DNA from: Candidatus Bathyarchaeota archaeon
GTDB lineage: Archaea; Thermoproteota; Bathyarchaeia; Bathyarchaeales; Bathycorpusculaceae
Reading direction: 5' to 3'
Length of the DNA: 64,000 nt
Assembly (NCBI GenBank): GCA_963782525.1
Contig: CAWAKC010000001.1
Span: forward strand, 288,001-352,000
Shown: piece by piece, positions 1 through 64,000 of the stretch
How positions within the stretch are numbered: the first letter of the stretch is position 1
Layout: each line of letters opens with the position of its first letter
Notes under the pieces: generated by a model
The model's input: only the letters and a program-made list of their open reading frames with translations
Database searches by the model: none
What the model was told of the DNA's origin: nothing
Position numbers and translations under genes: made by a program

Positions 1-114
1 TTTAGGTTCCAATATGGCTGTACACAAAAAAGCTTAAAGCCCCGTGAAGGCGATTAATCAGCTAAACTTCGAAGGGTAGCTGAGGGGATTTGTATAGTCA
101 ACGATCAAATTGGA

Positions 115-1002
115 ATGCGCGATAAAGTTGTTCTACGCATAAAAAGCGGCGTCTCAGCTCTACTAAAGCTTGGATTAATCAAGAAACCAAGGTACCACCC
201 ATATGGCGTAAGCTTTATTGTAGCCGTTAAAGATGAGGAACGATGGATTAAAAACCCTGTATTCAATCCATCCAAGATGTCGCCGATGAAATAATTGTTG
301 TTGACAGCTCTGTGGAAGACAACACTACCAAAATTGTGGAGTCTCTTGCGGCGCAAAACAGCAAAATCAAACATATTCGCTTCTATTGGGGTGGCTCAAA
401 CGCTTTCGCGTTGTCCCTGCATATTGGTCTTGTGAGTTCTAACTACAAGTGGGTTTTTAAATGGGACAGCGATCTCGTCGCAAAAAACACAGACGCATTA
501 AAAGAGTGGGTGGGTAGATTGAAACACTTGGATCAGGACAGGTACTATGTGATTGATGTTCCACGCATAAACCTTGAAGGCGACCTCCAGCATCAACCCA
601 AGAATATCCCGTTTGGGGCATACGAAGGAAGAATATTCACCTGGAGCCCAGAGCTAAGGTGGGGCCTAAAAAACAACTACTACGAGCAAGTTTCAGGCGA
701 CAGCATCTGGGGACACCGATTTCCCCCATGGTTCAACAACATAAGATGGCATGAACCATATATTTCCATTGCAACATCAAACCGCAAGGCGCATGTTGAT
801 GCGGGGATTTTGGGGGTACTACATGGTTCATAAAGAAATCCGTTTCAAAAACCTTGAGGAATACACTGCATATCGCGTTCGTAAGGACTGGAACATGAGT
901 ATGGAGGAAGCAGAAAAGAAAGCCATGGATGACCTTATGAAAGGTTTGGAGCCTTATGACAGAACACGATTTGGAGACTTGCCCAAGGTCCTAAATCAAT
1001 AA
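115..1002 (+). pseudogene. Family 2 glycosyltransferase, split by frameshifts (possibly sequencing indels)
   Basis: ATG115 frame gives GVSFIVAVKDEERWIK. It continues in the 312..833 frame as PCIQSIQDVADEIIVVDSS..FKWDSD (DxD), then in the 751..1002 frame. Frame switches fall at short homopolymers near 250-257 and 760-785. Confidence 0.75.
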
Positions 1003-1010
1003 ACGGCTAC

Positions 1011-1946
1011 CTATTTTGAGTTCTTTTCGTATATGCCCTGCGCCCTTTGGTAAACCTGCTCTTTTTTCCCAAAGTAAGTAGGACCCAAGCCTTCAACAAC
1101 ATATGAAGCAGCAGCGGAACCCACACATGCACACCACAACGACTCTTTTTGGCGCAGATACTCCGTTAAGAAACTCCCGATGAAAACGTCTCCTGCCCCT
1201 GTTGGGTCAACAAGCACTGTGGAAGGGCAAGCTGGTATGTTGTATTGGGCACCTTCAACGGAGAGCAAAGAACCTTTAGCGCCAACAGTTACAATAACGG
1301 TCTCAACTCCAACATCATGGATTGCTTTTACTGCAGGCTTAAGTTCAGATTCGCCGGTTAATGCGAAAATTTCATGCTCTGAACACTTGCAGATATTGAT
1401 TAAGCTGAAGATTCGGTAGTCAACGTTGGAGTTGTCAGTTACGTTTCCTTTTTCGTCGAAGCTTCGAAGCAAACCCTGCGGGTCAAGCGAGAGAATATCA
1501 GCGCAACTTTTGAGCCGCTCTACCAGTTCATATGGGATTTCATCGTCTATGGGAGCTATGTGGACGGCTTTCGCATGGAAGTCTTTGGGTACATCGTTTT
1601 GGCTCAATGTTGGTCCCCTGCTCTTAAGTTTTAATGTGCGTTCGGAGAGGTCTTTGCTGTAGGTTAACTCAAAACTGGTTGTGGGTTCAGAGGCATGTTT
1701 TGTGACGGCGGAGAGGTCGATGCCTTCTTGCTCCAACCACCATAGATAAGCTTGAGGAAAATTGCCGCCAACTCGGGAGATAACTGAAGTAGATGCATCC
1801 AGGCGTTTTGCAGCAAAGGATGTATAGGTTGCGGCGCCGCCTAAAATCATAAATGGCTTGGTTCTGCTTGAAAGGTTGATGGTGTCGATTGAGAAGTGTC
1901 CAACCACTGCGATGTCAATGTTTTGAGCAGCCATCTTTCTAATCAC
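1011..1946 (-). CDS. PfkB/ribokinase family carbohydrate kinase
   Basis: N-terminal VVGHFSID..GGAA and C-terminal VDPTGAGDVF signature. Confidence 0.9.
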   Translation of the reverse strand: MIRKMAAQNIDIAVVGHFSIDTINLSSRTKPFMILGGAATYTSFAAKRLDASTSVISRVGGNFPQAYLWWLEQEGIDLSAVTKHASEPTTSFELTYSKDLSERTLKLKSRGPTLSQNDVPKDFHAKAVHIAPIDDEIPYELVERLKSCADILSLDPQGLLRSFDEKGNVTDNSNVDYRIFSLINICKCSEHEIFALTGESELKPAVKAIHDVGVETVIVTVGAKGSLLSVEGAQYNIPACPSTVLVDPTGAGDVFIGSFLTEYLRQKESLWCACVGSAAASYVVEGLGPTYFGKKEQVYQRAQGIYEKNSK

Positions 1947-2073
1947 TTTGAATATTTAATTCAGGTCATATATAGCATTAGCTCATTCCCAAAAACTAAA
2001 CGCCCAATCGGAAGATTTATTTTTAGTTTTTTGGGCGAATAAGTTTTAATAACTTTAAAGTGTCAGGGGGTTT

Positions 2074-2139
2074 GGCTATGGCATTAGCCGTGGCATCTGC
2101 CAGAACCGCAGCCGAGAAGGATGCTGATAATGCCTACCT
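2074..2139 (+). ncRNA. Fluoride (crcB-motif) riboswitch
   Basis: GGCTATGGCATTAGCC...AACCGC...GCTGATAATGCCTAC. GGCATTA/TAATGCC can form the pseudoknot. Lies directly upstream of crcB. Confidence 0.85.
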
Positions 2140-2160
2140 GCAAAATGGAAGGTAAGCAAA

Positions 2161-2550
2161 ATGAAGTGGATTGAATTCGTCCCCTTGGCAGTCGGCGCGG
2201 TAATTGGAGCTTTTTTACGTTACAAGCTTATCGAGTCACCTGTAGCAGTTTACGGTTTACCCGTCAACGTTTTAATTGTGAATGTTTTGGGCAGTTTTAT
2301 TTTGGGATTATTTTCGGTTCTCTCGATTGGGTTAAACTTTGAACCCCAATACACTTTGCTTGTGGCGGTTGGGTTCTGCGGTTCCTTCACCACCATGTCT
2401 TCCTTCGCATTAGAAACCAGCAACCTCGCCGATGCAAACCGTTTTAGCCTAATGGCACTTAATATTTTAACAAACGTCGGCTTGTCGCTGGGAGCTGTGT
2501 TTGGCGGCAGACTACTCGGTGACGAAATTATAGCGAGGTCTATGCGTTGA
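2161..2550 (+). CDS. crcB: Fluc/CrcB fluoride channel
   Basis: GAxxGAxLRY, NVLGSFILG and GFCGSFTTMSSF motifs; 4 TM segments. Confidence 0.95.
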   Translation: MKWIEFVPLAVGAVIGAFLRYKLIESPVAVYGLPVNVLIVNVLGSFILGLFSVLSIGLNFEPQYTLLVAVGFCGSFTTMSSFALETSNLADANRFSLMALNILTNVGLSLGAVFGGRLLGDEIIARSMR

Positions 2551-2858
2551 GACAAAAAATGTGGAATCTTACAATAAGAATTAAGAAAAATGATGAGGTG
2601 GGAGGCAAACGTCTTCAGGCGTTAATCATGGATTGCCTCTTGAAAGCACACATCGAAGGAGCCACCGTTTGGACTGGTGTGAATGGGTTTGGTAAACGTG
2701 GAAAATCTACGTTGCATCTTGAAGGTGTATCAGTAAATATGCCTTTGATTATCGAAGTTGTTGATGAGCAAGCAAAGCTTGAACCGTTGCTGCCTGACCT
2801 GAAAATGATCGTGGGCGACAACGGTTTAGTAACCATACAGGAAACATACGTCATCTAA
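2547..2858 (+). CDS. DUF190 (PII-like) protein
   Basis: GATVWTGVNGFG and PLIIEVVD motifs; usual crcB neighbour; TTG start overlaps the crcB stop. Confidence 0.85.
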   Translation: MRQKMWNLTIRIKKNDEVGGKRLQALIMDCLLKAHIEGATVWTGVNGFGKRGKSTLHLEGVSVNMPLIIEVVDEQAKLEPLLPDLKMIVGDNGLVTIQETYVI

Positions 2859-2915
2859 AAGCTCAGTTAGGACTGATAGTTTCGCAAAGCAACCGAGTGC
2901 ACCATTGCATGAAGG

Positions 2916-3329
2916 TTATGGTAGCGGTTTATATGTTAAAGCGATTATGCCGCCGACTATTCCGAAGACTGCGCCAACGAAGTACCCACCCATACCAACA
3001 AAGCTCACAGCGGAAAACGCTACGATGACGACGCCCCAAATGAAATGTTCTTCTGGATGAATCCGCAGAACGAGAGCAGCTATCACTACAATTACGCCAC
3101 AAACGAGACTTACTACGGAGACTGCTGTGAAGAAATTTGTGGAGCTGGCGTAGTTTCCCATAAAGTTGTGGTAACCATCCATCGCTCCGCGCATATAGCT
3201 GCCAAAGGCTCCTGTGGTTGAGGCGCCTGAACCAAACCATACAAGGTTTACTAAGCTAATTATGAGGACGATTAATCCTCCGACCAGCGACATCACATAC
3301 GAGAGTGTAACTCCTTGTCTTGTACTCAT
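2916..3329 (-). CDS. Small membrane protein
   Basis: About 4 hydrophobic segments; ends GAVFGIVGGIIAL; GGAGGTG SD upstream. Confidence 0.7.
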   Translation of the reverse strand: MSTRQGVTLSYVMSLVGGLIVLIISLVNLVWFGSGASTTGAFGSYMRGAMDGYHNFMGNYASSTNFFTAVSVVSLVCGVIVVIAALVLRIHPEEHFIWGVVIVAFSAVSFVGMGGYFVGAVFGIVGGIIALTYKPLP

Positions 3330-3341
3330 TTCAACACCTCC

Positions 3342-5120
3342 TTACAGGAATCTCCTCGGATCAGTATCAATATCTACGATTGCAGGTTTACCTGATTTGA
3401 GGGCTGTTTCGACTGCTCCTTCAAGCTGACCTGGCTCAGTAACTTTTATGCCTAAGCCTCCTGAGAGCTCAGCGAAATCAGCGAAGCTGAAGTCATGAAG
3501 ATCAGTTTGCGAAATCTCATAGCCCTCCACTTTTTGCTCTTGCATAATCATCCCCAAATGTTTGTTGTTCATGACAAACACTTTTACGGGCAAATTGTAC
3601 TTGAGCGCCGTCAAGAAATCGCCCAGAACCATCGTTAATCCGCCATCACCCGTTAAACAAACGATTTGCCGTTCAGGATAAGCCAGCGCTGCCGCCAAAG
3701 CTCCAGGCAAACCAAAACCCATTGTAGCCAAACCCCCACTCATCACCAGCTTCTGAGTTTTCTTCATGGCGAAGTTGCGACCAAACCACCAGCAGTTCTC
3801 ACCAACATCCAGCGAAATGACGGCATTGTCTGCAATTTTTTTGTTTAAAACCTCAATTATATACTGTGGTCTAATTGGTTTTATGTTTGCGTCAGCTTCT
3901 TTTTCCAACTGGTTTAGCCATTCCTGTTTTAATGCTTCAACTTCAGAAAGGTATTTTGCATTTTCTTTTTTCTGAACTTTCTCTGTTAACTTGGGAATCA
4001 GCACTGCGCTGTTACCCAGCAACGCCACCTCGGCGGGGTACCTGCGGGCAATCATAAGCGGGTTAATATCGATTTGCACCATGCGTTTCTTTGGAATCAG
4101 GGATAGATCCGAGAACGAAGAGCCGATAGCTATGAGCAAATCTGTTTTCTCCATGAGTTGCCCTGCCGCAGTTGAACCGACACCACCATGACAACCAACA
4201 TAAAGCGGCTCACTGTCGTCAACGAGCCCCTTTGCTCGGAAAGTCGAAATAATTGGGGCGCCAACTTTCGTCGCTAACTTTAGCAGTTTGGTTCCTTGTC
4301 CCCTACAGCCGAAACCCATCAAAATTACTGGTCTGTTGGCCGAATCGATGACTTTTGCAGCATTCTCAATCACCCAGTCTTCCTGTCCATAAGCGAGGTT
4401 GGGCATTCTGCCTTCAAACGGCAATATCTCCGCTTCATACGGCAACTTTTGTACATCATTGGGTATACCGATATGGGCGACACCCTGGTCGAGGAGCGCA
4501 TGTTTAATCGCCAAGGTAGCCAGAGACGTGGTTTGATCTTCCGTCATTAGGGTTTTGTTGTAGACGCTTAATGGTTCAAAGAATGCTTGATGGTCAATTT
4601 CCTGTAGTGCGCCTTGCCCCATGAGTTTGCGTGGAACCATCCCCGTTAAGGCTAAGACTGGCGCATGGTCGAGTTGAGCATCATATAAGCCTGTGGCTAA
4701 GTTGGTTGTGCCCGGTCCAGAAATGCTTAAAGTAGCCGCCACATGCCCTGTTAATTTGCCGTATGCTGAAGCCATAAACGCTGCCGTTTCCTCGTGGCGG
4801 ACTTGTATGTATTGTATTTTGCCGTTGCTCTTGCGTATAGCATCAACCACACCCAAAGTTGAAGTGCCGGGAATGCCGAAAACATACTTAACTCCCCACT
4901 CAGCAATCTGATTAATTAGCACCTCAGAAACCGTATGCACCGTCTTCTTTTCTTCCACCTGCTTTTCGTCTGCCTTTTCAGTTAAGAGTACAAAAGCTGA
5001 TTTGGGTGCTCCACAAACGGGGCAAACCCATTCTTTGGGTAAATCACTAAACTTTACTTTTTCTTTTGCGTCGTTATAAACCCAATTGCAGACTGTACAC
5101 CTGTATTTCGCCATAAACAA
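3342..5120 (-). CDS. Rubredoxin-fused thiamine pyrophosphate enzyme (pyruvate oxidase/acetolactate synthase-like)
   Basis: N-terminal [18 protein letters not shown] rubredoxin; [11 protein letters not shown]; GDGG..NN TPP motif. Confidence 0.88.
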
Positions 5121-5232
5121 ACCTTCAAAAGCGTTAAAGAAATCTAATCCGTTCCGGCTTTATCTGCTTATTGGAACACAGAAAAATCGAACATTTTTAT
5201 AAACCCATCAACCAACTAATTAACTGTAAGAG

Positions 5233-6174
5233 ATGCCATTTATGGAGAACTGGGATGTCATAATCATCGGTGCTGGCTCAGCAGGGCTAGCCGCAGGAAT
5301 CTACACAGTCCGCAGTGGATTAAAAACCTTAATTTTGGATGAAAAATTACCTGGCGGCACAATATCCGATGCCTCAACCGTTGTGAATTATCCTGGATTT
5401 GCTGAAATCAGCGGCGGAGAACTCGCAGAAAAAATGACTGACCACTGCAGAAAAGTGGGCGCAGTAATCCATGAGCTGGAACCCGTCACCGAACTGGACA
5501 TTACGGGTGAAAAGAAAATTGTTAAAACATCCAACGCCACATACGAAGCTAAAACAGTAATATTCTCAATGGGTTCACACTACAAGGAAATCGGCATCAA
5601 AGGCGAAAAGGAATTCCGGGGAAGAGGCGTAAGTTACTGTGGCGTTTGTGATGGACCGTTTTTTAAGGGCAAAAAAGTGTTGGTCATCGGCGGGGGTAAC
5701 TCTGCCTGCATCACCACGCTTTACCTTTCAGGTCTTGCTGCCCAGGTCACGGTGATTCATAGGCGGGAAGCATTCAGAGCTGAAGAAACCTTAGTGTCCG
5801 ATATCGCGTCGAGAGATAATGTAAAAACTCTTTGGAATACTGAAGCCCAAGAAATTAAGGGCGACAAACAAGTAAGAACTGTAACTCTATTCGATAACAT
5901 AACCAATCAAACAAGCGAATTAGCTGTAGATGCAGTTTTTGTGCAGGTTGGCGAGGCCCCTAACAGTCAAATCGCCAAAGCCAGTGGTGTTGAAACAGAC
6001 GAGCATGGCTACATCAAAATAGACATCAACCAAAAAACTAATCTGCCCGGAGTGTATGCGGCAGGCGACGTAACCAACCACCCCATCAAGCAAGTGGGTA
6101 CAGCGGTGGGGCAAGGTATAACGGCTGCTTTGGAAGCGTACGGTTACATTAGACGACCGTATTACAAAAAATAG
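5233..6174 (+). CDS. trxB: Thioredoxin reductase
   Basis: GAGSAG, GVSYCGVCDG (CxxC), GGGNSA, GVYAAGD. Confidence 0.92.
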   Translation: MPFMENWDVIIIGAGSAGLAAGIYTVRSGLKTLILDEKLPGGTISDASTVVNYPGFAEISGGELAEKMTDHCRKVGAVIHELEPVTELDITGEKKIVKTSNATYEAKTVIFSMGSHYKEIGIKGEKEFRGRGVSYCGVCDGPFFKGKKVLVIGGGNSACITTLYLSGLAAQVTVIHRREAFRAEETLVSDIASRDNVKTLWNTEAQEIKGDKQVRTVTLFDNITNQTSELAVDAVFVQVGEAPNSQIAKASGVETDEHGYIKIDINQKTNLPGVYAAGDVTNHPIKQVGTAVGQGITAALEAYGYIRRPYYKK

Positions 6175-6278
6175 AGAGAAACAATTATATCATTCTGAAA
6201 CTCTTTTCGCTTCGATTAGCTTAAGCGATTATGCTAAAGCGTTAAAGTAACAGCGGAAACGCAGAAAAGGGTTTACAA

Positions 6279-7502
6279 ATGAGTGAAAAATGTCTCGCTG
6301 TGGTTGAAATCGACCAAGACTTATGTAGCCGATGTTATGTCTGCAAATCAATCTGTCCCTATGAAGCCATAAAAGCGGATTCGACGGGCAAAGTTGAAAT
6401 AAACAGTCAAGATTGCCAGGTTTGTGGCATCTGCTACAGTGCTTGTCCTTCTGCAGCTATAAAAATGCAGTATTACAATTACGATAACCTAACAGAATAC
6501 CTCAAGAAGGAACAGGTCAAAGCCAAAAACGTTGATACGTTGGTTTTGATGTGTCGGGGAAACTCGCCTTCCACGGGGGAAGTTCAAGATATCCTCAAAG
6601 GCCAAGGACTTAAAGTTGATAACTACATGGCTATGCGTTTGCCCTGTGCAGGTCGAGTTCCAACGGACTTTGTGTTTGAAGCTCTCAATTTAGGCGTAAA
6701 GAACATTGTTTCTATCCAGTGTGAAGATCCATTCTGTCGCTACAAAGAAGGAACAAAAATTAACACCCGAAGACTGGCTTTAGCAAAGAATGTTCTAAAA
6801 CAGTTAGGCTTCGAAGAGAACGCAGTTAGAGTTGTAAAATTCTCACGCAAAGCAGTCTACGATGTACAAGCATGTGTGGGATGTGACAAATGCATCTTCA
6901 TCTGCCCATACGGTGCTCTAGAATTCGAATCCTTCGCCACCCCAAAAGTTAACGAAGAAAAATGCGTAGGATGCGGTGCATGCCAACTGGTTTGTCCACA
7001 CCACGCCATACAAGTGAAAGGCTTCGAGTTCGAAGACGTAGTAGACCGCTACGGCAAATCACTCGAGCAACTAAAAGCCAAAGGCAAGGGTCCAGCAGTC
7101 CTTGCATTCGTCTGTCAATGGTCAGAGTTCTCAGCGTTAGACAACCCCAACAAGGCGTTTGAAGGCAAAAACGTCTTAGCCCTTGAAGTTCCATGCTTCA
7201 AATCCCTCGACCCCGTTCACATCATAAACGCCTTAAACTGCGGCTTCGATGGCGTCATGGGAGTAGTCTGCTCAGCTAAAGACTGCAAACTCCAAGAAGG
7301 AAGAGACACAGCCGAACGCAACATAGCAGCTTTGAAAGTAGCACTCAAAAAATTGGGTTTGCTCGATCGATTTGAGCTATACGAGGAATCACCCAGATGC
7401 GCAGGCGAATTCGAGACAAAACTCGATGAATTCTACAAGAAAATTTCTGCTTTACCCAAACGTGAAGTAACTGTGGAGGCGACCGCAAAACGTACAAAAT
7501 AG
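6279..7502 (+). CDS. Polyferredoxin with two MvhD/FlpD-like 2Fe-2S domains
   Basis: Four CxxCxxCxxxCP motifs in two pairs, each pair followed by an MvhD-like unit (RLPCAGRV..CEDPFCRY; EVPCFKSL..CSAKDCK). Confidence 0.8.
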   Translation: MSEKCLAVVEIDQDLCSRCYVCKSICPYEAIKADSTGKVEINSQDCQVCGICYSACPSAAIKMQYYNYDNLTEYLKKEQVKAKNVDTLVLMCRGNSPSTGEVQDILKGQGLKVDNYMAMRLPCAGRVPTDFVFEALNLGVKNIVSIQCEDPFCRYKEGTKINTRRLALAKNVLKQLGFEENAVRVVKFSRKAVYDVQACVGCDKCIFICPYGALEFESFATPKVNEEKCVGCGACQLVCPHHAIQVKGFEFEDVVDRYGKSLEQLKAKGKGPAVLAFVCQWSEFSALDNPNKAFEGKNVLALEVPCFKSLDPVHIINALNCGFDGVMGVVCSAKDCKLQEGRDTAERNIAALKVALKKLGLLDRFELYEESPRCAGEFETKLDEFYKKISALPKREVTVEATAKRTK

Positions 7503-8335
7503 TTTCAAAAACAGAATTAGTTCCCAAGATAAAACTCTTTGAAGTAGACGCTCCAGACGTTGCGGCTAAATCGCACGCTGGCCAATTCCTAATCGTAATC
7601 CATGGCAAAAAAGGCGAACGCATACCCTTAACCATCTGCGGCTACGACACAAACAAGGGCACGGTTTCGTTTGCATTCCATGAAGTCGGCAAAACCACCA
7701 AAGATCTGGGTTTGCTAAACCAAGGCGAATGCGTCGACAACGTTACTGGTCCACTGGGCAACCCGTCTGAAGTCAAAAACTTCGGCAAAGTGCTCTGTGT
7801 AGGCGGAAGCGTAATGATTGCACCCTTGTTGTTGCAAGTTAAAGCAATGAAGGAAGCAGGCAACAAAGTCACCACAGTTCTTGGTGCACGTACAAAAGAA
7901 TTCATCATGATGGAGAATGAAGCCAATACATTGAGCGAAAAAGTCTACGTTGCAACAGACGATGGCTCGAAAGGCTACAAAGGCTTAGATTTCCTCAAAG
8001 AACTACTCAAAACAGAAAAGTTTGACCGCTGCGTCGTCATGGGTCCAGTTATCCTGATGAAAGATGTTAGCGAGATCACCAAACCCTACAACATACCCAC
8101 AATCGTCACCTTAACGCCAATAATGATTGATGGTATGGGTATGTGTGGAGTCTGTCGAGTTACAGTAGGCGGCAAAATGATGTTCGGTTGCGTGGACGGA
8201 CCAGAATTTGACGGCCACCAAACAGATTTTGACGAATTAATTCTACGTCAACGAACCATGCTTCCTGAAGAAAGGTTAAGTTCAGTTCTATCGGAAATGA
8301 GTGGAGGTTGCAAGTGTGGCAGAAACAAAGCCTAA
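7490..8335 (+). CDS. NfnA/SudB-like FAD/NAD-binding 2Fe-2S subunit
   Basis: Frame open from 7466: YKIVSK..AGQFLIV..GERIPLTI..GPLGNP; C-terminal DGMGMCGVC..CVDGPEFD. No ATG/GTG/TTG before the conserved N-terminus; ACG at 7490. Confidence 0.88.
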   Translation, partial: TYKIVSKTELVPKIKLFEVDAPDVAAKSHAGQFLIVIHGKKGERIPLTICGYDTNKGTVSFAFHEVGKTTKDLGLLNQGECVDNVTGPLGNPSEVKNFGKVLCVGGSVMIAPLLLQVKAMKEAGNKVTTVLGARTKEFIMMENEANTLSEKVYVATDDGSKGYKGLDFLKELLKTEKFDRCVVMGPVILMKDVSEITKPYNIPTIVTLTPIMIDGMGMCGVCRVTVGGKMMFGCVDGPEFDGHQTDFDELILRQRTMLPEERLSSVLSEMSGGCKCGRNKA

Positions 8336-9725
8336 ACCAAAGTTGAATAGAAAAGCTGTAGAGATGGCTAAGCAAGAGCCGAAAGTTCGCAATAAAAATT
8401 TCAGTGAAGTTGCTTTAGGTTACACTGAAGCAGAAGCCCAAGAAGAGGCAAGCAGGTGCCTGTGCTGCCCGAATCCGCAATGCAGAACCGGTTGCCCCGT
8501 TGAAGTGCCGATTCCAACATTCATCAAATGCATCAAAGAAAAGAAGTACGCTGAAGGCATCGCAGCCATCAAAAGCAAGAACGCCCTGCCAGCCGTTTGT
8601 GGACGCGTTTGTCCTCAAGAAGTACAATGTCAAGCTAAATGCGTTATCGGAAAGATGGGTGAACCCATAAGCATCGGACGCTTAGAACGTTTTCTCGCAG
8701 ACTGGGAACGCGACAACGGAACCACAATTCCGCCTAAAGAACCCCCAACGGGTAAAAAAGTTGCTGTTATCGGAGCAGGTCCGGCAGGATTAACCGTTGC
8801 AGCAGACCTCGTTAAGCTCGGACACGAAATCACCATGTTCGAAGCGCTACACGTAGGCGGCGGAGTGCTTTCGTATGGTATCCCAGAGTTCCGTTTACCC
8901 AAAGCCATTGTGCAAAACGAAGTTAACTACGTCCAAAGACTCGGTGTTGACTTACGTTTGGGCAACTTGGTCGGCAGAATACATACCATTCCAGAACTTA
9001 TGAAAAACGGTTACGACGCAGTGTTCATCGGTAGCGGCGCAGGTTTACCACAGTTTACTGGTTGCAAAGGCGAAAACCTAGGCGGCATCTACTCAGCCAA
9101 CGAATTCCTCATCCGCGTTAACCTTATGAAAGCCTACCTCTTCCCAGAATATGACACACCTATCCGCCTCGGTAAACACGTCGTTGTTATCGGCGGCGGA
9201 AACGTCGCTATGGACTGTGCAAGAAGTAGCATGCGCTTAGGATCAGACGTTTGTTTGCTATACAGACGTTCACGCGACGAATTACCAGCAAGAAGCGAAG
9301 AAATCGAGAACGCAGAAGAAGAAGGCTTAGTCTGCAAATTCTTAGCGGCCCCAATGGAATTTTATGGCGACGAAAAAGGATGGGTAAAAGCTATGAAATG
9401 CATCGCAATGGAACTTGGTGAACCCGACGCTAAAGGCAGGAGAAGTGTTAAAGAGATTCCAGGCAGCGAATTCACAATGGACGTCGACACAGTCATCATC
9501 GCCATCGGACAAACACCCAACCCCATCATTCAACGCACAACAGGCGGCTTACAAAGCGACCCAAGACACGGAACCATATGCGTCAACGAAGTTGGCAAAA
9601 CCAGCTTAGACGGCGTTTACGCAGGCGGAGACGTCGCAACAGGCGCAGCAACAGTCATCAGCGCAATGGGCGCAGGCAAACGAGCAGCCAAAGCGATGCA
9701 TGAATACCTAATCAACAAAAAATAA
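8301..9725 (+). CDS. NfnB/SudA (GltD-like) flavo-iron-sulfur subunit
   Basis: EASRCLCC..CRTGCPV, CGRVCPQE, GAGPAG, GGGNVAMD. Likely start is GTG 8316 after GGAGG. Confidence 0.92.
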   Translation: MEVASVAETKPKPKLNRKAVEMAKQEPKVRNKNFSEVALGYTEAEAQEEASRCLCCPNPQCRTGCPVEVPIPTFIKCIKEKKYAEGIAAIKSKNALPAVCGRVCPQEVQCQAKCVIGKMGEPISIGRLERFLADWERDNGTTIPPKEPPTGKKVAVIGAGPAGLTVAADLVKLGHEITMFEALHVGGGVLSYGIPEFRLPKAIVQNEVNYVQRLGVDLRLGNLVGRIHTIPELMKNGYDAVFIGSGAGLPQFTGCKGENLGGIYSANEFLIRVNLMKAYLFPEYDTPIRLGKHVVVIGGGNVAMDCARSSMRLGSDVCLLYRRSRDELPARSEEIENAEEEGLVCKFLAAPMEFYGDEKGWVKAMKCIAMELGEPDAKGRRSVKEIPGSEFTMDVDTVIIAIGQTPNPIIQRTTGGLQSDPRHGTICVNEVGKTSLDGVYAGGDVATGAATVISAMGAGKRAAKAMHEYLINKK

Positions 9726-10706
9726 GTTAGTCTCTTTTTGAGACTTCTCTTTTAATTTTTTTACTTGATTTTTACTCTTGTAAGTAATCATTAGAAGCAC
9801 CACTATCGCGTATGCTGCTAGGGCAGCTATCAAGATAGGTACAACTAGCACGTTTTGTGAGGAATCGGTTTTCAGTGTAGACAATTGGTTCGATTGTGTT
9901 GAGTTGTCATTTGTGGACATTGTGGTTGAAGAAGTGAAGTTTTCCTGTGTTGCTGTAATCGAGACTGGAGTAGGAGTGGCTGCTTGTTGTTCACTGTCTG
10001 TTTTTCCCGTGGGGTTCATTGCTCGTTCGTCTTGCAGGTTATAGAGGACACCGTTGTGGTCAAAAGACAAGAGAACCTGACCAGTCAGTATGCCGCTTTT
10101 CGTTAACATCCAGTGAAAGCTGATCGAAAAACTTGAATTTGACCCAATGGGCACCGGCATGCCATTCACATTTTGCGAACCAATTATATCTGGAAACTTA
10201 GATATGGTTAGGTTTACGCCGTCCAAATTAACATTCGTTGTCTCGTTGTCTTTTACAAGGTTCAGCGTGTTTAAAAGACTGGTTGAATCAAGTCCAGTCT
10301 GTTGCTGATGCGCAAGCAGAATCCGTGTAGCAACATCTTCTAGGCGTGTGTAGGTTCTGTCGGCGGCTGGGGTGCCTGTCGGTCTTACGCCGCACTGGTG
10401 CAAAGCGCCGTTAACATATAGACAGACAATGTGGATTGTGCTGTCGTCAGATTTTAGGTCAATGTCAACTGCTTGAGTGATGGTTGAGTCATTTGTGCCT
10501 GAGGGAAGAGAATATGCGTTGCCGACAGTAATGTTATAGTGGCTTATGTCCAAGGGAAGAACGCTCTTTACATAGGTGAGAGCTTTGGTCTCAAGCTGAA
10601 CAGCCGTTTGGGAATACACTAATTGGTAAGGCTGAACAGACAAAATCAAGATAGCTAAAATAACCGATGAAATGGCAATCGTTAGAGTCCTCATGATTCG
10701 CACCAT
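9708..10706 (-). CDS. Secreted, C-terminally anchored hypothetical protein
   Basis: Signal peptide, Ser/Thr-rich linker, C-terminal TM and basic tail. Confidence 0.7.
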   Translation of the reverse strand: MVRIMRTLTIAISSVILAILILSVQPYQLVYSQTAVQLETKALTYVKSVLPLDISHYNITVGNAYSLPSGTNDSTITQAVDIDLKSDDSTIHIVCLYVNGALHQCGVRPTGTPAADRTYTRLEDVATRILLAHQQQTGLDSTSLLNTLNLVKDNETTNVNLDGVNLTISKFPDIIGSQNVNGMPVPIGSNSSFSISFHWMLTKSGILTGQVLLSFDHNGVLYNLQDERAMNPTGKTDSEQQAATPTPVSITATQENFTSSTTMSTNDNSTQSNQLSTLKTDSSQNVLVVPILIAALAAYAIVVLLMITYKSKNQVKKLKEKSQKETNLFFVD

Positions 10707-10846
10707 TCAACGCATTAGCCAGAACAATAATTTAGCTCTCCCCATGGAACAGCCTGTTCCGCAAGAGGAACAGTGCCAAATTTATCCTTAAACTCGATGT
10801 GAAGTTGCCATAGGGTAATATATTAATAAAAACCAATCAACAGTCA

Positions 10847-11563
10847 ATGCGAAAAATTAAAGGTTCCAGCAGCTACCTCAAAAACCAAGTCAGAAAAAAC
10901 CTTGCCAAAGCTGGGCTAAGCGCAATACTGTTTGCAGCTGTCTCTGCCTTCTTAATCTTTAGAATCTTCTCAACCTTAAAAGTCGGCATGTTAGAGCTAT
11001 CAGGTCTTGTTTTCTTGGTTGTACCGCTGGGTGCTTTCTACTTTTTTTTGCGCAGGTACCACATTTACAATGCGGGCTTAGCAGGAGAAAAACAAGTTGC
11101 CAACCTCCTAACGCACACATTAAACGACGATTATTATCTCCTAAACGATTTGTATCTCCGAGATGGCGGCGGAGACATTGACCACTTAGTTCTGGGACCC
11201 AACGGCGTTTTCGTTTTAGAAACCAAGAACTGGAACGGAAACATCTCCTGCAACGGTGATGAGTGGCAGAGGTCTGGAAAACAGAATTTTTCGGGAAGCC
11301 CCAGCCGGCAAGTTAAGCGGAACGCTGCTAAAATTCAACAGATAATCGGCGGCAACCCGAACCTGCGAGCGTTGGGCATCGGGGTTGAAGGCATAGTGGT
11401 CCTCACAAACAACCATGCAACACTTCATGTTAGCAACCCCACCGTAACGATCCTAAAGCTTCCACAATTACCCAATCACCTAACAACCATTAGGAATTCT
11501 AGAATCCTAACTCGAGAACAGTTAGAAGCTGTCGGTAAAGAAATTGTTAAGCAGAAACACTAA
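10847..11563 (+). CDS. NERD-domain membrane protein
   Basis: Two TM segments, then GLAGE..DIDHLVLGPNGVFVLETKNW..SPSRQ. Confidence 0.85.
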   Translation: MRKIKGSSSYLKNQVRKNLAKAGLSAILFAAVSAFLIFRIFSTLKVGMLELSGLVFLVVPLGAFYFFLRRYHIYNAGLAGEKQVANLLTHTLNDDYYLLNDLYLRDGGGDIDHLVLGPNGVFVLETKNWNGNISCNGDEWQRSGKQNFSGSPSRQVKRNAAKIQQIIGGNPNLRALGIGVEGIVVLTNNHATLHVSNPTVTILKLPQLPNHLTTIRNSRILTREQLEAVGKEIVKQKH

Positions 11564-12227
11564 GATGCTTGGGCTCCGGTGGAGTAATTTTTAGCCAATC
11601 TTTCCGTTTGAGGCATACAAACGAAGTTATGCTTGTTATGAGTAAGCTGCTAATGACAAAGGAGTTTGGCAAGGCTTGGCTACTGTCCACAAGTGTAGAA
11701 AGCAGTATTGAAAAGCAGCAGTAAAGCGCAAATGCCCCAGTGACGAATTGGAGAATATGTAAACTCTTTCTTATTTGGTAAGCTTTGGTTTTTAAGCGGT
11801 TCAAGCCAGATTCCACTTTTTTAGAAACATCAGGCAAGTCATCTAAAAACAATGCTAAACCTGCCAAAAAGCATACGCGTCCAGCATTAACCCCTACGCT
11901 GTAGGAATCTACAAAGAACAGACTGGGCAACGGAATAGAAGTGAACGCGGTTACACAAGCTGATGTTGAAACCAGCACAAAGAAGCCGTAGACGTAATGA
12001 TGAAACAGGAAACGCCCAGTATGCAAAGTGCGCCCGATTGCGGCAGACGGAAAGATGTTGATTACTCCAGCGGCGAGAGCAATCCAAAACAGGTTGCCGT
12101 CAATTAGGAAAGGAGCATAGGGGTGCCAATGGGGATAAGATGTGTAGAACCCAGACAAGATGCCGACAACAGCTGCTACTGTGATTAGTGCATTGAATAT
12201 TAACGCAACACTGTAAATTTTCTTCAA
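11547..12227 (-). CDS. Membrane protein with FHHYVYG motif
   Basis: Multiple TM segments; HHYxYG and GLALFLDD. Confidence 0.7.
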   Translation of the reverse strand: MKKIYSVALIFNALITVAAVVGILSGFYTSYPHWHPYAPFLIDGNLFWIALAAGVINIFPSAAIGRTLHTGRFLFHHYVYGFFVLVSTSACVTAFTSIPLPSLFFVDSYSVGVNAGRVCFLAGLALFLDDLPDVSKKVESGLNRLKTKAYQIRKSLHILQFVTGAFALYCCFSILLSTLVDSSQALPNSFVISSLLITSITSFVCLKRKDWLKITPPEPKHLSVSA

Positions 12228-12506
12228 AATTACTTTAACAGAACCAGCCGTCGCCTTCCCTCACAAAGCCTTTTCCTTAAATTTATCAAAAATTGTTTGG
12301 TCAACCGACTTTTTATATGTAACGTAAGTTAAGGGTTAATTTTCCCCAACAGAACATCAGCCAGGTTTGACAACTTACAATTTTTCGGTCGATTAAAATA
12401 TTTACGTATCGCCCTAGTCAAGTCACCAGTTAAAACGGTCGATTTAAACGAGCCCAGGGAACAGTGAAGAGAACCTTTTTATTTCGTTTTTCATAGGCAA
12501 TCTTGA

Positions 12507-12875
12507 TTGGTGAATCCTTTGGCAAGTATCGGTTTAGGCTCACTGGTAGGCTTCATAGTAACAGTAATCGTAAGCTTACTCTATCCAGGTTTAGGGTTCA
12601 TAGTTGGCTCATTATTGGGAGGCTTCATAGCTGGACTCATTGCTCGCGGCATTTTAGGCGGCTCTATGGCAGGTTTGCTCTCTGGATTCGCTAGCGCAGT
12701 TGTATTGGCAATCCTATCTTTCCTACACCTTATCGTAGTTGAAACCATTAGGCATGGAGTTCTTGGTTTCCTTTTCGGCGGCTTGGCAGGACTAGTTTTA
12801 GGAGTAATAGCGCTCGTATTGGTTACGGTACTTTCTGGAATCGGCGGCTTCGTCGGCGGAGCAGTCACACACTAA
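12507..12875 (+). CDS. Gly-rich small membrane protein (DUF5518-like)
   Basis: GGFIAG..GGFVGG helical hairpin pattern. Confidence 0.65.
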   Translation: MVNPLASIGLGSLVGFIVTVIVSLLYPGLGFIVGSLLGGFIAGLIARGILGGSMAGLLSGFASAVVLAILSFLHLIVVETIRHGVLGFLFGGLAGLVLGVIALVLVTVLSGIGGFVGGAVTH

Positions 12876-12879
12876 GCGC

Positions 12880-14433
12880 TTACCGGTCTAGCATGAAGGT
12901 TTTCTCATGAGTCGCCTGCTCTGGAATACGGTCCAAAATCATTTTTTCCTCGGGCTTTTTGCTCAATACAATGGGTGACAGTTGCTGCGCTAACTCTAGT
13001 GCTGACGCCAACTTACTGCTTCTTTCGGCGTAAATTTCAAACAGTACACCATTTTTATGTACGCTTCCGCCTAGTTTAGCATGCAATAGTACACCTGCAC
13101 CCTTCTCTTTCGGAGCCCCAGCTTCACGGGCAATCCGAACAATATCGTCAGTACTAAGCCAAAGGACTTTGCCAGCAACGTCCGAACGCACCACAGCCGA
13201 TTCGGGTCCAACAGGCAAATCTTCAGGCTTAATCGAGGGGTTTCCGCCTTGAGCAGCGATGATTTCACGCATCTTTGCCATCGCCTTGCCCGAATCAATC
13301 ATTTCTTCAGCCATCCCACGGGGGTTTTCAACATCGACCATTTCAAATAACATACTTGCAAGGCTCAAGGCTTTCTCACGTAAATCAGGCGGACCGCTAC
13401 CCATCAGTGTAGTCAACGCTTCCCTTGCCTCCAACGCTGGTCCGATCCCGCAACCCAACGGTTGATCTCCAAAAGTCAAGGCACATTGGATGTTTAAATC
13501 TAAACGTTTACCCAAATCAACAAAATCAGACGCTAATGTGTATGCTTCGGTTCGGGTCTTAATTTTTGCGCCCATGCCAGTGGGAATGTCGATAACGACG
13601 TGTGTGGCGCCGATGGCTTTTTTCTTGCTTAGAATCGAGGGCAACAACATGGGGTCGATTCCCAAGGGGTACTCGACTTGGATAAAGAGGTCGTCGGCTG
13701 GTGCAAGCTCCAGTGACCCGCCCCAAACGAGGCATCCGTTGGTTTTTTTGACAGTTTCTTTGATTTCTTTTATGGTTAGGTTTACGGGGCAGAGGGTTTC
13801 TACGCGGTCTGCGGTTCCTGCCGGAGATGTTATGGCTCGCGATGAAGTTTTGGGAATGGTGAACCCTGCTGCCGCCACAATTGGCACAACGAGCATGCTG
13901 GTTTTGTCGCCAGGTATACCACCGACGCTGTGTTTGTCAAGAATGGGCCCGGGTCCAAAATCGAGAGTTTTACCCGTCGAAATCATGGCACGTGAAAGAG
14001 CTTCTGTTTCGCCAGTGCTAAGTCCATGGATGCTGAGGGCTGTGAGGAATGCGGCGATTTCAACGTTGCTCAAATGCCGCTCAACCACATCTTTCACGAT
14101 GGCGACAAGGTCCTGTTCGCGTAACCGTTCTCCATGAAGTTTTGCTCGAATGTTAAAGAGAGATTCAGGAAGCGGAGCCAAAGTCACATTAACTGTCTCG
14201 CCTTCCTCTACCCCGAGGGCAGCAACAGTTTCTCGATAGAGCCCGATTCGGTTTGGAGGAAAATAATCGGCGATGTTGGCGATAGCTATCATTTCTTGGT
14301 TTTTGCAGGTGATTTTTATTCTGTCAGAACTGTGCACGCCCAGCAAGTTGGCGCTTTGTTCGCTTAGTAGGGCGATTCTACTACCGCCCGTGGTAATCAT
14401 CAAGACTTCAACGCTGAGTTCCATCTGAAACAC
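12880..14433 (-). CDS. AMP phosphorylase
   Basis: N-terminal extension; DKHSVGGIPG; IPKTSSRAITSPAGTAD. Confidence 0.93.
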   Translation of the reverse strand: MFQMELSVEVLMITTGGSRIALLSEQSANLLGVHSSDRIKITCKNQEMIAIANIADYFPPNRIGLYRETVAALGVEEGETVNVTLAPLPESLFNIRAKLHGERLREQDLVAIVKDVVERHLSNVEIAAFLTALSIHGLSTGETEALSRAMISTGKTLDFGPGPILDKHSVGGIPGDKTSMLVVPIVAAAGFTIPKTSSRAITSPAGTADRVETLCPVNLTIKEIKETVKKTNGCLVWGGSLELAPADDLFIQVEYPLGIDPMLLPSILSKKKAIGATHVVIDIPTGMGAKIKTRTEAYTLASDFVDLGKRLDLNIQCALTFGDQPLGCGIGPALEAREALTTLMGSGPPDLREKALSLASMLFEMVDVENPRGMAEEMIDSGKAMAKMREIIAAQGGNPSIKPEDLPVGPESAVVRSDVAGKVLWLSTDDIVRIAREAGAPKEKGAGVLLHAKLGGSVHKNGVLFEIYAERSSKLASALELAQQLSPIVLSKKPEEKMILDRIPEQATHEKTFMLDR

Positions 14434-14502
14434 TCACTAACCAATTATGCTTGGAATAGTTAAAGATTTTAAGGCAAACCCAATGAGTCTAACTGTCGAG
14501 GG

Positions 14503-15732
14503 TTGCTCTTGAAGTATCTTGACTTTATAGATTTAACTTACAAGCCTAAAGAAACCGATTTAATCTGCATTTTTTACGTTGAACCTGAAGGCATCAGCCT
14601 AAAAGAAGCCGCTGGTGGAGTGGCTGCAGAAAGCTCTGTGGGAACTTGGACAGAACTAACAACTGAGAAACCTTATGTTAAACGGTTGGCTGCCCACGTA
14701 TTCAGCATCGAAGGCAATGTAATCAAAATTGCATATCCTATCGAACTCTTTGAGCCATCGAACATGCCAAACATCCTAAGTAGCGTAGCTGGAAACGTTT
14801 TTGGTTTAAAAGCACTCAAGAACCTGCGCCTCCTCGACATAGAATTCCCCAATCAGCTCCTGAACACTTTCAAGGGACCAGCGTTTGGCATAGCTGGAAT
14901 CCGAAAGCTCCTCAAAATCCCAAAGCGCCCCCTTGTAGGCACTATAATCAAACCTAAGCTCGGATTGGAAACCAAAGACCACGCCAAAGTTGCCTATGAA
15001 GCATGGTTAGGGGGATGCGACGCTGTAAAAGACGACGAGAACCTTAGTAGCCAAAGCTTCAATCCCTTCGAAGAACGATTAGCGCAGACGTTGGAAAGCC
15101 GCGACAAAGCCCAAGAAGAAACGAATGAACGTAAAGTCTACATGATTAACGTCACCGCCGAAACCCAGACCATGCTCAGTCGAGCTCAAGCTGTGGTTGA
15201 CCAAGGAGGCGAATACGTAATGGTGGATATCTTAACCTGTGGTTGGTCAGCCCTGCAAACACTCAGAGACCAGAACTTCAAACTAGTAATACATGCACAC
15301 CGAGCTGGACATGCAGCGTTCACCAAGAACCCATTGCACGGCATCGCCATGAAACCAATTGCCACTGTTGCTAGAATAATCGGAGTAGACCAACTTCACG
15401 TTGGCACAGTCGTCGGGAAAATGTCAGAAACTAAAACAGAAGTCATCGAAAACATCGAGGCTTGCAAAGCTGAAATGGGACTTCTAAAACCTGTTTTGCC
15501 CGTTGCAAGCGGTGGATTGCACCCTAGATTGGTTCCAGCACTCATGGAAACCTTCGGCTACGACTTCGTCATCCAAGCAGGCGGCGGCATCCATGGACAC
15601 CCAGACGGGACAGTTGCAGGTGCTAAAGCAATGCGCCAAGCCGTCGACGCAACCCTATACGGAAAAACCCTCGAAGAATATGCCAAAACCCACCATGAAC
15701 TCGCCTCAGCACTGAAACAGTGGAAAACTTGA
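14503..15732 (+). CDS. rbcL: Form III RuBisCO large subunit
   Basis: AAESSVGTWT, KPKLGL, GGCDAVKDDE, HAHRAGH, SGGLHP, GGGIHGHP. Confidence 0.95.
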   Translation: MLLKYLDFIDLTYKPKETDLICIFYVEPEGISLKEAAGGVAAESSVGTWTELTTEKPYVKRLAAHVFSIEGNVIKIAYPIELFEPSNMPNILSSVAGNVFGLKALKNLRLLDIEFPNQLLNTFKGPAFGIAGIRKLLKIPKRPLVGTIIKPKLGLETKDHAKVAYEAWLGGCDAVKDDENLSSQSFNPFEERLAQTLESRDKAQEETNERKVYMINVTAETQTMLSRAQAVVDQGGEYVMVDILTCGWSALQTLRDQNFKLVIHAHRAGHAAFTKNPLHGIAMKPIATVARIIGVDQLHVGTVVGKMSETKTEVIENIEACKAEMGLLKPVLPVASGGLHPRLVPALMETFGYDFVIQAGGGIHGHPDGTVAGAKAMRQAVDATLYGKTLEEYAKTHHELASALKQWKT

Positions 15733-15774
15733 GCGCTTTTGCCTAATTGGAAGCTTAATGGTAAATTATACTAT

Positions 15775-16587
15775 CTATTGTTTGCCACCAAGTTTTTCGT
15801 AGATGAAAGCTCCAATCAAAACCGACAACACATCGATTAAACCTCTCAAAAATATGTCAAGAAGGCTTATTTCAAAAACAAGTGGGATAAAGAAATTAAA
15901 GAAGAACAAGTCGATCCCAAACACCACTACGGCAAATAACGCGGCTTTAGCAAATGGTGATTTCGCTTCAATTCCCATTGATAAGACAGAATACATCAAG
16001 CCTATTGAGAGTCCAGTTATGGCTGCCCAAATCAAGGTTTGAAGTGGCGATGTGATAAACGAGCTGAGTATGGGCAGAAACAGGTAGCCAAGTACCCGGA
16101 TAACCACAAAAACCAATGGAAACACCACTATGACGGCTGTTTTGCGGTTAATCCCGATGGCGTGTGGTTGCTTTTCTTTTGACGCCAAAAACAATCCCAG
16201 TAACAACCCCAAGCATACTAAACCTGAACCGTCAGCTAAAGGATAAGACAAAAGATCCACAACTGAACCTGAAGCTGAAGGCAGTGGTTCAAACAGGTAG
16301 GCAACCCACATTAAAGCAAACAAGCCGCCGAAAACCAAGCCTTTAACCAGCTTGTTAAATGGTAAACGGCGTTGTATTAGAACAAAGACGATTCCAAGTA
16401 ACGAATAGCCGAAGAATGCGTAGACGGTGAAGACGAGTGGTAACAATCCTGCATTGACGATAATGCTTGGAGGAAAATACGCTTGACTTGTTGAGGGAAT
16501 AAACAGTTGAATTATAACTCTAAACATCGTTGCAAGGAATGCAACGCAAAAGAGCTTCAGCCAGCCGCGTTTGTTGAGATCAAACAT
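15775..16587 (-). CDS. Polytopic membrane protein (two internal repeats)
   Basis: About 8 TM segments; KGLVFG/KAALFA half-repeats. Confidence 0.7.
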   Translation of the reverse strand: MFDLNKRGWLKLFCVAFLATMFRVIIQLFIPSTSQAYFPPSIIVNAGLLPLVFTVYAFFGYSLLGIVFVLIQRRLPFNKLVKGLVFGGLFALMWVAYLFEPLPSASGSVVDLLSYPLADGSGLVCLGLLLGLFLASKEKQPHAIGINRKTAVIVVFPLVFVVIRVLGYLFLPILSSFITSPLQTLIWAAITGLSIGLMYSVLSMGIEAKSPFAKAALFAVVVFGIDLFFFNFFIPLVFEISLLDIFLRGLIDVLSVLIGAFIYEKLGGKQ

Positions 16588-16608
16588 AAATTGAATCTTG
16601 CCTTCTGG

Positions 16609-17529
16609 TCACTTGATTAGCCATGGATAACTGCATCTTATTGACTCAACAATTGATTGGGGTGCGATAATCCCTTCTTCACAGATTAAGCCGTGGATAT
16701 AGCGGTTTGGAGTAACGTCAAAAGCGGGGTTGCGCACAGTAAGTTTTGCTGGTGCTTCGCTCCAAACCTCCGCAGGATTGCGTTGCTCGATTTTTTCGCA
16801 TTCGCCAATTAGCGTTGCTGGGTCGAATTTGAGCAGTTCCGAAACCACATAGAAGGGCACTCTGGCTTCATGGGCTAAAATTGCGATTCCGCTTGACCCA
16901 ATCTTGTTAACTACGTTCCCTTCAGAGGTGATGGCGTCGGCTCCCACTATAACCAAGTCAACGTCTCCTATGAATGTCCGTGCCGCAGAATCAACGATAA
17001 ACGTAGTTTCAATGTCCAAATCAACGAGTTCTTTAGCAGTTATTCTTCCCTGAAACGCGGGGCGGGTTTCGGTACATATGACTCTAAAATTTTTGCCGCT
17101 TGCTTTGGCTATGGCGAGCAGTCTGGTTACCGTTGATGAGTGGCAATGCGTAAAAACCACTGAGCCGTCGCGGATTCGTTTGGCTCCAATTTCTGCTATG
17201 CGCTCTTTTGAATCTTCTAAATCTTTTAGGAACTGGGTGGCTGTTGCGCTTACTGTTTGGCTGAGTTCGGCTACTTTTTCGGTTTTTGCGCTTTGAGCTT
17301 GGGTGATTAACCGGCGGATGGCGTTTCGCATTAAGGGTTCGGTTTCTCTGGATGCAGCAAATATAGTTTGGGCTTCTTTGAGTTCGCCCATGAACTGGGT
17401 TTTGGTTTTTGTTTTTGTTTGCTCTGCTTGGGTTCGGATGGCTTTCACCGCTGCTATGGCAACGTTTCGTGCGCCTTGAACTTCTAGCTTCTTGATTTTT
17501 TCTGCAGTAGTACGGATTGTTTCTGACAT
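16609..17529 (-). CDS. Ribose-1,5-bisphosphate isomerase (eIF2B family)
   Basis: VQGARNVA, THCHSS, TETRP, GADAIT, NKIG, NPAFDVTP; located next to AMP phosphorylase and rbcL. Confidence 0.9.
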   Translation of the reverse strand: MSETIRTTAEKIKKLEVQGARNVAIAAVKAIRTQAEQTKTKTKTQFMGELKEAQTIFAASRETEPLMRNAIRRLITQAQSAKTEKVAELSQTVSATATQFLKDLEDSKERIAEIGAKRIRDGSVVFTHCHSSTVTRLLAIAKASGKNFRVICTETRPAFQGRITAKELVDLDIETTFIVDSAARTFIGDVDLVIVGADAITSEGNVVNKIGSSGIAILAHEARVPFYVVSELLKFDPATLIGECEKIEQRNPAEVWSEAPAKLTVRNPAFDVTPNRYIHGLICEEGIIAPQSIVESIRCSYPWLIK

Positions 17530-17601
17530 AATTTTTCAACCCAAGAGCTTTGTTTTACTATTTGTGGAGAAGCATATAAGCAAATTCGTAACAACTGGTT
17601 A

Positions 17602-18750
17602 GTGAACGATATGTTGCCTGACGAAGATAGCATTAACAGTATCCTGCGACCGTACATTCAGCCTTGGTATGATTCCATCGAGGACCCGCAAAAGGCACAA
17701 GAGCGGGTGCTGGCTGATTTGGTGGCAAAATATGCATCCACAGAATACGGTGTCAGCCACAACGCTGTACAAGTCAGGGGCATTGTTGATTATCAGGCTA
17801 ATTTTCCCATAATTAATTATTCAGGGCTCATTCCATACCTCAAACAGGTAAAAGAACTAAGCTACAAAGCGTTTTTGTCTGAACCGCCTGAAACATGGGT
17901 TATGACCCGCGGCTCAACAGGAAAATCAAAAGTCTTACCAGCAACCCAAACTCACCTAAAACAAATCTATAGCTGCGGCGCAAGGGCCCTCATAAACTAC
18001 GCTGTACGAAAAAAGAACTATGAGGTTTTTCTGGGCGTTATTTTGAACTTGAATTTTCCCTCAAATGTCCATTCAATGGAGGTCAACGGCGAACAAGTAA
18101 CCTACGGCTACAGTTCAGGCACCTACGCCCGCCTCAATCCCATGTTCGACAGGGTAAGCCTTATGCCACGCCAAGAAGAAATCGACGGTTTAGGTGGTGG
18201 AGTCAGCCGGAAAGATTGGCAGAAACGCTTTGAACTCGTCTACCAGATGGCGCTCAACCAAAACGTAACAGCTGCAATGGGAGTTACCCCTGTAATCCTA
18301 TCTTTTGCCAGATACATTAAACACAAATACGGAAAAAAACCCGTCGACCTATGGAAAACCCAAGCCATATTCCTAACAAGCGTACCCAAAATTCACTTCA
18401 AGTATGAACCGATCATCAAGAGTTACTTTGGGGACGTGCCAATCGTAGAAATGTACACGGCTACCGAAGGTGTTTTTGGACAGCAAATAGATGATTTGCC
18501 CTACATTACCCCAAACTACGACACATACTTCTTTGAAGTTGCCACCGGAAAAGGCGTCAAGATGCTGCATCAACTCAAGCGGGGGGAATGGGGCAGACTA
18601 ATCGTTTCTTCGTGTATGTTTCCGCGCTACGACATGGGCGACTTGATTGAGGCAGCTGGAAAAAACTACTATCGAGTGTTCGGAAGAAACAAAGCCTTCA
18701 CTTTGCTGGAGCATAGGCTTTACCGAGCGTTTTTAGGTTGGATAGTCTAA
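17602..18750 (+). CDS. GH3 acyl-amido synthetase family protein (short form)
   Basis: TRGSTGKSKVLP, EMYTATEG, PRYDMGDLI resemble the GH3 adenylation motifs. Confidence 0.75.
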   Translation: MNDMLPDEDSINSILRPYIQPWYDSIEDPQKAQERVLADLVAKYASTEYGVSHNAVQVRGIVDYQANFPIINYSGLIPYLKQVKELSYKAFLSEPPETWVMTRGSTGKSKVLPATQTHLKQIYSCGARALINYAVRKKNYEVFLGVILNLNFPSNVHSMEVNGEQVTYGYSSGTYARLNPMFDRVSLMPRQEEIDGLGGGVSRKDWQKRFELVYQMALNQNVTAAMGVTPVILSFARYIKHKYGKKPVDLWKTQAIFLTSVPKIHFKYEPIIKSYFGDVPIVEMYTATEGVFGQQIDDLPYITPNYDTYFFEVATGKGVKMLHQLKRGEWGRLIVSSCMFPRYDMGDLIEAAGKNYYRVFGRNKAFTLLEHRLYRAFLGWIV

Positions 18751-19160
18751 TTTGGCTGCGGTGAACGTTTTCGTGCAACTAACGCAATGTAGATGGCGCC
18801 GACGATTATGATTATGCCAATTATCAGCAGCATAATCGCCCAGCTTTGCCCTGTATCAGCGAAATAGCCACTTAACTGCAGTACCGAGAACAAACCAAGC
18901 GTAATTAAGATTAATCCACCGATTAAATAACCTATAAACCCAGCTTCACCCTTCTCGTTTTTTTCGCCTTTCTCTGGGCGATCGCGGTTTGTCTGTTTTT
19001 CCTGTTTTTCGTTTTTTTCTGATTTCTCATCTCTTCTGCGGTAAGGCTGAGGGGGAACAGGTTGACCTGTCGGGACGGTATTTTTTAATGATGCCCCGCA
19101 CCGTGGGCAAAAAACCATTGCGTCATCGACTTTATTGCCACATTTCGGACAATACGACAT
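18747..19160 (-). CDS. Zinc-ribbon membrane protein
   Basis: CPKCG..FCPRCG, EK-rich linker, two TM segments. Confidence 0.8.
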   Translation of the reverse strand: MSYCPKCGNKVDDAMVFCPRCGASLKNTVPTGQPVPPQPYRRRDEKSEKNEKQEKQTNRDRPEKGEKNEKGEAGFIGYLIGGLILITLGLFSVLQLSGYFADTGQSWAIMLLIIGIIIIVGAIYIALVARKRSPQPN

Positions 19161-19204
19161 GCAAATTCATCCACTTCCTATTTTATCAGCTCTGAGTATT
19201 TAAA

Positions 19205-19816
19205 ATGCACACATGCAATTTTTTATGGAAAGATATATTTGCCAAATTTAACATTGACGAATGGAGAAGCATTCCAATGAATATCCTAAACCTACACACA
19301 TTGACTGAGAAGAAGAAAGAAAGCTTAGTCACAGCCCTCTGGGTAGGCGCCGTATTCATTATTTTAGCTTTAGTGTACTACATCAATCTGTCCGCTAACC
19401 TTTGGGATGGCTTAGTCAACTTTTTCACCTCGCTCACCCTTGCGCCTCTGCCCAGCACGGGAATTTCGCTGCCTGCACCATTAAACCCATCTGGTTACGT
19501 GAACCTCTACACTGCAGCTTTCCAGTTCTGCTTAGGAGTAGGAGTTTTAGAAGTAGTGATCTTGGCGCTAAGAGTCGGAATGCATTCACCTGTATCACGT
19601 AAAGCAGAAACCATCGAGAACATCGTGTTTTGGCTTGGAACAAGCTTCCTAACAGTCACTTACCTAGAAAGGATAACGTTAGCTACTGAGTGGTTTGTTT
19701 TCTGGGCTGGAATAATCTTCATTTTCGGGTTAGCTTTGCTTGCGCGAGCGATAGTTGTGTTAGCCACACAAGTAACTATTTTTTCTTTATTTTCAAGGTC
19801 CACCAAAGACCCATAA
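19205..19816 (+). CDS. Hypothetical membrane protein
   Basis: About 4 TM segments; true start probably ATG 19277. Confidence 0.6.
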   Translation: MHTCNFLWKDIFAKFNIDEWRSIPMNILNLHTLTEKKKESLVTALWVGAVFIILALVYYINLSANLWDGLVNFFTSLTLAPLPSTGISLPAPLNPSGYVNLYTAAFQFCLGVGVLEVVILALRVGMHSPVSRKAETIENIVFWLGTSFLTVTYLERITLATEWFVFWAGIIFIFGLALLARAIVVLATQVTIFSLFSRSTKDP

Positions 19817-20549
19817 TTTGCCAAAACATACTCCAAGAATCCTTGAATATGTTAACTTTGGTTCCCCTGCCGCTTTTCCATTCGACAGGAATCTCCTTGA
19901 TCTTGAAGCCATGTCTGTAGGCTCTCACCATGACTTCTGTATCCCAAAACCAATGGGTAGCTTGCACTTCATCGAGCAGTTGCATGAGTGGTTCATGCTT
20001 GAAGGCTTTAAACCCGCATTGGTGGTCCCGAAGCTTCGAGCCAAGCACATGTCGAACCAAAAAATTGTACGTTTTGGAGCTTATGCTTCTACCTATTGTG
20101 CGTTCTGCCTTGCTTTCAGCCATCATCCTAGATCCAGTTGAAAAATCATAGCCTTCCAACGAGATGGCTTCAACGAGGGGTTTAAGATACCTAAGGTCAG
20201 TGGCTAAATCTAAATCCATGTAAACCAAAACTTCGCCACGACTTTGCTTGAACGCATTGTTGAGTGCGGTTCCTCTTCCCAAGCGCTGTTCACGGTGAAT
20301 ATGCCTAACACCAGGAATCTGTTGAGATAGTTCCTTTGCGCGCTCGGCGGTGCCGTCAGTGCTGCCGTCTTCAGCAACTATAACCTCGTAGGATTTTGTG
20401 AATTGGTTGAGGGTTTGGATGGTTTTTTCCACGGCTGGCTGCAGATAGTCAACTTCATTGTAGGCAGGCAGAACCACCGAGATCCCTACTACATTGTCGG
20501 TGGGCTTGAAGTTTGCGGTTAAGCAAAGTCCCCCCAACTTGGGAACCAC
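19776..20549 (-). CDS. Dolichol-phosphate glycosyltransferase (GT2, DPM/DPG synthase-like)
   Basis: SVVLPAYNE, EDGSTDGT, YMDLD, DHQCGFKAF, WFWDTE. Confidence 0.9.
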   Translation of the reverse strand: MVPKLGGLCLTANFKPTDNVVGISVVLPAYNEVDYLQPAVEKTIQTLNQFTKSYEVIVAEDGSTDGTAERAKELSQQIPGVRHIHREQRLGRGTALNNAFKQSRGEVLVYMDLDLATDLRYLKPLVEAISLEGYDFSTGSRMMAESKAERTIGRSISSKTYNFLVRHVLGSKLRDHQCGFKAFKHEPLMQLLDEVQATHWFWDTEVMVRAYRHGFKIKEIPVEWKSGRGTKVNIFKDSWSMFWQIMGLWWTLKIKKK

Positions 20550-22384
20550 TTAAGATAAGTATGGATAAACGAAGAAGAAACGGGTGCCCCAGAAATCACC
20601 GGATAAAACAACGCAAACAGCGCCACTGTACCCGCAAATATGGCTATGGCAGCGATTTTTCCTTCACGGGTGTGCCAATATTTGTTGATGAAGTATGTTG
20701 TTGCTAAGCATAGCAGGGGCACGCTGAGGTAGAAATGGTAGATGTAAGTTGCTCTGCCAATGAAGATGTAGGGAAGCCAACTGAAGAAGAATACGACGGT
20801 TATGTATATTGCTGGTATATCCCAGCCCTGGGCGCGGATGCTGATTTGTTTTCGTGTGGATGAGTTTGATATTCGGCTCCGCAAGTTTGCCACCAACTGT
20901 CGTCCATGGATAGCTCTCTCTGTGAGGACAAGCATGAGGGCGAAGCCGAGCCACCAAACCAATGGATTGCCGAAAACTGTGATGGTGGAAAGGGTATTGT
21001 TGGGTAGACCGTATGATACATCGAACCATCTCGGAACGTTAACACCATCTAGCCTAAACATAAATGGCCAACTCCACCAAGGCGCCGAAGAGGGGTCAAC
21101 AACGGTGCCTGAATGGAAAGACAACATGGCACCCTGCAGTTTGAGAATCGTTAGGAAGGAATCACCTGCAAGCATGTCAGGTAAGTAGGTTGCAAAATAG
21201 ATTGCAACGGCTATTCCAAAAAATGCTAACAGCAACATTGCTGGGTGTTCAAAGAAAGCCAGGTACTTGCCGCCCAAGCTCTTTTTGAGTCTGGATAAAT
21301 CTTTTATTCTCACTGCAACCAACAACGCCAGCAGCCCAGCGGCGCCCAAGAGCGTAAACCATTTTGTTGAGAAACCCAACGCAAAGAAAACCACTGCCAA
21401 AAACAACGGCCACACAGACGTCTTCTTGAACCCGTCTTTAACGACGTTCATGAAGTAAATTAAAAAGAACAATTGAGAAACCAACGAGAAAAACACTACG
21501 TACGTGTCGACGGTGCCGATGCGTGACATCGTGAAATGCATAAAGTCAAATGAAAACAGGAAAGCTGCAGAGAACCCAGCAATCCAAGTTCCAAACAACC
21601 TCTTGCCCAACAGATACATTAGAGGAACCATCAAAGTTGCGAAAAGCACACCCATTATACGCCAGCCAAACGGTGTAGCACCGAAAAGCGCCACGCCAGA
21701 GGCTTCAACGAGTTTTCCAAGCGGCGGATGGGTTCTCTCATCAGGTATCTGATGGTTGACGTAGTTTTCTGCTGACCTTGCAAAGTAGACTTCGTCAAAG
21801 TACATCTTTGACATATAGGTTGGGGGGATTTCGAGTTTATTCTGTTCATCAACCAAGTTGGCTAAAGTTGTATCAGTCGTGTTTACGCCAGTAATTTCAG
21901 TGATAAGAATTTGTTGGCTGCTTTGGCTTTCCACTCCGATTTCAGCCACTTGAATAAACGGTGTAGCGGGTTGGTCGGAAGGGTTGGTTACGCCCCAGTT
22001 CGAGAACATAGGCTGAGAATCATAGTTTACCGCTGTTACATTGAACTCTAAATACTGTGTATTCACGTTCGCAGAAAAGGTTTGGTAGACTGAGTAGTCG
22101 GTGCCTCTGGGTTGAAGAGCAAATTGACCTAGGTAACTCCAGTTGCCAGGGTCTCCCGAGTAAACATTGACGCTTGCGTTGCCGCTGTGAACCCAGAAAT
22201 ATACGTTTTGAACGGGTTGAGTTGACCCCAAGTTGATGTAGAAACTCTCTTGCTGAGTGCTCTGCCAACTCGTAGTTGGATACTGAATATCACCCACGTT
22301 CCAAGCGGCTATGCCAAAGAAGACTATCGATAGCAAAACAATGGTTATGACGTCTTTTTTGGTTATGTTAAATCCAAGATTTAT
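20519..22384 (-). CDS. Dol-P-Man protein O-mannosyltransferase-like (GT39/PMT)
   Basis: YFDEVYF, THPPLGK, FGWR, SAPWWSWP, YIYHF. Frame extends upstream of the called TTG to ATA 22384 behind an AGGTGA SD. Confidence 0.88.
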   Translation of the reverse strand: MNLGFNITKKDVITIVLLSIVFFGIAAWNVGDIQYPTTSWQSTQQESFYINLGSTQPVQNVYFWVHSGNASVNVYSGDPGNWSYLGQFALQPRGTDYSVYQTFSANVNTQYLEFNVTAVNYDSQPMFSNWGVTNPSDQPATPFIQVAEIGVESQSSQQILITEITGVNTTDTTLANLVDEQNKLEIPPTYMSKMYFDEVYFARSAENYVNHQIPDERTHPPLGKLVEASGVALFGATPFGWRIMGVLFATLMVPLMYLLGKRLFGTWIAGFSAAFLFSFDFMHFTMSRIGTVDTYVVFFSLVSQLFFLIYFMNVVKDGFKKTSVWPLFLAVVFFALGFSTKWFTLLGAAGLLALLVAVRIKDLSRLKKSLGGKYLAFFEHPAMLLLAFFGIAVAIYFATYLPDMLAGDSFLTILKLQGAMLSFHSGTVVDPSSAPWWSWPFMFRLDGVNVPRWFDVSYGLPNNTLSTITVFGNPLVWWLGFALMLVLTERAIHGRQLVANLRSRISNSSTRKQISIRAQGWDIPAIYITVVFFFSWLPYIFIGRATYIYHFYLSVPLLCLATTYFINKYWHTREGKIAAIAIFAGTVALFALFYPVISGAPVSSSFIHTYLKWFPSWGDFA

Positions 22385-23565
22385 TTGGGTTCACCTGTCT
22401 GTCGGGTTTGGGTCAACTCAGGAGTTTTTGTTAGCGGGTATCTTCCTTTAAGCTCATCCCACAGGAGTACTGAGCCATAAATGAACATGACTAAATTAAT
22501 AATGCTTACCGCTAGAACCACCAAATCCCCGCTTGGAATAAATGCACCAAGATTTAGGTAGTAGAGTACGTATGCTTGGTTAACCAGCAAGGTCCCAGTT
22601 AAAACCACGTAGAGAGGTCGGGCTTTCTTGATGAACGGGAACATCAAAGTGAGCATGCTTATGGCTGGAAACAGATACCGCTCATGAATCCGTGTAGGCA
22701 GCATAAAGAAAGCGAAGAAAAGCATGAAGGCAACAAAAACAGCAAGCCATTCATCTGAAACGTTAAATCGCTTATGCAAAACATAAATGGCGAATACAGC
22801 AAACCCTCCAAACAGTACCCAACCCAAAATGTTGAGACCGCCATCAGGCTGCCATAATCCAAATATTCCCCATAAATTGAAAGCGTTAATCGAAGTGTAC
22901 TGGTAGCCGCTGTATGCTCCAAAGTAAATTTTGCTTAGGAAAGTCATGGGGTTGGTCCATTCGAAGGGCAAGATTACCACAAACAATGTCGCAGCAAAAG
23001 CACCGACGGAAATTAGCAGGTTCTTTATGCCGTTCTTTCTGAAAATCAAGTAAATCAGCAGTGGCGCCAGTGCGATGCCTTGTGGCTTTGTTAATATGGC
23101 GAGGGCGAAGGCTACTGCGGAAAGTTTAGGCTTGCTTTTGAGCGCAAGCATGAGCGAGACAACTAAGAAGAAGGTGTAGATGGCGTCGTATTGTCCCCAG
23201 ACGGCGGTGTTGAAGATTACGGCTGGGTTGAAAGCGTAGAGCGCCGTTGATGTCAGCGCTAGCTTAAAGGTTGATTGTTTTCTAACAAAATAATAAATGA
23301 GACCTGCAGTGGCTAAATCGAAGATGTTGGGCACCCATTTGACGATGTTGGCTATACCGATGGCTGTCGCGTTTGCTATGGATCCAAAGAACCAGAAAAT
23401 GTAAACGTTGAACGGCGGATAATCTGCAAACGTTACAACCGAATAGAACGGTCTTATACCCTGCGAAGCAGCGGTGCCAAACCAAGAGATAAAATCGTTA
23501 GTGTCAATGGAGTATCCTTTAAGTGGAAAAAGGAGAACCCTAACTAACAGGGAAACAGCAAGCAC
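22381..23565 (-). CDS. GT-C fold membrane glycosyltransferase
   Basis: DYPP, YAFNPA..WGQYD, KPQ, NAFNLW, TRIHERYLFP. Frame is open upstream to CTG 23625. Confidence 0.82.
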   Translation of the reverse strand: MLAVSLLVRVLLFPLKGYSIDTNDFISWFGTAASQGIRPFYSVVTFADYPPFNVYIFWFFGSIANATAIGIANIVKWVPNIFDLATAGLIYYFVRKQSTFKLALTSTALYAFNPAVIFNTAVWGQYDAIYTFFLVVSLMLALKSKPKLSAVAFALAILTKPQGIALAPLLIYLIFRKNGIKNLLISVGAFAATLFVVILPFEWTNPMTFLSKIYFGAYSGYQYTSINAFNLWGIFGLWQPDGGLNILGWVLFGGFAVFAIYVLHKRFNVSDEWLAVFVAFMLFFAFFMLPTRIHERYLFPAISMLTLMFPFIKKARPLYVVLTGTLLVNQAYVLYYLNLGAFIPSGDLVVLAVSIINLVMFIYGSVLLWDELKGRYPLTKTPELTQTRQTGEPK

Positions 23566-23873
23566 TAATGCTAAAATAATGGTTTCGCGCTTGGCAAACG
23601 TGAAGTTAACCGCGTTTTCCCCCAGTTAAAAAAACAGTTGTTACTCAATGCATAAGAAGCTTTTTCCAAAAACCTTTTGGAAAAATGAAACATTTGAAAA
23701 TAGTGAACTAAAATAAAAAAAAGGGTTTGAGTAGCAATGTAACCTTAAGGTCCTAATGCTTAACCTGTGTGCCGCAGTTGGGGTAATAGTTTGGCTGAGA
23801 TGCCTGAGTTAACGGTTGAAGCTAAGGGTTTTCTTAAAGAAGTAATTCGATGCTAAATTACCCGCGCCTCTTC

Positions 23874-26090
23874 CTAATATTTTGTGTTGGAAAGTTTGAA
23901 GTTAGCGGAGCTGAAGGGTTTGAGTTTATTCGATTTGGAACGTCGGCGCTTTAGCAACAGTAACCCTATAACGAGGACCATTACAATGACAACGACTACA
24001 ACGAGAATTAAAGTGGTTGATGAGCTGTCACCACTAGATGCTCCACCACTTTGGGCGGTAAGAGCCAACGCCATGGTTGTTGATGATCCTTTGTAGTTGA
24101 TGGGTGTGCTCAATCCTTCGTATCCATCTCGTGTTATGTTGAAAGAGTATTGTCCGATAGTCACATTCGTGAAAATAATGTAGCCTGTTGAGTTAGTTAC
24201 TCCTGAGAGTGTTTTTGCTCCAGCCGGCTGAACCGTTGAAGAGATGGTTGCGTTGCTTAATGGGTTGCCGTCATAGTCTTCAATGCGCAACTGTATGATT
24301 CCTGTGCTATTGCTGGTTGTAGTTGAATTTGTCCTTGAGCTTGCAGTGGGAGTTGGAGTTGGAGTTGGGCTGGGTTTTGGCGTTGCCGTTGGGGCTGGAG
24401 TTGCTGGTGGAGGAGGTGAAACGGTTACTTGTGTGGTAGCTTGGGAAGTTATATATCCAGTTTTAACTGCGGTTGCTGTAACCGTGCAAGTAGTGGCTTG
24501 GGTAAAGCTTGGAGCGGTAAACGTTGTTTTGTAGTATCCGTTTCCCAAATCTGAGGCAGCTGTGAATGATCCACCGTTATCGGAAGCAAAAGTAAGGGTA
24601 GCACCTGCCACGTTGACGGAGTCAGCAGTTATGTAAACTACTACATCGGTTTTCTGCCCATTGTTAATACTTGTTGAATTGGCTATTGCAGATATTTGAA
24701 CAGGCAAGAAATCAATGGTGTAAGTCGTTAGGGTTCCTTGACCAGTCGTGTAACTTGATGCTATCGCTGTAATTGTAGTTGCTCCAGCCGTATTTGTTAC
24801 TGTGACGGTTCCAGTAGCTTGTGTTTGTCCGAAAGGAATGTTTAGAGTTGAATCAATAGTGCCCACTGTAGGAAGAGATGAAAACAAGTTTAAGATTACA
24901 TCTGCTTGTGGGTCTTTTGCAGGTCTTCCCTGCGAATCTTGAAGCTGCACCTGAACTGATTGATATGCACCTTTGTCAGAAGGCAGACTTGCTGGGCTGC
25001 AGTAAACTGCAAGTTTGGTTGGGGTAAAACCAGTCGTGGTTATTGTCTGTTGACTTCTTGACAGGTCAGTTGCCACTGCCGTTATAGTTGTGGATCCCGC
25101 TTTGTAGGTTGAATTTAACGTAGCCAAGGCATAAGTTTGATTCGCGGGAATTGTTAATTGTGAATCTATTTTGCCTACAGTTGGATCACTCGAGCCAAGA
25201 GAGACCAACACATCTGAATTGAAAGCTCCAACAAAACCTGTTGTTGAACTCTGCAATTCTACTGCAATTTGTTGATATGAGCTTTGATCTGCAGGAATTT
25301 GAATAGGGCCAGAAAAAATTTTCAGCTGATTTGGATTTGAAACTATCGGAGTTGTAGTCATTGTTACCTGCTGGGAGGTGTACCCTTGAGCGATAGTTGT
25401 TACAATAACCGACTTTGCTTTTCCTTCTGTCTGAGCCGCCGTAGTAGTGTTGAAGGTAGCGATTGCGTATGTTTTGCCTTCAGGAATCGTTACGTTGGGG
25501 CTAACTGTGCCGATTGATGTGTTTGTACAAGAAAGGCTTACTAAAATGCCTCCTTTAGGCGCTTTCGCTGGAACTCCATTAACATCTTGCATTTGAACCA
25601 TTATAGCATTGTAGGAGCCGCCATCGCCGGGCAGAGTTGATGGAAATCCATAGACAGCGACTGAACTAGGGATTGGTCCTACCGTGGATATTTGGGCTTG
25701 GACAGTTGCGTAGCCTGTAGCGGACGCTGAAATTGTGGATGAACCAGGCGAAAATGTTGAGAAAAAGTTTGCTGGGGCATATGTTGTGCCTTTAAGTATA
25801 GTTATTGATGAATCTACCGTTCCTATATTCGTGACTGAGGATGAGAGACTTATGGTTGTATCCTGCAGTGCCCGCGCAGGCTTATTGTTGGAATCTTGTA
25901 GTTGCACGATGATGCAGTTGTAAGTGTTGTTGTCTGCAAGGACGCTGCTTGGTCCGATGTAAATTTTAAGTTTTGCAGGGTCTGTTGTTGCTGCAAAGGT
26001 AGTGTTCAGGTTGACCGTTAAAAACGCGATTGCTATGACTACCAAAATCAGGATTGCCTGTGCGATTCTTTTCTGCAATATTTCCACCAT
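23874..26090 (-). CDS. Ig-like repeat cell-surface protein
   Basis: Signal peptide; four repeats of (KL.I..GP...PAD......VQLQD...PA....VSL.SS...G.....TIP.G.TYA); Pro/Thr linker; C-terminal TM plus KRRR. Confidence 0.85.
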   Translation of the reverse strand: MVEILQKRIAQAILILVVIAIAFLTVNLNTTFAATTDPAKLKIYIGPSSVLADNNTYNCIIVQLQDSNNKPARALQDTTISLSSSVTNIGTVDSSITILKGTTYAPANFFSTFSPGSSTISASATGYATVQAQISTVGPIPSSVAVYGFPSTLPGDGGSYNAIMVQMQDVNGVPAKAPKGGILVSLSCTNTSIGTVSPNVTIPEGKTYAIATFNTTTAAQTEGKAKSVIVTTIAQGYTSQQVTMTTTPIVSNPNQLKIFSGPIQIPADQSSYQQIAVELQSSTTGFVGAFNSDVLVSLGSSDPTVGKIDSQLTIPANQTYALATLNSTYKAGSTTITAVATDLSRSQQTITTTGFTPTKLAVYCSPASLPSDKGAYQSVQVQLQDSQGRPAKDPQADVILNLFSSLPTVGTIDSTLNIPFGQTQATGTVTVTNTAGATTITAIASSYTTGQGTLTTYTIDFLPVQISAIANSTSINNGQKTDVVVYITADSVNVAGATLTFASDNGGSFTAASDLGNGYYKTTFTAPSFTQATTCTVTATAVKTGYITSQATTQVTVSPPPPATPAPTATPKPSPTPTPTPTASSRTNSTTTSNSTGIIQLRIEDYDGNPLSNATISSTVQPAGAKTLSGVTNSTGYIIFTNVTIGQYSFNITRDGYEGLSTPINYKGSSTTMALALTAQSGGASSGDSSSTTLILVVVVVIVMVLVIGLLLLKRRRSKSNKLKPFSSANFKLSNTKY

Positions 26091-26511
26091 TAAGCCTAGT
26101 TGATTCTCGTCTTTTCTGGGTTAAGTTAGGCTTTGCAAAAACCGATTTAAGTATATTGTGTATTAATACAATATACACTTAAGTGTTGAACTGGTCTACA
26201 AGTAACCAGCAAAAGTCAGGTGCAATAGGGGGCTTAAGTGGGCAAACAACCCAGAGTGGTAGTGGACAAGCAAGTTATACAATACATTCCTCAATAGTGT
26301 CAGCTTGCACCCAAAAACAGACTAGCTATGGCTACTTAACTGTTAGCATAATAAAGAATAACCCAAGTTGTTGAAACTCAAACCACATCAGCAGAATATG
26401 GTGTTGTAACAGTTTCTGGTAGTTAAGGACCTAATTTTTTAAACCTTAAAAGTCTAGTTAAAGTGAAGCATCTTGAATTTTAAATATAAGCTAAGGTACC
26501 CAGGGCCCAAG

Positions 26512-26868
26512 GTCAAATACGAAAAAGTCTCCAACAGAGAGATTGAGACGTAAGACCTCTGACTTTGGCTGTTGGTTAACTGACATGAAATTAAAAACCA
26601 AAGAACAGCTTTCCGCTACTTTTTTATTTCATCAAATCATCAAAAGAGCAGGAAGAGAGAAAAGTAGAGTTAACTTGGGTACAAACATCAGAAAGAGAGA
26701 GATAAATGCCTGTGCCCAAGGTAACTCCTACTTATCACAATACTTGATTCTTGACAATAAATAATGATGTGATTGCACACATACAACAACATCAAGAGTC
26801 TAATGGAAAATGAACAAAAGAAGTCAAATACGAAAAAGTATCTTGAACGATATTGAGACGTGAGACCT
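26512..26868. repeat. Imperfect direct repeat pair, about 47 bp
   Basis: GTCAAATACGAAAAAGT-N12/13-ATTGAGACGTRAGACCT at 26512-26558 and 26823-26868. Confidence 0.85.
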
Positions 26869-27039
26869 AAGAAACTATCACTTATTGAATATACAATTTC
26901 TATAAAGAAAGATACGAAGACGCGTAATACATCCAAAGCCTATCTGGCTGTTTATAGGATATTCAAATCTTAATCTAATTGGGTTGAAAGGCACATTTAG
27001 AGCATATAAAAAAATTAAGCGTATTTAGAGCATATTAGG

Positions 27040-27747
27040 TTAAAGTTTGCCAATTACTGATTCATGATCATCTACCTTTTCAAAATATCTTTCTTCTAAA
27101 GGCACGTAAGTCCTTGCATCAATCCGTATGGTTTTTGCACACTTGGGTCAATCATACTTCAGCGCTTTATCCTTTTGAACTAGATTGTTAATAACTTCAA
27201 TTTTAGGAAGATAAACCTCAAACACATACGGTAATTCAGTATTGCCACTACAGTGAGGACACGATATCTTTAAACTCAAAGTTTTTCCCTCCAGCCCTTT
27301 TGGAATTGACTTTCTAATTGGTAGGATAACATTAGCAATTGCAAGCTCAATTGAATTATAATTTTCCAAGAGCAAAATATCATCAGAGTCTTTGGTAACA
27401 AAGCCTTTTAAGTTTACATTCTTTTGACTGATTGGAATAATTATTGGTGTATCCTTGTTTGTGGAAAACTTAGCTTTCAAATTCCTTCTAATAGTCTTAA
27501 CTGCTAATGCGAAGCCTAACTCTTGATTAACAAATTGAGAGGACTTTCCTTTTTCTGTTAGCAACACAATCATAAAGGAACTATTAATGATTTCATTCTG
27601 AATGCGCAGCTTAAACCCTTCCTCGAAGCTAAGGTAGTTTTCCGCTTTGTATGGTCTAAACTGGACTATTCTTCCTAATGAATCATGAAGAAGTTGTGCT
27701 AAGTTATTGTCTTGTCCAGCGTAAGAGATGAAAATATTATAGTTCAA
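27040..27747 (-). CDS. TIR-domain protein with C-terminal Zn ribbon, interrupted by in-frame TGA (27148-27150)
   Basis: IFISYA..SQFVNQELGFA TIR motifs; CPHC..[TGA]PKC; 35 further sense codons to TAA at 27040. Confidence 0.75.
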
Positions 27748-27888
27748 GTACCATCCCTTTGGTTATTTAGGTAAAACATTCTTTTCCCTTTATTCAGCTA
27801 TAACTTTTTTGTAGGATTAACGTTCCAGAATTAGTTTTTAGAGGAACCTTATATGCAGAGTTGACCAGTCTGGGGTCCTAACTTAGGA

Positions 27889-28212
27889 TTGGTCAAAATG
27901 AAAATCAAAGGTTATCGATTTGAATGTGAGGTCTGTAATAACTCTGTAGTATCCAGTATCCAAGTTTTCTTTAGAAAGAATGGAGAGGTATCCTATGCTA
28001 GGGCTAGGCATATTGGAGCGGATAAGAAGTTCTACTACCATCAACAAAGCCTAGAATATGTCAACAGAAAACTTGGAGAAATAGTCCATATTGACCATGG
28101 TCAAGCTGCTAATATCCAATACATTGGTTAAACTAAGGGAGAATTAAGTAAAGATATTAAATTGGAGCCTTCGGCGGGATTTGGACCCGCGACCATTACC
28201 TTACCAAGGTAA
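27889..28212 (+). pseudogene. Putative N-terminal fragment (intN) of an SSV1-type split integrase
   Basis: 80-aa CxxC ORF pointing into the tRNA-Thr 3' end. Past one TAA (28129) the same frame reads TKGELSKDIKLEPSAGFGPAT across the tRNA antisense. Confidence 0.5.
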
Positions 28213-28239
28213 CGCCCCACCGGGCTAGGCTACGAAGGC
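28163..28239 (-). tRNA. tRNA-Thr(GGU)
   Basis: GCCTTCG/CGAAGGC acceptor stem, TTACC-TTGGTAA-GGTAA anticodon arm, T arm GCGGG-TCCAAAT-CCCGC, encoded CCA. Confidence 0.95.
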
Positions 28240-28564
28240 GTTTTTCTTTTTCTTCTTGAAAGTGATTGCGGTATGCAATAAAGAGCTTACGGTTACAGCT
28301 CTGCGTCGCAACAAATGAATCCAACAAAACACAATCTTTCATAAAACCGAGGCCTCCACAACCAATTCACTTTCAACATACTCCCACATTACACCCACAC
28401 AGCCCAACATACAATCCATGATAGCAGTGTGGACCAATCCATCTCTCCACACTCAAACCACAAAAGAAAAACAACCCAAACCAAAAAAGCAAACAAACCC
28501 AAACCCCTAAGTGTAGTGTGCAATTATTAGCGCCCACACCCACACAAAACAAAAAGTCAATGGC

Positions 28565-28580
28565 AAATAAATATTAAAGC
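28565..28580 (+). promoter_or_regulatory. Probable BRE/TATA of tRNA-Leu
   Basis: AAATAAATATTAAAG about 35-45 bp upstream of the mature 5' end. Confidence 0.4.
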
Positions 28581-28612
28581 AACCTAACCTATTTCACACT
28601 ACGCAATCTTGT

Positions 28613-28700
28613 GCAGGGGTCTCCAAGCCAGGTCAACGGAGTAGGGCTTAGGACCCTATCGCGTAGGCGTTCGTGGGTTCGAATCCCACCCCCTGCACCA
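28613..28700 (+). tRNA. tRNA-Leu(UAG)
   Basis: GCAGGGG/CCCCTGC acceptor stem, TAGGG-CTTAGGA-CCCTA anticodon arm, long variable arm, GGTTCGAATCC, encoded CCA. Confidence 0.96.
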
Positions 28701-29008
28701 TATATATAAATAAACTCTAGGGGTTCCCCTAGCGAAACTTTAGTTTTCTTTAGTGGCCTATCTCGACTGTGCCTTTGCCTTCGACAATGAAAAAAAGACA
28801 TCAAAACAAGACAACACTCACTATTTCTATTTTAAAGTAATGATTTGCGATTGTTTTTATGCAAAGATAACTTGATGTCGACTTTGGAATTTATTTGCAC
28901 TCACGATAGGTGAGGACATATTAAATACGTCTCAATATGATAGGAACCTTTGTTGGCAAATAACCTTCTGATAGATTATTTGTCAAACAGAATAGGAGAA
29001 AAAGAAAA

Positions 29009-31777
29009 ATGAATTTTTATAATAAAAAAATTAAGCTTTTTGCATTGATTCTCATACTGTCTATTGCTTTATCAGCGCTTTGTGCTTCTTTGCCAAACGC
29101 TAATGCGCATACACCGCCATGGAACGTTCCAACCTCAGCTTACGTTACTTGTGCGCCAGATCCCATTGGGGTTGGTCAACCAACCACTATCGTGGTATGG
29201 GTTGACAGATACTCACCCTTTGCAGGTGGCGGCGTAGGTCAACGTTGGGATGGCTTTACAATAAACATTACATCGCCTAGTGGAAAAACACAGATAATCG
29301 GTCCGTTCGAATCTTCAAGCGACGTCGGCAGCGACTGGAAATCGTTTACCCCTGATGAGGTTGGCACATACACCATCGTTTTCAGTTGGCCAGGAGAAAC
29401 AGCTAAACCCACAGCTGCCCTCCAAAACACTGGCTCCGCAACATTTGACATAAATAACAACGGCGATTTCTACCAAGGCTCGACAAGCGAACCCTACAAA
29501 CTAACCGTTCAAACAGACTCCGTTCCAACATGGCCAGAATCACCTATCCCCACAGATTATTGGACTAGACCGATAAGCGGTGCGAACAGAGATTGGTCAT
29601 CGCTCCCCAGTAACTGGCTTTTGGGTTCATGGCTATACCAGAACGTCCAACCAGCCGGCACCGGACCGAAATCCCCGCATATCCTCTGGTCGAACCCCAT
29701 TATCCCAGGCTATCCAGGAGGGCTCGTTGACGCACAATGGCCAGACATACCAGTAGATGCCAACGACTATGAGGGTCCATGGTCATCGCCGATAATCATG
29801 GAAGGAAAAATCTACTACAACTCTCCAGCCGTAGCAGACAGCAATCAATATGGGTACTACTGCCTCGACCTCCAAAATGGACAACAAATCTGGTATAAGA
29901 ACGGCACCGATAACGGACTCAACAACCCAGTAACATCCATAACAGGATCTTTTGGCGGTATTCTTCCCAGTCTCTCTCAACAATATCTCAGACTGACGAA
30001 CGGCCAACTATACTACTATTACTCAGTCAACGGACAGGGAGTGCTCGCTTATCTTTGGATACAATCAGGCACCACATGGTACATGCTTGACGCGACCACC
30101 GGAAACTTGATACTGACATTGATAAACGTGCCAGGCGGTACAGCCGCAACGGACGAAAACGGAGACTTGCTAAAGTACAGCTATAACGCGAATACAGGAA
30201 CGATTCTCTGCTGGAACTCCAGCCAAGCCATTTACCCCGGCGGAGTCACGGGGACAGGACAGCAACAATGGAAGCCTCGTATTGGCGGAGTAATCGACGC
30301 AGTTAATGACATCTCATGGCTCAACGGAACGTGGTCTGCAAGCCTGGGACAAACAATCAACCAGGCACTGTCTAAGCCGCACTCTGGATATACGATGAAC
30401 GTAACGGACGCCTCGCTGAAGAATTTGCCGGGAAACTTGGTTGGTGTTGTCGCTGACAATCGAGTGCCAAAGATACTGTTCGGTACTAACTTCCCTATAA
30501 CCGTTAACACTGGTTCAAGCGTCGGTTTAGACTATTTCCAAGCGTGGGCAGTAAAGATAAATGACCACGCGACAGACTACAGCCCTAATCCTGGCTACCC
30601 AAGCAACCTACAGAACAATCTTGGATTCACGACAACTTTGCTGTTCTCAAGAAATATACCAGTTCCAATTGCTGGCAAGAATTATACTTGGAGCATGACT
30701 GGATATAGCTACAGCGATGATGTCTTCTGCATAACTTGCAAGCAAACAGGCCAAATATGGGCCTTCAGCTTAACAACAGGAGAACAAGTCTGGGGACCAA
30801 CAACGACGCTGCCAGGTGGACCTATGGCATTCTACGGAGTTAGCACCAACTTCTATGACGGCAAGTGCATCGTAAACTCGGGCTACAGCGGACAAATAGC
30901 TGCTTACAATGCAAAGACCGGCGAGTCACTTTGGACATACAACTCCACTGCCGACGCACCCTACGAAGGCTACTACGGACCCAACATGCCGCTTAGCATA
31001 GGCGCAATATGCGATGGAATGATCTACACATACTCCAATGAACACTCACCAACAAAGCCACTGTGGCGCGACTCTTACCTGCGATGCATCAACGCAACAG
31101 ACGGAACAGAAATGTGGAAGCTACTCGACTTCAACCAGGGCTTAGGACTTGCAGACGGCAACATCGTAACATGCGACGAGTACACCAACAACATATATTG
31201 CATCGGTAAAGGACCAAGCGGACTTACCATAGATGCACCGAAAGGTGGCGTAACACAGGGAAACAGCTTTACAATTACGGGTATAGTCACCGACCAATCA
31301 CCAGGTGCAGTAGCATACGCAAAGAAATTCGGCCTCGTGAATGGATTGCCAGCGGTTTCAGATGATAGCCAACAGGCTTTCATGCAACAAATCTACCAGC
31401 AACAGGTAAAGCCCACTGATGTAAAGGGCGTTCCAGTAACGATCGATGCACTTGACCCCAACGGCAACATAATCAACCTCGGTACAGCTACTAGCAACGC
31501 CAACGGCTTCTATAGTTTCCAAGTTAATCCAGGCATGCTTACAGCGGGTGCAGGAACATACCAGGTCATCGCAACCTTCGCAGGCTCTAACTCTTACGGT
31601 TCATCAAATGCAGAATCTGCTTTCACACTCAATTCCGAAGCAACAGTCTTACCAACCGCTATACCTCAAACAAACCTAGCAACAACAGCAGACATAATGA
31701 CGTACATAGTTGCTGCAGCAATCGCAATAATCATCGCAATAGCCATAGTCGGAGCGCTTATACTCAGAAAGCGATAA
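29009..31777 (+). CDS. PQQ-like beta-propeller cell-surface protein
   Basis: Signal peptide, PTDYWTRP, repeated xLxTGxxxW blades, C-terminal Ig-like domain, TM and RKR; paralog of 38723..41593. Confidence 0.85.
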   Translation: MNFYNKKIKLFALILILSIALSALCASLPNANAHTPPWNVPTSAYVTCAPDPIGVGQPTTIVVWVDRYSPFAGGGVGQRWDGFTINITSPSGKTQIIGPFESSSDVGSDWKSFTPDEVGTYTIVFSWPGETAKPTAALQNTGSATFDINNNGDFYQGSTSEPYKLTVQTDSVPTWPESPIPTDYWTRPISGANRDWSSLPSNWLLGSWLYQNVQPAGTGPKSPHILWSNPIIPGYPGGLVDAQWPDIPVDANDYEGPWSSPIIMEGKIYYNSPAVADSNQYGYYCLDLQNGQQIWYKNGTDNGLNNPVTSITGSFGGILPSLSQQYLRLTNGQLYYYYSVNGQGVLAYLWIQSGTTWYMLDATTGNLILTLINVPGGTAATDENGDLLKYSYNANTGTILCWNSSQAIYPGGVTGTGQQQWKPRIGGVIDAVNDISWLNGTWSASLGQTINQALSKPHSGYTMNVTDASLKNLPGNLVGVVADNRVPKILFGTNFPITVNTGSSVGLDYFQAWAVKINDHATDYSPNPGYPSNLQNNLGFTTTLLFSRNIPVPIAGKNYTWSMTGYSYSDDVFCITCKQTGQIWAFSLTTGEQVWGPTTTLPGGPMAFYGVSTNFYDGKCIVNSGYSGQIAAYNAKTGESLWTYNSTADAPYEGYYGPNMPLSIGAICDGMIYTYSNEHSPTKPLWRDSYLRCINATDGTEMWKLLDFNQGLGLADGNIVTCDEYTNNIYCIGKGPSGLTIDAPKGGVTQGNSFTITGIVTDQSPGAVAYAKKFGLVNGLPAVSDDSQQAFMQQIYQQQVKPTDVKGVPVTIDALDPNGNIINLGTATSNANGFYSFQVNPGMLTAGAGTYQVIATFAGSNSYGSSNAESAFTLNSEATVLPTAIPQTNLATTADIMTYIVAAAIAIIIAIAIVGALILRKR

Positions 31778-31799
31778 TAAAAGCTAATTAACCAAAATC

Positions 31800-31820
31800 A
31801 ACCCCCTTTTTTAGTTTTAA
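31800..31820 (+). terminator. Oligo-T archaeal terminator candidate
   Basis: CCCCCTTTTTTAGTTTT about 25 bp after the stop codon. Confidence 0.4.
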
Positions 31821-32366
31821 ATCAACAGAAAAGGTATTTGGATCGCGAACTCTGATAAATGTTCACTTAGAATTTTCAACTTCGTTCTCCTTCAGTGTTT
31901 CCAGAGCCTCAGTGTGAACCTTGTATTTAGGCTTCTGTAAGAAAAGCAACTGCATTAACTTCACGAAGGATAGCCATGGCGCCAATTAAATTGGATCGTT
32001 TAGGTCTTACCTTTAAGGTGATTGTGTGAGACCGTTACAATCCTTGTGCTCCGGAAAAGGCATAGCAATCCATAAACAAACATAACTTTCCCTCTTTTTT
32101 TGAATTGGAGAAATAATCGGGATATATCAGTAAAAAAAGAAGTCCCGCAAAGATCGAGAGTTTAGTGACCGAATCGATAACAAGAACGTGGTAGACGCAA
32201 ACTATACAACCAACATTATTTTTTCCTCAAAAAAAGGGAAGCGTGAGATTTTGCCCACTTCATTCTTTCAGAATCCACAAAGATTACTTTTCTCACAGCA
32301 GAATTTTTAGCAAAAAAAGGAGAAAGTGGCTGCGAAGAAACTATAATTGGCGATATCTCCCGCCGA

Positions 32367-32394
32367 TCGGGGTTCGAATCCCACCCCTGCACCA
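32367..32394 (+). repeat. tRNA-Leu 3' copy R1 (att-like)
   Basis: TCGGGGTTCGAATCCCACCCCTGCACCA versus tRNA TCGTGGGTTCGAATCCCACCCCCTGCACCA. Confidence 0.92.
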
Positions 32395-32525
32395 AAAAAA
32401 GTAACCTGAAAACCGCTGCTAAACATTATTATTCAATAGTTTTTTAAGGCGACATAACAATAACCTGTCATTCACCGTAGGCATTTACCTATGGTTGGGA
32501 GTTAAAGAATAGCCTTATCCAGGAC

Positions 32526-33641
32526 ATGAAAATCATGAATAAAAAATTGCTCTTAACTATTATTATTGCCTTTTTCCTTTTTTCAGTTGTAATAATTCCA
32601 CAAATAGCCAATTGCCAAACAGCAACAACACAGTCAAGTATAACGCCAACACCAACGGGAGCAACCGAACAAGGAAGCTCTCTTAATTTATTACTCATGG
32701 TTGGAATCATCGTTGCCGTGGTTGCAGTTATTGGAGCCGCATCTGCATTTATTGTTATGAAGAGAAGGGTGAATGAAAAAAGCCTGAGAAAAGTTTCTGC
32801 CCGTGCCTTCGAAGAGTGGGTGATTAAAAGATTTAATGGAAAACCAAGCGATTTATCTTCGGGAGTAAATGGGTTTACACAAGGAGGTCAACCGCTTTTG
32901 ATCATACAATCCGATCAGGTCAGTTTGGCTGAGGTTGAAGACTTTGTCAAAGTATTAGTAAAGGGAAGAGCACAAAAAGGCACAATATTGGCTTTAAATT
33001 TTGATAAAGATGCGATAGAAGGAAAAATAGCGGCCATGGATAATGGAATTGAACTTCAACTGTTACCCATAAATGAACTGTTGAATAAACGCTTCTCTAA
33101 GAGGATCGAAAGCCTTGCCCTTTCGCCAGTGACCTTTGAAGCTCCACTTACAGGTATTTCAGAAAACCCTCTGACAGAAACAAGATCATTTGAAAGAATG
33201 CCAAATATAACTCAAAATGAAGGTCTAAAACCACGAGTCTTTATATCAAATAGCAACACTAAGGTGGCTGATCAAGTGAAGAAAATGGTAGAGTTTCTTC
33301 ATTATGACTATGTTGTGGGTGACAAAAAAGAAACATCGGTGCCGATTTCTGATAGTAAATTTGGGTTAATGAAAGACTGCGATTGTGCGATAATAAATAT
33401 CGCTGCTGCTGAACAAGAGAGAAGGTACAGTGGACTTTACGTCCTTAATTCAAATGTCACTTCAGAGATCAATGCGGCTTATCTAAAATATAACACGCAA
33501 GTGGTTTTGCTGGTTGAGAGAAAAATAGACCTCCCCCCAAATCTTAAGGGTCTAAAAAGAATCGAATATGAAAGTGATGATCTATCGTTTAATGCTGCAA
33601 TGGATTTGGAGAAAATATTGGCTGACTTTAGAAAACTATAG
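32526..33641 (+). CDS. Membrane-anchored Mrr-like + CAP12/Pycsar-type TIR domain protein
   Basis: Two N-terminal hydrophobic segments; SARAFEEWV..GVNG Mrr-cat-like region; RVFIS..CDCAII..NVTSEIN..VLLVE..LPPNLKG TIR-like region. Confidence 0.7.
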   Translation: MKIMNKKLLLTIIIAFFLFSVVIIPQIANCQTATTQSSITPTPTGATEQGSSLNLLLMVGIIVAVVAVIGAASAFIVMKRRVNEKSLRKVSARAFEEWVIKRFNGKPSDLSSGVNGFTQGGQPLLIIQSDQVSLAEVEDFVKVLVKGRAQKGTILALNFDKDAIEGKIAAMDNGIELQLLPINELLNKRFSKRIESLALSPVTFEAPLTGISENPLTETRSFERMPNITQNEGLKPRVFISNSNTKVADQVKKMVEFLHYDYVVGDKKETSVPISDSKFGLMKDCDCAIINIAAAEQERRYSGLYVLNSNVTSEINAAYLKYNTQVVLLVERKIDLPPNLKGLKRIEYESDDLSFNAAMDLEKILADFRKL

Positions 33642-33692
33642 GAGATTGGGTTCTCAAAGCCTGCTTTGAACCAAACGTATACACTGTTTTGA

Positions 33693-33722
33693 GGGGGTTA
33701 GAATCCCACCCCCCCTGCACCA
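33693..33722 (+). repeat. tRNA-Leu 3' copy R2
   Basis: GGGGGTTAGAATCCCACCCCCCCTGCACCA. Confidence 0.88.
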
Positions 33723-33897
33723 ATTTAATTAAAAATAGCAAGCCCTTGGTTGGCAATGTTAGATAGTTATTTTTGCCTATCGTGTAAGATAACGATGGAT
33801 AAAAATAGAAGTTGGAACGATGAAATCATAGTAGTAACAGAATCTTTCGAAGGTCTGTTAAGTCTCTGTTTAACTTGGAGCAGGAACGTCGCCCAAA

Positions 33898-34119
33898 CTA
33901 TACTTCATTGTAGAGGTTGCAGGTTGGACACTTTAACACAACGTTCTTGAATTTTCCTTCGATGATAGTCTCGCCTACTTTTGCCCCACAATTGCCACAT
34001 AGATAATCAGTATTACCACCTTTGCTTTTTATTACTGGCAAGGTTTTAGATGCGAAAACAGTTTTGGTTCCCTTTTTGGGTTCGGGTATAGTTTTTAATT
34101 TTCTGTCCATTTTGTCCAC
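33898..34119 (-). CDS. Small Zn-finger protein
   Basis: YLCGNCG..LKCPTCNLYN. Confidence 0.7.
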   Translation of the reverse strand: MDKMDRKLKTIPEPKKGTKTVFASKTLPVIKSKGGNTDYLCGNCGAKVGETIIEGKFKNVVLKCPTCNLYNEV

Positions 34120-34252
34120 TTACTTCGGTTTTTATTGGTTTGACTTAGATTAAAAGTTTATTGCTTGCTGATTCTTTGCGCATAAATTTCCGCGAAAAAG
34201 AAAAAGGACATTACTAGGAAAAAATGAAAAGATTGGCGACATCACCGCTATG

Positions 34253-34281
34253 TCGTGGTTGGAATCCCACCTCCTGCACCA
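34253..34281 (+). repeat. tRNA-Leu 3' copy R3
   Basis: TCGTGGTTGGAATCCCACCTCCTGCACCA. Confidence 0.88.
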
Positions 34282-34448
34282 TAATCTAACCCTACTTCAT
34301 TTTCACTACAGAAATTATAAAGCCAAAAATGAAAATCAAAAAAGAAGCATTAGATCGGGTATCTGTTCTATAGGTCACCTTTCTAAATCAAACAAGGTGA
34401 GGCTTGTTTGGTTGGTGGTAACAATGGCTTTTGAATTTAACGCCAAGC

Positions 34449-35582
34449 TTATCGGTTTTCGATTGAAACAAATGAACGGTTGAATTCACCAACGTACTTT
34501 GATTCTGGACGCAAAAGAACAGCATCTTCATACTGTTCAATTATATTGGCTACCCAACCAGTAATTCTGCTTGAAGCAAAAAATGAAGTGAAATACTCTT
34601 TTGGCACTCCTAAAGCATCCATCGTAACAGCAGCATAAAAATCAACGTTGGGATAAATTTTCTTCCTTCTGTAAACTATTTCTTCAATCTTGATACATTT
34701 ATTATACAAGCCTAATGTTCTGTCACGATGGCAAAGGTCTTCCACCATACCTCTCAAATGTTTAGTTCTAGGGTCTTGTGCCCTGTATATCCTGTGACCA
34801 AAACCCATAATCTTTTGCTGGTCATCTAACAACCCGTGGATGTATTCTTCCACTTCTTCGTCAAGTTTAATGTCATCAAGCATCTCCATCACTTTCTCAC
34901 TAGCTCCACCATGCAATGGTCCTTTGAGTGTCCCAATGGCTGCAGTCACAGCTGAATACATGTCTGAATTAGTGCTTGCTGTTACGCGGGCAGCAAAGGT
35001 GGAAGCATTAAATCCATGATCAATATGAAGAGTCATGTAACGATGTAAAACTGTGGTTTCTTTCTCGTTTGGTTCAGCACCTTTAAACATGTACAAGAAG
35101 TTTTGGGCAAAGCTGAATTCCGGCTTAGATTCGGGAACACTCTGGTTAAGGCGGCTTCTGTGGATAGTAGCCACTATTACTGGAACTTGGGCTATTAGGC
35201 GTGTAGCTCTTCTCATGTTTGCGGCATCAGAGAAGTCGTCGCCGTCAGGATCGTATTCGCCAAGATGAGAAACTTCAGTTCGTAAAATATCCACCGGATG
35301 ACAATGTTTAGGGGAACGTATGATACTTTCAACTATTGGAGCTGGAAGTTTCATGTCAGAAACAAGCTCAGTTTGATAAATCTCTAGTTCTTTCTGGTTT
35401 GGGAGTCTCTTATGAACTAGAAGGAAAGCCATTTCTGTATAAGTAACTCGTCCAACAAGATCATCGATGTTATACCCTAAATAGTAAAGAGCTCCATTAT
35501 AATCCACGTAGCTGATTCGGGTTTCAGCTGCAGCAACATCTTTCAGTCCGCGAACAACGACTCTCTCAGAGTTAATAGTCAT
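34449..35582 (-). CDS. Citrate/2-methylcitrate synthase
   Basis: DHGFNASTF, GPLHGGA, GFGHRIY..DPR, PNVDFY. Confidence 0.93.
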   Translation of the reverse strand: MTINSERVVVRGLKDVAAAETRISYVDYNGALYYLGYNIDDLVGRVTYTEMAFLLVHKRLPNQKELEIYQTELVSDMKLPAPIVESIIRSPKHCHPVDILRTEVSHLGEYDPDGDDFSDAANMRRATRLIAQVPVIVATIHRSRLNQSVPESKPEFSFAQNFLYMFKGAEPNEKETTVLHRYMTLHIDHGFNASTFAARVTASTNSDMYSAVTAAIGTLKGPLHGGASEKVMEMLDDIKLDEEVEEYIHGLLDDQQKIMGFGHRIYRAQDPRTKHLRGMVEDLCHRDRTLGLYNKCIKIEEIVYRRKKIYPNVDFYAAVTMDALGVPKEYFTSFFASSRITGWVANIIEQYEDAVLLRPESKYVGEFNRSFVSIENR

Positions 35583-35827
35583 ACAAATTCATCCTTACGT
35601 ATTTTAGCACATGTACCTTTACGAAAAAAGTAGAAAGCTAACAAATCCATTTCTATTGGAAAAGTGATTATTCCACCTTTTACCTAAACACACGGTCTCC
35701 CTTACCACTATCGACTATTAAACCCTTGGTTGACTAAGAAACAAAAAAAGCGTAATAGGGTACTACGCCGTCGCTTAGGAAAAGACGACCCCTAAAGCGA
35801 AATAATACAAAAGAAAATTTTCAGCTT

Positions 35828-36253
35828 CTAAGCGAAGCTAACAAATTTTTTCGGTTGATTACTCGTTGCAAAAGTCCAGAAGTGCGCTGTGCATTTGATG
35901 ATTTTAAGGAGTATCAGCCCTGGGTTTTCTGGTGTTAGTCCTGCCTGCTTTAGGAATGGTCGGGCGTCAAGAAGCTTCTTTTTCATTTCTATATCTTCAA
36001 GGAATTCAACTGTGCCTGTTACCCTCATTTGCTGCATTTCTTTGCTTTTAGGATTAAAGAAGCATACTTCAACCTTAGGATTTGCTTTCAACTGCTTGTA
36101 GATATCTTTTCCAGCGGCAGAGCTGTAATATAGACCTGACTTGTCAGCGTACCAAAGTTGAAATCCTCTCACCCGAGGTTGTCCATCATCTACAGTTGCT
36201 AAGAAGCCTATTGGATTTTCATTTGCAAACTTGATATATTCATCAAAATCCAT
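35828..36253 (-). CDS. Pyridoxamine 5'-phosphate oxidase-like FMN-binding protein
   Basis: LATVDDGQPRVR..KQLKANPKVEVCF..RVTG. Confidence 0.88.
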   Translation of the reverse strand: MDFDEYIKFANENPIGFLATVDDGQPRVRGFQLWYADKSGLYYSSAAGKDIYKQLKANPKVEVCFFNPKSKEMQQMRVTGTVEFLEDIEMKKKLLDARPFLKQAGLTPENPGLILLKIIKCTAHFWTFATSNQPKKFVSFA

Positions 36254-36401
36254 CTAAATCACAAAATCTACTATTTCACCCCAATAGTAATAACTTTTGG
36301 TTTACCATAAAACCAGACCTTTATTGCTTTATCAATCGCCATTAGCAAAGCACATAATATAACCCAAATGAATGAGAGGTATGCGGGAGACATCTCCATT
36401 C

Positions 36402-36432
36402 TCAGAGGTTCGAATCTCACTCTCATTCAACA
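36402..36432 (+). repeat. Highly degenerate tRNA-Leu 3' copy R4
   Basis: TCAGAGGTTCGAATCTCACTCTCATTCAACA, preceded by GGAGACATCTCC, which resembles the R1/R3 flank. Confidence 0.6.
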
Positions 36433-36540
36433 TCGTAAAAATTACTTTTTGCACCCTCTAATTAAAAGAAGAAGAAAATGCTGCCCCACAACACTTCTTC
36501 TTTCAATTATGGAAGCATAACCAAGGAGAACACTTGGAAA

Positions 36541-36747
36541 CTATAATTGATGATAGACGCTTACCAGCAGGACGGTAGAAGTTGTTGTTGTTGCTGCTGC
36601 TGCAACTGCATTCTGCAGACCGGTTGCAACAACAATCAAAGACAAACCCAAATTGCCAAGCTTACCCTTACTGAAACACAAGTCAAACCCATAGAAGATA
36701 ATGATGCTAATGATGATGCAAACCAATTTTGCACACAACATTATCAT
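36541..36747 (-). CDS. Possible small membrane protein
   Basis: Two hydrophobic stretches and a low-complexity AAAATTTT tract; could be non-coding. Confidence 0.25.
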   Translation of the reverse strand: MIMLCAKLVCIIISIIIFYGFDLCFSKGKLGNLGLSLIVVATGLQNAVAAAATTTTSTVLLVSVYHQL

Positions 36748-36783
36748 CAGTCAAAACTAAACTCAATCTTTGATCCAAAAAAA

Positions 36784-37704
36784 TCATGCTTTATCTTGCA
36801 ACGTCGAGCAAATTAATTTGTTCACTTCGGTAACAGCCTTAATTGACACTTCCAGCATGTCGTCACTTGGTTCTTTGGTGGTTAAATGTTGAAATGCCAA
36901 TCCAGGTGCGACTAGAACTTTTGTGATGGGGGAATCTTTGTATTTGCCACTTAACCGCAGGAGCTCGTAGCTGATTCCAGCGATGACGGGGATTAGGAGA
37001 ATGCGGTAGGCAAAGTTGACTAGGAAGCCGAGATTTGGCATTATTGTGAAAAGGACGATGCTGATTATCAGCACAATGAAGAGAAAACTGGTGCCGCATC
37101 GGGGATGCAGACGTGAATATCCTTTTACGTGTTCAACGTCCATGAGGGCGCCTGCTTCATGTGCATGGATAGCCTTGTGTTCCGCACCATGATACATCAG
37201 CACCCGTTTGTATTGACCCCACAGCGAGAGAATAGACAAATAACCAACAAACATGGATAAGCGAATTACAGCCTCAACCACATTGAAGACGACACCCTTA
37301 AGGTCCAACCAAGTTGAAAGCAAGAAAGGAACCAAAAAGAAAACAGCCATTATGCCTGCGACGCCACCTACGAGCAGAGCGATTTCTCCCACGCCAAACT
37401 CTAATTTTTCCGATTCTTTGCCCTCTTCACCCTCAATTTCAAACGCTGTGGAAGCCGAAAACATCATGGTCTTAACGCCCACGATTAAGCTTTCAACCAT
37501 ATTCACCACGCCCCTAAAAATTGGCCACCCCAAAATCCTGTGTTTTTCAGAGTAGGGCGTGATTTGTTTGATGTCTGTTACTATTTCATTTTTGGGGTTT
37601 CTGACGCAGGCTACCACATGTTTTCGGGAGCGTATCATTACTCCTTCGATTAATGCTTGTCCACCAAATGCAAGGGACGGTTCTTTCCTTAAATTTTCTG
37701 ACAT
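36784..37704 (-). CDS. DUF1385 membrane protein
   Basis: GGQALIEGVM, YHGAEHKAI, HPRCGTSF, QxLTTKEP. Confidence 0.9.
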   Translation of the reverse strand: MSENLRKEPSLAFGGQALIEGVMIRSRKHVVACVRNPKNEIVTDIKQITPYSEKHRILGWPIFRGVVNMVESLIVGVKTMMFSASTAFEIEGEEGKESEKLEFGVGEIALLVGGVAGIMAVFFLVPFLLSTWLDLKGVVFNVVEAVIRLSMFVGYLSILSLWGQYKRVLMYHGAEHKAIHAHEAGALMDVEHVKGYSRLHPRCGTSFLFIVLIISIVLFTIMPNLGFLVNFAYRILLIPVIAGISYELLRLSGKYKDSPITKVLVAPGLAFQHLTTKEPSDDMLEVSIKAVTEVNKLICSTLQDKA

Positions 37705-37883
37705 GCCCTATTATCCACACGGCGTTGTTACTGATTATAACCTGGCATGTGTTTGCATATAAATACCGCTCAATAAAGGGGCAACACATCTGGAAACGAA
37801 CTCGAGCAATCATAGATTCTGCACTTTAGAAGAGGAAGCTATCTCTGAACCGCTAGAAACCGTCAGTGAACTTGACAGGCAAC

Positions 37884-38624
37884 TTAATTTTTCCTCGTTA
37901 GGCGTGGAACGAAGCGGGGCGTGGTGTGTTTGTATTCGAGGAATTCTTCGCCGTATTTTGCTTCAGACTCTTTCTCTTCGATTTTTGCTAGACGCCAATA
38001 CAGTAATGCTAAGACGGGCCAGAGTGCGGTTGTGATGATTGTTAACCATTGAATATTCAGGCCGCCAGTGATAAGCAGGAACCCTATGTATTGTGGGTTG
38101 CGAGTATACTTGTAGAGCCCTGTTTTAACGAGTTTACCTTTTGCCTCGTAGATTTGGTACCAACCAAAGACTACCAAGAGGATTCCAAAGCCGATTACAA
38201 ATTTTGATAATGGAAAAACATAGTAATGGTAGACATTGTAGAACGCGGTTTGTCCTATTACCTGGGTGAGGAGAAATTCAATGCTGAAGATTTTAATGTA
38301 GCCAAAGGCGCCCATGAAGAAATACATCGTTAACGGTATGCCATACATTTCAGCAAATAAAGCTACGATGAAAGCTACGTAGACGCTGTTTGGTAAGCGG
38401 TTGAGTTTTTTTCTAAAAGATGAGAGTAAAAAGAACACGCTGAACAGCACGATGTTCATGCCAACAAACATCCAATTTCCGTAGCCAACTGAGGTAAAAG
38501 TAAAGTAATACATGAAAACAGCGACGACAAAAGTGACAACAAAGACCAGCGCTACCCATTTAATTTTGCCCTTTGTTTCTGCATTTAGTTGATCAAAATT
38601 TAAGGATTTCATTACAATAATCAC
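37884..38624 (-). CDS. ICMT/PEMT family membrane methyltransferase
   Basis: ALFAEMYG.PLT, LVKTGLYKYTRNPQYIG, EE..YGEEF..Y..PRF. Confidence 0.85.
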   Translation of the reverse strand: MIIVMKSLNFDQLNAETKGKIKWVALVFVVTFVVAVFMYYFTFTSVGYGNWMFVGMNIVLFSVFFLLSSFRKKLNRLPNSVYVAFIVALFAEMYGIPLTMYFFMGAFGYIKIFSIEFLLTQVIGQTAFYNVYHYYVFPLSKFVIGFGILLVVFGWYQIYEAKGKLVKTGLYKYTRNPQYIGFLLITGGLNIQWLTIITTALWPVLALLYWRLAKIEEKESEAKYGEEFLEYKHTTPRFVPRLTRKN

Positions 38625-38722
38625 CTAAAAATCAAAGGACATTTAACGTTTGCTATTAAACCTTAAAAACCCAATTTTTCGAAAACCTTGCAGATTAAAA
38701 AAAGAAAAGAAGATTGTTTGTT

Positions 38723-41593
38723 TTATGGTCGTTTTCTAAGTATCAGAATTCCAACGATTGCAATGGCGATTATTATGGCGATTACTCCTGCCGTTATGTA
38801 TGTCATCAGGTCTGTTGTTGTTACTGCTAATGGCTGAGAAGTTGATGTTGGAGCTGTTGTCAGTGCAGAGTTAATCGTGAAGGCAGATTCAGAGTATGAT
38901 GATCCGTAAGATTCCGATCCTACAAATCTAGCGATGACTTGGTATGTACCCAATCCAGCAGCAAGCATATCTTGGCTTACTTGGAAGTTGTAAAAGCCGT
39001 TGGAGTTAGTGGTGGTTGTGCCGAGGTTGATGATGTTGCCGTTGGGGTCTATAGCATCGATTTTGACTGGAACTCCTGTTAAGTTGCTTGGCAAGCCTTG
39101 CTGCTCATATAGGTATTCCATAAACGCTTCTTGGCTATCATCCGATACTGCTGCCACCCCATTTTTGAGGCCGAATTCAGATGCGTATGCTAACGCTCCT
39201 GGAGATTGGTCGGTGACTGTACCTGTTATTGTGAAGCTGTTGCCCTGTGTTATGCCGTTTTGTGGTGCGGAAACGGTGGTTGCGCTGGGTCCTTTGCCGA
39301 TGCAATAGACTAAGTTGTCATATTGACTTGCAGAAACGAGGTAGCCGTCAGCTATGCCCATACTCATGACGAAATCGGCTAGTTTCCAGATTAGTGTTCC
39401 ATCAGTAATGTTGATGCAGCGGACGTAGGATTGACGCCAAAGTGGGTTGGTGGGTGAGTGTTCAGTTGAGTAGGTATAGATCATACCATCACAGACTGCG
39501 CCGATACTCAGAGGCATGTTGTTTCCGTATGAGCCTTCAAACCTGTACGGGGCTGAAGAAGCATCATATGTCCAAAGGAATTGTCCTGTGGTTGCTTCAT
39601 AGGCGTCGATAGTTCCGGAATATTGAGAGGTGACAATTACTATACCGTAGTAGACGCCAACACTCTGACCGTAGTAGTCAAATTGGTTGGTTTCTGTCAT
39701 CGCTGGCGTTGGTCCCCAAAGTGCGTTTCCAGTCGATAATTGATATGCCCAAAGCTGTCCGGTTTGTGCGCATCTTATGAAGAAGATGTCGCTGCCATAG
39801 TCAACTCCCGTGACGGACCAGGTGTAGTTTCTGCCAGGCAATGGAACGGTAATGTTCTTGTTGTAATTCAGCGTAAGCGTGTAGCCAAGGTTAGTGTTTA
39901 CAGATGAGTCTAGTGTAGGCCAAGGACTATTCGCTGTTGCATGTTCGTTTATGTTTAGAAGGCATAAACCAATTAAATCGCCGCAAGTAGATCCGCCTAT
40001 GCTAGTGTATGTGGTGGTCACTGATGAGCCAAATATCTGCTTTGGAACGCGTTGAGCGTCTTGCACTATTTGCATGGATCCTGTAACTGTAGTTCCAGGC
40101 GCACCTGCTGAAGAAGCGGCGGGCAGAGCCTTGAATTCGTCACTGGTTATGTTCATAGTATATCCTGAGTGCGGTGTCTTCAATGCTGTTTGCAGAAGTG
40201 GATCGAAGCTTGCGCCCCATGTAGTACTAGCGTTTACCCATGCTGTGTCGTTGACGGCGTCAATTACTGCTCCGAGTGCTGGACGGAAAACTTGGGCTCC
40301 ACTTGATGTTGCTCCGCCTGGATAGATGGCTTTGCTTGAGTTCCAGCAGAGGAATTGGCCTTTGGCTGAGTTGTAGCTGTACACTAGTAGGCTTCCATCT
40401 TGGTCGGTTGCCGATGTGCCTGAGGGAACATTTTTCAGAGTCAATATTACGTTTCCAGTAGTTGAGTCAAGCATGTACCATGTTGATTGGGAAGTAGTGA
40501 AGGTTGTAGCTGCTTGAGCCTGCATCCAGAGAAATGAGGCTATTCCCTGACCATTAACTGAGCTATAGTGATATAATTGGCCGCATGTTAAGATGTAGAA
40601 TTGTTCAGCATAAGAAGGAGCAGTGGATGCGCTGCTGGGTTGTGTGATTGAAAAGGGGTTGTTTATGCCGTTGTCAGTTCCGTTCTTGTACCATAATTTT
40701 TGTCCACTGTACAGATCCATGGCGTAGTATCCATATTTGTTACTTTGTTCAGTTATCGGCGGGTTGTAATAGATAATTCCATTCATGATTATAGCTCCAC
40801 GCCATGCGCTTTCGTAGTCATTGATGTTGTTTGATATACCGGGCCAGCTTCCATCAGCGATGCCGCCAGGATAACCTCTGCTTTCGGGTGCATTTGCCAT
40901 TATGGGTTCTGCCCAAAGTACGTGTGCACTTTTTGGTCCTGTTCCCCATCTTTGGAAGTTATTAGTTAGCCATGTGCCCTGAAGCCAGTTGCTGGCAAGC
41001 GATGACCATTGTCTGTTTTGGCCGTTTACCGGAATTGTCCAGTAGTCTGTTGGAAGTGGAGGTTCAGGCCAAGTTGGGATTGGATCAGCCTGTACAATTA
41101 GAGAAGTCGGTCCGCTAGTGGCGCCAAGGAAGATATCCCCAATACGTGCTGAGGAATAAGTAGCCTCGCTTGAAGTTACAGTTCCGCCTGGCCAGCTAAA
41201 CCACATTGTATAGTTACCGACTTCAGTTGGGGTAAATGTTTTAAAGTCACTGGCAACTGCACTAGAACATTTCCATGGTCCTATCGTTGTGTTTGTTCCG
41301 TCTGGCTTCTGAATTGTGATTAAGAAGCCATCCCAAGTTTGTCCATTTTCACCGCCTGATGTTGGAGAATATCGGTCGAGAAAAACGACTATTGTCGCTG
41401 TTTGGTTAACTCCAACTACTCCGGGTGCCACTGTAATATATGCGTTGGTTGGAACTTTCTCTGGAGGATTACTTGCGTCAGTCGTTGGTGTCAGGATTGT
41501 TGAAGACGCCATTAAAAGTATAAAGAATATTGCGATCGTCATAGCTACAATTTTATTCTTTTGTGTTTTCATTTTTTCATTTCCTTTATTCAA
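38723..41593 (-). CDS. PQQ-like beta-propeller cell-surface protein (paralog)
   Basis: Same architecture and motifs as 29009..31777 (PTDYWT, NGTDNG, STEHSPT, CIGKGPS, DPNGNIINLGT). Confidence 0.85.
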   Translation of the reverse strand: MNKGNEKMKTQKNKIVAMTIAIFFILLMASSTILTPTTDASNPPEKVPTNAYITVAPGVVGVNQTATIVVFLDRYSPTSGGENGQTWDGFLITIQKPDGTNTTIGPWKCSSAVASDFKTFTPTEVGNYTMWFSWPGGTVTSSEATYSSARIGDIFLGATSGPTSLIVQADPIPTWPEPPLPTDYWTIPVNGQNRQWSSLASNWLQGTWLTNNFQRWGTGPKSAHVLWAEPIMANAPESRGYPGGIADGSWPGISNNINDYESAWRGAIIMNGIIYYNPPITEQSNKYGYYAMDLYSGQKLWYKNGTDNGINNPFSITQPSSASTAPSYAEQFYILTCGQLYHYSSVNGQGIASFLWMQAQAATTFTTSQSTWYMLDSTTGNVILTLKNVPSGTSATDQDGSLLVYSYNSAKGQFLCWNSSKAIYPGGATSSGAQVFRPALGAVIDAVNDTAWVNASTTWGASFDPLLQTALKTPHSGYTMNITSDEFKALPAASSAGAPGTTVTGSMQIVQDAQRVPKQIFGSSVTTTYTSIGGSTCGDLIGLCLLNINEHATANSPWPTLDSSVNTNLGYTLTLNYNKNITVPLPGRNYTWSVTGVDYGSDIFFIRCAQTGQLWAYQLSTGNALWGPTPAMTETNQFDYYGQSVGVYYGIVIVTSQYSGTIDAYEATTGQFLWTYDASSAPYRFEGSYGNNMPLSIGAVCDGMIYTYSTEHSPTNPLWRQSYVRCINITDGTLIWKLADFVMSMGIADGYLVSASQYDNLVYCIGKGPSATTVSAPQNGITQGNSFTITGTVTDQSPGALAYASEFGLKNGVAAVSDDSQEAFMEYLYEQQGLPSNLTGVPVKIDAIDPNGNIINLGTTTTNSNGFYNFQVSQDMLAAGLGTYQVIARFVGSESYGSSYSESAFTINSALTTAPTSTSQPLAVTTTDLMTYITAGVIAIIIAIAIVGILILRKRP

Positions 41594-41958
41594 TTTAACG
41601 AAAAATCAAGCCTTTTTTATTAGACGAGAAGAAACGTATGCTTGATCTTCCGCTCAATAACTCTTATGCGTCCAGTTTTTGTTATATGACTTGCGCAAAC
41701 CTTATAACTTGAATCTGTAATTTTGATTTTTCAATTTTCCTTAAAACGTTTCAACATTTACAGCATTTTTCAGGAATATTGGCTCAAATAGTCTTGAAAG
41801 ATGAAACCTACTTTATGTCAAATGGGACTTTGTATGTAGAAAACCTTATCTTAAACCCGACAAGATTTAATTCAGGAGTTTTTGATAATCATGAGGAAGA
41901 TTTCCATTTACACAAACAAGTTGGTAGAGAAAAGTCTTCCTTGAGCAGGATGTAAATA

Positions 41959-42747
41959 ATGTCTGAACATAAACCTGAATGGCCAGAATCGGGCGACCTC
42001 GTCATCGCCACGATAGAAAGCGTGATGGATTACGGAGCATACGCTAACCTAGACGAATACAGCAGACGAGGATTCCTTCATATCTCCGAAATCTCCAGCG
42101 CTCGCATAAGAAACGTCCGCGACTTTGTTCGTGAAAACCAAAAAATGGTCCTCAAAGTCCTCCGCGTTGACATAGAAAAAGGACACATCGACCTATCCCT
42201 TAGACGCGTTACAAAACGTGAAAGAATAGAAAAAATCAAATCATGGAAAAAAGACCGCAAAGGCGACGCACTATTGCATGCAGTCGCAGAAAAAACGGGG
42301 TTACCCATCCACGAAGTTTACCAGAAAGCCGGAGTAATTCTGGAAGAAAAATACGGGTTATACGATGGCTTCGAAAAAGTTGTGAAAGAAGGCATAGACG
42401 TCTTAACTAACCTCGAAATCCCCGACGATCTTGCCAAAGTCATCGCTCAAGTTGCAGAAGAACGCATAAAAATAAAGACTGTACAGGTCAGAGGCGTTAT
42501 TGAGGTTCGCTGTATGAAACCTAACGGTGTCAGATGTATCCAAGAAGCATTCAGCGGCGCTAAGAAAGCCCAAGAAGCTAAAGATGCTAAAATCGAGTTC
42601 GCAGTAATTGCAGCGCCAAAATATAGCGTAGAAGTTTCCGCTGACAATTGGAAAAGAGCGGAAGAAGTCCTCGATAAAGTAAGCGAAGAGGTTGTCGCCA
42701 ACGTCACTAAAGCAGGCGGACATGGAAGCTTTAAGAGAGAAAAATAA
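41959..42747 (+). CDS. eif2a: Translation initiation factor aIF2 alpha
   Basis: S1 domain WPESGDLV..YGAY..LHISEIS..KGHIDLSLRRV; AAPKY. Confidence 0.95.
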   Translation: MSEHKPEWPESGDLVIATIESVMDYGAYANLDEYSRRGFLHISEISSARIRNVRDFVRENQKMVLKVLRVDIEKGHIDLSLRRVTKRERIEKIKSWKKDRKGDALLHAVAEKTGLPIHEVYQKAGVILEEKYGLYDGFEKVVKEGIDVLTNLEIPDDLAKVIAQVAEERIKIKTVQVRGVIEVRCMKPNGVRCIQEAFSGAKKAQEAKDAKIEFAVIAAPKYSVEVSADNWKRAEEVLDKVSEEVVANVTKAGGHGSFKREK

Positions 42748-42749
42748 GA

Positions 42750-43133
42750 GTGAAAGATTTGAGAGAAACCACTGAAAAATTAGAATGGGGTCAAGTGGAG
42801 AAGATCGGTAAGGGGACCAAGGCGAATTATGATTCAAAGTCTAAAGTCCTTACTTTCTGTTTTAACCGAGGACCAAATACATCCAGCGAATCGTTGAGAG
42901 CTTCGCGTGAACTTTTAATGAAGGAACTAAAAGAATTGGGCTATGAAAGTCGTATGAAGTATAATGGGGAAGTTCTTGTCGAAGGTGTTCTTGAGAGTGA
43001 TGTTGCTCTTGTCAAGAAAAACCATAAACTAACGATTAATTTGAACAAAAAGCAAGCTGAAGAAAAGCCAATTTCACCCTCAGAAACAGCTGAATCCAAG
43101 AACAGAGCTCAAAGCAACATAAAATTCTCATAA
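42750..43133 (+). CDS. Hypothetical protein
   Basis: 127-aa ORF 2 bp after aIF2-alpha; no recognised motif. Confidence 0.55.
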   Translation: MKDLRETTEKLEWGQVEKIGKGTKANYDSKSKVLTFCFNRGPNTSSESLRASRELLMKELKELGYESRMKYNGEVLVEGVLESDVALVKKNHKLTINLNKKQAEEKPISPSETAESKNRAQSNIKFS

Positions 43134-43248
43134 TTGACCGTCTAATACACGATTTTCAGATTGCAAAAGTTAATTTCAACTATTGAGCATGCGAGTAGTG
43201 TTAGGCGAGTTTTTGGGAAAACAACTAAATACTTGACCACAGAAATGT

Positions 43249-43953
43249 ATGGCTATGGCATTTAAACGTAAGACTTCCCCTAAAAAAATTTACGCAATAG
43301 TAACACTCTTAATTATACTGATCGCTGCGACCGCAGCATTAATCTATGTTGCTGCAAACCCCGCGCCCAAACCTATTGTTGTGGGAGTCCATGTTGGCGA
43401 CGTCTTCATATACAACATTACAAGCACGTCAACATTAATTGATCTGAATGCAGTAGAAACACCGGGCTTTTTCCAATACAATCAAACAGATTTCTACAGA
43501 ATTACTATAACGGACATAACTGGTGCTAATGTGTCAATGGATACGGTATGGGCATTCAAAAACGGAACACAAGTGCAAGGAACACAAATGGTTGACATTG
43601 CTAATGGCGCAGATACCGATAGCAATGGATTCTGGGCCATTTACCCAGCTAACCTCAACGTAGGTGACCTGCTTCGTCCAAAGGGCTATGATGGATTAAA
43701 AGTTAACTTAACCGACAGCCACCCATTCGCTTCAGGACCAAGGGTAAGTAACTTCTGGTTCATCGATAACCAATTTTATAACGTCAACGACCCAACCCAG
43801 AGCACGCAGAGATACGACTACACGGGCGTAACCTTTGATAAAGCTACAGGCATGCTCGAAACCCTCACTAACTACCAAGAATACAACAACCCAGCAATGA
43901 AAGAAACAATCACTTGGAACCTTGCCAACACAACAGTGTGGGCAGTCCAATAA
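43249..43953 (+). CDS. N-terminally anchored extracellular protein
   Basis: Basic N-terminus plus TM, VGVHVGD.F.Y, FDKATGML beta-rich domain. Confidence 0.7.
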   Translation: MAMAFKRKTSPKKIYAIVTLLIILIAATAALIYVAANPAPKPIVVGVHVGDVFIYNITSTSTLIDLNAVETPGFFQYNQTDFYRITITDITGANVSMDTVWAFKNGTQVQGTQMVDIANGADTDSNGFWAIYPANLNVGDLLRPKGYDGLKVNLTDSHPFASGPRVSNFWFIDNQFYNVNDPTQSTQRYDYTGVTFDKATGMLETLTNYQEYNNPAMKETITWNLANTTVWAVQ

Positions 43954-44302
43954 TTCCTAAATTTTTTAAAATTTAATTTGATAATTGGGAAATTCAGATG
44001 TTTGATTGGTTAGGTTCGGCTCTTTGCAATAAGCGAAAATTTTGTATTTGCTTTGCTGTTACAGCCGCTATTTTTCTAATCTGCTTTAACCAAACTTTTC
44101 TCCAAATAGCTAAAGGTTAAAGTAACGGCAATTATTGTTTCATATTCTTCTTTAGCAAGTTGAAAATTGGGATAACTGTTGTTATAGCCAAATTGGGTGC
44201 AGCGAAATTTCAAGTTTCGCATACAACTTGGGGGACTGTGCTGTTTTAATGGAAAATATGAAATAGTTAAGTGCTAAACACTTAGCTAAAGAGGCAAAAG
44301 TA

Positions 44303-45070
44303 TTGACATTTAAAGAACACATGCAGGAAGCGGCAAAAAGCAAAGACTCACGCCTTGTTTTAGCATTAGATTTTCCTTTTGAAGCTCCTGAAAATCGCGA
44401 GATAATTTTGGCTAAAGCACAAAAGGTCTTAAGAGCCGTTCATCCTTACATCTGCGCAGTTAAGATAAACCATCATCTCACTCTACCCCTTGGCACCTTT
44501 GACGGTGTTCAGGCGCTTGTAGAACAGATCCGAGGTCAAGGCATGCTAGCAATCATGGATGCGAAAATCAACGACATTGGCAACACCAACCAAATCATAG
44601 CCGAATATTACTTTGCTGCAGGCTTTGACGCCATAATCGCTAACCCATTTGTGGGTTGGGAGGAGGGCTTGAAACCGCTTTTTGAAGTTTCAAAACGACT
44701 GAACCGAGGAGTAATCTTACTCACTTACATGAGCCACAAAGGTGCGTGTGAAGGTTACGGACAAACAATTATCGATCCTGAAACAGGCTTGCAAACTCCC
44801 CAATACATTTCGTTTGCCAAAAAATCATTGAAATGGGGGGCTGATGGCGTCGTCGTTGGAGCAACAGTTCCTCAGAAAATTGCTGAAATAAAAAGGATTC
44901 TCGGCGAAAACGTTGCTATTTACTCGCCTGGAGTTGGTGCGCAAGGTGGAGCGGCAGAAATAGCGATTAAAGCAGGCGCCAACTACTTAATCGTTGGAAG
45001 AGAAATAACCAATTCAGACGACCCAGCCAGAGCCGCTCGGACGCTGAGTGATTCTATAAGAGGAATTTAA
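44303..45070 (+). CDS. pyrF: Orotidine 5'-phosphate decarboxylase
   Basis: LALD, DAKINDIGNT (DxKxxD), SPGVGAQGG, IVGR. Confidence 0.95.
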   Translation: MTFKEHMQEAAKSKDSRLVLALDFPFEAPENREIILAKAQKVLRAVHPYICAVKINHHLTLPLGTFDGVQALVEQIRGQGMLAIMDAKINDIGNTNQIIAEYYFAAGFDAIIANPFVGWEEGLKPLFEVSKRLNRGVILLTYMSHKGACEGYGQTIIDPETGLQTPQYISFAKKSLKWGADGVVVGATVPQKIAEIKRILGENVAIYSPGVGAQGGAAEIAIKAGANYLIVGREITNSDDPARAARTLSDSIRGI

Positions 45071-45075
45071 GCGCC

Positions 45076-45228
45076 TTATCGGCGTTTGTTTTCCCAGAGC
45101 TCTTTTTTGAGCAAGTCCCTAACTGAAGAGCGGATTACGCTACTTCGGCTTGGGTACATGTTGGCTCGAACTAATTCATCTAAACCTTCTAGGTAGGCTT
45201 CTGGTAGTAGGACTGTAACTAATTTCAT
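45076..45228 (-). CDS. Ribbon-helix-helix regulator (CdrS/CopG-like), 50 aa, absent from ORF track
   Basis: MKLVTVLLPEAYLEGLDELVRANMYPSRSSVIRSSVRDLLKKELWENKRR. Confidence 0.85.
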   Translation of the reverse strand: MKLVTVLLPEAYLEGLDELVRANMYPSRSSVIRSSVRDLLKKELWENKRR

Positions 45229-45310
45229 ATTGTTTTACTCTCCCTTAAACACTATATCATGCATATAACATGTGGCAAATATAAGAGTTAGCATAGCAAC
45301 CCCTAACAAG

Positions 45311-46153
45311 TCACAACTGCCGAAGCTGATTCAACGTACCCAAAAACGTACCATCCAAAAGGAAGAGCTCAGATTCATCCACATCCACCGCTTCCGAACG
45401 CAAAACAGGACCAATCAACGCTTCACTGCCGATTTCATTTCTGGGGCGAGTTTGGTTTACTGGTCTGCCACCCAAAAAATCGTTAAAGCTGGGCATAATG
45501 TAGATTTCCTCCGCTTTCGATTTGATACCGTAATGTTTCTTTAAAGTTTCAGCCACGGACCCAAGAATTTTTATGTTGTTTTTCTGCAGCAAGATTTTCG
45601 TAAACGCTTCTGTGTCACATTTTGCCTTAATCCATACTTGTCTTGTAATTTTGCAACCGGTTGGGTCACGGAAAACCACCACTGGATGCAGATGCCCCAT
45701 AACAAGAGTCTTACAGCCCAAAAGTGCTGGTGAAGGCCATTTATGTCCATGGAAAACCCCCACGTCACCAATAACTGCTCCTGTGGCAGGTAAAAACTCA
45801 ACGTTCTCAGGCAACAACGGCTCTAAGTTGGCGTCATGATTTCCGCGCACAACAGCGATGCTGCTTATGCAACTTTCGAGTTTTTTGAAAAAATCTGGAA
45901 TATCGCGCCATTCACCAAAAGCGTGTGAAATAACCGTGTATTTCACGTCTCCCAGAATGACTAATTTATCGGGTTTGTACTCGGTGATAATCGCCGTTAA
46001 CTTGTTTAGGATTTTGGCTGTTTGGCTTGGAACATGGATGCCTTTTTCCTGCAGCTCCAGTTCCCAGCCTAAATGCGGGTCAGCGATAAGAAGCGTTCTG
46101 GTTCTTTCTTCTTTAACAAGGGCTGCTGGGTATGGCAAGAGCAAATTTAACAT
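45311..46153 (-). CDS. Calcineurin-like metallophosphoesterase
   Basis: ADPHLG, LGD, RGNHD, FHGH, GHLHP, MPSFN. Confidence 0.9.
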   Translation of the reverse strand: MLNLLLPYPAALVKEERTRTLLIADPHLGWELELQEKGIHVPSQTAKILNKLTAIITEYKPDKLVILGDVKYTVISHAFGEWRDIPDFFKKLESCISSIAVVRGNHDANLEPLLPENVEFLPATGAVIGDVGVFHGHKWPSPALLGCKTLVMGHLHPVVVFRDPTGCKITRQVWIKAKCDTEAFTKILLQKNNIKILGSVAETLKKHYGIKSKAEEIYIMPSFNDFLGGRPVNQTRPRNEIGSEALIGPVLRSEAVDVDESELFLLDGTFLGTLNQLRQL

Positions 46154-46977
46154 TAAACTTTAATCAGACTCAAAATTTTTTGGTGAATATCTATATTGGC
46201 TGAAGCAATAAAACTGAGGGTTTGTTTGGGATCCAATTTTACGTTTATGGGTTTGTTTTCTAGGTCGGTCACTGTTCCGCCTGCTTCTTTAACTATGAGG
46301 AAGCCTGCGGCTACGTCGGTTGTGCGGATTTTATTTCGCAGATCTATAAAAGCGTCAGTTAACCCGGCTGCAACTTGGCAGATTTCAAGGGCGTTGGCAC
46401 CGAAGTGTCGTGTATGTTTGATGTTTTCAATTAAGTCGGCGGCAATTTTCATGTTAAGTTTTGCTTTGTAAGCGTTCAAATCCAAGCCGACGACTGCTTC
46501 ATCGAGCGACGGGGTTTTCGAGGTATATATCCGTTCGCCGTTGCAGTATGCCCCTTTGTCCTTCATTGCTAGGTAGGTTTCGTCGTGGATAAGGTCAACA
46601 ACCATTCCAGCGAACACATCGCCAAGTTCGGGCTTGTTAGAAACAGCGATGGAAGAACAGTAAAAAGGCAAGCCATGCGTTAGATTCGTCGTGCCATCGA
46701 TTGGGTCAACGCACAAATAGCATCCCCCTGGGGTGTCGCCGTATTCTTTGATACCGGATTCTTCACTGATAAGTGTGAAGGAAACATCATGTTGCTGAAA
46801 AGTTTGGACGATGGCGTTTTCAGCAGCTAAATCGACGGGCTTCATAATGTCTCCGCCCGCGCCCATACCCAAGTTGAGCTGGGGAGCCCATAAATTTTTG
46901 AGGCAGGGCTTGATTGCTGCGTGGATGGTGGTTTTGCAGTCAGACAGGATTTGTTGCCAGTCAAATTGGGTTTTCAT
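46153..46977 (-). CDS. suhB: Inositol monophosphatase / FBPase
   Basis: SEES, VDPIDGTTN, RHFGANALE, DVAAG. Confidence 0.88.
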   Translation of the reverse strand: MKTQFDWQQILSDCKTTIHAAIKPCLKNLWAPQLNLGMGAGGDIMKPVDLAAENAIVQTFQQHDVSFTLISEESGIKEYGDTPGGCYLCVDPIDGTTNLTHGLPFYCSSIAVSNKPELGDVFAGMVVDLIHDETYLAMKDKGAYCNGERIYTSKTPSLDEAVVGLDLNAYKAKLNMKIAADLIENIKHTRHFGANALEICQVAAGLTDAFIDLRNKIRTTDVAAGFLIVKEAGGTVTDLENKPINVKLDPKQTLSFIASANIDIHQKILSLIKV

Positions 46978-47119
46978 TGCTTAACCTTCACTTTGTATAT
47001 GTACGTCAAGCTGATAAAGAATATACCAGTTTCTCAGCGAAAAAAGTTAAACATAACTAAACGCAATATGGAATTCTGTATTCTAACGAAAGCAGAAAAA
47101 AAATTATCAAGACAGTGCT

Positions 47120-47344
47120 TTAGGATTTTATTTTTCTGATTCTATCAGAAGAATAAATGTAGCTTTGACCCAAGGTTGTGACAACGTATTTGCCTTCGTT
47201 TTGCATCAGCATACTCTGCTTTGTGAGAATAGCTAAGTAGGATTCTGCCTGCACGTCATTTAACCCCAGCTTACTCATGATTCTGCGCTTATCCTTCGGT
47301 GTCTCGCAGAAACGGATAATTCCTATTCTCTCACTAATAACCAT
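47120..47344 (-). CDS. Small winged helix-turn-helix protein
   Basis: IMSKLGLN..YLAIL....L....GKYVVTTLG pattern. Confidence 0.7.
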   Translation of the reverse strand: MVISERIGIIRFCETPKDKRRIMSKLGLNDVQAESYLAILTKQSMLMQNEGKYVVTTLGQSYIYSSDRIRKIKS

Positions 47345-47521
47345 ATAATCTCACAAGATACTGATTCCCCAAGCAACAATTAAGCCTGCGTGATTGCCTA
47401 GCGACTACAACATAAGTTAACGTTTGCATTGCCTAAAGCGGTATTACAGGATTTGGGTAAACAAAAATATAATACAGCATGTAGTTGTTTTAGCAGAAAG
47501 AGTTCTCGTTAAATCCGAACA

Positions 47522-47902
47522 GTGATTTGTTTGCCGAAAAAACTGCATATGCCTATAATTGCGAAAAAAGTAGTTGAGCAAGCGTTTGATAAGCCAGCGA
47601 CATCAAAGTATCCCTTCGAGAAGCCCCAGTTAGGCGACAATTTTAGAGGACAACCTGTTTTTGATTTTTCTTCTTGTATAGGCTGTGGTTTATGCAGCAG
47701 AGATTGCCCCGCAAAGGCAATTGAAATGGTTACGGTTGATGGAAAAAAGCGCCCGCAATTGAACCTTTCCAAATGCGTTTTCTGTTATCAATGTGCTGAA
47801 AGCTGCCCAAAAAAAGCCATAAAAAACACCTGCAACTACGAGTTAGCAACAACTGACAAATCAACTCTAGTTAAAACACCTCAAACAGATCCCAAAATCT
47901 AA
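47522..47902 (+). CDS. NuoI/EchF-like 2x[4Fe-4S] protein
   Basis: PATSKYPFE..FRG, CIGCGLCSRDCP, CVFCYQCAESCP. Confidence 0.85.
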   Translation: MICLPKKLHMPIIAKKVVEQAFDKPATSKYPFEKPQLGDNFRGQPVFDFSSCIGCGLCSRDCPAKAIEMVTVDGKKRPQLNLSKCVFCYQCAESCPKKAIKNTCNYELATTDKSTLVKTPQTDPKI

Positions 47903-48067
47903 ATTCAAAATTTTACATACTCATTTTTTCATATTTCGTAAGCGAGGAACAATTTTAGCCGTTGTTAAATCACTTAAAATAACCTAAACGTAGCCAAGTT
48001 GAAACCTAAAAAACCATGAAAACTCTTAAATTATACAAATCCCAACAGAATTGGCAAGGTCCCTTTA

Positions 48068-49072
48068 ATGTCACCAAATACTAACAAGCTCGAAATACAA
48101 AGCTATGACGAAAGCACAAAAATGTTCACAGTAAAATCACCATCCGGTAACGTTGTCAAAGTTCAGGATACGTTTGCTGAAATGTTCGGGCTTTGGGCAG
48201 GAAGAGTTCTCATCACCGCTCAAAACGAGAAATGGGCACAAATCGCTGCAAGCTTAACCACAGGCTTTGCCACAAGCGTAATTGCCGCTTCTGCCGAGGC
48301 ATCTATTGAACGGGCTGTTCCAGCAGATCAAACACCAGACAAACGCCCAGGTGTTTTGATTCAAATTTACAATCGAGACCGATTTGAACTCAAACATCAA
48401 CTCATGGAACGCATCGGTCAATGCACCTTAACTTGCCCAACAACCGCAGCCTTCAACGGCTTAACAGGCAAACGCACCCTCAACGTCGGTAGCAGTCTCA
48501 GATACTTCGGTGATGGCTTCCAGAAAAAAGCCATGGTTGGCGGAAGAAAATGCTGGAAAATTCCAGTTATGGAAGGTAACTTTATTGTTGAAGACGGTTT
48601 CGGCGCCATGGAAGCAATTGCGGGCGGAAACTTTATGATTTTCGCGGCAACCCAAGAAGCAGGACTCAAATCGGCAGAAGCAGCAGCTGAAGCAATCCGA
48701 ACGGGCGCCCCTGATGTAATTATGATTTTCCCAGGAGGCGTTTGCCGTGCAGGAAGCAAGGCAGGCTCACTTAAATACAAACTAAAAGCCTCAACCAACC
48801 ACCCATACTGCCCAACACTTCGCACTCTCGTGCCTGACAGCGTTGTTCCAGAAGGCGTAACCTGCGTTTACGAAATTGTCGTGAACGGCTTAACACTTGA
48901 TGCAGTCAAAAATGCCCTCAAACTAGGAGTAACAGCAGCAGTTGATGTTCCAGGCGTCGTGAAGATTTCATCAGGCAACTACGGCGGAAAACTCGGTCCC
49001 TACAAGGCTTATCTCAGAGATGCCATAGGTGCACCTCCAGAACCAGCCCCGCCAGCTAAACCAAAAACCTAA
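48068..49072 (+). CDS. ftr: Formylmethanofuran-tetrahydromethanopterin formyltransferase
   Basis: DTFAEMF, TGFATSVI, TPDKRPG, RIGQC.LTCPT, FGDGFQ, GNYGGKLG. Confidence 0.95.
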   Translation: MSPNTNKLEIQSYDESTKMFTVKSPSGNVVKVQDTFAEMFGLWAGRVLITAQNEKWAQIAASLTTGFATSVIAASAEASIERAVPADQTPDKRPGVLIQIYNRDRFELKHQLMERIGQCTLTCPTTAAFNGLTGKRTLNVGSSLRYFGDGFQKKAMVGGRKCWKIPVMEGNFIVEDGFGAMEAIAGGNFMIFAATQEAGLKSAEAAAEAIRTGAPDVIMIFPGGVCRAGSKAGSLKYKLKASTNHPYCPTLRTLVPDSVVPEGVTCVYEIVVNGLTLDAVKNALKLGVTAAVDVPGVVKISSGNYGGKLGPYKAYLRDAIGAPPEPAPPAKPKT

Positions 49073-49152
49073 ACTTCCGTTTTTTGTGTCGGAACTTTTA
49101 TTTGATGCCTTTTAACGTTAGTTATCAAGTTAAAAGAAATCCGTGAAGATAT

Positions 49153-50421
49153 TTGAGTACCGCAAAAAAAAGCTCCCTTGAACTATTCAGGCTACGAAAA
49201 ACATTAAACGCCCTTGCCAATAAAGAGGGCAGCCACACGGAACTAATCACCGTCTATGTTCCGCCAGGCAAACAAATCAGCGACGCCCTCAACCTGCTAC
49301 GCAACGAATACGGCACAGCAAGCAACATCAAATCCAACGTCACACGCAAAAACGTCCTCGACGCCATCACTAAAGCACAGCAGAAACTCAAACTCTTCAA
49401 AGATCCAGGCGAAAAAGGCATAGTAGTTTTTACAGGTGCTCTTCTTGCAGAAGGAGCTGCACCAGGAACTGAACGTATGGAAGCCTACGTCATTGTACCG
49501 CCTGAACCCATCAAAATCTTCTTGTACCGATGCGACTCTCGTTTCCACACTGAGCATCTGCAGGAGATGTTGCGGGAGAAAGAAGCGTATGGAATTTTGC
49601 TTGTAGATGCAAATAACTCTACAATTGCAACTTTGCAGGGTAAACGATTGCAGATTGTACGGCAAATGCATTCGGGTGTTGCAGGCAAAACTAAAGCAGG
49701 CGGGCAATCAGCCCGGCGTTATGAGCGACTTCGAGACATGCAGCTTAACGAATATTTCACACGGGTCGGTGTACATGCTAACGAAACTTTTCTGCCGATT
49801 GAGAATTTGAAAGGAATTATCCTGGGTGGACCGGGACCGACAAAATATGATTTTGAGAAAGGCGACTATCTGAACTATCAGTTGAAGAACAAAATTCTCG
49901 ATGTAATCGACACCGCCTATGTGGAGGAACAAGGTGTTAAAGAAATAGTGGATAAAGCCCCTGAAATCATGCGTAAAGTCCGCTACATCGAGGAAAAAGA
50001 GGTTATGCAGAAATTCCTCTATGAAGTCGGCCACGATACAGGCTTGATAACGTACGGCGAAGGTGAAGTGCGCAGGTTGTTGCAGAACGGTGCAGTGCGG
50101 ACGGTGTTGATGTCTGAGGATTTGGATTTGGTCCGGGTCACGGTAAAATGCGGCGCATGTGGCTTCGAAGAACAGCATACTGTTAAAAGCAAAGAAGTGG
50201 CTGATTTTGAAAAGGGTTTAGTTGGGAAGCCTTGCGGAACCTGCAAAGCGCCATCCTTTACGATAGTGGATAAGAAAGACGTTGTTGATGACTTGGCTGA
50301 ACTAGCTGAGCTTTCAAACACTGATGTTGAGGTTATTTCGGGCGAAACTGAAGAGGGCCAGATGCTAAAGAACGCTTTTGGCGGTTTAGCTGCGATTTTA
50401 AGGTTTAAAATGCAAGGCTAA
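49153..50421 (+). CDS. prf1: Peptide chain release factor aRF1
   Basis: TASNIKS, YRCDSRF, GGQSARR, FGGLAAILRF. Confidence 0.96.
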   Translation: MSTAKKSSLELFRLRKTLNALANKEGSHTELITVYVPPGKQISDALNLLRNEYGTASNIKSNVTRKNVLDAITKAQQKLKLFKDPGEKGIVVFTGALLAEGAAPGTERMEAYVIVPPEPIKIFLYRCDSRFHTEHLQEMLREKEAYGILLVDANNSTIATLQGKRLQIVRQMHSGVAGKTKAGGQSARRYERLRDMQLNEYFTRVGVHANETFLPIENLKGIILGGPGPTKYDFEKGDYLNYQLKNKILDVIDTAYVEEQGVKEIVDKAPEIMRKVRYIEEKEVMQKFLYEVGHDTGLITYGEGEVRRLLQNGAVRTVLMSEDLDLVRVTVKCGACGFEEQHTVKSKEVADFEKGLVGKPCGTCKAPSFTIVDKKDVVDDLAELAELSNTDVEVISGETEEGQMLKNAFGGLAAILRFKMQG

Positions 50422-50443
50422 AATCCAAATTCTTAGCCAGTAC

Positions 50444-51148
50444 CTAATTTTCTATTTTAATTATCTGAGGTATCTTTCCAGCCGTACCAACTTGACCCTT
50501 GTAGATTATGAGCATACCCTTAACACCTTCAATCGACATGCCTTTGACTATTCCAGCTTGGATTCCTGCGTTGGCATTCTCACCTTTTACCATGTTGCCA
50601 ACGGCTGTTGCTGCTGAATCTGCCAACGAGGCGTACTTACAGAATACAACTGCCGCTTCGGCATCTCCAAAACTGAGTGCATGACTAAAACGTCCTGAAC
50701 TGGTGGCGACACCGATTGGGAACTCGGTAAGTCGGAAGCCGAATTGTTTTGAGAGGGGTTCCTCTCCGGCAGCAACTGCCACATCAACGGGTTGGTTGGA
50801 GACTGCTGAAATCTCGCCGCCATCCTCCACGACCGCTACTTCGCATCCTGCGCGTTTCATGTCTTTTACTGCTAGATCTGCTATGGCTCCTGCGACCCCA
50901 GCCATCGGACCAACACCAGCCTTCTCTGAGGCTTGCGCCATCAACTTTGCCACAAGAGGCTCCTCTTGGACAGGAATTGGCATTAGGGAGTGGAGAAACT
51001 TTGGATTAGACCTAACATAAATCTCCAACACTTGATAATTACGTTTAATCGATTCTTTAGCGGCTTGGATTGCCTCTTGCCGATCAGAAATAATGGTGCA
51101 TTGAGCTTCTTTTAGGGTAAAGTTTTCTTTGAGAAGCTTTCCCATCAA
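50444..51148 (-). CDS. UPF0280/ApbE-like protein (COG2122)
   Basis: VGPMAGVAGAIA, DGGEI, ATSSG..HALSFG.A, LADSAATA. Confidence 0.88.
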   Translation of the reverse strand: MMGKLLKENFTLKEAQCTIISDRQEAIQAAKESIKRNYQVLEIYVRSNPKFLHSLMPIPVQEEPLVAKLMAQASEKAGVGPMAGVAGAIADLAVKDMKRAGCEVAVVEDGGEISAVSNQPVDVAVAAGEEPLSKQFGFRLTEFPIGVATSSGRFSHALSFGDAEAAVVFCKYASLADSAATAVGNMVKGENANAGIQAGIVKGMSIEGVKGMLIIYKGQVGTAGKIPQIIKIEN

Positions 51149-51582
51149 CTTTTCTTTACCTTATCTTTCGATGTACGATCAGCGCCATTTGGTTTGATTG
51201 ATTTTATAGCTCGGGCTGGGCACGCGTCAACGCAGATGCTGCAGGTGCTACCAAGGCATTTTTCTTTGTTAAACTCGACTGAGGAGTCTTTGGCTAAGCT
51301 GATTGCTTCCACGGGGCAAAGTGCGATGCAGCTGCCGCAACTGAAGCATTTTTCACTGTCAACTTCGATGAGTTTTGGAACGGTTACTGAGACTCCTCTT
51401 TGCCGGAAAGCATTGACGACTTTTTCCAAGATTGCATCAGGTACTTCAGCGAGGATTTCGCCCCCTTTCGAGTTAATGTGCGCTGATAAGATTGCCATGG
51501 GCACTTTGTATTCGATGATGATTTGGGAGGCAATGGGCTCTGAAACTTGGTCTTCGTTAAACCTTATGAGAATTCTCGCCAT
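51145..51582 (-). CDS. NIL domain-ferredoxin (partner of homocysteine synthase)
   Basis: NIL-like N-terminus; CFSCGSCIALCP, C..CSICVDACP. Confidence 0.85.
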   Translation of the reverse strand: MARILIRFNEDQVSEPIASQIIIEYKVPMAILSAHINSKGGEILAEVPDAILEKVVNAFRQRGVSVTVPKLIEVDSEKCFSCGSCIALCPVEAISLAKDSSVEFNKEKCLGSTCSICVDACPARAIKSIKPNGADRTSKDKVKKS

Positions 51583-51586
51583 AAAT

Positions 51587-53089
51587 TTACCGTCCTAACA
51601 GTTTTGAAACGTCTTCTGAAGTAACTATGCCCAGCACTTTTCGTTCAATATCAATTACGGGCAATGCTGAAATGTTGTTTTGGGCCATGCGTTTAGAAGC
51701 AATCTCCAGCGGCTCGTCTGATTTGGCTGTTACGACGTTGTGTGATTCTATGTCAGCTAATGCTGTTTTGCCTTCAGCCATAGCGCGAGTAACATCCCAG
51801 GATGTGACGATTCCAAGCAGTTTGCCTGTTTCATCCACTACAACTATATGGTTGACCGATTTGGTTACGATGCGTTTTGCAATAGCTTGGATTTCTTCGT
51901 CTTCAGTGCAGGTGACTGCTGGATGCATGACGTTGTAGACAAAGGGAATTTCCTCGGTTTGCCTCATGGGCTTGAAAACCGTATTTGTCGTCAAACGCTC
52001 CACAGGTGCGGATAGAAAAAAGGTGCCTTCATCAATCCATTCCTTGAGCCTTTGGGAGACCTTCTTTGCCATCTTTATACTTGACAGCGAGCTTACACGG
52101 ACTTTTTTGCCGTTAACGGTTATGGAGCCCGATTTTAGTTCTTTGTAGCTTACCTGACCAAACTTGGGGCGGTCGCGTCGTGGCACACTATAATCAACTA
52201 TGTCGGTTAGGATTTCGCTGTCTCGGATGGCAGTTTTTTTGGCTAAACCTTCGTTGAGGATTGGAATTGGAACTCCCAAGCCCACGTACATTGATGTGCC
52301 ATACCCTGTAAAGGCGGCGCCCTGCAAAAATTCAGGCGACATCTTTTTGGCATCGCCCTTAACCATGAGGGTTCCGTTGAGGTTTTTGGGGCTATGCTGA
52401 GTGCCTTCGCCGATGATGTAGCCTTGTCCGCCGCCGAGAAAGATACGGGTTCCCATGCCCATCGTCTCGTAATTTGGGTCGTTCATGAGCGGATTGAGTT
52501 CTCCCGCACCTGAGAACGTGGCGTTTCGGAATCTAGGCAGAAGTTTACTCATGTAAGTATAGATGGTTTCATCGCTGCTGTTCACGGCGCAGTTGTAGCG
52601 TTGGTAGCAGTTACGGAAATTGAGGAGGATAAACTGGTTTAAATCGTCCTTTGTCAGAGATGTTTTAAGCGAAGTTCTCGGATAACAATCAGTCCCGAAC
52701 GAGGTGGCTCGCAGTTCAACTTCTTTTCCAGCCACTAAGTCTTGGATGACGTGTCCGCCGCCGTACTCGAACTTCTGCTTTTCCGACATGTTTGTAGCGC
52801 CGATAAATAGGTCCACCGCTGCTCCTGGATGACAAACTTCAACGTCGTTCATCCAAGCATGGTCGATTTTTATCGGTGGGTCAGAATGGCCAAGGTTAAC
52901 CACTGCGCCGGATGAACACATTGCTCCAAAAGTGCCCGTTGTAACAACATCTACTTCTTTGAAGGCAACCTCAACACCGCTGCTTTCAACCAACTTCTTC
53001 ATTTCCTCTGCAGTTAAAACTTGAGCATCGCCCTTGCGGATTTTCTCATTAATTTCTTCTACTGTCCGAGTCTTTGCTTGGTTAGACAA
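51587..53089 (-). CDS. L-aspartate semialdehyde sulfurtransferase (DUF39 + CBS homocysteine synthase)
   Basis: EINEKI, VDVVTTGTFGAMCSSG, YGGGHVI, RNCYQRY, C-terminal CBS pair. Confidence 0.92.
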   Translation of the reverse strand: MSNQAKTRTVEEINEKIRKGDAQVLTAEEMKKLVESSGVEVAFKEVDVVTTGTFGAMCSSGAVVNLGHSDPPIKIDHAWMNDVEVCHPGAAVDLFIGATNMSEKQKFEYGGGHVIQDLVAGKEVELRATSFGTDCYPRTSLKTSLTKDDLNQFILLNFRNCYQRYNCAVNSSDETIYTYMSKLLPRFRNATFSGAGELNPLMNDPNYETMGMGTRIFLGGGQGYIIGEGTQHSPKNLNGTLMVKGDAKKMSPEFLQGAAFTGYGTSMYVGLGVPIPILNEGLAKKTAIRDSEILTDIVDYSVPRRDRPKFGQVSYKELKSGSITVNGKKVRVSSLSSIKMAKKVSQRLKEWIDEGTFFLSAPVERLTTNTVFKPMRQTEEIPFVYNVMHPAVTCTEDEEIQAIAKRIVTKSVNHIVVVDETGKLLGIVTSWDVTRAMAEGKTALADIESHNVVTAKSDEPLEIASKRMAQNNISALPVIDIERKVLGIVTSEDVSKLLGR

Positions 53090-53378
53090 AGTAGCTTACC
53101 TTAATGCCAATCGAAAAGGTGGCGCGTGAATATATTTTTTGCGTAAAAACTCGATACATGCAGCCTGTTTTTTGAACCTCAACTGAGATGGGCGCATTTG
53201 GATCTAATATCCAATCTTGCTATTCACCTAAAGAGCGGTGATAGGCGGGTGATCATATTCAGAGCCTAATAGAGGTTCTATCTGAAACCTATAAATGGCA
53301 GGCAAAAATCCCTAAGAAGGATAAGCCGCTATTGGCGTTATAAGCTTTCAATAATATTTTGAAGATAAGTGAAAGTGG

Positions 53379-56300
53379 TTACCAATGCTTCCAGGGTAAG
53401 TCGTCCATGTACTCGTTTAGGCTGCGTATGCTGTTGCCGTTTTTGCCCTTCGTTTTTAGGACCTCGACGAGTGCGGCTGCGAGTTGTAGGTTGGTGATAA
53501 CGGGTATATTGAATTCTACTGCTTGGCGTCGGATTACGTAGCCGTCGGTTAAGATTTCTGAGAAGCTTGAGCGTCGATTCGCCATGGGCACGTTGATGAC
53601 CAAGTCGATCTTGCGTTCCTGCAAGTAATCCATGATGTTTGGGCTCACTTGTGCGTCTTTGACTTTGTAGAGTACAGTGGCGAATACGCCGTTTGCATTG
53701 AGTACGTCGGCTGTGTGTTGGGTTGCATATATTTTGAAGCCCATTTCCGCAAGCGATTTGGCAATTGGCACAACGCGAGCTTTTCTTGCTCCGTCGCCAC
53801 CAACGCTTATGAAGACTTTGCCATCTTTGGGTGGAATGGTGAATTCGGCAGATTGCAATGCCTTGCTGAAAGCATCAGAGAAGTTTTCGCCTAAGCATGC
53901 CACCTCGCCTGTGCTGAGCATCTCAACTCCGAGAACTGGGTCGGCGCCGCTTAAACGCATGAAGCTAAACTGTGGAACCTTGACACCCACGTGAGGTGCA
54001 ACCCGCATTGGCGAGAGTTTGACGCCGTCGATTTTTTTCCCCAGCATTGCCAAAGTAGCCAGCTCAATCATGTTTATTCCTCGTGTCTTGCTAACAAACG
54101 GCATAGACCGAGAAGCTCTCAGGTTACATTCGATGACGTTTACAACGTCGTCTTTGACAAGGTACTGGATGTTGTAGGGTCCATGAATCTGAAGGGCTTT
54201 TACTATACTTTGGGTGCATTCTTCGATTTTCTTTTGAACCTCAACCTTCAGCGCCTGGGGCGGAATAGTCATTGTTGCGTCGCCGCTGTGGACACCCGCA
54301 TTTTCGACGTGTTCCATTATAGCTCCGATAAACACGTTTTCGCCGTCGGAGACGCCATCGACTTCGACTTCTTTGGCTTGGGTAATGAATTTACTGATAA
54401 CGACTGGGTGGTCGCGTGAAACTTTAGCGGCTAAGTTTAGGAAGTTCTCAAGCGAAGTTTCGTTGTAGGCAACACGCATCGCTGAACCAGATAAGACATA
54501 ACTTGGACGCACAAGAACTGGGTAACCTATTTTCTGAGCAAACCGCTTCGCATCTTCAATAGAGAGGAGTTTGCTCCAACTCGGCTGGCAAATCTCCAGC
54601 TGATCCAGAAGCGCACTAAATTTTGAGCGGTCTTCCGCCAAATCAACATTCTCCGCCGAAGTTCCCAGAAGTTTTACTCCCGCTTTGGAGAGAGCCATGG
54701 ATAGGTTGTTTGGGATTTGTCCACCGACGCTTGTTATAACGCCTAATGGGTTTTCTTTTTCGTAGATGTCAAGGATGCGTTCGATGGTTAGTTCTTCGAA
54801 GTAGAGTTTGTCGGAGACGTCGTAGTCTGTGGAGACGGTTTCGGGATTGTAGTTGACCATGATGGCTTCTTTTATGCCGTTCTTCTTTAGCGCCCAAATC
54901 GTGTTGACACCGCACCAGTCGAATTCCACGCTTGAACCGATCCGGAAGACGCCTGCGCCAAGTACGATGACTTTGCTTGGTGTGGTGGAGAGTTCTATGT
55001 CGTCTTCGTCTCCACCGTAGGTAAGATAGAGGTAGTTGGTTTTGGCTGGCCACTCAGCTGCAAGAGTGTCGATTTGTTTGATAGCTGGGATGATGTTAGC
55101 GTTTTTTCTAAATGCTCTGATTGTGAATTCGTCAGTTTTTTGGCACTCGGCAATTTGTTCATCAGAGAATCCTATGCGCTTGGCTTCGCGGATAGTTTCT
55201 GTTGCTGAGGCTTCTGCAAGGTTCAGTTTGCGCAGTTGGGCTTCCATGTTGATGATGTTTTGGATTTTGTAGAGGAAGAAGGGGTCAACGCCGCTTAAGC
55301 GATAGATTTCCATAATAGGTATGCCCATTTTGAGGGCTTTAACAAGCTTGTAGAGACGCTCGTCAGTTGGGTTTGCTATTTCATCTCTTATTCGTTCTTC
55401 AGATTCGACTTCGATGTCTTCGGGGTTGCAAACTAAGCCAATCTTGCCCGTATCCAACATGCGAACTGCTTTTTGGAGAGCCTCTTCAAAGCAGCGACCA
55501 ATCGCCATGACTTCACCCACAGAACGCATCTGTGGACCGATGTGACGGTCGGCGTTCTTGAATTTCTGGAGGTCCCAGCGCGGGATTTTGACGGTTATGT
55601 AGTCGAGGGCTGGTTCAAAGCAGGCGGTTGTGACTTCGGTGACTTTGTTGATAAGTTCAGGCAGAGTATAGCCTAAAGTAAGTTTTGTCGCGATGTATGC
55701 AAGGGGATAACCCGTGACTTTGCTTGCGAGCGCTGAGCTTCTGGACATGCGTGAGTTAACTTCGATGACACGGCATTCTTCGGATTTAGTGTTAAGTGCC
55801 CATTGGATGTTGCATTCACCGACAATGCCGAGGTGGCGGATAGCGTTAATAGAGATTGAGCGAATGAGGTGGTATTCGCGGTTGGTCATGGTTTGCGACG
55901 GCGCAACCACGATGCTGTCGCCAGTGTGGACACCCATGGGGTCAAAGTTTTCCATGTTGCATACGGTTAAGCAGTTGTCAGCGTAGTCACGCATGACTTC
56001 GTATTCGACTTCTTTCCAATGCCCTACATACTCTTCGATTAGGATTTGTCCGATCCTGCTCTGAGCGATACCGCGTGTTGCATGCTCTTTCAGTTCTGCA
56101 GGGTTATGGGCTACGCCTGAGCCTTTGCCGCCTAAAGTGAAAGCAACACGAATGATGACGGGGTAGCCGATTTCCTCGGCAATTTCTAAGGCACCTTTCA
56201 CGCTGATGGTTGATTTGCTCTTAAGAGGGGGCACCCCTGCTTCGAGCATGGATTGGCGGAAACGTTCCCTGTCACCAGTGTCCTCGATGGCTTTGACTGG

Positions 56301-56654
56301 TGTTCCCAAAACTTTAACGTTGTATTTTTGGAGAATACCTCTTTTTTCAAGTTCTAATCCGCAGTTAAGGGCTGTTTGTCCTCCGAACCCCAACAGGATG
56401 CCGTCTGGGCGTTCTTTTTCGATAACTTTTTCGACGTATTCGGGGGTAACAGGTAAAAGGTAGACTTTGCCTGAGAGGCGTGGGTCAGTTTGGATAGTTG
56501 CTATGTTGGGGTTAATGAGAACAGTTTCGATGCATTCTTCCCTCAGTGCTTTGAGGCATTGGCTACCGCTGTAGTCGAATTCGGCGGCTTCACCGATTTT
56601 AATGGCGCCGCTACCCAAAACCAGAACTTTCTTTATCCAATCAAACTTGGGCAT
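53379..56654 (-). CDS. carB: Carbamoyl-phosphate synthase large subunit
   Basis: GSGAIKIGEAAEFDYSG, duplicated ATP-grasp domains, MGS domain. Confidence 0.97.
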   Translation of the reverse strand: MPKFDWIKKVLVLGSGAIKIGEAAEFDYSGSQCLKALREECIETVLINPNIATIQTDPRLSGKVYLLPVTPEYVEKVIEKERPDGILLGFGGQTALNCGLELEKRGILQKYNVKVLGTPVKAIEDTGDRERFRQSMLEAGVPPLKSKSTISVKGALEIAEEIGYPVIIRVAFTLGGKGSGVAHNPAELKEHATRGIAQSRIGQILIEEYVGHWKEVEYEVMRDYADNCLTVCNMENFDPMGVHTGDSIVVAPSQTMTNREYHLIRSISINAIRHLGIVGECNIQWALNTKSEECRVIEVNSRMSRSSALASKVTGYPLAYIATKLTLGYTLPELINKVTEVTTACFEPALDYITVKIPRWDLQKFKNADRHIGPQMRSVGEVMAIGRCFEEALQKAVRMLDTGKIGLVCNPEDIEVESEERIRDEIANPTDERLYKLVKALKMGIPIMEIYRLSGVDPFFLYKIQNIINMEAQLRKLNLAEASATETIREAKRIGFSDEQIAECQKTDEFTIRAFRKNANIIPAIKQIDTLAAEWPAKTNYLYLTYGGDEDDIELSTTPSKVIVLGAGVFRIGSSVEFDWCGVNTIWALKKNGIKEAIMVNYNPETVSTDYDVSDKLYFEELTIERILDIYEKENPLGVITSVGGQIPNNLSMALSKAGVKLLGTSAENVDLAEDRSKFSALLDQLEICQPSWSKLLSIEDAKRFAQKIGYPVLVRPSYVLSGSAMRVAYNETSLENFLNLAAKVSRDHPVVISKFITQAKEVEVDGVSDGENVFIGAIMEHVENAGVHSGDATMTIPPQALKVEVQKKIEECTQSIVKALQIHGPYNIQYLVKDDVVNVIECNLRASRSMPFVSKTRGINMIELATLAMLGKKIDGVKLSPMRVAPHVGVKVPQFSFMRLSGADPVLGVEMLSTGEVACLGENFSDAFSKALQSAEFTIPPKDGKVFISVGGDGARKARVVPIAKSLAEMGFKIYATQHTADVLNANGVFATVLYKVKDAQVSPNIMDYLQERKIDLVINVPMANRRSSFSEILTDGYVIRRQAVEFNIPVITNLQLAAALVEVLKTKGKNGNSIRSLNEYMDDLPWKHW

Positions 56655-57800
56655 CTACTTAACCTCCAAGGTTTTGGCGAATTTGTCAAACAATAGTTCA
56701 GTGTCGTATGGTCCTGGTGAAGCTTCAGGGTGCCATTGCACAGCGAAAACTGGCTTGTTTTTATGTTTAACACCCTCTGTGGTTTTGTCGTTGGGGTTGA
56801 TGAACCATGGTTCAAGCGGTGTTTTGTTGAGTGACTCCATATTTATTGCGTACCCGTGATTCTGTGTCGTAATATAGCATCGATTGTTGAACATGTCAAG
56901 TGCAGGTTGATTTTGTGCGCGGTGACCAAATTTTAGCTTGTAAGTGTCTCCGCCTAACGCTAAGGTGAGAATTTGTGCCCCAAGACAAATACCCATGAGT
57001 GGAAGCTTCTCAGATAACTCTCGGATGGCTTCGATTGTTTTGGTGCATTTCTTGGGGTCTCCCGGACCGTTGCTTAGGAACACGCCGTCGGGGTTGTAGG
57101 AGAGGATTTCGCTAGCTGAAGTGTCATAGGGGACTCGGGTTACGTTGATGCCTCGTTTGAGCAAGTTGCGGATGATGCTGTATTTAACGCCGCAGTCGAT
57201 TAGGACAACACTCTTTTTGGCGCCTTCAACGGTGTATTTGCAGGGCTTCTTCACTGACACTTCTTTAACTAGGTCGGTTTGGTTGGGGTCGGCGATGTTT
57301 TTGCCGTTCTTCAGGATTAAGTCTAAGTGGGGTTCTTCGCCTGCTTCAAAAACCTGAATGATACCCAGCATGACTCCATGGGTTCGAAGTTTCTTGGTTA
57401 AGCGTCTTGTGTCTATGCCGTATATGCCTGGGACACCTTCGTCTGCGAGCCATTTATCGAGGGTCCGTGTGGATGCCCAATGGAACGGCTCAAGACAGAG
57501 CTCATGAATAACTAAGCCTTGAACTTGGATGTGGTCTGACTCGAAGTAAAGCGGAAGTCCGAGGTTTTGTTCGTTGGATGGAACGCCGTAGTTCCCTACA
57601 AGCGGATAAGTGAAAGTTAAAATCTGCCCCTTATATGACGGATCCGTTAGTGCTTCGGGGTAACCAACCATCTGGGTCGAAAAAACAACTTCCCCAGAGA
57701 TTTTTCCGGTTGCGCCAAAACCTTTACCGATAAAGGACGTTCCGTCTTCAAGAAGCAGTATCGCTTTTTTATTTTTGGATGTACTATTTTGTGGGACCAA
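56655..57800 (-). CDS. carA: Carbamoyl-phosphate synthase small subunit
   Basis: GEVVF..LTDPSY, SNGPGDP, GICLG, QWHPEASPGP; start placed at TTG 57800. Confidence 0.95.
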   Translation of the reverse strand: MVPQNSTSKNKKAILLLEDGTSFIGKGFGATGKISGEVVFSTQMVGYPEALTDPSYKGQILTFTYPLVGNYGVPSNEQNLGLPLYFESDHIQVQGLVIHELCLEPFHWASTRTLDKWLADEGVPGIYGIDTRRLTKKLRTHGVMLGIIQVFEAGEEPHLDLILKNGKNIADPNQTDLVKEVSVKKPCKYTVEGAKKSVVLIDCGVKYSIIRNLLKRGINVTRVPYDTSASEILSYNPDGVFLSNGPGDPKKCTKTIEAIRELSEKLPLMGICLGAQILTLALGGDTYKLKFGHRAQNQPALDMFNNRCYITTQNHGYAINMESLNKTPLEPWFINPNDKTTEGVKHKNKPVFAVQWHPEASPGPYDTELLFDKFAKTLEVK

Positions 57801-57813
57801 AGCCCTATTCAAC

Positions 57814-59316
57814 CTATAACTTTGAATTTTTAAGTCTTGCGTTTTTGGAAGAATCTGATTGTGAATATAATTGCGTGATCGAGTTGAGGCTGTTTTCTGT
57901 GTTAGCAAGTTTTTCTTTGAGTTTAGCGATGTTTGCTTTTGTATGTGTCAGGGTTTTGTTTGTGAATGAGATTGCTTTTTCGACCTCTGCGGGTGATGGA
58001 CCGCCTTGTACTTTATAGGTTTCGATTAGTTTGCGGGGATTTGTGCATTCAAGTATGTCTGCTTTTTTGATAGTTAATTTTATTCCTGCGCTTTCCTGAG
58101 CTACTTTCTGGAGCATTTCAGGGGTCGCATCTAGTAAAGTCTGTTTTGAATCAATAAGTCCCTTAACTAAAGCGCCGATTATTTTGTGGGACGTCCGGAA
58201 AGCAACATTGTACTTGCGTACAAGCATGTTGGCGAGTTCGGTTGCGCCCACGAAGCCTGCTGCAGCTTTGCCTTCTACGTTTGAGGAAACTTTAACGTTA
58301 GGAATAAGTTGTGTGAATATGTTCAGGGAAGCTTTGAGGTTGTCGGTTGATGCCCAAAGTTTCGGCGTTATCTCTTGAAAATCAAGGTTGTAAGTGGTCG
58401 GCAAACTTTTTAGAGCTGCGGCTGAAGCAACAAAATCGCCCAACGCATAGCTGGCTCTTGCACGGATAACTTCGAGGACTTCAGGGTTCTTTTTCTGAGG
58501 CATGATGCTACTGGTTGAGGTGAATTCGTCAGGTAACTCAACCGTCCCAAACGCGGGTGAGCTCCAAATTATCAGGTCCTCAGCTAACCGGCTTAAGTTC
58601 ACCGCAAGCAAAGTTAATGCAGATTGAGTTTCGATGATGAAGTCTCTGCTGCCCACTGCGTCAATCGAATTCTCCAAAACTGCATCGAAGCCTAAGAGTT
58701 CTGCAGTTAATTTGCGATTGATGGGGAAGCTTGTTGTTGCGAGTGCTCCAGCGCCCAAAGGACACAAATTGACCCGCTCGTAAACAGATTGTAATCTTTG
58801 TAGATCTCGTCCTAACCCGTTTACGTGGGAAAGGAGGTAGTGGGCGAAGGTGACTGGTTGGGCTGGTTGCAGATGAGTGTAGGCTAAGATGACTGTTTCA
58901 GTGTGTTTACTCGCTGTTGCCAGGAGGCTTTCCTGCATGTCGAGCACTTGATTCATGATGCCGAGCAACTCTTTGCGCAACGCCATACGGATAGCAGTTG
59001 TAACTTGGTCGTTTCTGCTCTTGGCAATATGCAGATTTCCGCCAACCTCTGGACCCGCCTCGGCTAGAACCGCTTCTTCTACTGCCATGTGGACGTCTTC
59101 AGCGTTGGGGTCAATTTTTTGGCTGTCTATTTTTTGGAGGGCGGAGAGGATTTTTGCGCCATCTTGCCACTGGATGATTTTTTGCTCCATGAGCATGACA
59201 ACGTGGGCTTTGTTGATGGCTAAAACAGCATCAGCTAAGCGAGTATCATCTTTGCGTGAGGAACAGAATTTGGCGACGTCTTCTCTTACATCGACCAATC
59301 TTCCTCCATGCAGCAT
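57814..59316 (-). CDS. argH: Argininosuccinate lyase
   Basis: KSRNDQ, YTHLQPAQP, SSIMPQKKNP. Confidence 0.96.
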   Translation of the reverse strand: MLHGGRLVDVREDVAKFCSSRKDDTRLADAVLAINKAHVVMLMEQKIIQWQDGAKILSALQKIDSQKIDPNAEDVHMAVEEAVLAEAGPEVGGNLHIAKSRNDQVTTAIRMALRKELLGIMNQVLDMQESLLATASKHTETVILAYTHLQPAQPVTFAHYLLSHVNGLGRDLQRLQSVYERVNLCPLGAGALATTSFPINRKLTAELLGFDAVLENSIDAVGSRDFIIETQSALTLLAVNLSRLAEDLIIWSSPAFGTVELPDEFTSTSSIMPQKKNPEVLEVIRARASYALGDFVASAAALKSLPTTYNLDFQEITPKLWASTDNLKASLNIFTQLIPNVKVSSNVEGKAAAGFVGATELANMLVRKYNVAFRTSHKIIGALVKGLIDSKQTLLDATPEMLQKVAQESAGIKLTIKKADILECTNPRKLIETYKVQGGPSPAEVEKAISFTNKTLTHTKANIAKLKEKLANTENSLNSITQLYSQSDSSKNARLKNSKL

Positions 59317-59351
59317 CTTTGACGTTTTCCATGCCCCCGATAGTTATTTGA

Positions 59352-60578
59352 TTAAGAAAAGTTAGGTTTTCTTTGCCTTGGTTTTTTGCTCGCCTTCTTG
59401 AGCGAGTTGTACATTCTTGTCTGCAAACCCCAGAGTTCGATGAAGCCTTTGCTGTAGGATTGGTTGAAGCTGGTTTTGATGTTGTAGTTAGCGAGGTTCT
59501 TGTCGTATAGCGAATTTGGGGAACTGCGTCCGATGACTAAGAGACCGCCTTTGTAGAGTTTCAGTTTTACCTCTCCTGTGACGTTTTCTTGTGAGTGGTT
59601 GATGTAGGCGTCTAAGTCGTCTTTTAAGGGGTCAACCCATAGCCCTGCGTATGCAAGGAATACCCATTGGGAGTCGATTTGCTGTTTGAAGAGGACTTGG
59701 TGACGGGTCATGACCATTTTTTCGAGGTCTTTGTGGGCTTCCAAGATGACGGTGGCTGCGGGGCACTCGTAGACTTCGCGTGATTTCAACCCTACGATGC
59801 GGTCCTCGATGTGATCTATGCGGCCTACACCGTTTCGGCCAGCAATATTGTTAACTTCCTCTATGAGCGCAAGAGGAGCCATTTGTTTACCGTTAACCGC
59901 AACTGGCACACCAGCCTCAAAGGTGATGGTTACGATTTCTGGTTTATCAGGCGCCTTTTCCGGGGCAACAGTCCATTCGTAAGCGTCGTCTGGCGGCGCC
60001 TGACTGGCATCTTCAAGCAATCCACATTCGATGGCTCGCCCCCAAACGCTTGAGTCTATGCTGTATTTTTTAGCCGAGTCCGAGACGGGGATGCCTTTGG
60101 TTTTGGCATAAGCAATTTCTTCCTCGCGCGTTAAGCCCCATTCACGAACTGGAGCTATGATTTGTTTTTCTGGTGCTAGGGCGCCTAAGGTTATGTCAAA
60201 ACGAACTTGATCGTTCCCTCTGCCCGTGCAACCGTGAACTAAACCGGTGGCGCCTTCTTTTTCGGCGATTTCAACCATTTTCTTGGCGATTAAGGGTCGG
60301 GAGAGGCTTGTGCTGATGGGGTATTTGCCTTCGTAGAGGGCGTTTGCTTTTATGGCTGGGAAAATGTAGTCTTTGACGAATTCTTCTTTGGCGTCTATTG
60401 AAAAGTGTTTGATGGCGCCGAGTTTTTTGGCTTTTTCCTCAGCTGCTTTGAGGTCTTCGCCTTGACCAACGTCTACGGTTACTGTAATGACTTGTGCTTG
60501 ACATTTTTCTTGGAGGTACTTGATTAACACGGATGTGTCTAATCCGCCTGAATAAGCTAATACAAATTTATCGGCTAT
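59352..60578 (-). CDS. argG: Argininosuccinate synthase
   Basis: ADKFVLAYSGGLDTS lies upstream of the called GTG; HGCTGRGNDQVRF; KSREVYE. Only ATA 60578 fits as the start. Confidence 0.95.
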   Translation of the reverse strand: MADKFVLAYSGGLDTSVLIKYLQEKCQAQVITVTVDVGQGEDLKAAEEKAKKLGAIKHFSIDAKEEFVKDYIFPAIKANALYEGKYPISTSLSRPLIAKKMVEIAEKEGATGLVHGCTGRGNDQVRFDITLGALAPEKQIIAPVREWGLTREEEIAYAKTKGIPVSDSAKKYSIDSSVWGRAIECGLLEDASQAPPDDAYEWTVAPEKAPDKPEIVTITFEAGVPVAVNGKQMAPLALIEEVNNIAGRNGVGRIDHIEDRIVGLKSREVYECPAATVILEAHKDLEKMVMTRHQVLFKQQIDSQWVFLAYAGLWVDPLKDDLDAYINHSQENVTGEVKLKLYKGGLLVIGRSSPNSLYDKNLANYNIKTSFNQSYSKGFIELWGLQTRMYNSLKKASKKPRQRKPNFS

Positions 60579-60675
60579 GTGTTTGATCCCCCATTTTTTA
60601 TTTTAAATTGTTTCCCTAACCTTAAGCGCTGTATTTTTAAACCTTGCGACTTTTTTGTTACTTAACAAGCTTTAA

Positions 60676-61284
60676 ATGTCCCATTTGATACATTCAGAGA
60701 ACACTATGACAGTAGCTCAAAACGTGAGAAGCCACCTGCGAAACAAACCCTACCTACTTGAAGCTCTAGAGAAAGGCATAGTCAACCTAAGCGAGCTCTC
60801 ACGGCAAATCCAAAAAGAACTCAAAACCGACGACACAAGCGCCATCAAAGCTGCCCTACGCCGCTACTCTGAGGAACTTCAAAAGCACAAGCAGAAAAGA
60901 GAAGAAAAAGTGCTAGCACTCCTCAAACGCAGCAACATAGCCGTCTATGACCGCAAATCAGTTATGATAACGGGCAAAGAATTGCCCTCCCAAACGGGCA
61001 TGAAAGTAGATTTACTTGGTAAATTCGTCTACTTACTCGACAAAGCAGATATGCCCGAAAGAATATCAACCCTCGTCAAGCACGACAACTGCACTATGAT
61101 TGTAGTTCACTCACCAGAAGAACTCGAAGCCACTCCGGGAGTTGTCGCTTTTCTTGCCACCTTGCTGGCAGAACAAAACGTGAACATCGTTGAGTTCATT
61201 TCGTGCTGGACAGAAACAATCATGGTAGTTGAAAAGAAGGACAGCCTCAAAACCTACGAAGTTCTATCGAACTTAGTAGGTTAA
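60676..61284 (+). CDS. ACT-domain regulatory protein
   Basis: GIVNLSELSR N-terminal HTH-like region; TPGVVA..NVNIVEFISCWTE ACT domain. Confidence 0.8.
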   Translation: MSHLIHSENTMTVAQNVRSHLRNKPYLLEALEKGIVNLSELSRQIQKELKTDDTSAIKAALRRYSEELQKHKQKREEKVLALLKRSNIAVYDRKSVMITGKELPSQTGMKVDLLGKFVYLLDKADMPERISTLVKHDNCTMIVVHSPEELEATPGVVAFLATLLAEQNVNIVEFISCWTETIMVVEKKDSLKTYEVLSNLVG

Positions 61285-61350
61285 TCAGAAATTCCTGAGC
61301 AGATAAATTAATAATGTAACAGTCAGTATTCCGTGTTAAACTGAAAGTAC

Positions 61351-62619
61351 TTGCTAATTGGAGAAGCAAAGATGACGCATCAAGAATGCATAAACTGCAA
61401 AACAACATACGATATAGATGATATTGTTTACTTCTGCAAGAAATGCGGAGATATTTTGGAGATAAAGTATGACTTCAGAGAGCTAGCCGAAACACTCAAA
61501 GAAAGCGGGTGGATGAGCAAGCCCCTTTCGGTTTGGCGTTATCGCGACTTCATGCCAATTCACGAAACTACCAAAGTCGTCACTTTAAATGAAGGCGGCA
61601 CAGGACTGCACCGATCGGAACGTTTAGGCACAGAGTTAGGACTTAAAAACCTCTACGTTAAAAACGAAGGCGAAAACCCCACAGGCAGCTTCAAAGATAG
61701 AGGCATGACCGTCGGCGTAACCAAAGCCGTTGAACTCGGCGCAAGACACGTCATCTGCGCATCAACTGGAAACACCTCGGCAAGCCTAGCCGCCTACGCA
61801 GCGCGCGCAGGAATACGATGCACGGTCCTGATTCCTTCAGGCAAAATTGCATATGGCAAACTCTCTCAAGCTATGATTCACGGCGCCAAAGTGCTCCAAG
61901 TGAAGGGAAACTTTGATGAAGCCTTAGACTTTGTGCTCAAACTTGCCGAGAAGCACAAGAGTATTTACCTTTTGAATTCGATTAACCCGTTCCGCATTGA
62001 AGGACAAAAATCGCTCGGCTATGAAATCTGCGAGCAACTAAACAACGACGCACCAAACCGAATCATTGTGCCAGTTGGCAACGCCGGAAACATAAGCGCT
62101 ATATGGAAAGGACTAAGCGAATTCTATCAACTTGGCTACATTAAAGAACTGCCCAAAATGACGGGCATACAAGCTGCAGGTTCCGCTCCAATTGCACAGA
62201 TGATTAAAACTAACAGCGATAAAATCATCCCTGTTACAAACCCAGAAACAGTGGCAACAGCCATCCGTATCGGTGCACCAGTAAGCTGGAAGAAAGCCGT
62301 CAACGCGATCCGCGAATCCCAAGGAACCGCTGAAACAGTTACAGATGAGGAGATTTTGGATGCTCAAAAAATCCTTGCCAGGATCGAAGGCATCTTTGTG
62401 GAGCCTGCAAGTGCCTCATCCATCGCTGGTTTAAAGAAACTGGTCAAGAGCGGCGTCATCAGTAAGGATGAACTGGTTGTCTGTGTTACCACCGGGCATG
62501 GACTTAAGGACCCAGACACAGCGGTCAAGATGAGTGAGAAACCAATTGAAGTTGACGCTGACATCTCAGCCATCGAAAACGCATTAGGATTAAAGAAACA
62601 GCCTATTCTTGCAAGGTGA
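61351..62619 (+). CDS. thrC: Threonine synthase
   Basis: NPTGSFKDRG PLP lysine, ASTGNTS, PVGNAGN, TGHGLKD; likely ATG at 61372. Confidence 0.95.
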   Translation: MLIGEAKMTHQECINCKTTYDIDDIVYFCKKCGDILEIKYDFRELAETLKESGWMSKPLSVWRYRDFMPIHETTKVVTLNEGGTGLHRSERLGTELGLKNLYVKNEGENPTGSFKDRGMTVGVTKAVELGARHVICASTGNTSASLAAYAARAGIRCTVLIPSGKIAYGKLSQAMIHGAKVLQVKGNFDEALDFVLKLAEKHKSIYLLNSINPFRIEGQKSLGYEICEQLNNDAPNRIIVPVGNAGNISAIWKGLSEFYQLGYIKELPKMTGIQAAGSAPIAQMIKTNSDKIIPVTNPETVATAIRIGAPVSWKKAVNAIRESQGTAETVTDEEILDAQKILARIEGIFVEPASASSIAGLKKLVKSGVISKDELVVCVTTGHGLKDPDTAVKMSEKPIEVDADISAIENALGLKKQPILAR

Positions 62620-62624
62620 TATGA

Positions 62625-63669
62625 TTGAGGATTATTTTAGTTGGATATGGTGTAGTCGGGAAAGGCGTAACTACCATTCTTGCGCGTAGATACACTGAAA
62701 AAGTTAAGGATTCTGGGTTTAATCCAAAAATCGTTGCAATTGCCGACATAGACGGTGCAGTCATTAACCCAAGAGGCTTAAGCCCCGAAAAACTCGAAAC
62801 AATAAAACAGCGCGGCTATCCTATATCCGCTGACCCAGAGTTTGGGCGCCCAGGATTACCAGCGATGGAAGTTATTGAATCGGTTGAAGCAGAAGTAGTC
62901 GTTGAAGTCACGCCTGTTAACATCAAGAACGCTGAACCTGCAATATCCCACATCACAAAAGCCTTCAAAACAGGAAAACATGTGGTGACAACTAACAAGG
63001 GACCCTTAGCCTTAGCCATGCCAGCCCTTACCGAACTTGCCGAATACAATAATGTTTACTTGCGGTTCAGCGGCACAGTCGGTGGTGGAACACCCATGCT
63101 TGAATTCGCCAAAAGATGTCTCGCAGGTGACAAAATCTTAGCCATCCGCGGAATCCTGAACGGTACAACTAACTATATCCTAACTGAAATGTCCCAGAAC
63201 CGCGTGTCATTCCAAGATGCTCTTGCAAACGCGCAGAAGCTTGGTTACGCCGAGCGGGAACCATCCATGGACATTGACGGATTCGATAGCGCATGCAAAG
63301 TAGTTATCTTAGCGAACTGGATCCTCAACAAGAAAATTACTCTAAAAGACATTGACCGTAAAGGCATCCGCGATGTATCCCTGCAAGCGCTTGATGAAGC
63401 TGCCAAAAGAGGCAACACCATCAAACTCATCGGCTCCATAGAAGGCGACAAAGCAACTGTGAAACCTACGGAAATCCCCAAAAACAACCCATTATGTGTC
63501 AGTGGAGTCCTAAATGCAATAACCTTCTCAACCGAATTCGCAGGTGAACAAACCCTAGTCGGGAAAGGAGCAGGCGGAATCGAGACTGCCTAGTGCAGTT
63601 TTAAGGGACCTCTTAGACATAAGACATAAGTTAGCAAATCGAATGCTAAATAGTAACTCGGAGACCTAA
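62625..63669 (+). CDS. hom: Homoserine dehydrogenase (one extra base near 63589 creates a premature TAG)
   Basis: GYGVVG, VVTTNKG, GILNGTTN. The conserved ETA-SAVLRDL end continues in the +1 frame to TAA 63669. Confidence 0.9.
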
Positions 63670-63671
63670 AA

Positions 63672-64000
63672 ATGAAGTTAGTAATGAAGTTCGGCGGCAC
63701 CAGCGTTGGCACAGGCGAAAACATACGCCACGTTGCAGGTTTAGTCACCAAATATGCCAAGAAGGATTATAGCGTAGCTGTGGTTGTTTCGGCTTTGGCA
63801 GGTGTTACAAACAGCCTCTTTGAAGTTGCTTGCCAAGCCAAAAAAAGCAATGAAAAAGACATCCAAGCTTTCACCAAAGAACTGCGAAAAAAGCATACAG
63901 ACGCCATTTCAACCGCCATAACAAGCAAACAAATCCAAAAAGAAGTTACTCAAATAACCGATAAAACTATCGAGGAACTCGAAAAAGTTTTAACTGGCAT
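63672..64000 (+). CDS. lysC: Aspartate kinase (partial, runs off the window)
   Basis: MKLVMKFGGTSVG..VVVSALAGVTN. Confidence 0.92.
   Translation, partial: MKLVMKFGGTSVGTGENIRHVAGLVTKYAKKDYSVAVVVSALAGVTNSLFEVACQAKKSNEKDIQAFTKELRKKHTDAISTAITSKQIQKEVTQITDKTIEELEKVLTG

Follow-up and report, generated by a model that had tools for sequence, protein, structure and literature searches.

Accretion of small units behind tRNA genes is known from several systems. In streptococci, CIMEs accumulate together with ICEs and IMEs at tRNA genes; these systems are bacterial and conjugation-linked, and mobilisation has been proven by experiment. CIMEs are att-flanked units that lack recombination genes; at a tRNA 3' end they either neighbour autonomous integrative elements in a tandem arrangement or descend from them. 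Integration of SSV-type (class I) elements breaks up the integrase gene, which contains the att site, into int(N) and int(C) pieces on either side of the element. Integrons are another type of array: an IntI gene adjoins an attI site and a Pc promoter, the cassettes are co-oriented and mostly promoterless, and their attC sites are imperfect hairpins with R and L boxes. Integrons have been reported in Archaea (PMC9668308); integrons and CALINs are arrays of small, often one-gene units, each ending in a conserved recombination site, with mostly no recombinase in cis and with cargo including toxin-antitoxin pairs and GNAT-type genes. Genomic islands in Dehalococcoides are reported to insert site-specifically at the 3' end of a small RNA gene, the tmRNA gene ssrA, and to bring in metabolic genes (PMC3146451). 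The closest precedent is found in archaeal tRNA genes, where tandem arrays of tyrosine-recombinase elements and integrase loss after integration are known (PMC6563490, PMC8371274). In such arrays, one tRNA site is re-used, the tRNA 3' part forms direct repeats, and the integrase is whole when integrated (non-partitioning type) and is lost afterwards.

The window analysed here is a stretch of 64,000 nucleotides from a Candidatus Bathyarchaeota archaeon. The genome that contains it is referred to as G000, and other G numbers denote genomes of the same class. The locus is a variant of the known tandem accretion at tRNA genes and shares the features just listed: an intact tRNA gene is followed by repeats in the same orientation, relatives carry an integrase at the same att site, and occupancy varies with junctions at the repeats. 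An integrase or integrase remnant inside the units, a further mark of such arrays, was not found in the window array. Unlike in the described archaeal arrays, all four units are tiny (0.5–3.7 kb) and integrase-free, three carry a class-wide palindromic arm and two keep both arms. Segments 1 and 3 resemble CIMEs, being flanked by att sites and lacking genes for recombination or transfer, whereas mobilisation, experimentally proven for CIMEs, is hypothetical here.

The locus is not an integron, although the original prediction had called it integron-like and its small units, conserved end sites, missing recombinase and the toxin-antitoxin and GNAT-type cargo of its relatives recall one. There is no IntI gene, and the anchor is a tRNA gene rather than an attI site. 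The recombination site is a tRNA 3' end with a 12-nt palindrome and is not attC-like by eye. Gene orientation is mixed instead of uniform, each gene having an upstream region of its own, and the autonomous relatives are plasmid- or virus-like elements with MCM. The family integrases gave weak, sub-threshold scores against integron-integrase models. The SSV type does not apply either, as the integrases of G005 and G017 are whole when integrated and no integrase-like pieces lie beside any window copy. The Dehalococcoides islands share metabolic cargo at a small RNA gene 3' end and differ in domain of life, in target gene and probably in recombinase. No description of the element family, its arms or this array type in Bathyarchaeia was found in the literature searched, whose supplements may hold relevant tables.

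The tRNA-Leu gene, its displaced copies and the cargo

Downstream of tRNA-Leu(UAG), the last ~25 nt of the gene recur four times (c1 to c4) on the same strand and delimit four segments:

28163–28239, minus strand: tRNA-Thr(GGU), left neighbour of the hotspot, conserved in relatives
28613–28700, plus strand: intact tRNA-Leu(UAG), anchor (attL side) of the array; ARAGORN and Rfam agree
28701–32370, plus strand: segment 1, probably the youngest; 922-aa protein, ORF 29009–31777
32329–32394, plus strand: arm and copy c1, core 32371–32394, one C missing
32395–33695, plus strand: segment 2; ORF 32526–33641, 371-aa membrane protein with a C-terminal TIR-like domain
33696–33722, plus strand: copy c2, one mismatch and two extra C
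33723–34256, minus strand: segment 3, 0.53 kb; 73-aa zinc-ribbon ORF 33898–34119 (minus)
34235–34281, plus strand: arm palindrome to copy c3, core 34257–34281, two mismatches
34282–36406, minus strand: segment 4; citrate synthase 34449–35582 (minus) and PNPOx-like flavoprotein 35828–36253 (minus)
36383–36432, plus strand: arm and copy c4, probably the oldest, core 36407–36432, heavily degenerate
36784–37704, minus strand: DUF1385 gene, original downstream flank of the tRNA, common to G010, G023 and G002

The four copies in one orientation, examined by direct reading and by scans, are as predicted, c4 with the help of an alignment. An ungapped scan allowing up to three mismatches returned only the tRNA itself and c3, while 100 shuffles produced no match at all; because of their indels, c1 and c2 were detected by gapped and core scans instead. 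Rfam at E ≤ 1 on 27800–37000 reported the two tRNAs, two sub-threshold noise matches and nothing else. Copy c4 is too degenerate to be significant alone and would not stand by itself, which is the one point in favour of chance or of an artefact of assembly. Validation comes from G002, where a perfect 25-nt copy occupies the equivalent position, adjoins the DUF1385 gene and has the same upstream arm; c4 can be aligned with it in every column. Chance or artefact has practically no probability and is refuted by the shuffles, by the ~25-nt length of the copies, by the recurrence of the arrangement of segments 2 and 3 in G010 at 96% identity and by orthologous copies in relatives.

The predicted decay with distance is correct at its ends, with c1 the best copy (one change) and c4 the worst (at least eight), but the middle is out of order, as c2 has three changes and c3 two. 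Segment sizes (3.67, 1.30, 0.53 and 2.12 kb for segments 1 to 4) agree with those predicted, and so does most of the cargo: the PQQ-like protein, the zinc-ribbon ORF, citrate synthase and the PNPOx-like gene. Segments 1 and 2 have their genes on the plus strand, segments 3 and 4 on the minus strand. The 922-aa protein has a PQQ_2 match, is beta-propeller-like and secreted or anchored, and the cargo of segment 1 is 92–93% identical to copies elsewhere in G002, G010 and G023. For segment 2, a membrane protein with Mrr and TIR domains had been proposed. Its membrane and TIR-like parts hold, although the TIR match falls short of the Pfam cut-off in G000 (E 1.1e-3) and passes it in the G022 ortholog (29.1 bits). 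The Mrr domain could not be confirmed, the sole hint being at E 0.09 in one ortholog. PADLOC and NCBIfam have no family for this protein. The PNPOx, citrate synthase and zinc-ribbon genes also occur elsewhere as genes only.

Arms beside the copies

Three of the four copies are preceded by a conserved, element-derived arm, in which an A-rich/G-rich stretch is combined with a GGYGAYATCNCC palindrome; some 10 nt separate the palindrome from the copy. The arms in the window are as follows:

28701–28740, plus strand: proximal element end (P' arm) of segment 1
c1, plus strand: type-2 arm (GCTGCGAAGAAAC...), palindrome GGCGATATCTCC at 32349–32360, then a 10-nt spacer, then the copy
c3, plus strand: type-2 arm, palindrome GGCGACATCACC at 34235–34246, then a spacer, then the copy
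c4, plus strand: type-1 arm GCGGGAGACATCTCC, then a spacer, then the degenerate copy

Copy c2 lacks such a palindromic arm, and segment 2 may therefore derive from a different element type. The P' arm of segment 1 opens with 23 nt (TATATAAATAAAC...) that recur in the integrase+MCM element of G017 and in G022, and its GGGGTT...TAGCGAAAC part represents a decayed GGGGGTTTGT..TGGCGAYR motif. In segment 3, a P' arm motif (TGGCAATG) stands at the start, about 30 nt past c2, and a P arm at the end. Both ends of segments 1 and 3 carry arms and copies, and neither segment holds an integrase. Recognisable arms at both ends would be unexpected under random decay, an observation that stands against serial insertion followed by integrase loss as an account of these two units.

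The arm is not peculiar to this locus. It was found upstream of 14 of 17 aligned displaced copies, and in G000 it also precedes 3'-end copies of other tRNAs (Arg-CCU, Cys and Leu-GAG-like). Among 401 genomes of the class, 57 contain the combined pattern of arm and T-arm, GGYGAYRTCNCC-N9-13-GGTTCRAATCC, whereas none contains the reversed control; of 40 other members of the genus, 23 have the pattern. A tRNA-like minihelix or hairpin formed by arm and copy was considered and rejected. DNA folds of three window sites were not better than those of shuffles (z -0.5, -0.5 and -1.7), only the G017 site scoring well among those folded (z -4.0), and the 5' motif of the arm, GCGGGTG, showed no covariation with the acceptor strands of the various tRNAs targeted. 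A protein-binding site is the more likely nature of the arm.

The same arm followed by a perfect Leu copy terminates the ~14.1-kb integrase+MCM element at tRNA-Leu(UAG) in G017, and the 11.3-kb integrase element of G005 ends in a related arm. The copies are attR-type scars of a family of tyrosine-integrase elements, and their reading as integration scars in the original prediction is borne out by this identity of the arms with the ends of integrase-bearing elements.

Occupancy and integrases in relatives

Comparison of the locus across relatives, as had been proposed, places gain, loss and swapping of segments at the copies, with some exceptions. The tRNA abuts segment 2 directly in G010, where the tRNA end and its flank equal c1 and its right flank, and abuts segment 3 directly in G001, in line with the predicted outward displacement of older units by insertion. 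Homology resumes at window positions 32370 (G010), 33695 (G001) and 32371 (G022), and at the far end of the array at 36407 (G010) and 36404 (G023). Copies of segment 1 start at 28670 in G002 and 28677 in G010. At the c4 core the relatedness switches: the left side resembles G002 and G012, and the right side matches G010 and G023. The place of segment 4 is taken in G010, G023 and G002 by a block of pentose-phosphate genes (transaldolase/transketolase/epimerase). This block was not found elsewhere in G000, and transaldolase was not found in G000 or in the four relatives searched.

Some homology ends off the copies. Segment 1 homology stops at about 32100 in G002 and G010, and segment 3 homology in G010 stops at 34203; such ends, like the gene-only occurrences of the PNPOx, citrate synthase and zinc-ribbon genes, do not favour serial insertion at the copies. 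In G023, homology to segment 1 spans 28795–31830 without a copy. G023 was considered as an empty site for segment 1 and rejected, as the flanks are copies of a multi-copy gene family and not att sites. Citrate synthase adjoins a PEMT gene in G012 with no copy between them, and the history of segment 4 is therefore not simple.

It could be argued that no site-specific recombinase acted at all, the copies being tRNA pseudogene fragments and the differences the result of homologous recombination or deletion between short repeats. Homologous recombination between direct repeats could indeed give losses, and the breakpoints off the copies agree with it. This is nevertheless very unlikely: all copies correspond to one ~25-nt stretch of the tRNA, three of the four have an arm that is foreign to the tRNA and likewise terminates integrase-bearing elements, integrases lie at tRNA-Leu(UAG) itself in three of 16 relatives, and new segments with foreign identity levels appear at the tRNA-proximal position.

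These three relatives (G005, G008 and G017) have a near-full integrase directly downstream of tRNA-Leu(UAG), with the C-terminus facing the tRNA. Those of G005 and G017 match PF00589, and the G008 match is 79% identical to the G017 integrase. C-terminal integrase remnants lie at proximal segment ends in G014, in G005 and in G023, where the remnant marks the beginning of the pentose-phosphate block; G012 has one immediately behind a displaced copy. In G000, remnants are found beside tRNA-Cys and beside the tRNA-Arg(CCU) copy. At least one displaced copy follows tRNA-Leu(UAG) in 13 of 16 relatives. Counting G000 and these 13, the locus holds 25 att-bounded segments, two with an intact integrase, three with a remnant and 20 with neither.

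The window itself is free of integrases, as predicted: PF00589 gave no match, and tblastn with three family integrases against the whole window gave nothing at E ≤ 0.01 (best E of another search, 0.69), with positive controls at E 1e-7 to 4e-20. The same tblastn detects integrase remnants of 25–77 aa elsewhere. If each of the four segments once had an integrase, its removal was unusually clean, which counts against integrase loss.

Probable serial insertion and possible mobilisation in trans

Since relatives form a series from intact integrase through C-terminal remnant to no integrase, serial insertion followed by integrase loss is the best reading. We consider it likely that tyrosine-recombinase elements accumulated at an integration hotspot, gave rise to a tandem accretion array and later lost their integrases. 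Class-wide integrative elements would recombine with the T-arm and 3' end of tRNA genes, with the crossover probably in the T-loop. Each insertion would rebuild tRNA-Leu(UAG) from element DNA and displace the old 3' end outward as an attR scar, made up of the element arm, a ~10-nt spacer and the last ~25 nt of the tRNA. Four successive insertions would have brought in segments 4, 3, 2 and 1, in this order from oldest to youngest. The integrase and replication genes, tRNA-proximal in intact members, were presumably lost by deletion, rather than absent from the islets from the start, leaving accessory islets of 0.5–3.7 kb. Among species, islets would then have been added, deleted and replaced through crossovers in or beside the att cores. 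That the units are remnants of larger elements, one of two origins named in the original prediction, receives direct support from the intact integrases and C-terminal remnants in relatives. A descent of the segments by deletion from the G017 or G005 element was considered and rejected: no coding similarity of the cargo to these two fully sequenced elements was found, a point that does not favour integrase loss either.

The arms at both ends of segments 1 and 3 make mobilisation in trans possible. The islets may be non-autonomous cassettes, captured in a CIME-, MITE- or integron-like manner, whose two-armed units are excised as circles and inserted at tRNA T-arms by a family integrase encoded elsewhere in the genome or on a visiting element. 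We regard this as possible but doubtful. In its favour, the P' and P arms of segments 1 and 3 are of autonomous-element types, and at 10 of 55 sites, compared with a background of 1%, the P' motif is located 29–32 nt beyond the end of the copy. Segment 1 is 93% identical in G002, where the flanking core DNA is 79–83% identical, and it occurs in G002 and G010 in different flanks as a ~3.9-kb unit ending at arm and core. The 20 segments without an integrase trace fit as well. A census of 40 further arm sites identified the anchor tRNA for 15 segments, 12 of which likewise had no trace. Arrays of one- or two-gene units between arms are also present in other genera and families (G141, G200 and G375), with no integrase among 34 ORFs scanned. 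A 0.5-kb HicAB unit lies behind four different tRNA-Leu genes, with local direct repeats each time. G000 itself encodes an intact family integrase (C6:36038–37279; 50% and 43% identical to those of G005 and G017).

Against mobilisation in trans, the decay series of remnants in relatives accounts for integrase-less units without it. Copies c2 to c4 have acquired mutations, and c4 would probably no longer serve as a substrate. Segment 1 is a mosaic and not a clean copy, as its rightmost 270 nt and its arm are not the same in G000 as in G002/G010. Since its local repeats are long and it lacks a palindromic arm, the HicAB unit may use another mechanism. The intact integrase is the only family member of this kind that a search of G000 yielded, as the prediction had advised, and it lies beside tRNA-Pro(GGG) and not tRNA-Leu. 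The circular junctions that had been proposed as a check were not seen: no excision and no joint linking two copies appeared in Logan contigs of four public runs (X1, X2, X4 and X9), which says little, as contigs drop rare forms. Runs with matches contained 0.17–0.35 of the sampled words. Bins 32638–33371 (segment 2) had no cover in X1, X2 and X9 and were not used as evidence.

A stronger form of mobilisation in trans is a tRNA-anchored gene-capture system, in which units of 0.5–4 kb, often with one gene, would be excised as circles and inserted at the T-arms of tRNA genes by a dedicated family of tyrosine recombinases acting in trans. Each unit would have a short proximal arm and a conserved distal arm of ~45–70 nt, the latter a functional counterpart of attC, and the system would shuffle surface, defence, toxin-antitoxin and central-metabolism genes (citrate synthase and the pentose-phosphate block) among species. 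We think this rather unlikely.

Bathyarchaeia are abundant and largely uncultured, and to our knowledge their mobile elements have barely been described. The att site of a class-wide family of integrative elements is defined here by a T-arm core, a palindromic distal arm and a proximal arm, and tRNA-Leu(UAG) is a hotspot of accessory-gene turnover between species. The cargo includes members of the expanded family of PQQ-like surface proteins, a TIR-like membrane protein and citrate synthase, and in relatives the pentose-phosphate block. As the turnover of islets includes metabolic genes, metabolic inferences from single MAGs of Bathyarchaeia may depend on the islets carried by the strain. If the two-armed units are mobile in trans, cassette capture would have a counterpart in Archaea that operates by way of tRNA genes.

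The tRNA-Leu(UAG) array and its cargo

The genome from which the window derives (G000) is 2.87 Mb in 12 contigs, and the window covers C1:288001-352000. Both tRNA genes of the locus were called by ARAGORN, with Rfam agreeing, and direct reading of the sequence revealed four displaced copies (c1 to c4) of the last ~25 nt of tRNA-Leu(UAG), all on the strand of that tRNA. Each copy ends a segment, numbered outward from the tRNA.

Features of the locus (window positions)
28163-28239, minus strand: tRNA-Thr(GGU)
28613-28700, plus strand: tRNA-Leu(UAG)
32371-32394, same strand as the tRNA: c1, one C missing; ends segment 1 (3.67 kb; 922-aa PQQ_2-like protein)
33696-33722, same strand as the tRNA: c2, one mismatch and two extra C; ends segment 2 (1.30 kb; 371-aa membrane protein, C-terminus TIR-like)
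34257-34281, same strand as the tRNA: c3, two mismatches; ends segment 3 (0.53 kb; 73-aa zinc-ribbon ORF)
36407-36432, same strand as the tRNA: c4, poor copy; ends segment 4 (2.12 kb; citrate synthase and a PNPOx-like protein)

An ungapped search allowing up to three mismatches returned the tRNA and c3, and none of 100 shuffles matched; c1 and c2 were picked up by gapped and core scans. The last copy, c4, owes its acceptance solely to the related genome G002: a perfect copy at the corresponding place there, adjoining the DUF1385 gene that forms the original downstream flank, aligns with c4, and the upstream sequence is common to both. The array of tRNA 3'-end copies that had been proposed was borne out. 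The product of segment 2 had been labelled TM-Mrr-TIR, a label with partial support: it is a membrane protein, the TIR match is under the Pfam cut-off in G000 and over it in the G022 ortholog, and the Mrr domain found no confirmation. As the original prediction stated, no integrase is visible in the window, either by a PF00589 profile search or, at E<=0.01, by tblastn with three integrases of the family described below.

Several other features lie around the array. A C/A-rich stretch of ~200 bp between the two tRNA genes (28355-28555) recurs at 84-89% identity in G000 (C6:99894-100077, C3:291382-291580, C7:4977-5152) and in relatives. Between c4 and the DUF1385 gene, the stretch 36569-36759, with a 68-aa hydrophobic ORF (36541-36747, minus), recurs at 88% identity at C9:187540-187707 of G000 and also in G001, G010 and G012. 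A second TIR-type gene, for a TIR_2 protein of 199 aa (27148-27747, minus; E 7e-9), is located just upstream of tRNA-Thr. Just past the original flank lies a 956-aa PQQ_2-like paralog (38723-41593, minus) that shares 55% identity with the product of segment 1; this family is diverse (28-55% identity), and in both G375 and G001 a member recurs as cargo flanked by arms.

Arms and the integrase element family

A conserved sequence that is not tRNA, here called the arm, precedes c1, c3, c4 and most of the displaced copies in relatives; 14 of the 17 sites aligned have it, and c2 does not. The arm consists of an A-rich and then a G-rich stretch, followed by either type 1, GCGGGTGAYATCTCC, or type 2, ATTGGCGAYATCNCC with GCTGCGAAGAAAC before it. 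The palindrome of the arm is GGYGAYATCNCC, and 10-11 nt separate the arm from GGTTCRAATCC. The exact palindrome followed by 9-13 nt and the T-arm was found in 57 of 401 sampled genomes of the class and in 23 of 40 other members of the genus, while a reversed control gave 0 of 401. Within G000, the arm also stands ahead of 3'-end copies from other tRNAs (Arg-CCU, Cys and Leu-GAG-like).

The same arm closes elements that carry an integrase. In G017, a 443-aa integrase and an MCM-like gene directly follow tRNA-Leu(UAG), and the far end of the element, ~14.1 kb on, consists of GGCGATATCGCC and, 11 nt later, a perfect Leu copy. A 315-aa integrase lies inside an 11.3-kb unit of G005 that ends in a related arm, and a near-full integrase adjoins tRNA-Leu(UAG) at a contig end in G008. 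SSV-type integrase genes split upon integration; since these integrases are whole in the integrated state, they are not of that type. The atlas clusters nearest to the family integrase are mostly labelled Candidatus Bathyarchaeota. The proximal ends share a motif as well, made up of an AT-rich part, GGGGGTTTGT and then TGGCGAYR 29-32 nt past the copy; 10 of the 55 sites have it, where the background is 1%. The start of segment 3 shows this motif and that of segment 1 a decayed form of it. In its first 23 nt, segment 1 equals the G017 element and G022. We read the copies as att scars of a single element family.

Elsewhere in G000, the only intact integrase of the family (C6:36038-37279) adjoins tRNA-Pro(GGG), and a different contig (C10:215890-215910) holds an exact 21-nt copy of the end of this tRNA, preceded by a related arm; the element probably spans an assembly gap. 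At locus L025 (C11:54299-60436), an intron-bearing tRNA-Arg(CCU) has three features behind it: a copy of 47 nt that extends as far back as the anticodon loop (58128-58176), a C-terminal integrase remnant (58214-58327) and an arm-type copy (60388-60436). The two copies indicate two kinds of att scar behind one tRNA.

Also outside the window, behind an intron-bearing tRNA-Leu(CAG) of G000 (L027, C9:227642-228321), come a HicA/HicB-like pair of 0.53 kb and then a 36-nt copy of the 3' part of that tRNA. The HicAB unit recurs in ~30 of the 100 further genomes sampled from the genus at 75-87% identity, behind tRNA-Leu genes CAG, GAG, UAA and UAG across species, with local repeats every time. It has no palindromic arm, and no tRNA copy was found nearby at ~10 of 20 fetched sites; it may move by another route.

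Exchange of segments among related species

Among 16 species of the genus in which the tRNA-Leu(UAG) locus was compared, 13 have at least one displaced copy behind the tRNA. Segment 2 lies directly behind the tRNA in G010, with homology from window position 32370, and segment 3 does so in G001, from 33695; in G022 a decayed copy precedes the TIR-like gene, from 32371. The tRNA end of G010 with its flank equals c1 with its right flank, as predicted if segment 1 was inserted into the tRNA; G010 and G000 share 96% identity over segments 2 and 3. Homology restarts at 36407 (G010) and 36404 (G023). The left side of c4, from the arm outward, resembles G002 and G012, and the right side is 94% identical to G010 and G023; this switch in relatedness therefore indicates that the occupant was exchanged at the core.

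Copies of segment 1 with 92-93% identity occur in G002, G010 and G023, but elsewhere in each genome, and in G002 and G010 the segment lies, with differing flanks, within a ~3.9-kb unit that runs from a decayed arm and copy to a type-2 arm and T-arm. As the core DNA adjoining the locus in G002 is just 79-83% identical, this comparison suggests that segment 1 was transferred recently. Some junctions do not fit the copies: homology stops at ~32100 in segment 1 and, for G010, at 34203 in segment 3. Segment 1 of G023 lies among paralogous genes without att copies, several cargo genes were found gene-only at other places, and citrate synthase adjoins a PEMT gene in G012.

At the place of segment 4, G002, G010 and G023 carry transaldolase, a split transketolase fused to ribulose-phosphate epimerase, and a PRPP-synthase-like gene. 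By tblastn, transaldolase, transketolase and ribulose-phosphate epimerase were found nowhere in G000; transaldolase was likewise not found in G001, G012, G013 and G021, in a search without its own positive control. Citrate synthase is present in G001 and G012 and was not found in G010, G002 and G023, so that across these five relatives its distribution is opposite to that of the pentose-phosphate genes.

Assembled contigs of public runs, from peat, permafrost, soil and sediment, were compared with the window. Contigs from three (X1, X2 and X9) of the four runs examined cover segment 1 with few differences, and one X1 contig on 31084-32387 has 395 extra letters off the stretch. Several contigs hold the tRNA end and then diverge from the window at 28700-28704, which is compatible with varied occupants in nature. 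No contig in the four runs joins two copies, although assembled contigs are no gauge of excision.

Integrase loss, possible mobility and known systems

How the segments came to lack an integrase can be approached through the relatives. The scan took in 224 of 267 listed ORFs with a length of 70 aa or more, the other 43 being those farthest out from the tRNA, past the last copy, and tblastn with three integrases came next. In 25 att-bounded segments of G000 and the 13 relatives with copies, two hold an intact integrase, three a C-terminal remnant (one each in G014, in G005 and, where the pentose-phosphate block begins, in G023) and 20 neither; in G012 a remnant lies directly past a displaced copy. 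A further census covered 40 loci with 44 arm sites, drawn from the 115 matches listed for the arm pattern, and the matching anchor tRNA was present for 12 loci within the DNA fetched. The 15 bounded segments of these 12 loci (0.5-10 kb) comprise one with an intact integrase, one with a truncated integrase, one with a small remnant and 12 with none, and remnants often lie directly behind an arm copy. These series document integrase loss after insertion in the family, and such loss explains the four units of the window most simply.

Alternatively, the islets of the window may at present be mobile in trans, which we regard as rather unlikely. Pure decay nevertheless has three observations against it: the window holds no detectable remnant, while the same search yields remnants of 25-77 aa elsewhere; segments 1 and 3 retain both arms; and one- or two-gene units between arms were found again in other genera and families. 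The cargo of the latter includes beta-lactamase-fold, APH-like and GNAT genes (G141), an ABC transporter (G200) and a PQQ-like protein (G375), with no integrase in the 34 ORFs scanned. Loss after insertion remains the preferred reading.

Two further loci are of note. L048 (G141:C74:1-7290), from a different family of the class, has four arm sites 1.2-1.9 kb apart with single genes between them, without an integrase; three of these genes are paralogs with a beta-lactamase fold, and there is also an APH-like kinase with a GNAT. At L014 (G005:C12, 16101-16464), a second, near-complete tRNA-Leu(UAG) (95 nt, 94% identity) lies 0.26 kb past the first, with a 37-aa integrase remnant between them, ahead of an intact integrase element.

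According to two papers, tyrosine-recombinase elements form tandem arrays at a single site and integrated archaeal elements can lose their integrase (PMC6563490, PMC8371274). The integrons reported in Archaea are canonical IntI/attC systems, mostly arrays without IntI (PMC9668308). Here the sites, judged by eye, look different in kind from attC and the genes are not co-oriented, so the integron-like label of the original prediction is not supported. In bacteria, integrase-less CIMEs accrete with ICEs at tRNA genes, and this is the closest bacterial analogue of the array. The locus is probably an array built by serial insertion, in which a class-wide integrase family left behind islets that are att-bounded and free of integrase. 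In our searches of the literature on Bathyarchaeia, limited to main texts, no description of the arm or of such arrays was found. The many PQQ-domain genes in Bathy-6 genomes have been put down to lateral transfer, in a passage that names no vehicle (PMC11697101). A candidate for the vehicle of this transfer is offered by units of the kind of segment 1.

Follow-up and report, generated by a model that had tools for sequence, protein, structure and literature searches.

A shared non-coding flank beside tRNA-Leu 3′-end copies as the probable P arm of a tRNA-integrating element family in Bathyarchaeia

The stretch of DNA analysed here (the window) comprises 64,000 nucleotides of a Candidatus Bathyarchaeota genome, and it contains a decayed stack of four integrase-less cassettes at an intact tRNA-Leu(TAG) gene (Table 1). 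This gene served as the target for integration and forms the stack's left junction (attL); on the right the variable array ends at the R4 core, the last of four copies of the tRNA 3′ end (R1 to R4). The original prediction had confined the system to the span from R1 to R4; the copies were confirmed, but the system reaches left to the tRNA at 28613. The R1 core is shorter by one C than the tRNA-Leu 3′ end. The pattern GGTTNGAATC[CT]CAC has five sites only in the whole 2.87-Mb genome, namely tRNA-Leu(TAG), R1, R2, R3 and R4. Amongst the cargo, the protein of cassette 2 is membrane-anchored and has a weak TIR-like C-terminal domain (Pfam CAP12-PCTIR_TIR 0.0011, under the curated cut-off), and the protein of cassette 3 matches Pfam zf-LITAF-like at 0.00096, also under the cut-off; comparison of the latter with the N-terminal zinc ribbon of the integrase described below was non-significant (E 0.66 by tblastn, E 3.3 by profile). 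The window holds neither an integrase nor a recognisable integrase remnant, and the link to an integrase family rests on other loci.

Table 1. Features of the stack at tRNA-Leu(TAG) (positions in the window) and integrase remnants at two further loci
Feature	Position	Strand	Description
tRNA-Leu(TAG), intact	28613..28700	+	ARAGORN; Rfam tRNA 48.9 bits
Cassette 1	28701..32311	+	without integrase
Cassette 1 cargo ORF	29009-31777		922 aa; PQQ-like beta-propeller surface protein; Pfam PQQ_2 1.3e-9
R1 arm	32312..32368	+	long subtype; A run 32312-32318, then GGAGAAAGTGGCTGCGAAGAAACTATAATT
R1 motif	32349-32360	+	GGCGATATCTCC; spacer 32361-32368 follows
R1 core	32369..32394	+	copy of T arm, acceptor 3′ strand and CCA of tRNA-Leu
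Cassette 2	32395..33692	+	cargo ORF 32526-33641, 371 aa
R2 core	33693..33722	+	tRNA-Leu 3′-end copy; T loop changed, two extra C
Cassette 3	33723..34194	-	sole ORF 33898-34119 (-), 73-aa zinc-ribbon protein
R3 arm	34195..34254	+	long subtype; A-rich stretch, ATT and motif, spacer
R3 motif	34235-34246	+	GGCGACATCACC; preceded by ATT
R3 core	34255..34281	+	tRNA-Leu 3′-end copy; two mismatches
Cassette 4	34282..36365	-	citrate synthase and PNPOx-like protein
Citrate synthase	34449-35582	-	Pfam Citrate_synt 3.7e-122
PNPOx-like protein	35828-36253	-	Pfam PNPOx_N 4.4e-18
R4 arm	36366..36404	+	canonical subtype; GAATGAGAGGTATGCG, then motif, then ATT
R4 motif	36386-36397	+	GGAGACATCTCC
R4 core	36405..36429	+	tRNA 3′ end, strongly decayed; repeat D3
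Integrase C-terminal remnant	L016 6364-6215		E 5e-7
Integrase C-terminal remnant	L017 2641-2444		E 2e-19

A near-palindrome, GGNGAYATCNCC, stands about 10 nt upstream of the tRNA-Leu 3′-end copy in R1, R3 and R4, and the flanks first reported there (ATTGGCGATATCTCC at 32346-32360, ATTGGCGACATCACC at 34232-34246 and GGAGACATCTCC) were found exactly as written. A non-tRNA flank is common to these three copies but not to R2, where the motif is absent upstream of the core; the stretch CACTGTTTTG of R2, which had been likened to CACCGCTATG of R3, equals it at 7 of 10 positions and is at most a possible decayed remnant. The long arm subtype of R1 also occurs in the genomes G104, G107 (C3) and G115 (C3), the R3 arm (repeat D2) is 75% identical to R1 over 40 nt, and the canonical form of R4 recurs at C11 and C10 of G000 and throughout the family. 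The hairpins noticed in R1 and R3 do exist, but both lie within the spacer that varies between units.

Comparison with strains that are 94-96% identical revealed that the content of the stack varies, with breakpoints at the T arm. In G115 (94-96% identical), homology reaches 28700 and then jumps to about 32364, with the alignment picking up at the R1 core (32364-32371), such that cassette 2 (at 96% identity) follows tRNA-Leu directly and cassette 1 is absent from this locus. A 93% identical copy of cassette 1 is found at another att array in both G115 (C3) and G107 (C3), where the homologue is flanked by Leu-type and Ser-type cores. Further right, 34200-36404 is replaced in G115 by about 6 kb of other DNA, and homology returns at 36404, at the R4 core, continuing at 90.6% into the conserved flank. 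G107 carries a single 7.3-kb island at the same tRNA, closed by a canonical unit, the core of which is identical to the tRNA-Leu 3′ end as far as it was compared; contigs from two public runs begin their alignment at 32370 (a weak observation). That a single integrase family, with its crossover close to the T arm, gave rise to all units is supported by these breakpoints, which coincide with the beginning of the T arm, and by the tie of the flank to one integrase family described below.

The flank belongs to a 33-nt non-coding module, AAAAA(A/G)GGGGnTTTGCG-GGWGAYATCTCC-AYT. In this genome the motif has 19 distinct sites (25 hits, both strands together), none of which lies inside a listed tRNA, so that the flank has no match in any tRNA gene of the genome, and at 8 of the 19 a T-arm-like GGTTCRAAT was seen by eye within about 9-11 nt downstream. 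The motif followed by N8-12 and GRTTCRAW gave 106 matches in 41 of 101 Bathyarchaeia family genomes, against one for a reversed-pattern control, which is beyond chance, and these matches are spread over 33 of 70 genera. When 52 units were gathered with a pattern that fixed the 12-mer and the T loop only, positions -17 to -1 and +12 to +14 were found to be conserved too, with conservation ending sharply at -18. The cores behind the arm are the 3′ ends of Leu, Arg, Cys, Phe, Pro, Ala and Ser tRNAs. Motif and T arm are separated by 11 nt in 118 of 183 units, by 10 nt in 62, by 9 nt in 2 and by 12 nt in 1. No published description of the arm was found, and the 12-mer is absent from the literature searched, including the passages covered of two Bathyarchaeia papers.

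The original prediction had read the flank as a conserved peptide, left over from the coding sequence of an SSV-type (‘suicidal’) integrase whose gene contains attP and is split on integration, with GFEP-x3-GD[IV][AS] encoded antisense at the start of int(C). This genome does carry SSV-type split integrases: in its C11 arrays an IntN (L016:2350-2634, -) runs into tRNA-Arg(CCT) as ...AGEEGFEPSTPNLGGW..., and a second ORF (L016:5416-6270, -), containing ...AGGEGFEPSTPNLGGMLHG..., spans an att copy. The antisense translations GFEPRSAGDIA (R1) and GFQPRHSGDVA (R3) are also correct, share one frame and differ conservatively. However, the frames that hold them run for just 41 and 23 codons between stops. 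Neither in the window nor at 32 related units does any frame read through the flank, and at the latter each antisense frame remains open for at least 100 codons past the motif in two units at most. The alternation of 10 and 11 nt in the spacing means that the reading frame is not kept, being broken in about one-third of the 183 units. The proposed junction is missing from all 120 SSV-type (PF16795) relatives and all 63 classical integrases examined, and GFEP-x-GD[IV][AS] likewise from the 120; none of the integrase sets searched contains the junction, and an SSV-type integrase remnant is refuted by this test. GFEP itself is the antisense reading of any T arm. A GFEP junction is present in 37 of the 120 relatives, and there the next residues are STPNLGG or LTLSLEG, which the anticodon arm of the tRNA itself encodes in antisense; the real SSV-type att sites of this genome run through that arm, whereas the repeats in the window begin at the T arm. 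A tblastn search over 27001-38000, queried with the IntN fragment, an integrase from the relative L060 and seven others from this genome, gave a best E of 0.18; over 28000-37500 a classical-integrase profile gave 1.3 and an SSV-type profile (74 relatives) 0.75, against 6e-128 for a real case elsewhere in the genome. The leftover-gene account is almost certainly wrong.

Whole elements point elsewhere. Their order is tRNA, convergent integrase, cargo, module and repeated tRNA end, which identifies the module as the arm that attR retains from the element. A classical unsplit tyrosine recombinase, the integrase has about 400-440 aa, a zinc ribbon at its N terminus and a PF00589 domain, and its gene points to the tRNA, ending about 30-60 nt past the tRNA 3′ end. 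In G104 (C10) a tRNA-Ala is followed at 60 nt by an integrase on the opposite strand, and the 3′ end of this tRNA-Ala recurs as the core of units 14.7 and 26.5 kb downstream; in G081 (C92), of the same genus, tRNA-Pro (313-391) and an integrase (1688-430) are accompanied by a unit at 6536 with a core identical at 26 of 26 positions. Junctions in which a unit is followed by a convergent integrase were found at L060, L062, L184 and L280, and C-terminal remnants of the integrase lie directly right of tRNA or att in the C11 arrays of this genome. The integrase is present in 91 of the 101 family genomes; a tRNA lies within 260 nt of the stop codon in 62 of 74 assessable relatives (convergent in 58 of the 62), and the tRNA kinds are those found in units. 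The link between arm and integrase is non-exclusive: the exact motif match is absent in three of five genomes carrying the integrase, the junctions at L069 and L086 carry other arms, and 8 kb searched on the expected side of the integrase-tRNA pair at L049 held no unit. The core of the G101 unit mismatches the tRNA-Ala next to its integrase. Arrays can also mix cores: the L280 array has a Pro/Gly-like core after tRNA-Leu, and the cassette-1 homologue stands between Leu-type and Ser-type cores. A plain series of integrations into a single tRNA would not account for such mixtures. At most units no integrase is nearby; one lies within 2 kb at 7 of 80 metagenome loci, and none was found among 75 ORFs flanking units within 1.5 kb (75 of 116 ORFs, shorter overlapping ones being left out).

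The conservation of units with no integrase nearby would also suit a small tRNA-like RNA gene, or the 3′ half of a split tRNA, in which the palindrome takes the place of the anticodon stem and the A-rich box, about 23 nt before the centre of the motif, acts as a promoter. By manual count a 10-nt spacer puts TCTCC at tRNA positions 39-43 and GGAGA at 27-31, and R4 folds with a 10-bp acceptor-like stem. Against this, R1-R4 match neither tRNA nor any other Rfam family at E up to 1, and ARAGORN calls no tRNA there. Across the 183 units no co-variation links the 5′ block to the acceptor strand (duplex energy -8.56 for a unit's own pair versus -8.44 for mismatched pairs, p 0.32), nor do motif positions 3 and 10 co-vary as in a stem. 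Seven tRNA kinds could not use one anticodon stem sequence, and the intact tRNA of which the cores are duplicates lies a few kb upstream, with strain breakpoints at the cores; such an RNA is very improbable.

TTTTT(T) is a typical archaeal stop signal. The antisense strand of the arm ends in this run, and in attP the arm lies downstream of the convergent integrase gene; the antisense palindrome, CGCAAAnCCCC and T run might halt integrase-side transcription through the core or insulate the cassette. That the arm is mainly such a signal and not a recombinase site is unlikely, given that the T run alone suffices to stop transcription, that the P′ stretch has an inverted repeat of its own between core and integrase stop codon (e.g. 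CTAGGGGTTCCCCTAG after tRNA-Leu), and that a stop signal would not preserve 12/12 motif bases and a fixed core spacing across genera, where integrase identity falls to about 45% whilst all 12 bases are kept. The arm is not an integrase promoter either, since the motif occurs within 1.5 kb upstream of the start of 0 of 60 integrase genes.

Placed amongst known systems, with archaeal integrases divided into types I and II as outlined in parts of PMC8371274, these elements add a new example to a kind of tRNA-integrated element already known. Like classical type II (lambda-like or pNOB8-type) elements, these have a whole integrase gene beside the rebuilt tRNA, a duplicated tRNA 3′ part at the far end, element-specific arm sequence at attR, and tandem stacking and decay at one tRNA; they differ in having a short block of identity, about 26-30 nt from T arm to 3′ end, in sharing one 33-nt arm among elements that target at least seven tRNA kinds, and in that most copies are on integrase-less islets of 0.5-7 kb. 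Elements of the SSV1 type (PF16795), members of which occur in this genome, also target the tRNA 3′ part, with the antisense T arm read as GFEP, but their attP lies inside an ORF and includes the anticodon arm (junction GFEP-STPNLGG or similar), whereas the window's flank is outside any ORF and bears no likeness to those integrases. Gene capture, reportedly described at Sulfolobus tRNA genes by She and co-workers in 2001, is similar in that the integrase is lost and captured genes lie between att remnants near a tRNA; there the remnants are split int(N)/int(C) fragments, whereas here the marker is a non-coding arm. The stack also resembles integron attC arrays, as short, mostly single-gene units ending in a conserved recombination-site module, with content that differs between close strains; in contrast to integrons, an IntI-type integrase, attI and a common promoter are all absent, half of the site is tRNA, and cassettes stand in either orientation.

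Of the two origins originally offered for the flank, leftover intC thus falls away and a retained recombinase arm stands, as a lineage-wide attP arm linked to one unsplit integrase family. In the proposed mechanism, attP would consist of the 33-nt arm, about 7 variable nt and a core running from T arm to tRNA 3′ end, followed by a short P′ stretch and the integrase stop codon. Crossover in or beside the T arm would rebuild the tRNA on the left; on the right, the element would end in the arm fused to the displaced 3′ end of the tRNA, and this joint is the att copy plus flank noticed originally. Repeated integrations at tRNA-Leu(TAG), with later loss of the integrase genes, would give the stack in the order tRNA-Leu, cassette 1, R1, cassette 2, R2, cassette 3, R3, cassette 4, R4. 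Either the integrase, perhaps through its zinc ribbon, or an accessory protein may bind the arm during recombination. In the attachment site of these elements, a family that pervades the Bathyarchaeia and integrates at tRNA genes, the shared flank is thus quite probably the element-side P arm.

The genome of the window is 2.87 Mb in size, has a G+C content of 43% and is assembled into 12 contigs. Downstream of an intact tRNA-Leu(TAG) gene, the window carries an array characteristic of attR sites: four direct repeats of the 3′ end of this tRNA (R1 to R4), all on the + strand. The identity with tRNA-Leu begins at the T arm and is approximately 26 nt long, and in a whole-genome search the sequence GGTTNGAATC[CT]CAC was confined to tRNA-Leu(TAG) and its four copies. 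The non-tRNA flanks quoted for R1, R3 and R4 in the original prediction were confirmed in the sequence: ATTGGCGAYATC is common to the flanks of R1 and R3, the R4 flank carries GGAGACATCTCC, and no such motif was found upstream of R2. The DNA between the tRNA and the successive copies (cassettes 1 to 4) includes genes for a 922-aa PQQ-like surface protein, a 371-aa membrane protein with a weak TIR-like domain, a 73-aa zinc-ribbon protein, and a citrate synthase together with a PNPOx-like protein. Neither a whole integrase gene nor a recognisable trace of one was found beside tRNA-Leu(TAG) in the window using tblastn, a classical integrase profile, an SSV profile and a genome-wide Pfam search.

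The tRNA-Leu(TAG) gene and the four copies of its 3′ end in the window
Feature	Position	Strand
tRNA-Leu(TAG)	28613-28700	+
R1, copy of T arm and acceptor 3′ strand	32369-32394	+
R2, copy of T arm and acceptor 3′ strand	33693-33722	+
R3, copy of T arm and acceptor 3′ strand	34255-34281	+
R4, copy of T arm and acceptor 3′ strand, heavily decayed	36405-36429	+

The flank motif is a near-palindromic 12-mer that lies within a 33-nt block, here termed the arm; the arm together with the T arm-to-3′-end copy of a tRNA behind it (the core) forms a unit. The sequence GGNGAYATCNCC was found at 19 distinct sites in the genome, eight of which are followed 9–11 nt later by T-arm-like sequence. Besides R1, R3 and R4, these eight comprise one site on C10 and four on contig C11 close to tRNA-Arg(CCT) and tRNA-Cys. 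A search for motif-N8-12-GRTTCRAW returned 106 matches in 41 of the 101 family genomes and 33 of the 70 genera, compared with a single match for the reversed pattern, and a stricter pattern was found at no fewer than 125 (at least 125) metagenome loci. There were no matches to the arm-plus-T-loop pattern in viral contigs, so that no free circular form was seen. Alignment of 52 units anchored on the 12-mer revealed conservation beyond the search pattern, with AAAAA(A/G)GGGGnTTTGCG before the motif and A(C/T)T behind it, and a sharp left edge at −18 beyond which the composition is random. The arm is followed by approximately 7 variable bases and then by the 3′ end of a Leu, Arg, Cys, Phe, Pro, Ala or Ser tRNA. 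The R4 arm has the canonical form; those of R1 and R3 belong to a long subtype, also present in the related genomes G104, G107 and G115, in which the A/G block and the 12-mer are approximately 20 nt apart (GCTGCGAAGAAACTATAATT in R1). The P′ side showed no obvious conserved motif, only brief C-rich echoes of the acceptor strand along with inverted repeats of a local kind.

Comparison between strains placed the borders of the inserted DNA at the repeats, with insertions present or absent at breakpoints 28700, 32364-32371 and 36404. Genome G115 (94–96% identical) is homologous to the window up to 28700, the end of tRNA-Leu, and then jumps to 32364-32371, which means that cassette 2 lies directly behind the tRNA, without cassette 1; homology ends at 34200, is replaced by approximately 6 kb of other DNA, and restarts at 36404, the start of the R4 core, leading into conserved genes. 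In G107, tRNA-Leu(TAG) is followed by a single 7.3-kb island, in which no integrase was detected, ending in a canonical unit with one base change in the 12-mer and a core that equals the tRNA-Leu 3′ end over the stretch compared. The DNA between this tRNA and its common flank thus differs in all three of these congeneric genomes, and its borders lie at the T arm in every case. A copy of cassette 1, 93% identical, is found at another place in both G115 and G107, with a decayed Leu-type unit before it and a long-subtype arm with a Ser-type core behind it. Cassette 1, which has no integrase, therefore varies in place between strains and is bordered by different cores, a pattern that deletion or homologous exchange could also produce. 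Four public DNA runs gave short contigs only, two of which begin to align at 32370; one weak joint from 28700 to 33891 was seen (one contig, side 29, below the trust limit).

Several further features of the region were observed. At 36537-36555, approximately 100 nt past R4 and within the flank conserved in G115, GAAACTATAATTGATGATA is identical to part of the R1 arm (GAAACTATAATTGGCGATA, 32337-32355) at 17 of 19 positions, has no T arm behind it, and may be a fifth, older unit or a chance match. A C/A-rich dispersed repeat of approximately 180 nt lies between tRNA-Thr and tRNA-Leu (28372-28555); it has 13 copies in the genome (74–100% identity), occurs in relatives of the genus, and several copies have a tRNA gene or att fragment no more than a few hundred nt away (C1:576956, C3:90888, C7:330502). 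A second dispersed repeat (36577-36755; 19 genome matches, many only over the first ~75 nt) lies immediately to the right of R4, where it overlaps small ORFs; it may represent a signal- or anchor-coding segment common to surface proteins. The tRNA pair and first att copy are flanked by two TIR-type proteins, a 199-aa TIR_2 protein (27148-27747, − strand; 7e-9) and the 371-aa membrane-anchored cargo of cassette 2 (32526-33641, + strand), which has a weak match to the CAP12/Pycsar-type TIR; both might serve in defence at a hot spot of integration.

It had been proposed that the flank encodes a conserved peptide resembling the start of an SSV-type intC. This was refuted: no ORF reads through the att copies, no homology was detected and no such junction was found in the 120 relatives listed. 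The antisense readings GFEPRSAGDIA (R1) and GFQPRHSGDVA (R3) lie in stop-to-stop frames of 41 and 23 codons, and in a six-frame translation of the whole genome the predicted pattern matches at the R1 and R3 places only. No consistently open frame was found at 32 related units, with each antisense frame open for at least 100 codons past the motif in at most two of them. The distance from the motif to the T loop in 183 distinct units is 11 nt in 118, 10 nt in 62, 9 nt in two and 12 nt in one; as 10 and 11 nt do not differ by a multiple of three, ‘GD[IV]’ and ‘GFEP’ are often out of frame with each other, and the 1-nt shift originally seen at R4 agrees with this variation. GFEP itself is GGTTCGAATCC read backwards. 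Any tRNA T arm read antisense gives GFEP, and its occurrence beside an att copy is therefore uninformative about a split integrase, which removes a false lead. Coding on the sense strand (GGN GAY ATC TCC for G-D-I-S, with only synonymous changes) was also rejected, there being no upstream start or open frame and three short sense frames.

Homology searches gave the same outcome. The PF16795 domain had four weak matches across the whole genome, none of them in the window; a profile of 74 SSV-type relatives gave a best E value of 0.75 over 28000-37500, compared with 6e-128 for the control gene on C11; and tblastn over 27001-38000, with seven integrases of this genome, one from a relative (locus L060) and an IntN fragment as queries, gave a best E value of 0.18. 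The suggested search for an integrase containing the junction, with tblastn against the minus strand, was thus negative in relatives, profile and tblastn alike. Among the 120 SSV-type relatives listed, none has a GFEP-x-GD[IV][AS] junction; 37 have GFEP within the first 120 residues, and in every case the sequence continues with STPNLGG, LTLSLEG or similar, residues that correspond to the antisense of the variable loop and anticodon arm. The available text of a review gives an SSV-type att identity of approximately 40–50 bp, extending into the anticodon arm (PMC8371274); the identity of the window repeats does not reach the anticodon arm.

A genuine SSV-type split integrase is found elsewhere in this genome, outside the window, at C11:54299-58269 (locus L016:2300-6270). 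Here, a 94-aa zinc-ribbon ORF reads antisense into an intron-containing tRNA-Arg(CCT) (...MAGEEGFEPSTPNLGGW...), and approximately 3.7 kb beyond it an integrase ORF that matches PF16795 weakly and has one late frameshift carries a second copy of the 3′ half of tRNA-Arg(CCT) in frame (...AGGEGFEPSTPNLGGMLHG...), the att identity reaching the anticodon loop. Nearly all of the 120 listed relatives of this integrase have PF16795, and its frameshifted tail was recovered by the profile of 74 relatives at 2e-19. Suicidal integrases are described mainly from hyperthermophiles in the available text of the review (PMC8371274).

The alternative offered in the original prediction, that the flank is a retained recombinase arm, proved correct on the basis of the attR anatomy, the breakpoints at the core and a link to an unsplit integrase. 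The latter belongs to a second, common family, represented in this genome by a 426-aa protein (C6:36014-37294) with an N-terminal CxxC...CxxC zinc ribbon and a PF00589 match of 73 bits. It has 405 relatives among species genomes, which share approximately 45% identity, and is present in 91 of the 101 family genomes with up to 17 matches each, so that an association of units and integrase at the level of genomes is uninformative. Its gene is whole and unsplit. Of 74 loci long enough to be assessed (six others were not), 62 have a tRNA no more than 260 nt from the integrase stop codon, in convergent orientation in 58; the tRNAs concerned are Pro, Cys, Ala, Arg(CCT), Leu, Asn, Phe, Gly, Ser, Met, Thr and Ile. 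Complete layouts are seen in G104:C10, where tRNA-Ala is followed by an opposite-strand integrase and by units 14.7 and 26.5 kb downstream whose cores are the tRNA-Ala 3′ end, and in G081:C92, from the same genus as the window, where an intact 6.1-kb element has tRNA-Pro at 313-391, its integrase at 1688-430 and, at 6536, a unit whose core is identical at 26 of 26 positions, directly followed by the C-terminal codons of a further integrase. Junctions in the order arm, core, ~40 nt and integrase stop occur at L060, L062, L184 and L280, and C-terminal remnants of the zinc-ribbon integrase lie immediately to the right of the tRNA or att in the C11 arrays of this genome (L016, E 5e-7; L017, E 2e-19). 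From these layouts, the arm is the side of attP that faces away from the integrase gene and is kept with the displaced tRNA end at attR. In the scheme of the available review text, which sorts archaeal integrases into types I and II, the arm-bearing elements are classical type II, unlike the suicidal SSV-type (PMC8371274).

Other observations are at odds with a simple pairing of arm and integrase. The exact motif is absent from three of five integrase-bearing genomes, L049 has no unit within 8 kb on the expected side, and some integrase junctions carry other arms. Mixed cores occur within single arrays, and the core of the unit in G101 is mismatched to the neighbouring tRNA-Ala. No integrase was found among 75 flanking ORFs within 1.5 kb of units (75 of 116 ORFs scanned), and an integrase piece lies within 2 kb at only 7 of 80 metagenome loci. 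The DNA between tRNA and unit usually holds ordinary cargo (33 of 44 ORFs scanned), such as an MFS transporter, a cupin, a short-chain dehydrogenase, a peptidase M55, a radical SAM protein or AsnC.

Two loci in G031 show other arrangements. At L060 (C4, oriented 2476-3473), a classical-family integrase without its first ~150 residues is encoded on the strand of tRNA-Arg(CCT), starting 5 nt past the tRNA 3′ end, and converges on a unit at its own end; many integrase matches in the family genomes begin near residue 110–140, and a short or split form of the zinc-ribbon integrase may also exist. At L058 (C1, oriented 15308-16275), an opposite-strand fragment of the same family lies between an intron-containing tRNA-Pro and a copy of its first ~37 nt approximately 850 nt upstream, which looks like a duplication of the 5′ part of the tRNA, unlike the 3′ duplications elsewhere.

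The site is therefore non-coding and has the anatomy of attR; it is linked to a family of unsplit tyrosine integrases, and the breakpoints at the core resemble those of recombination. We infer that the arm, including GGWGAYATCTCC, is a putative protein-binding arm site, since its orientation is strict, its distance from the core is one helical turn, and its conservation far exceeds that of the integrase. It is possible, and less likely, that the arm is purely a stop signal for integrase transcripts: its antisense strand ends in a T run, as such a signal might, but P′ already has an inverted repeat of its own. A role as integrase promoter was rejected, the motif lying within 1.5 kb upstream of none of 60 full-length integrase genes; the single G101 case of a motif near an integrase looks like a deletion remnant. 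The unit is also unlikely to be a tRNA, a tRNA-like RNA or a split-tRNA half, as neither Rfam nor ARAGORN makes a call at R1 to R4 and the 5′ block does not covary with the acceptor strand (own versus cross complementarity, p 0.32); for the same reason the 5′ G block was discarded as an acceptor 5′ strand. At R4 (36370-36429), the 5′ end of the arm and the decayed acceptor strand form a perfect 9–10-bp complement (GAATGAGAG / CTCTCATTC) and a tRNA-like mini-fold of −21.5 kcal/mol, which other units do not share; given the lack of covariation, this 10-bp stem is a one-off.

In Sulfolobus, decayed elements and captured genes are known to form stacks at tRNA genes. Two things appear to be new here: one 33-nt arm is common to elements targeting many tRNAs across a whole archaeal family, and small islets that retain this arm but have no integrase are abundant. 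No mention of the arm motif or 12-mer was found in the text of the literature searched (the supplementary integrase tables of PMC8371274 might list the family), and in the available text of two Bathyarchaeia papers integrases are named only in passing. A tentative and rather doubtful reading, by analogy with integron attC, is that the arm and tRNA 3′ end act as a portable recombination site for integrase-less cassettes, often of a single gene. An integrase of the abundant zinc-ribbon family, acting in trans, would allow cassettes to be captured, stacked and exchanged, and to pass from one tRNA gene to a different one; crossover in the near-universal T loop would account for one arm with seven kinds of core, for mixed-core arrays, and for the setting of cassette 1, which follows a Leu core in one strain and precedes a Ser core in others.

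Bathyarchaeia are uncultured and abundant in sediment, soil and peat, and their mobile elements are little charted. The arm plus T arm provides a DNA signature for the right-hand ends of one major class of these elements, with which island borders can be set to the exact base, strain-variable cargo (surface proteins, TIR-like proteins, metabolic enzymes) can be listed, and an integrase family can be paired with its site for biochemistry. If the portable-site reading is true, Bathyarchaeia tRNA genes would be native gene-capture platforms, beyond graveyards of dead proviruses, and if cassettes move without an integrase of their own, they would represent an archaeal counterpart of integron-style gene capture.
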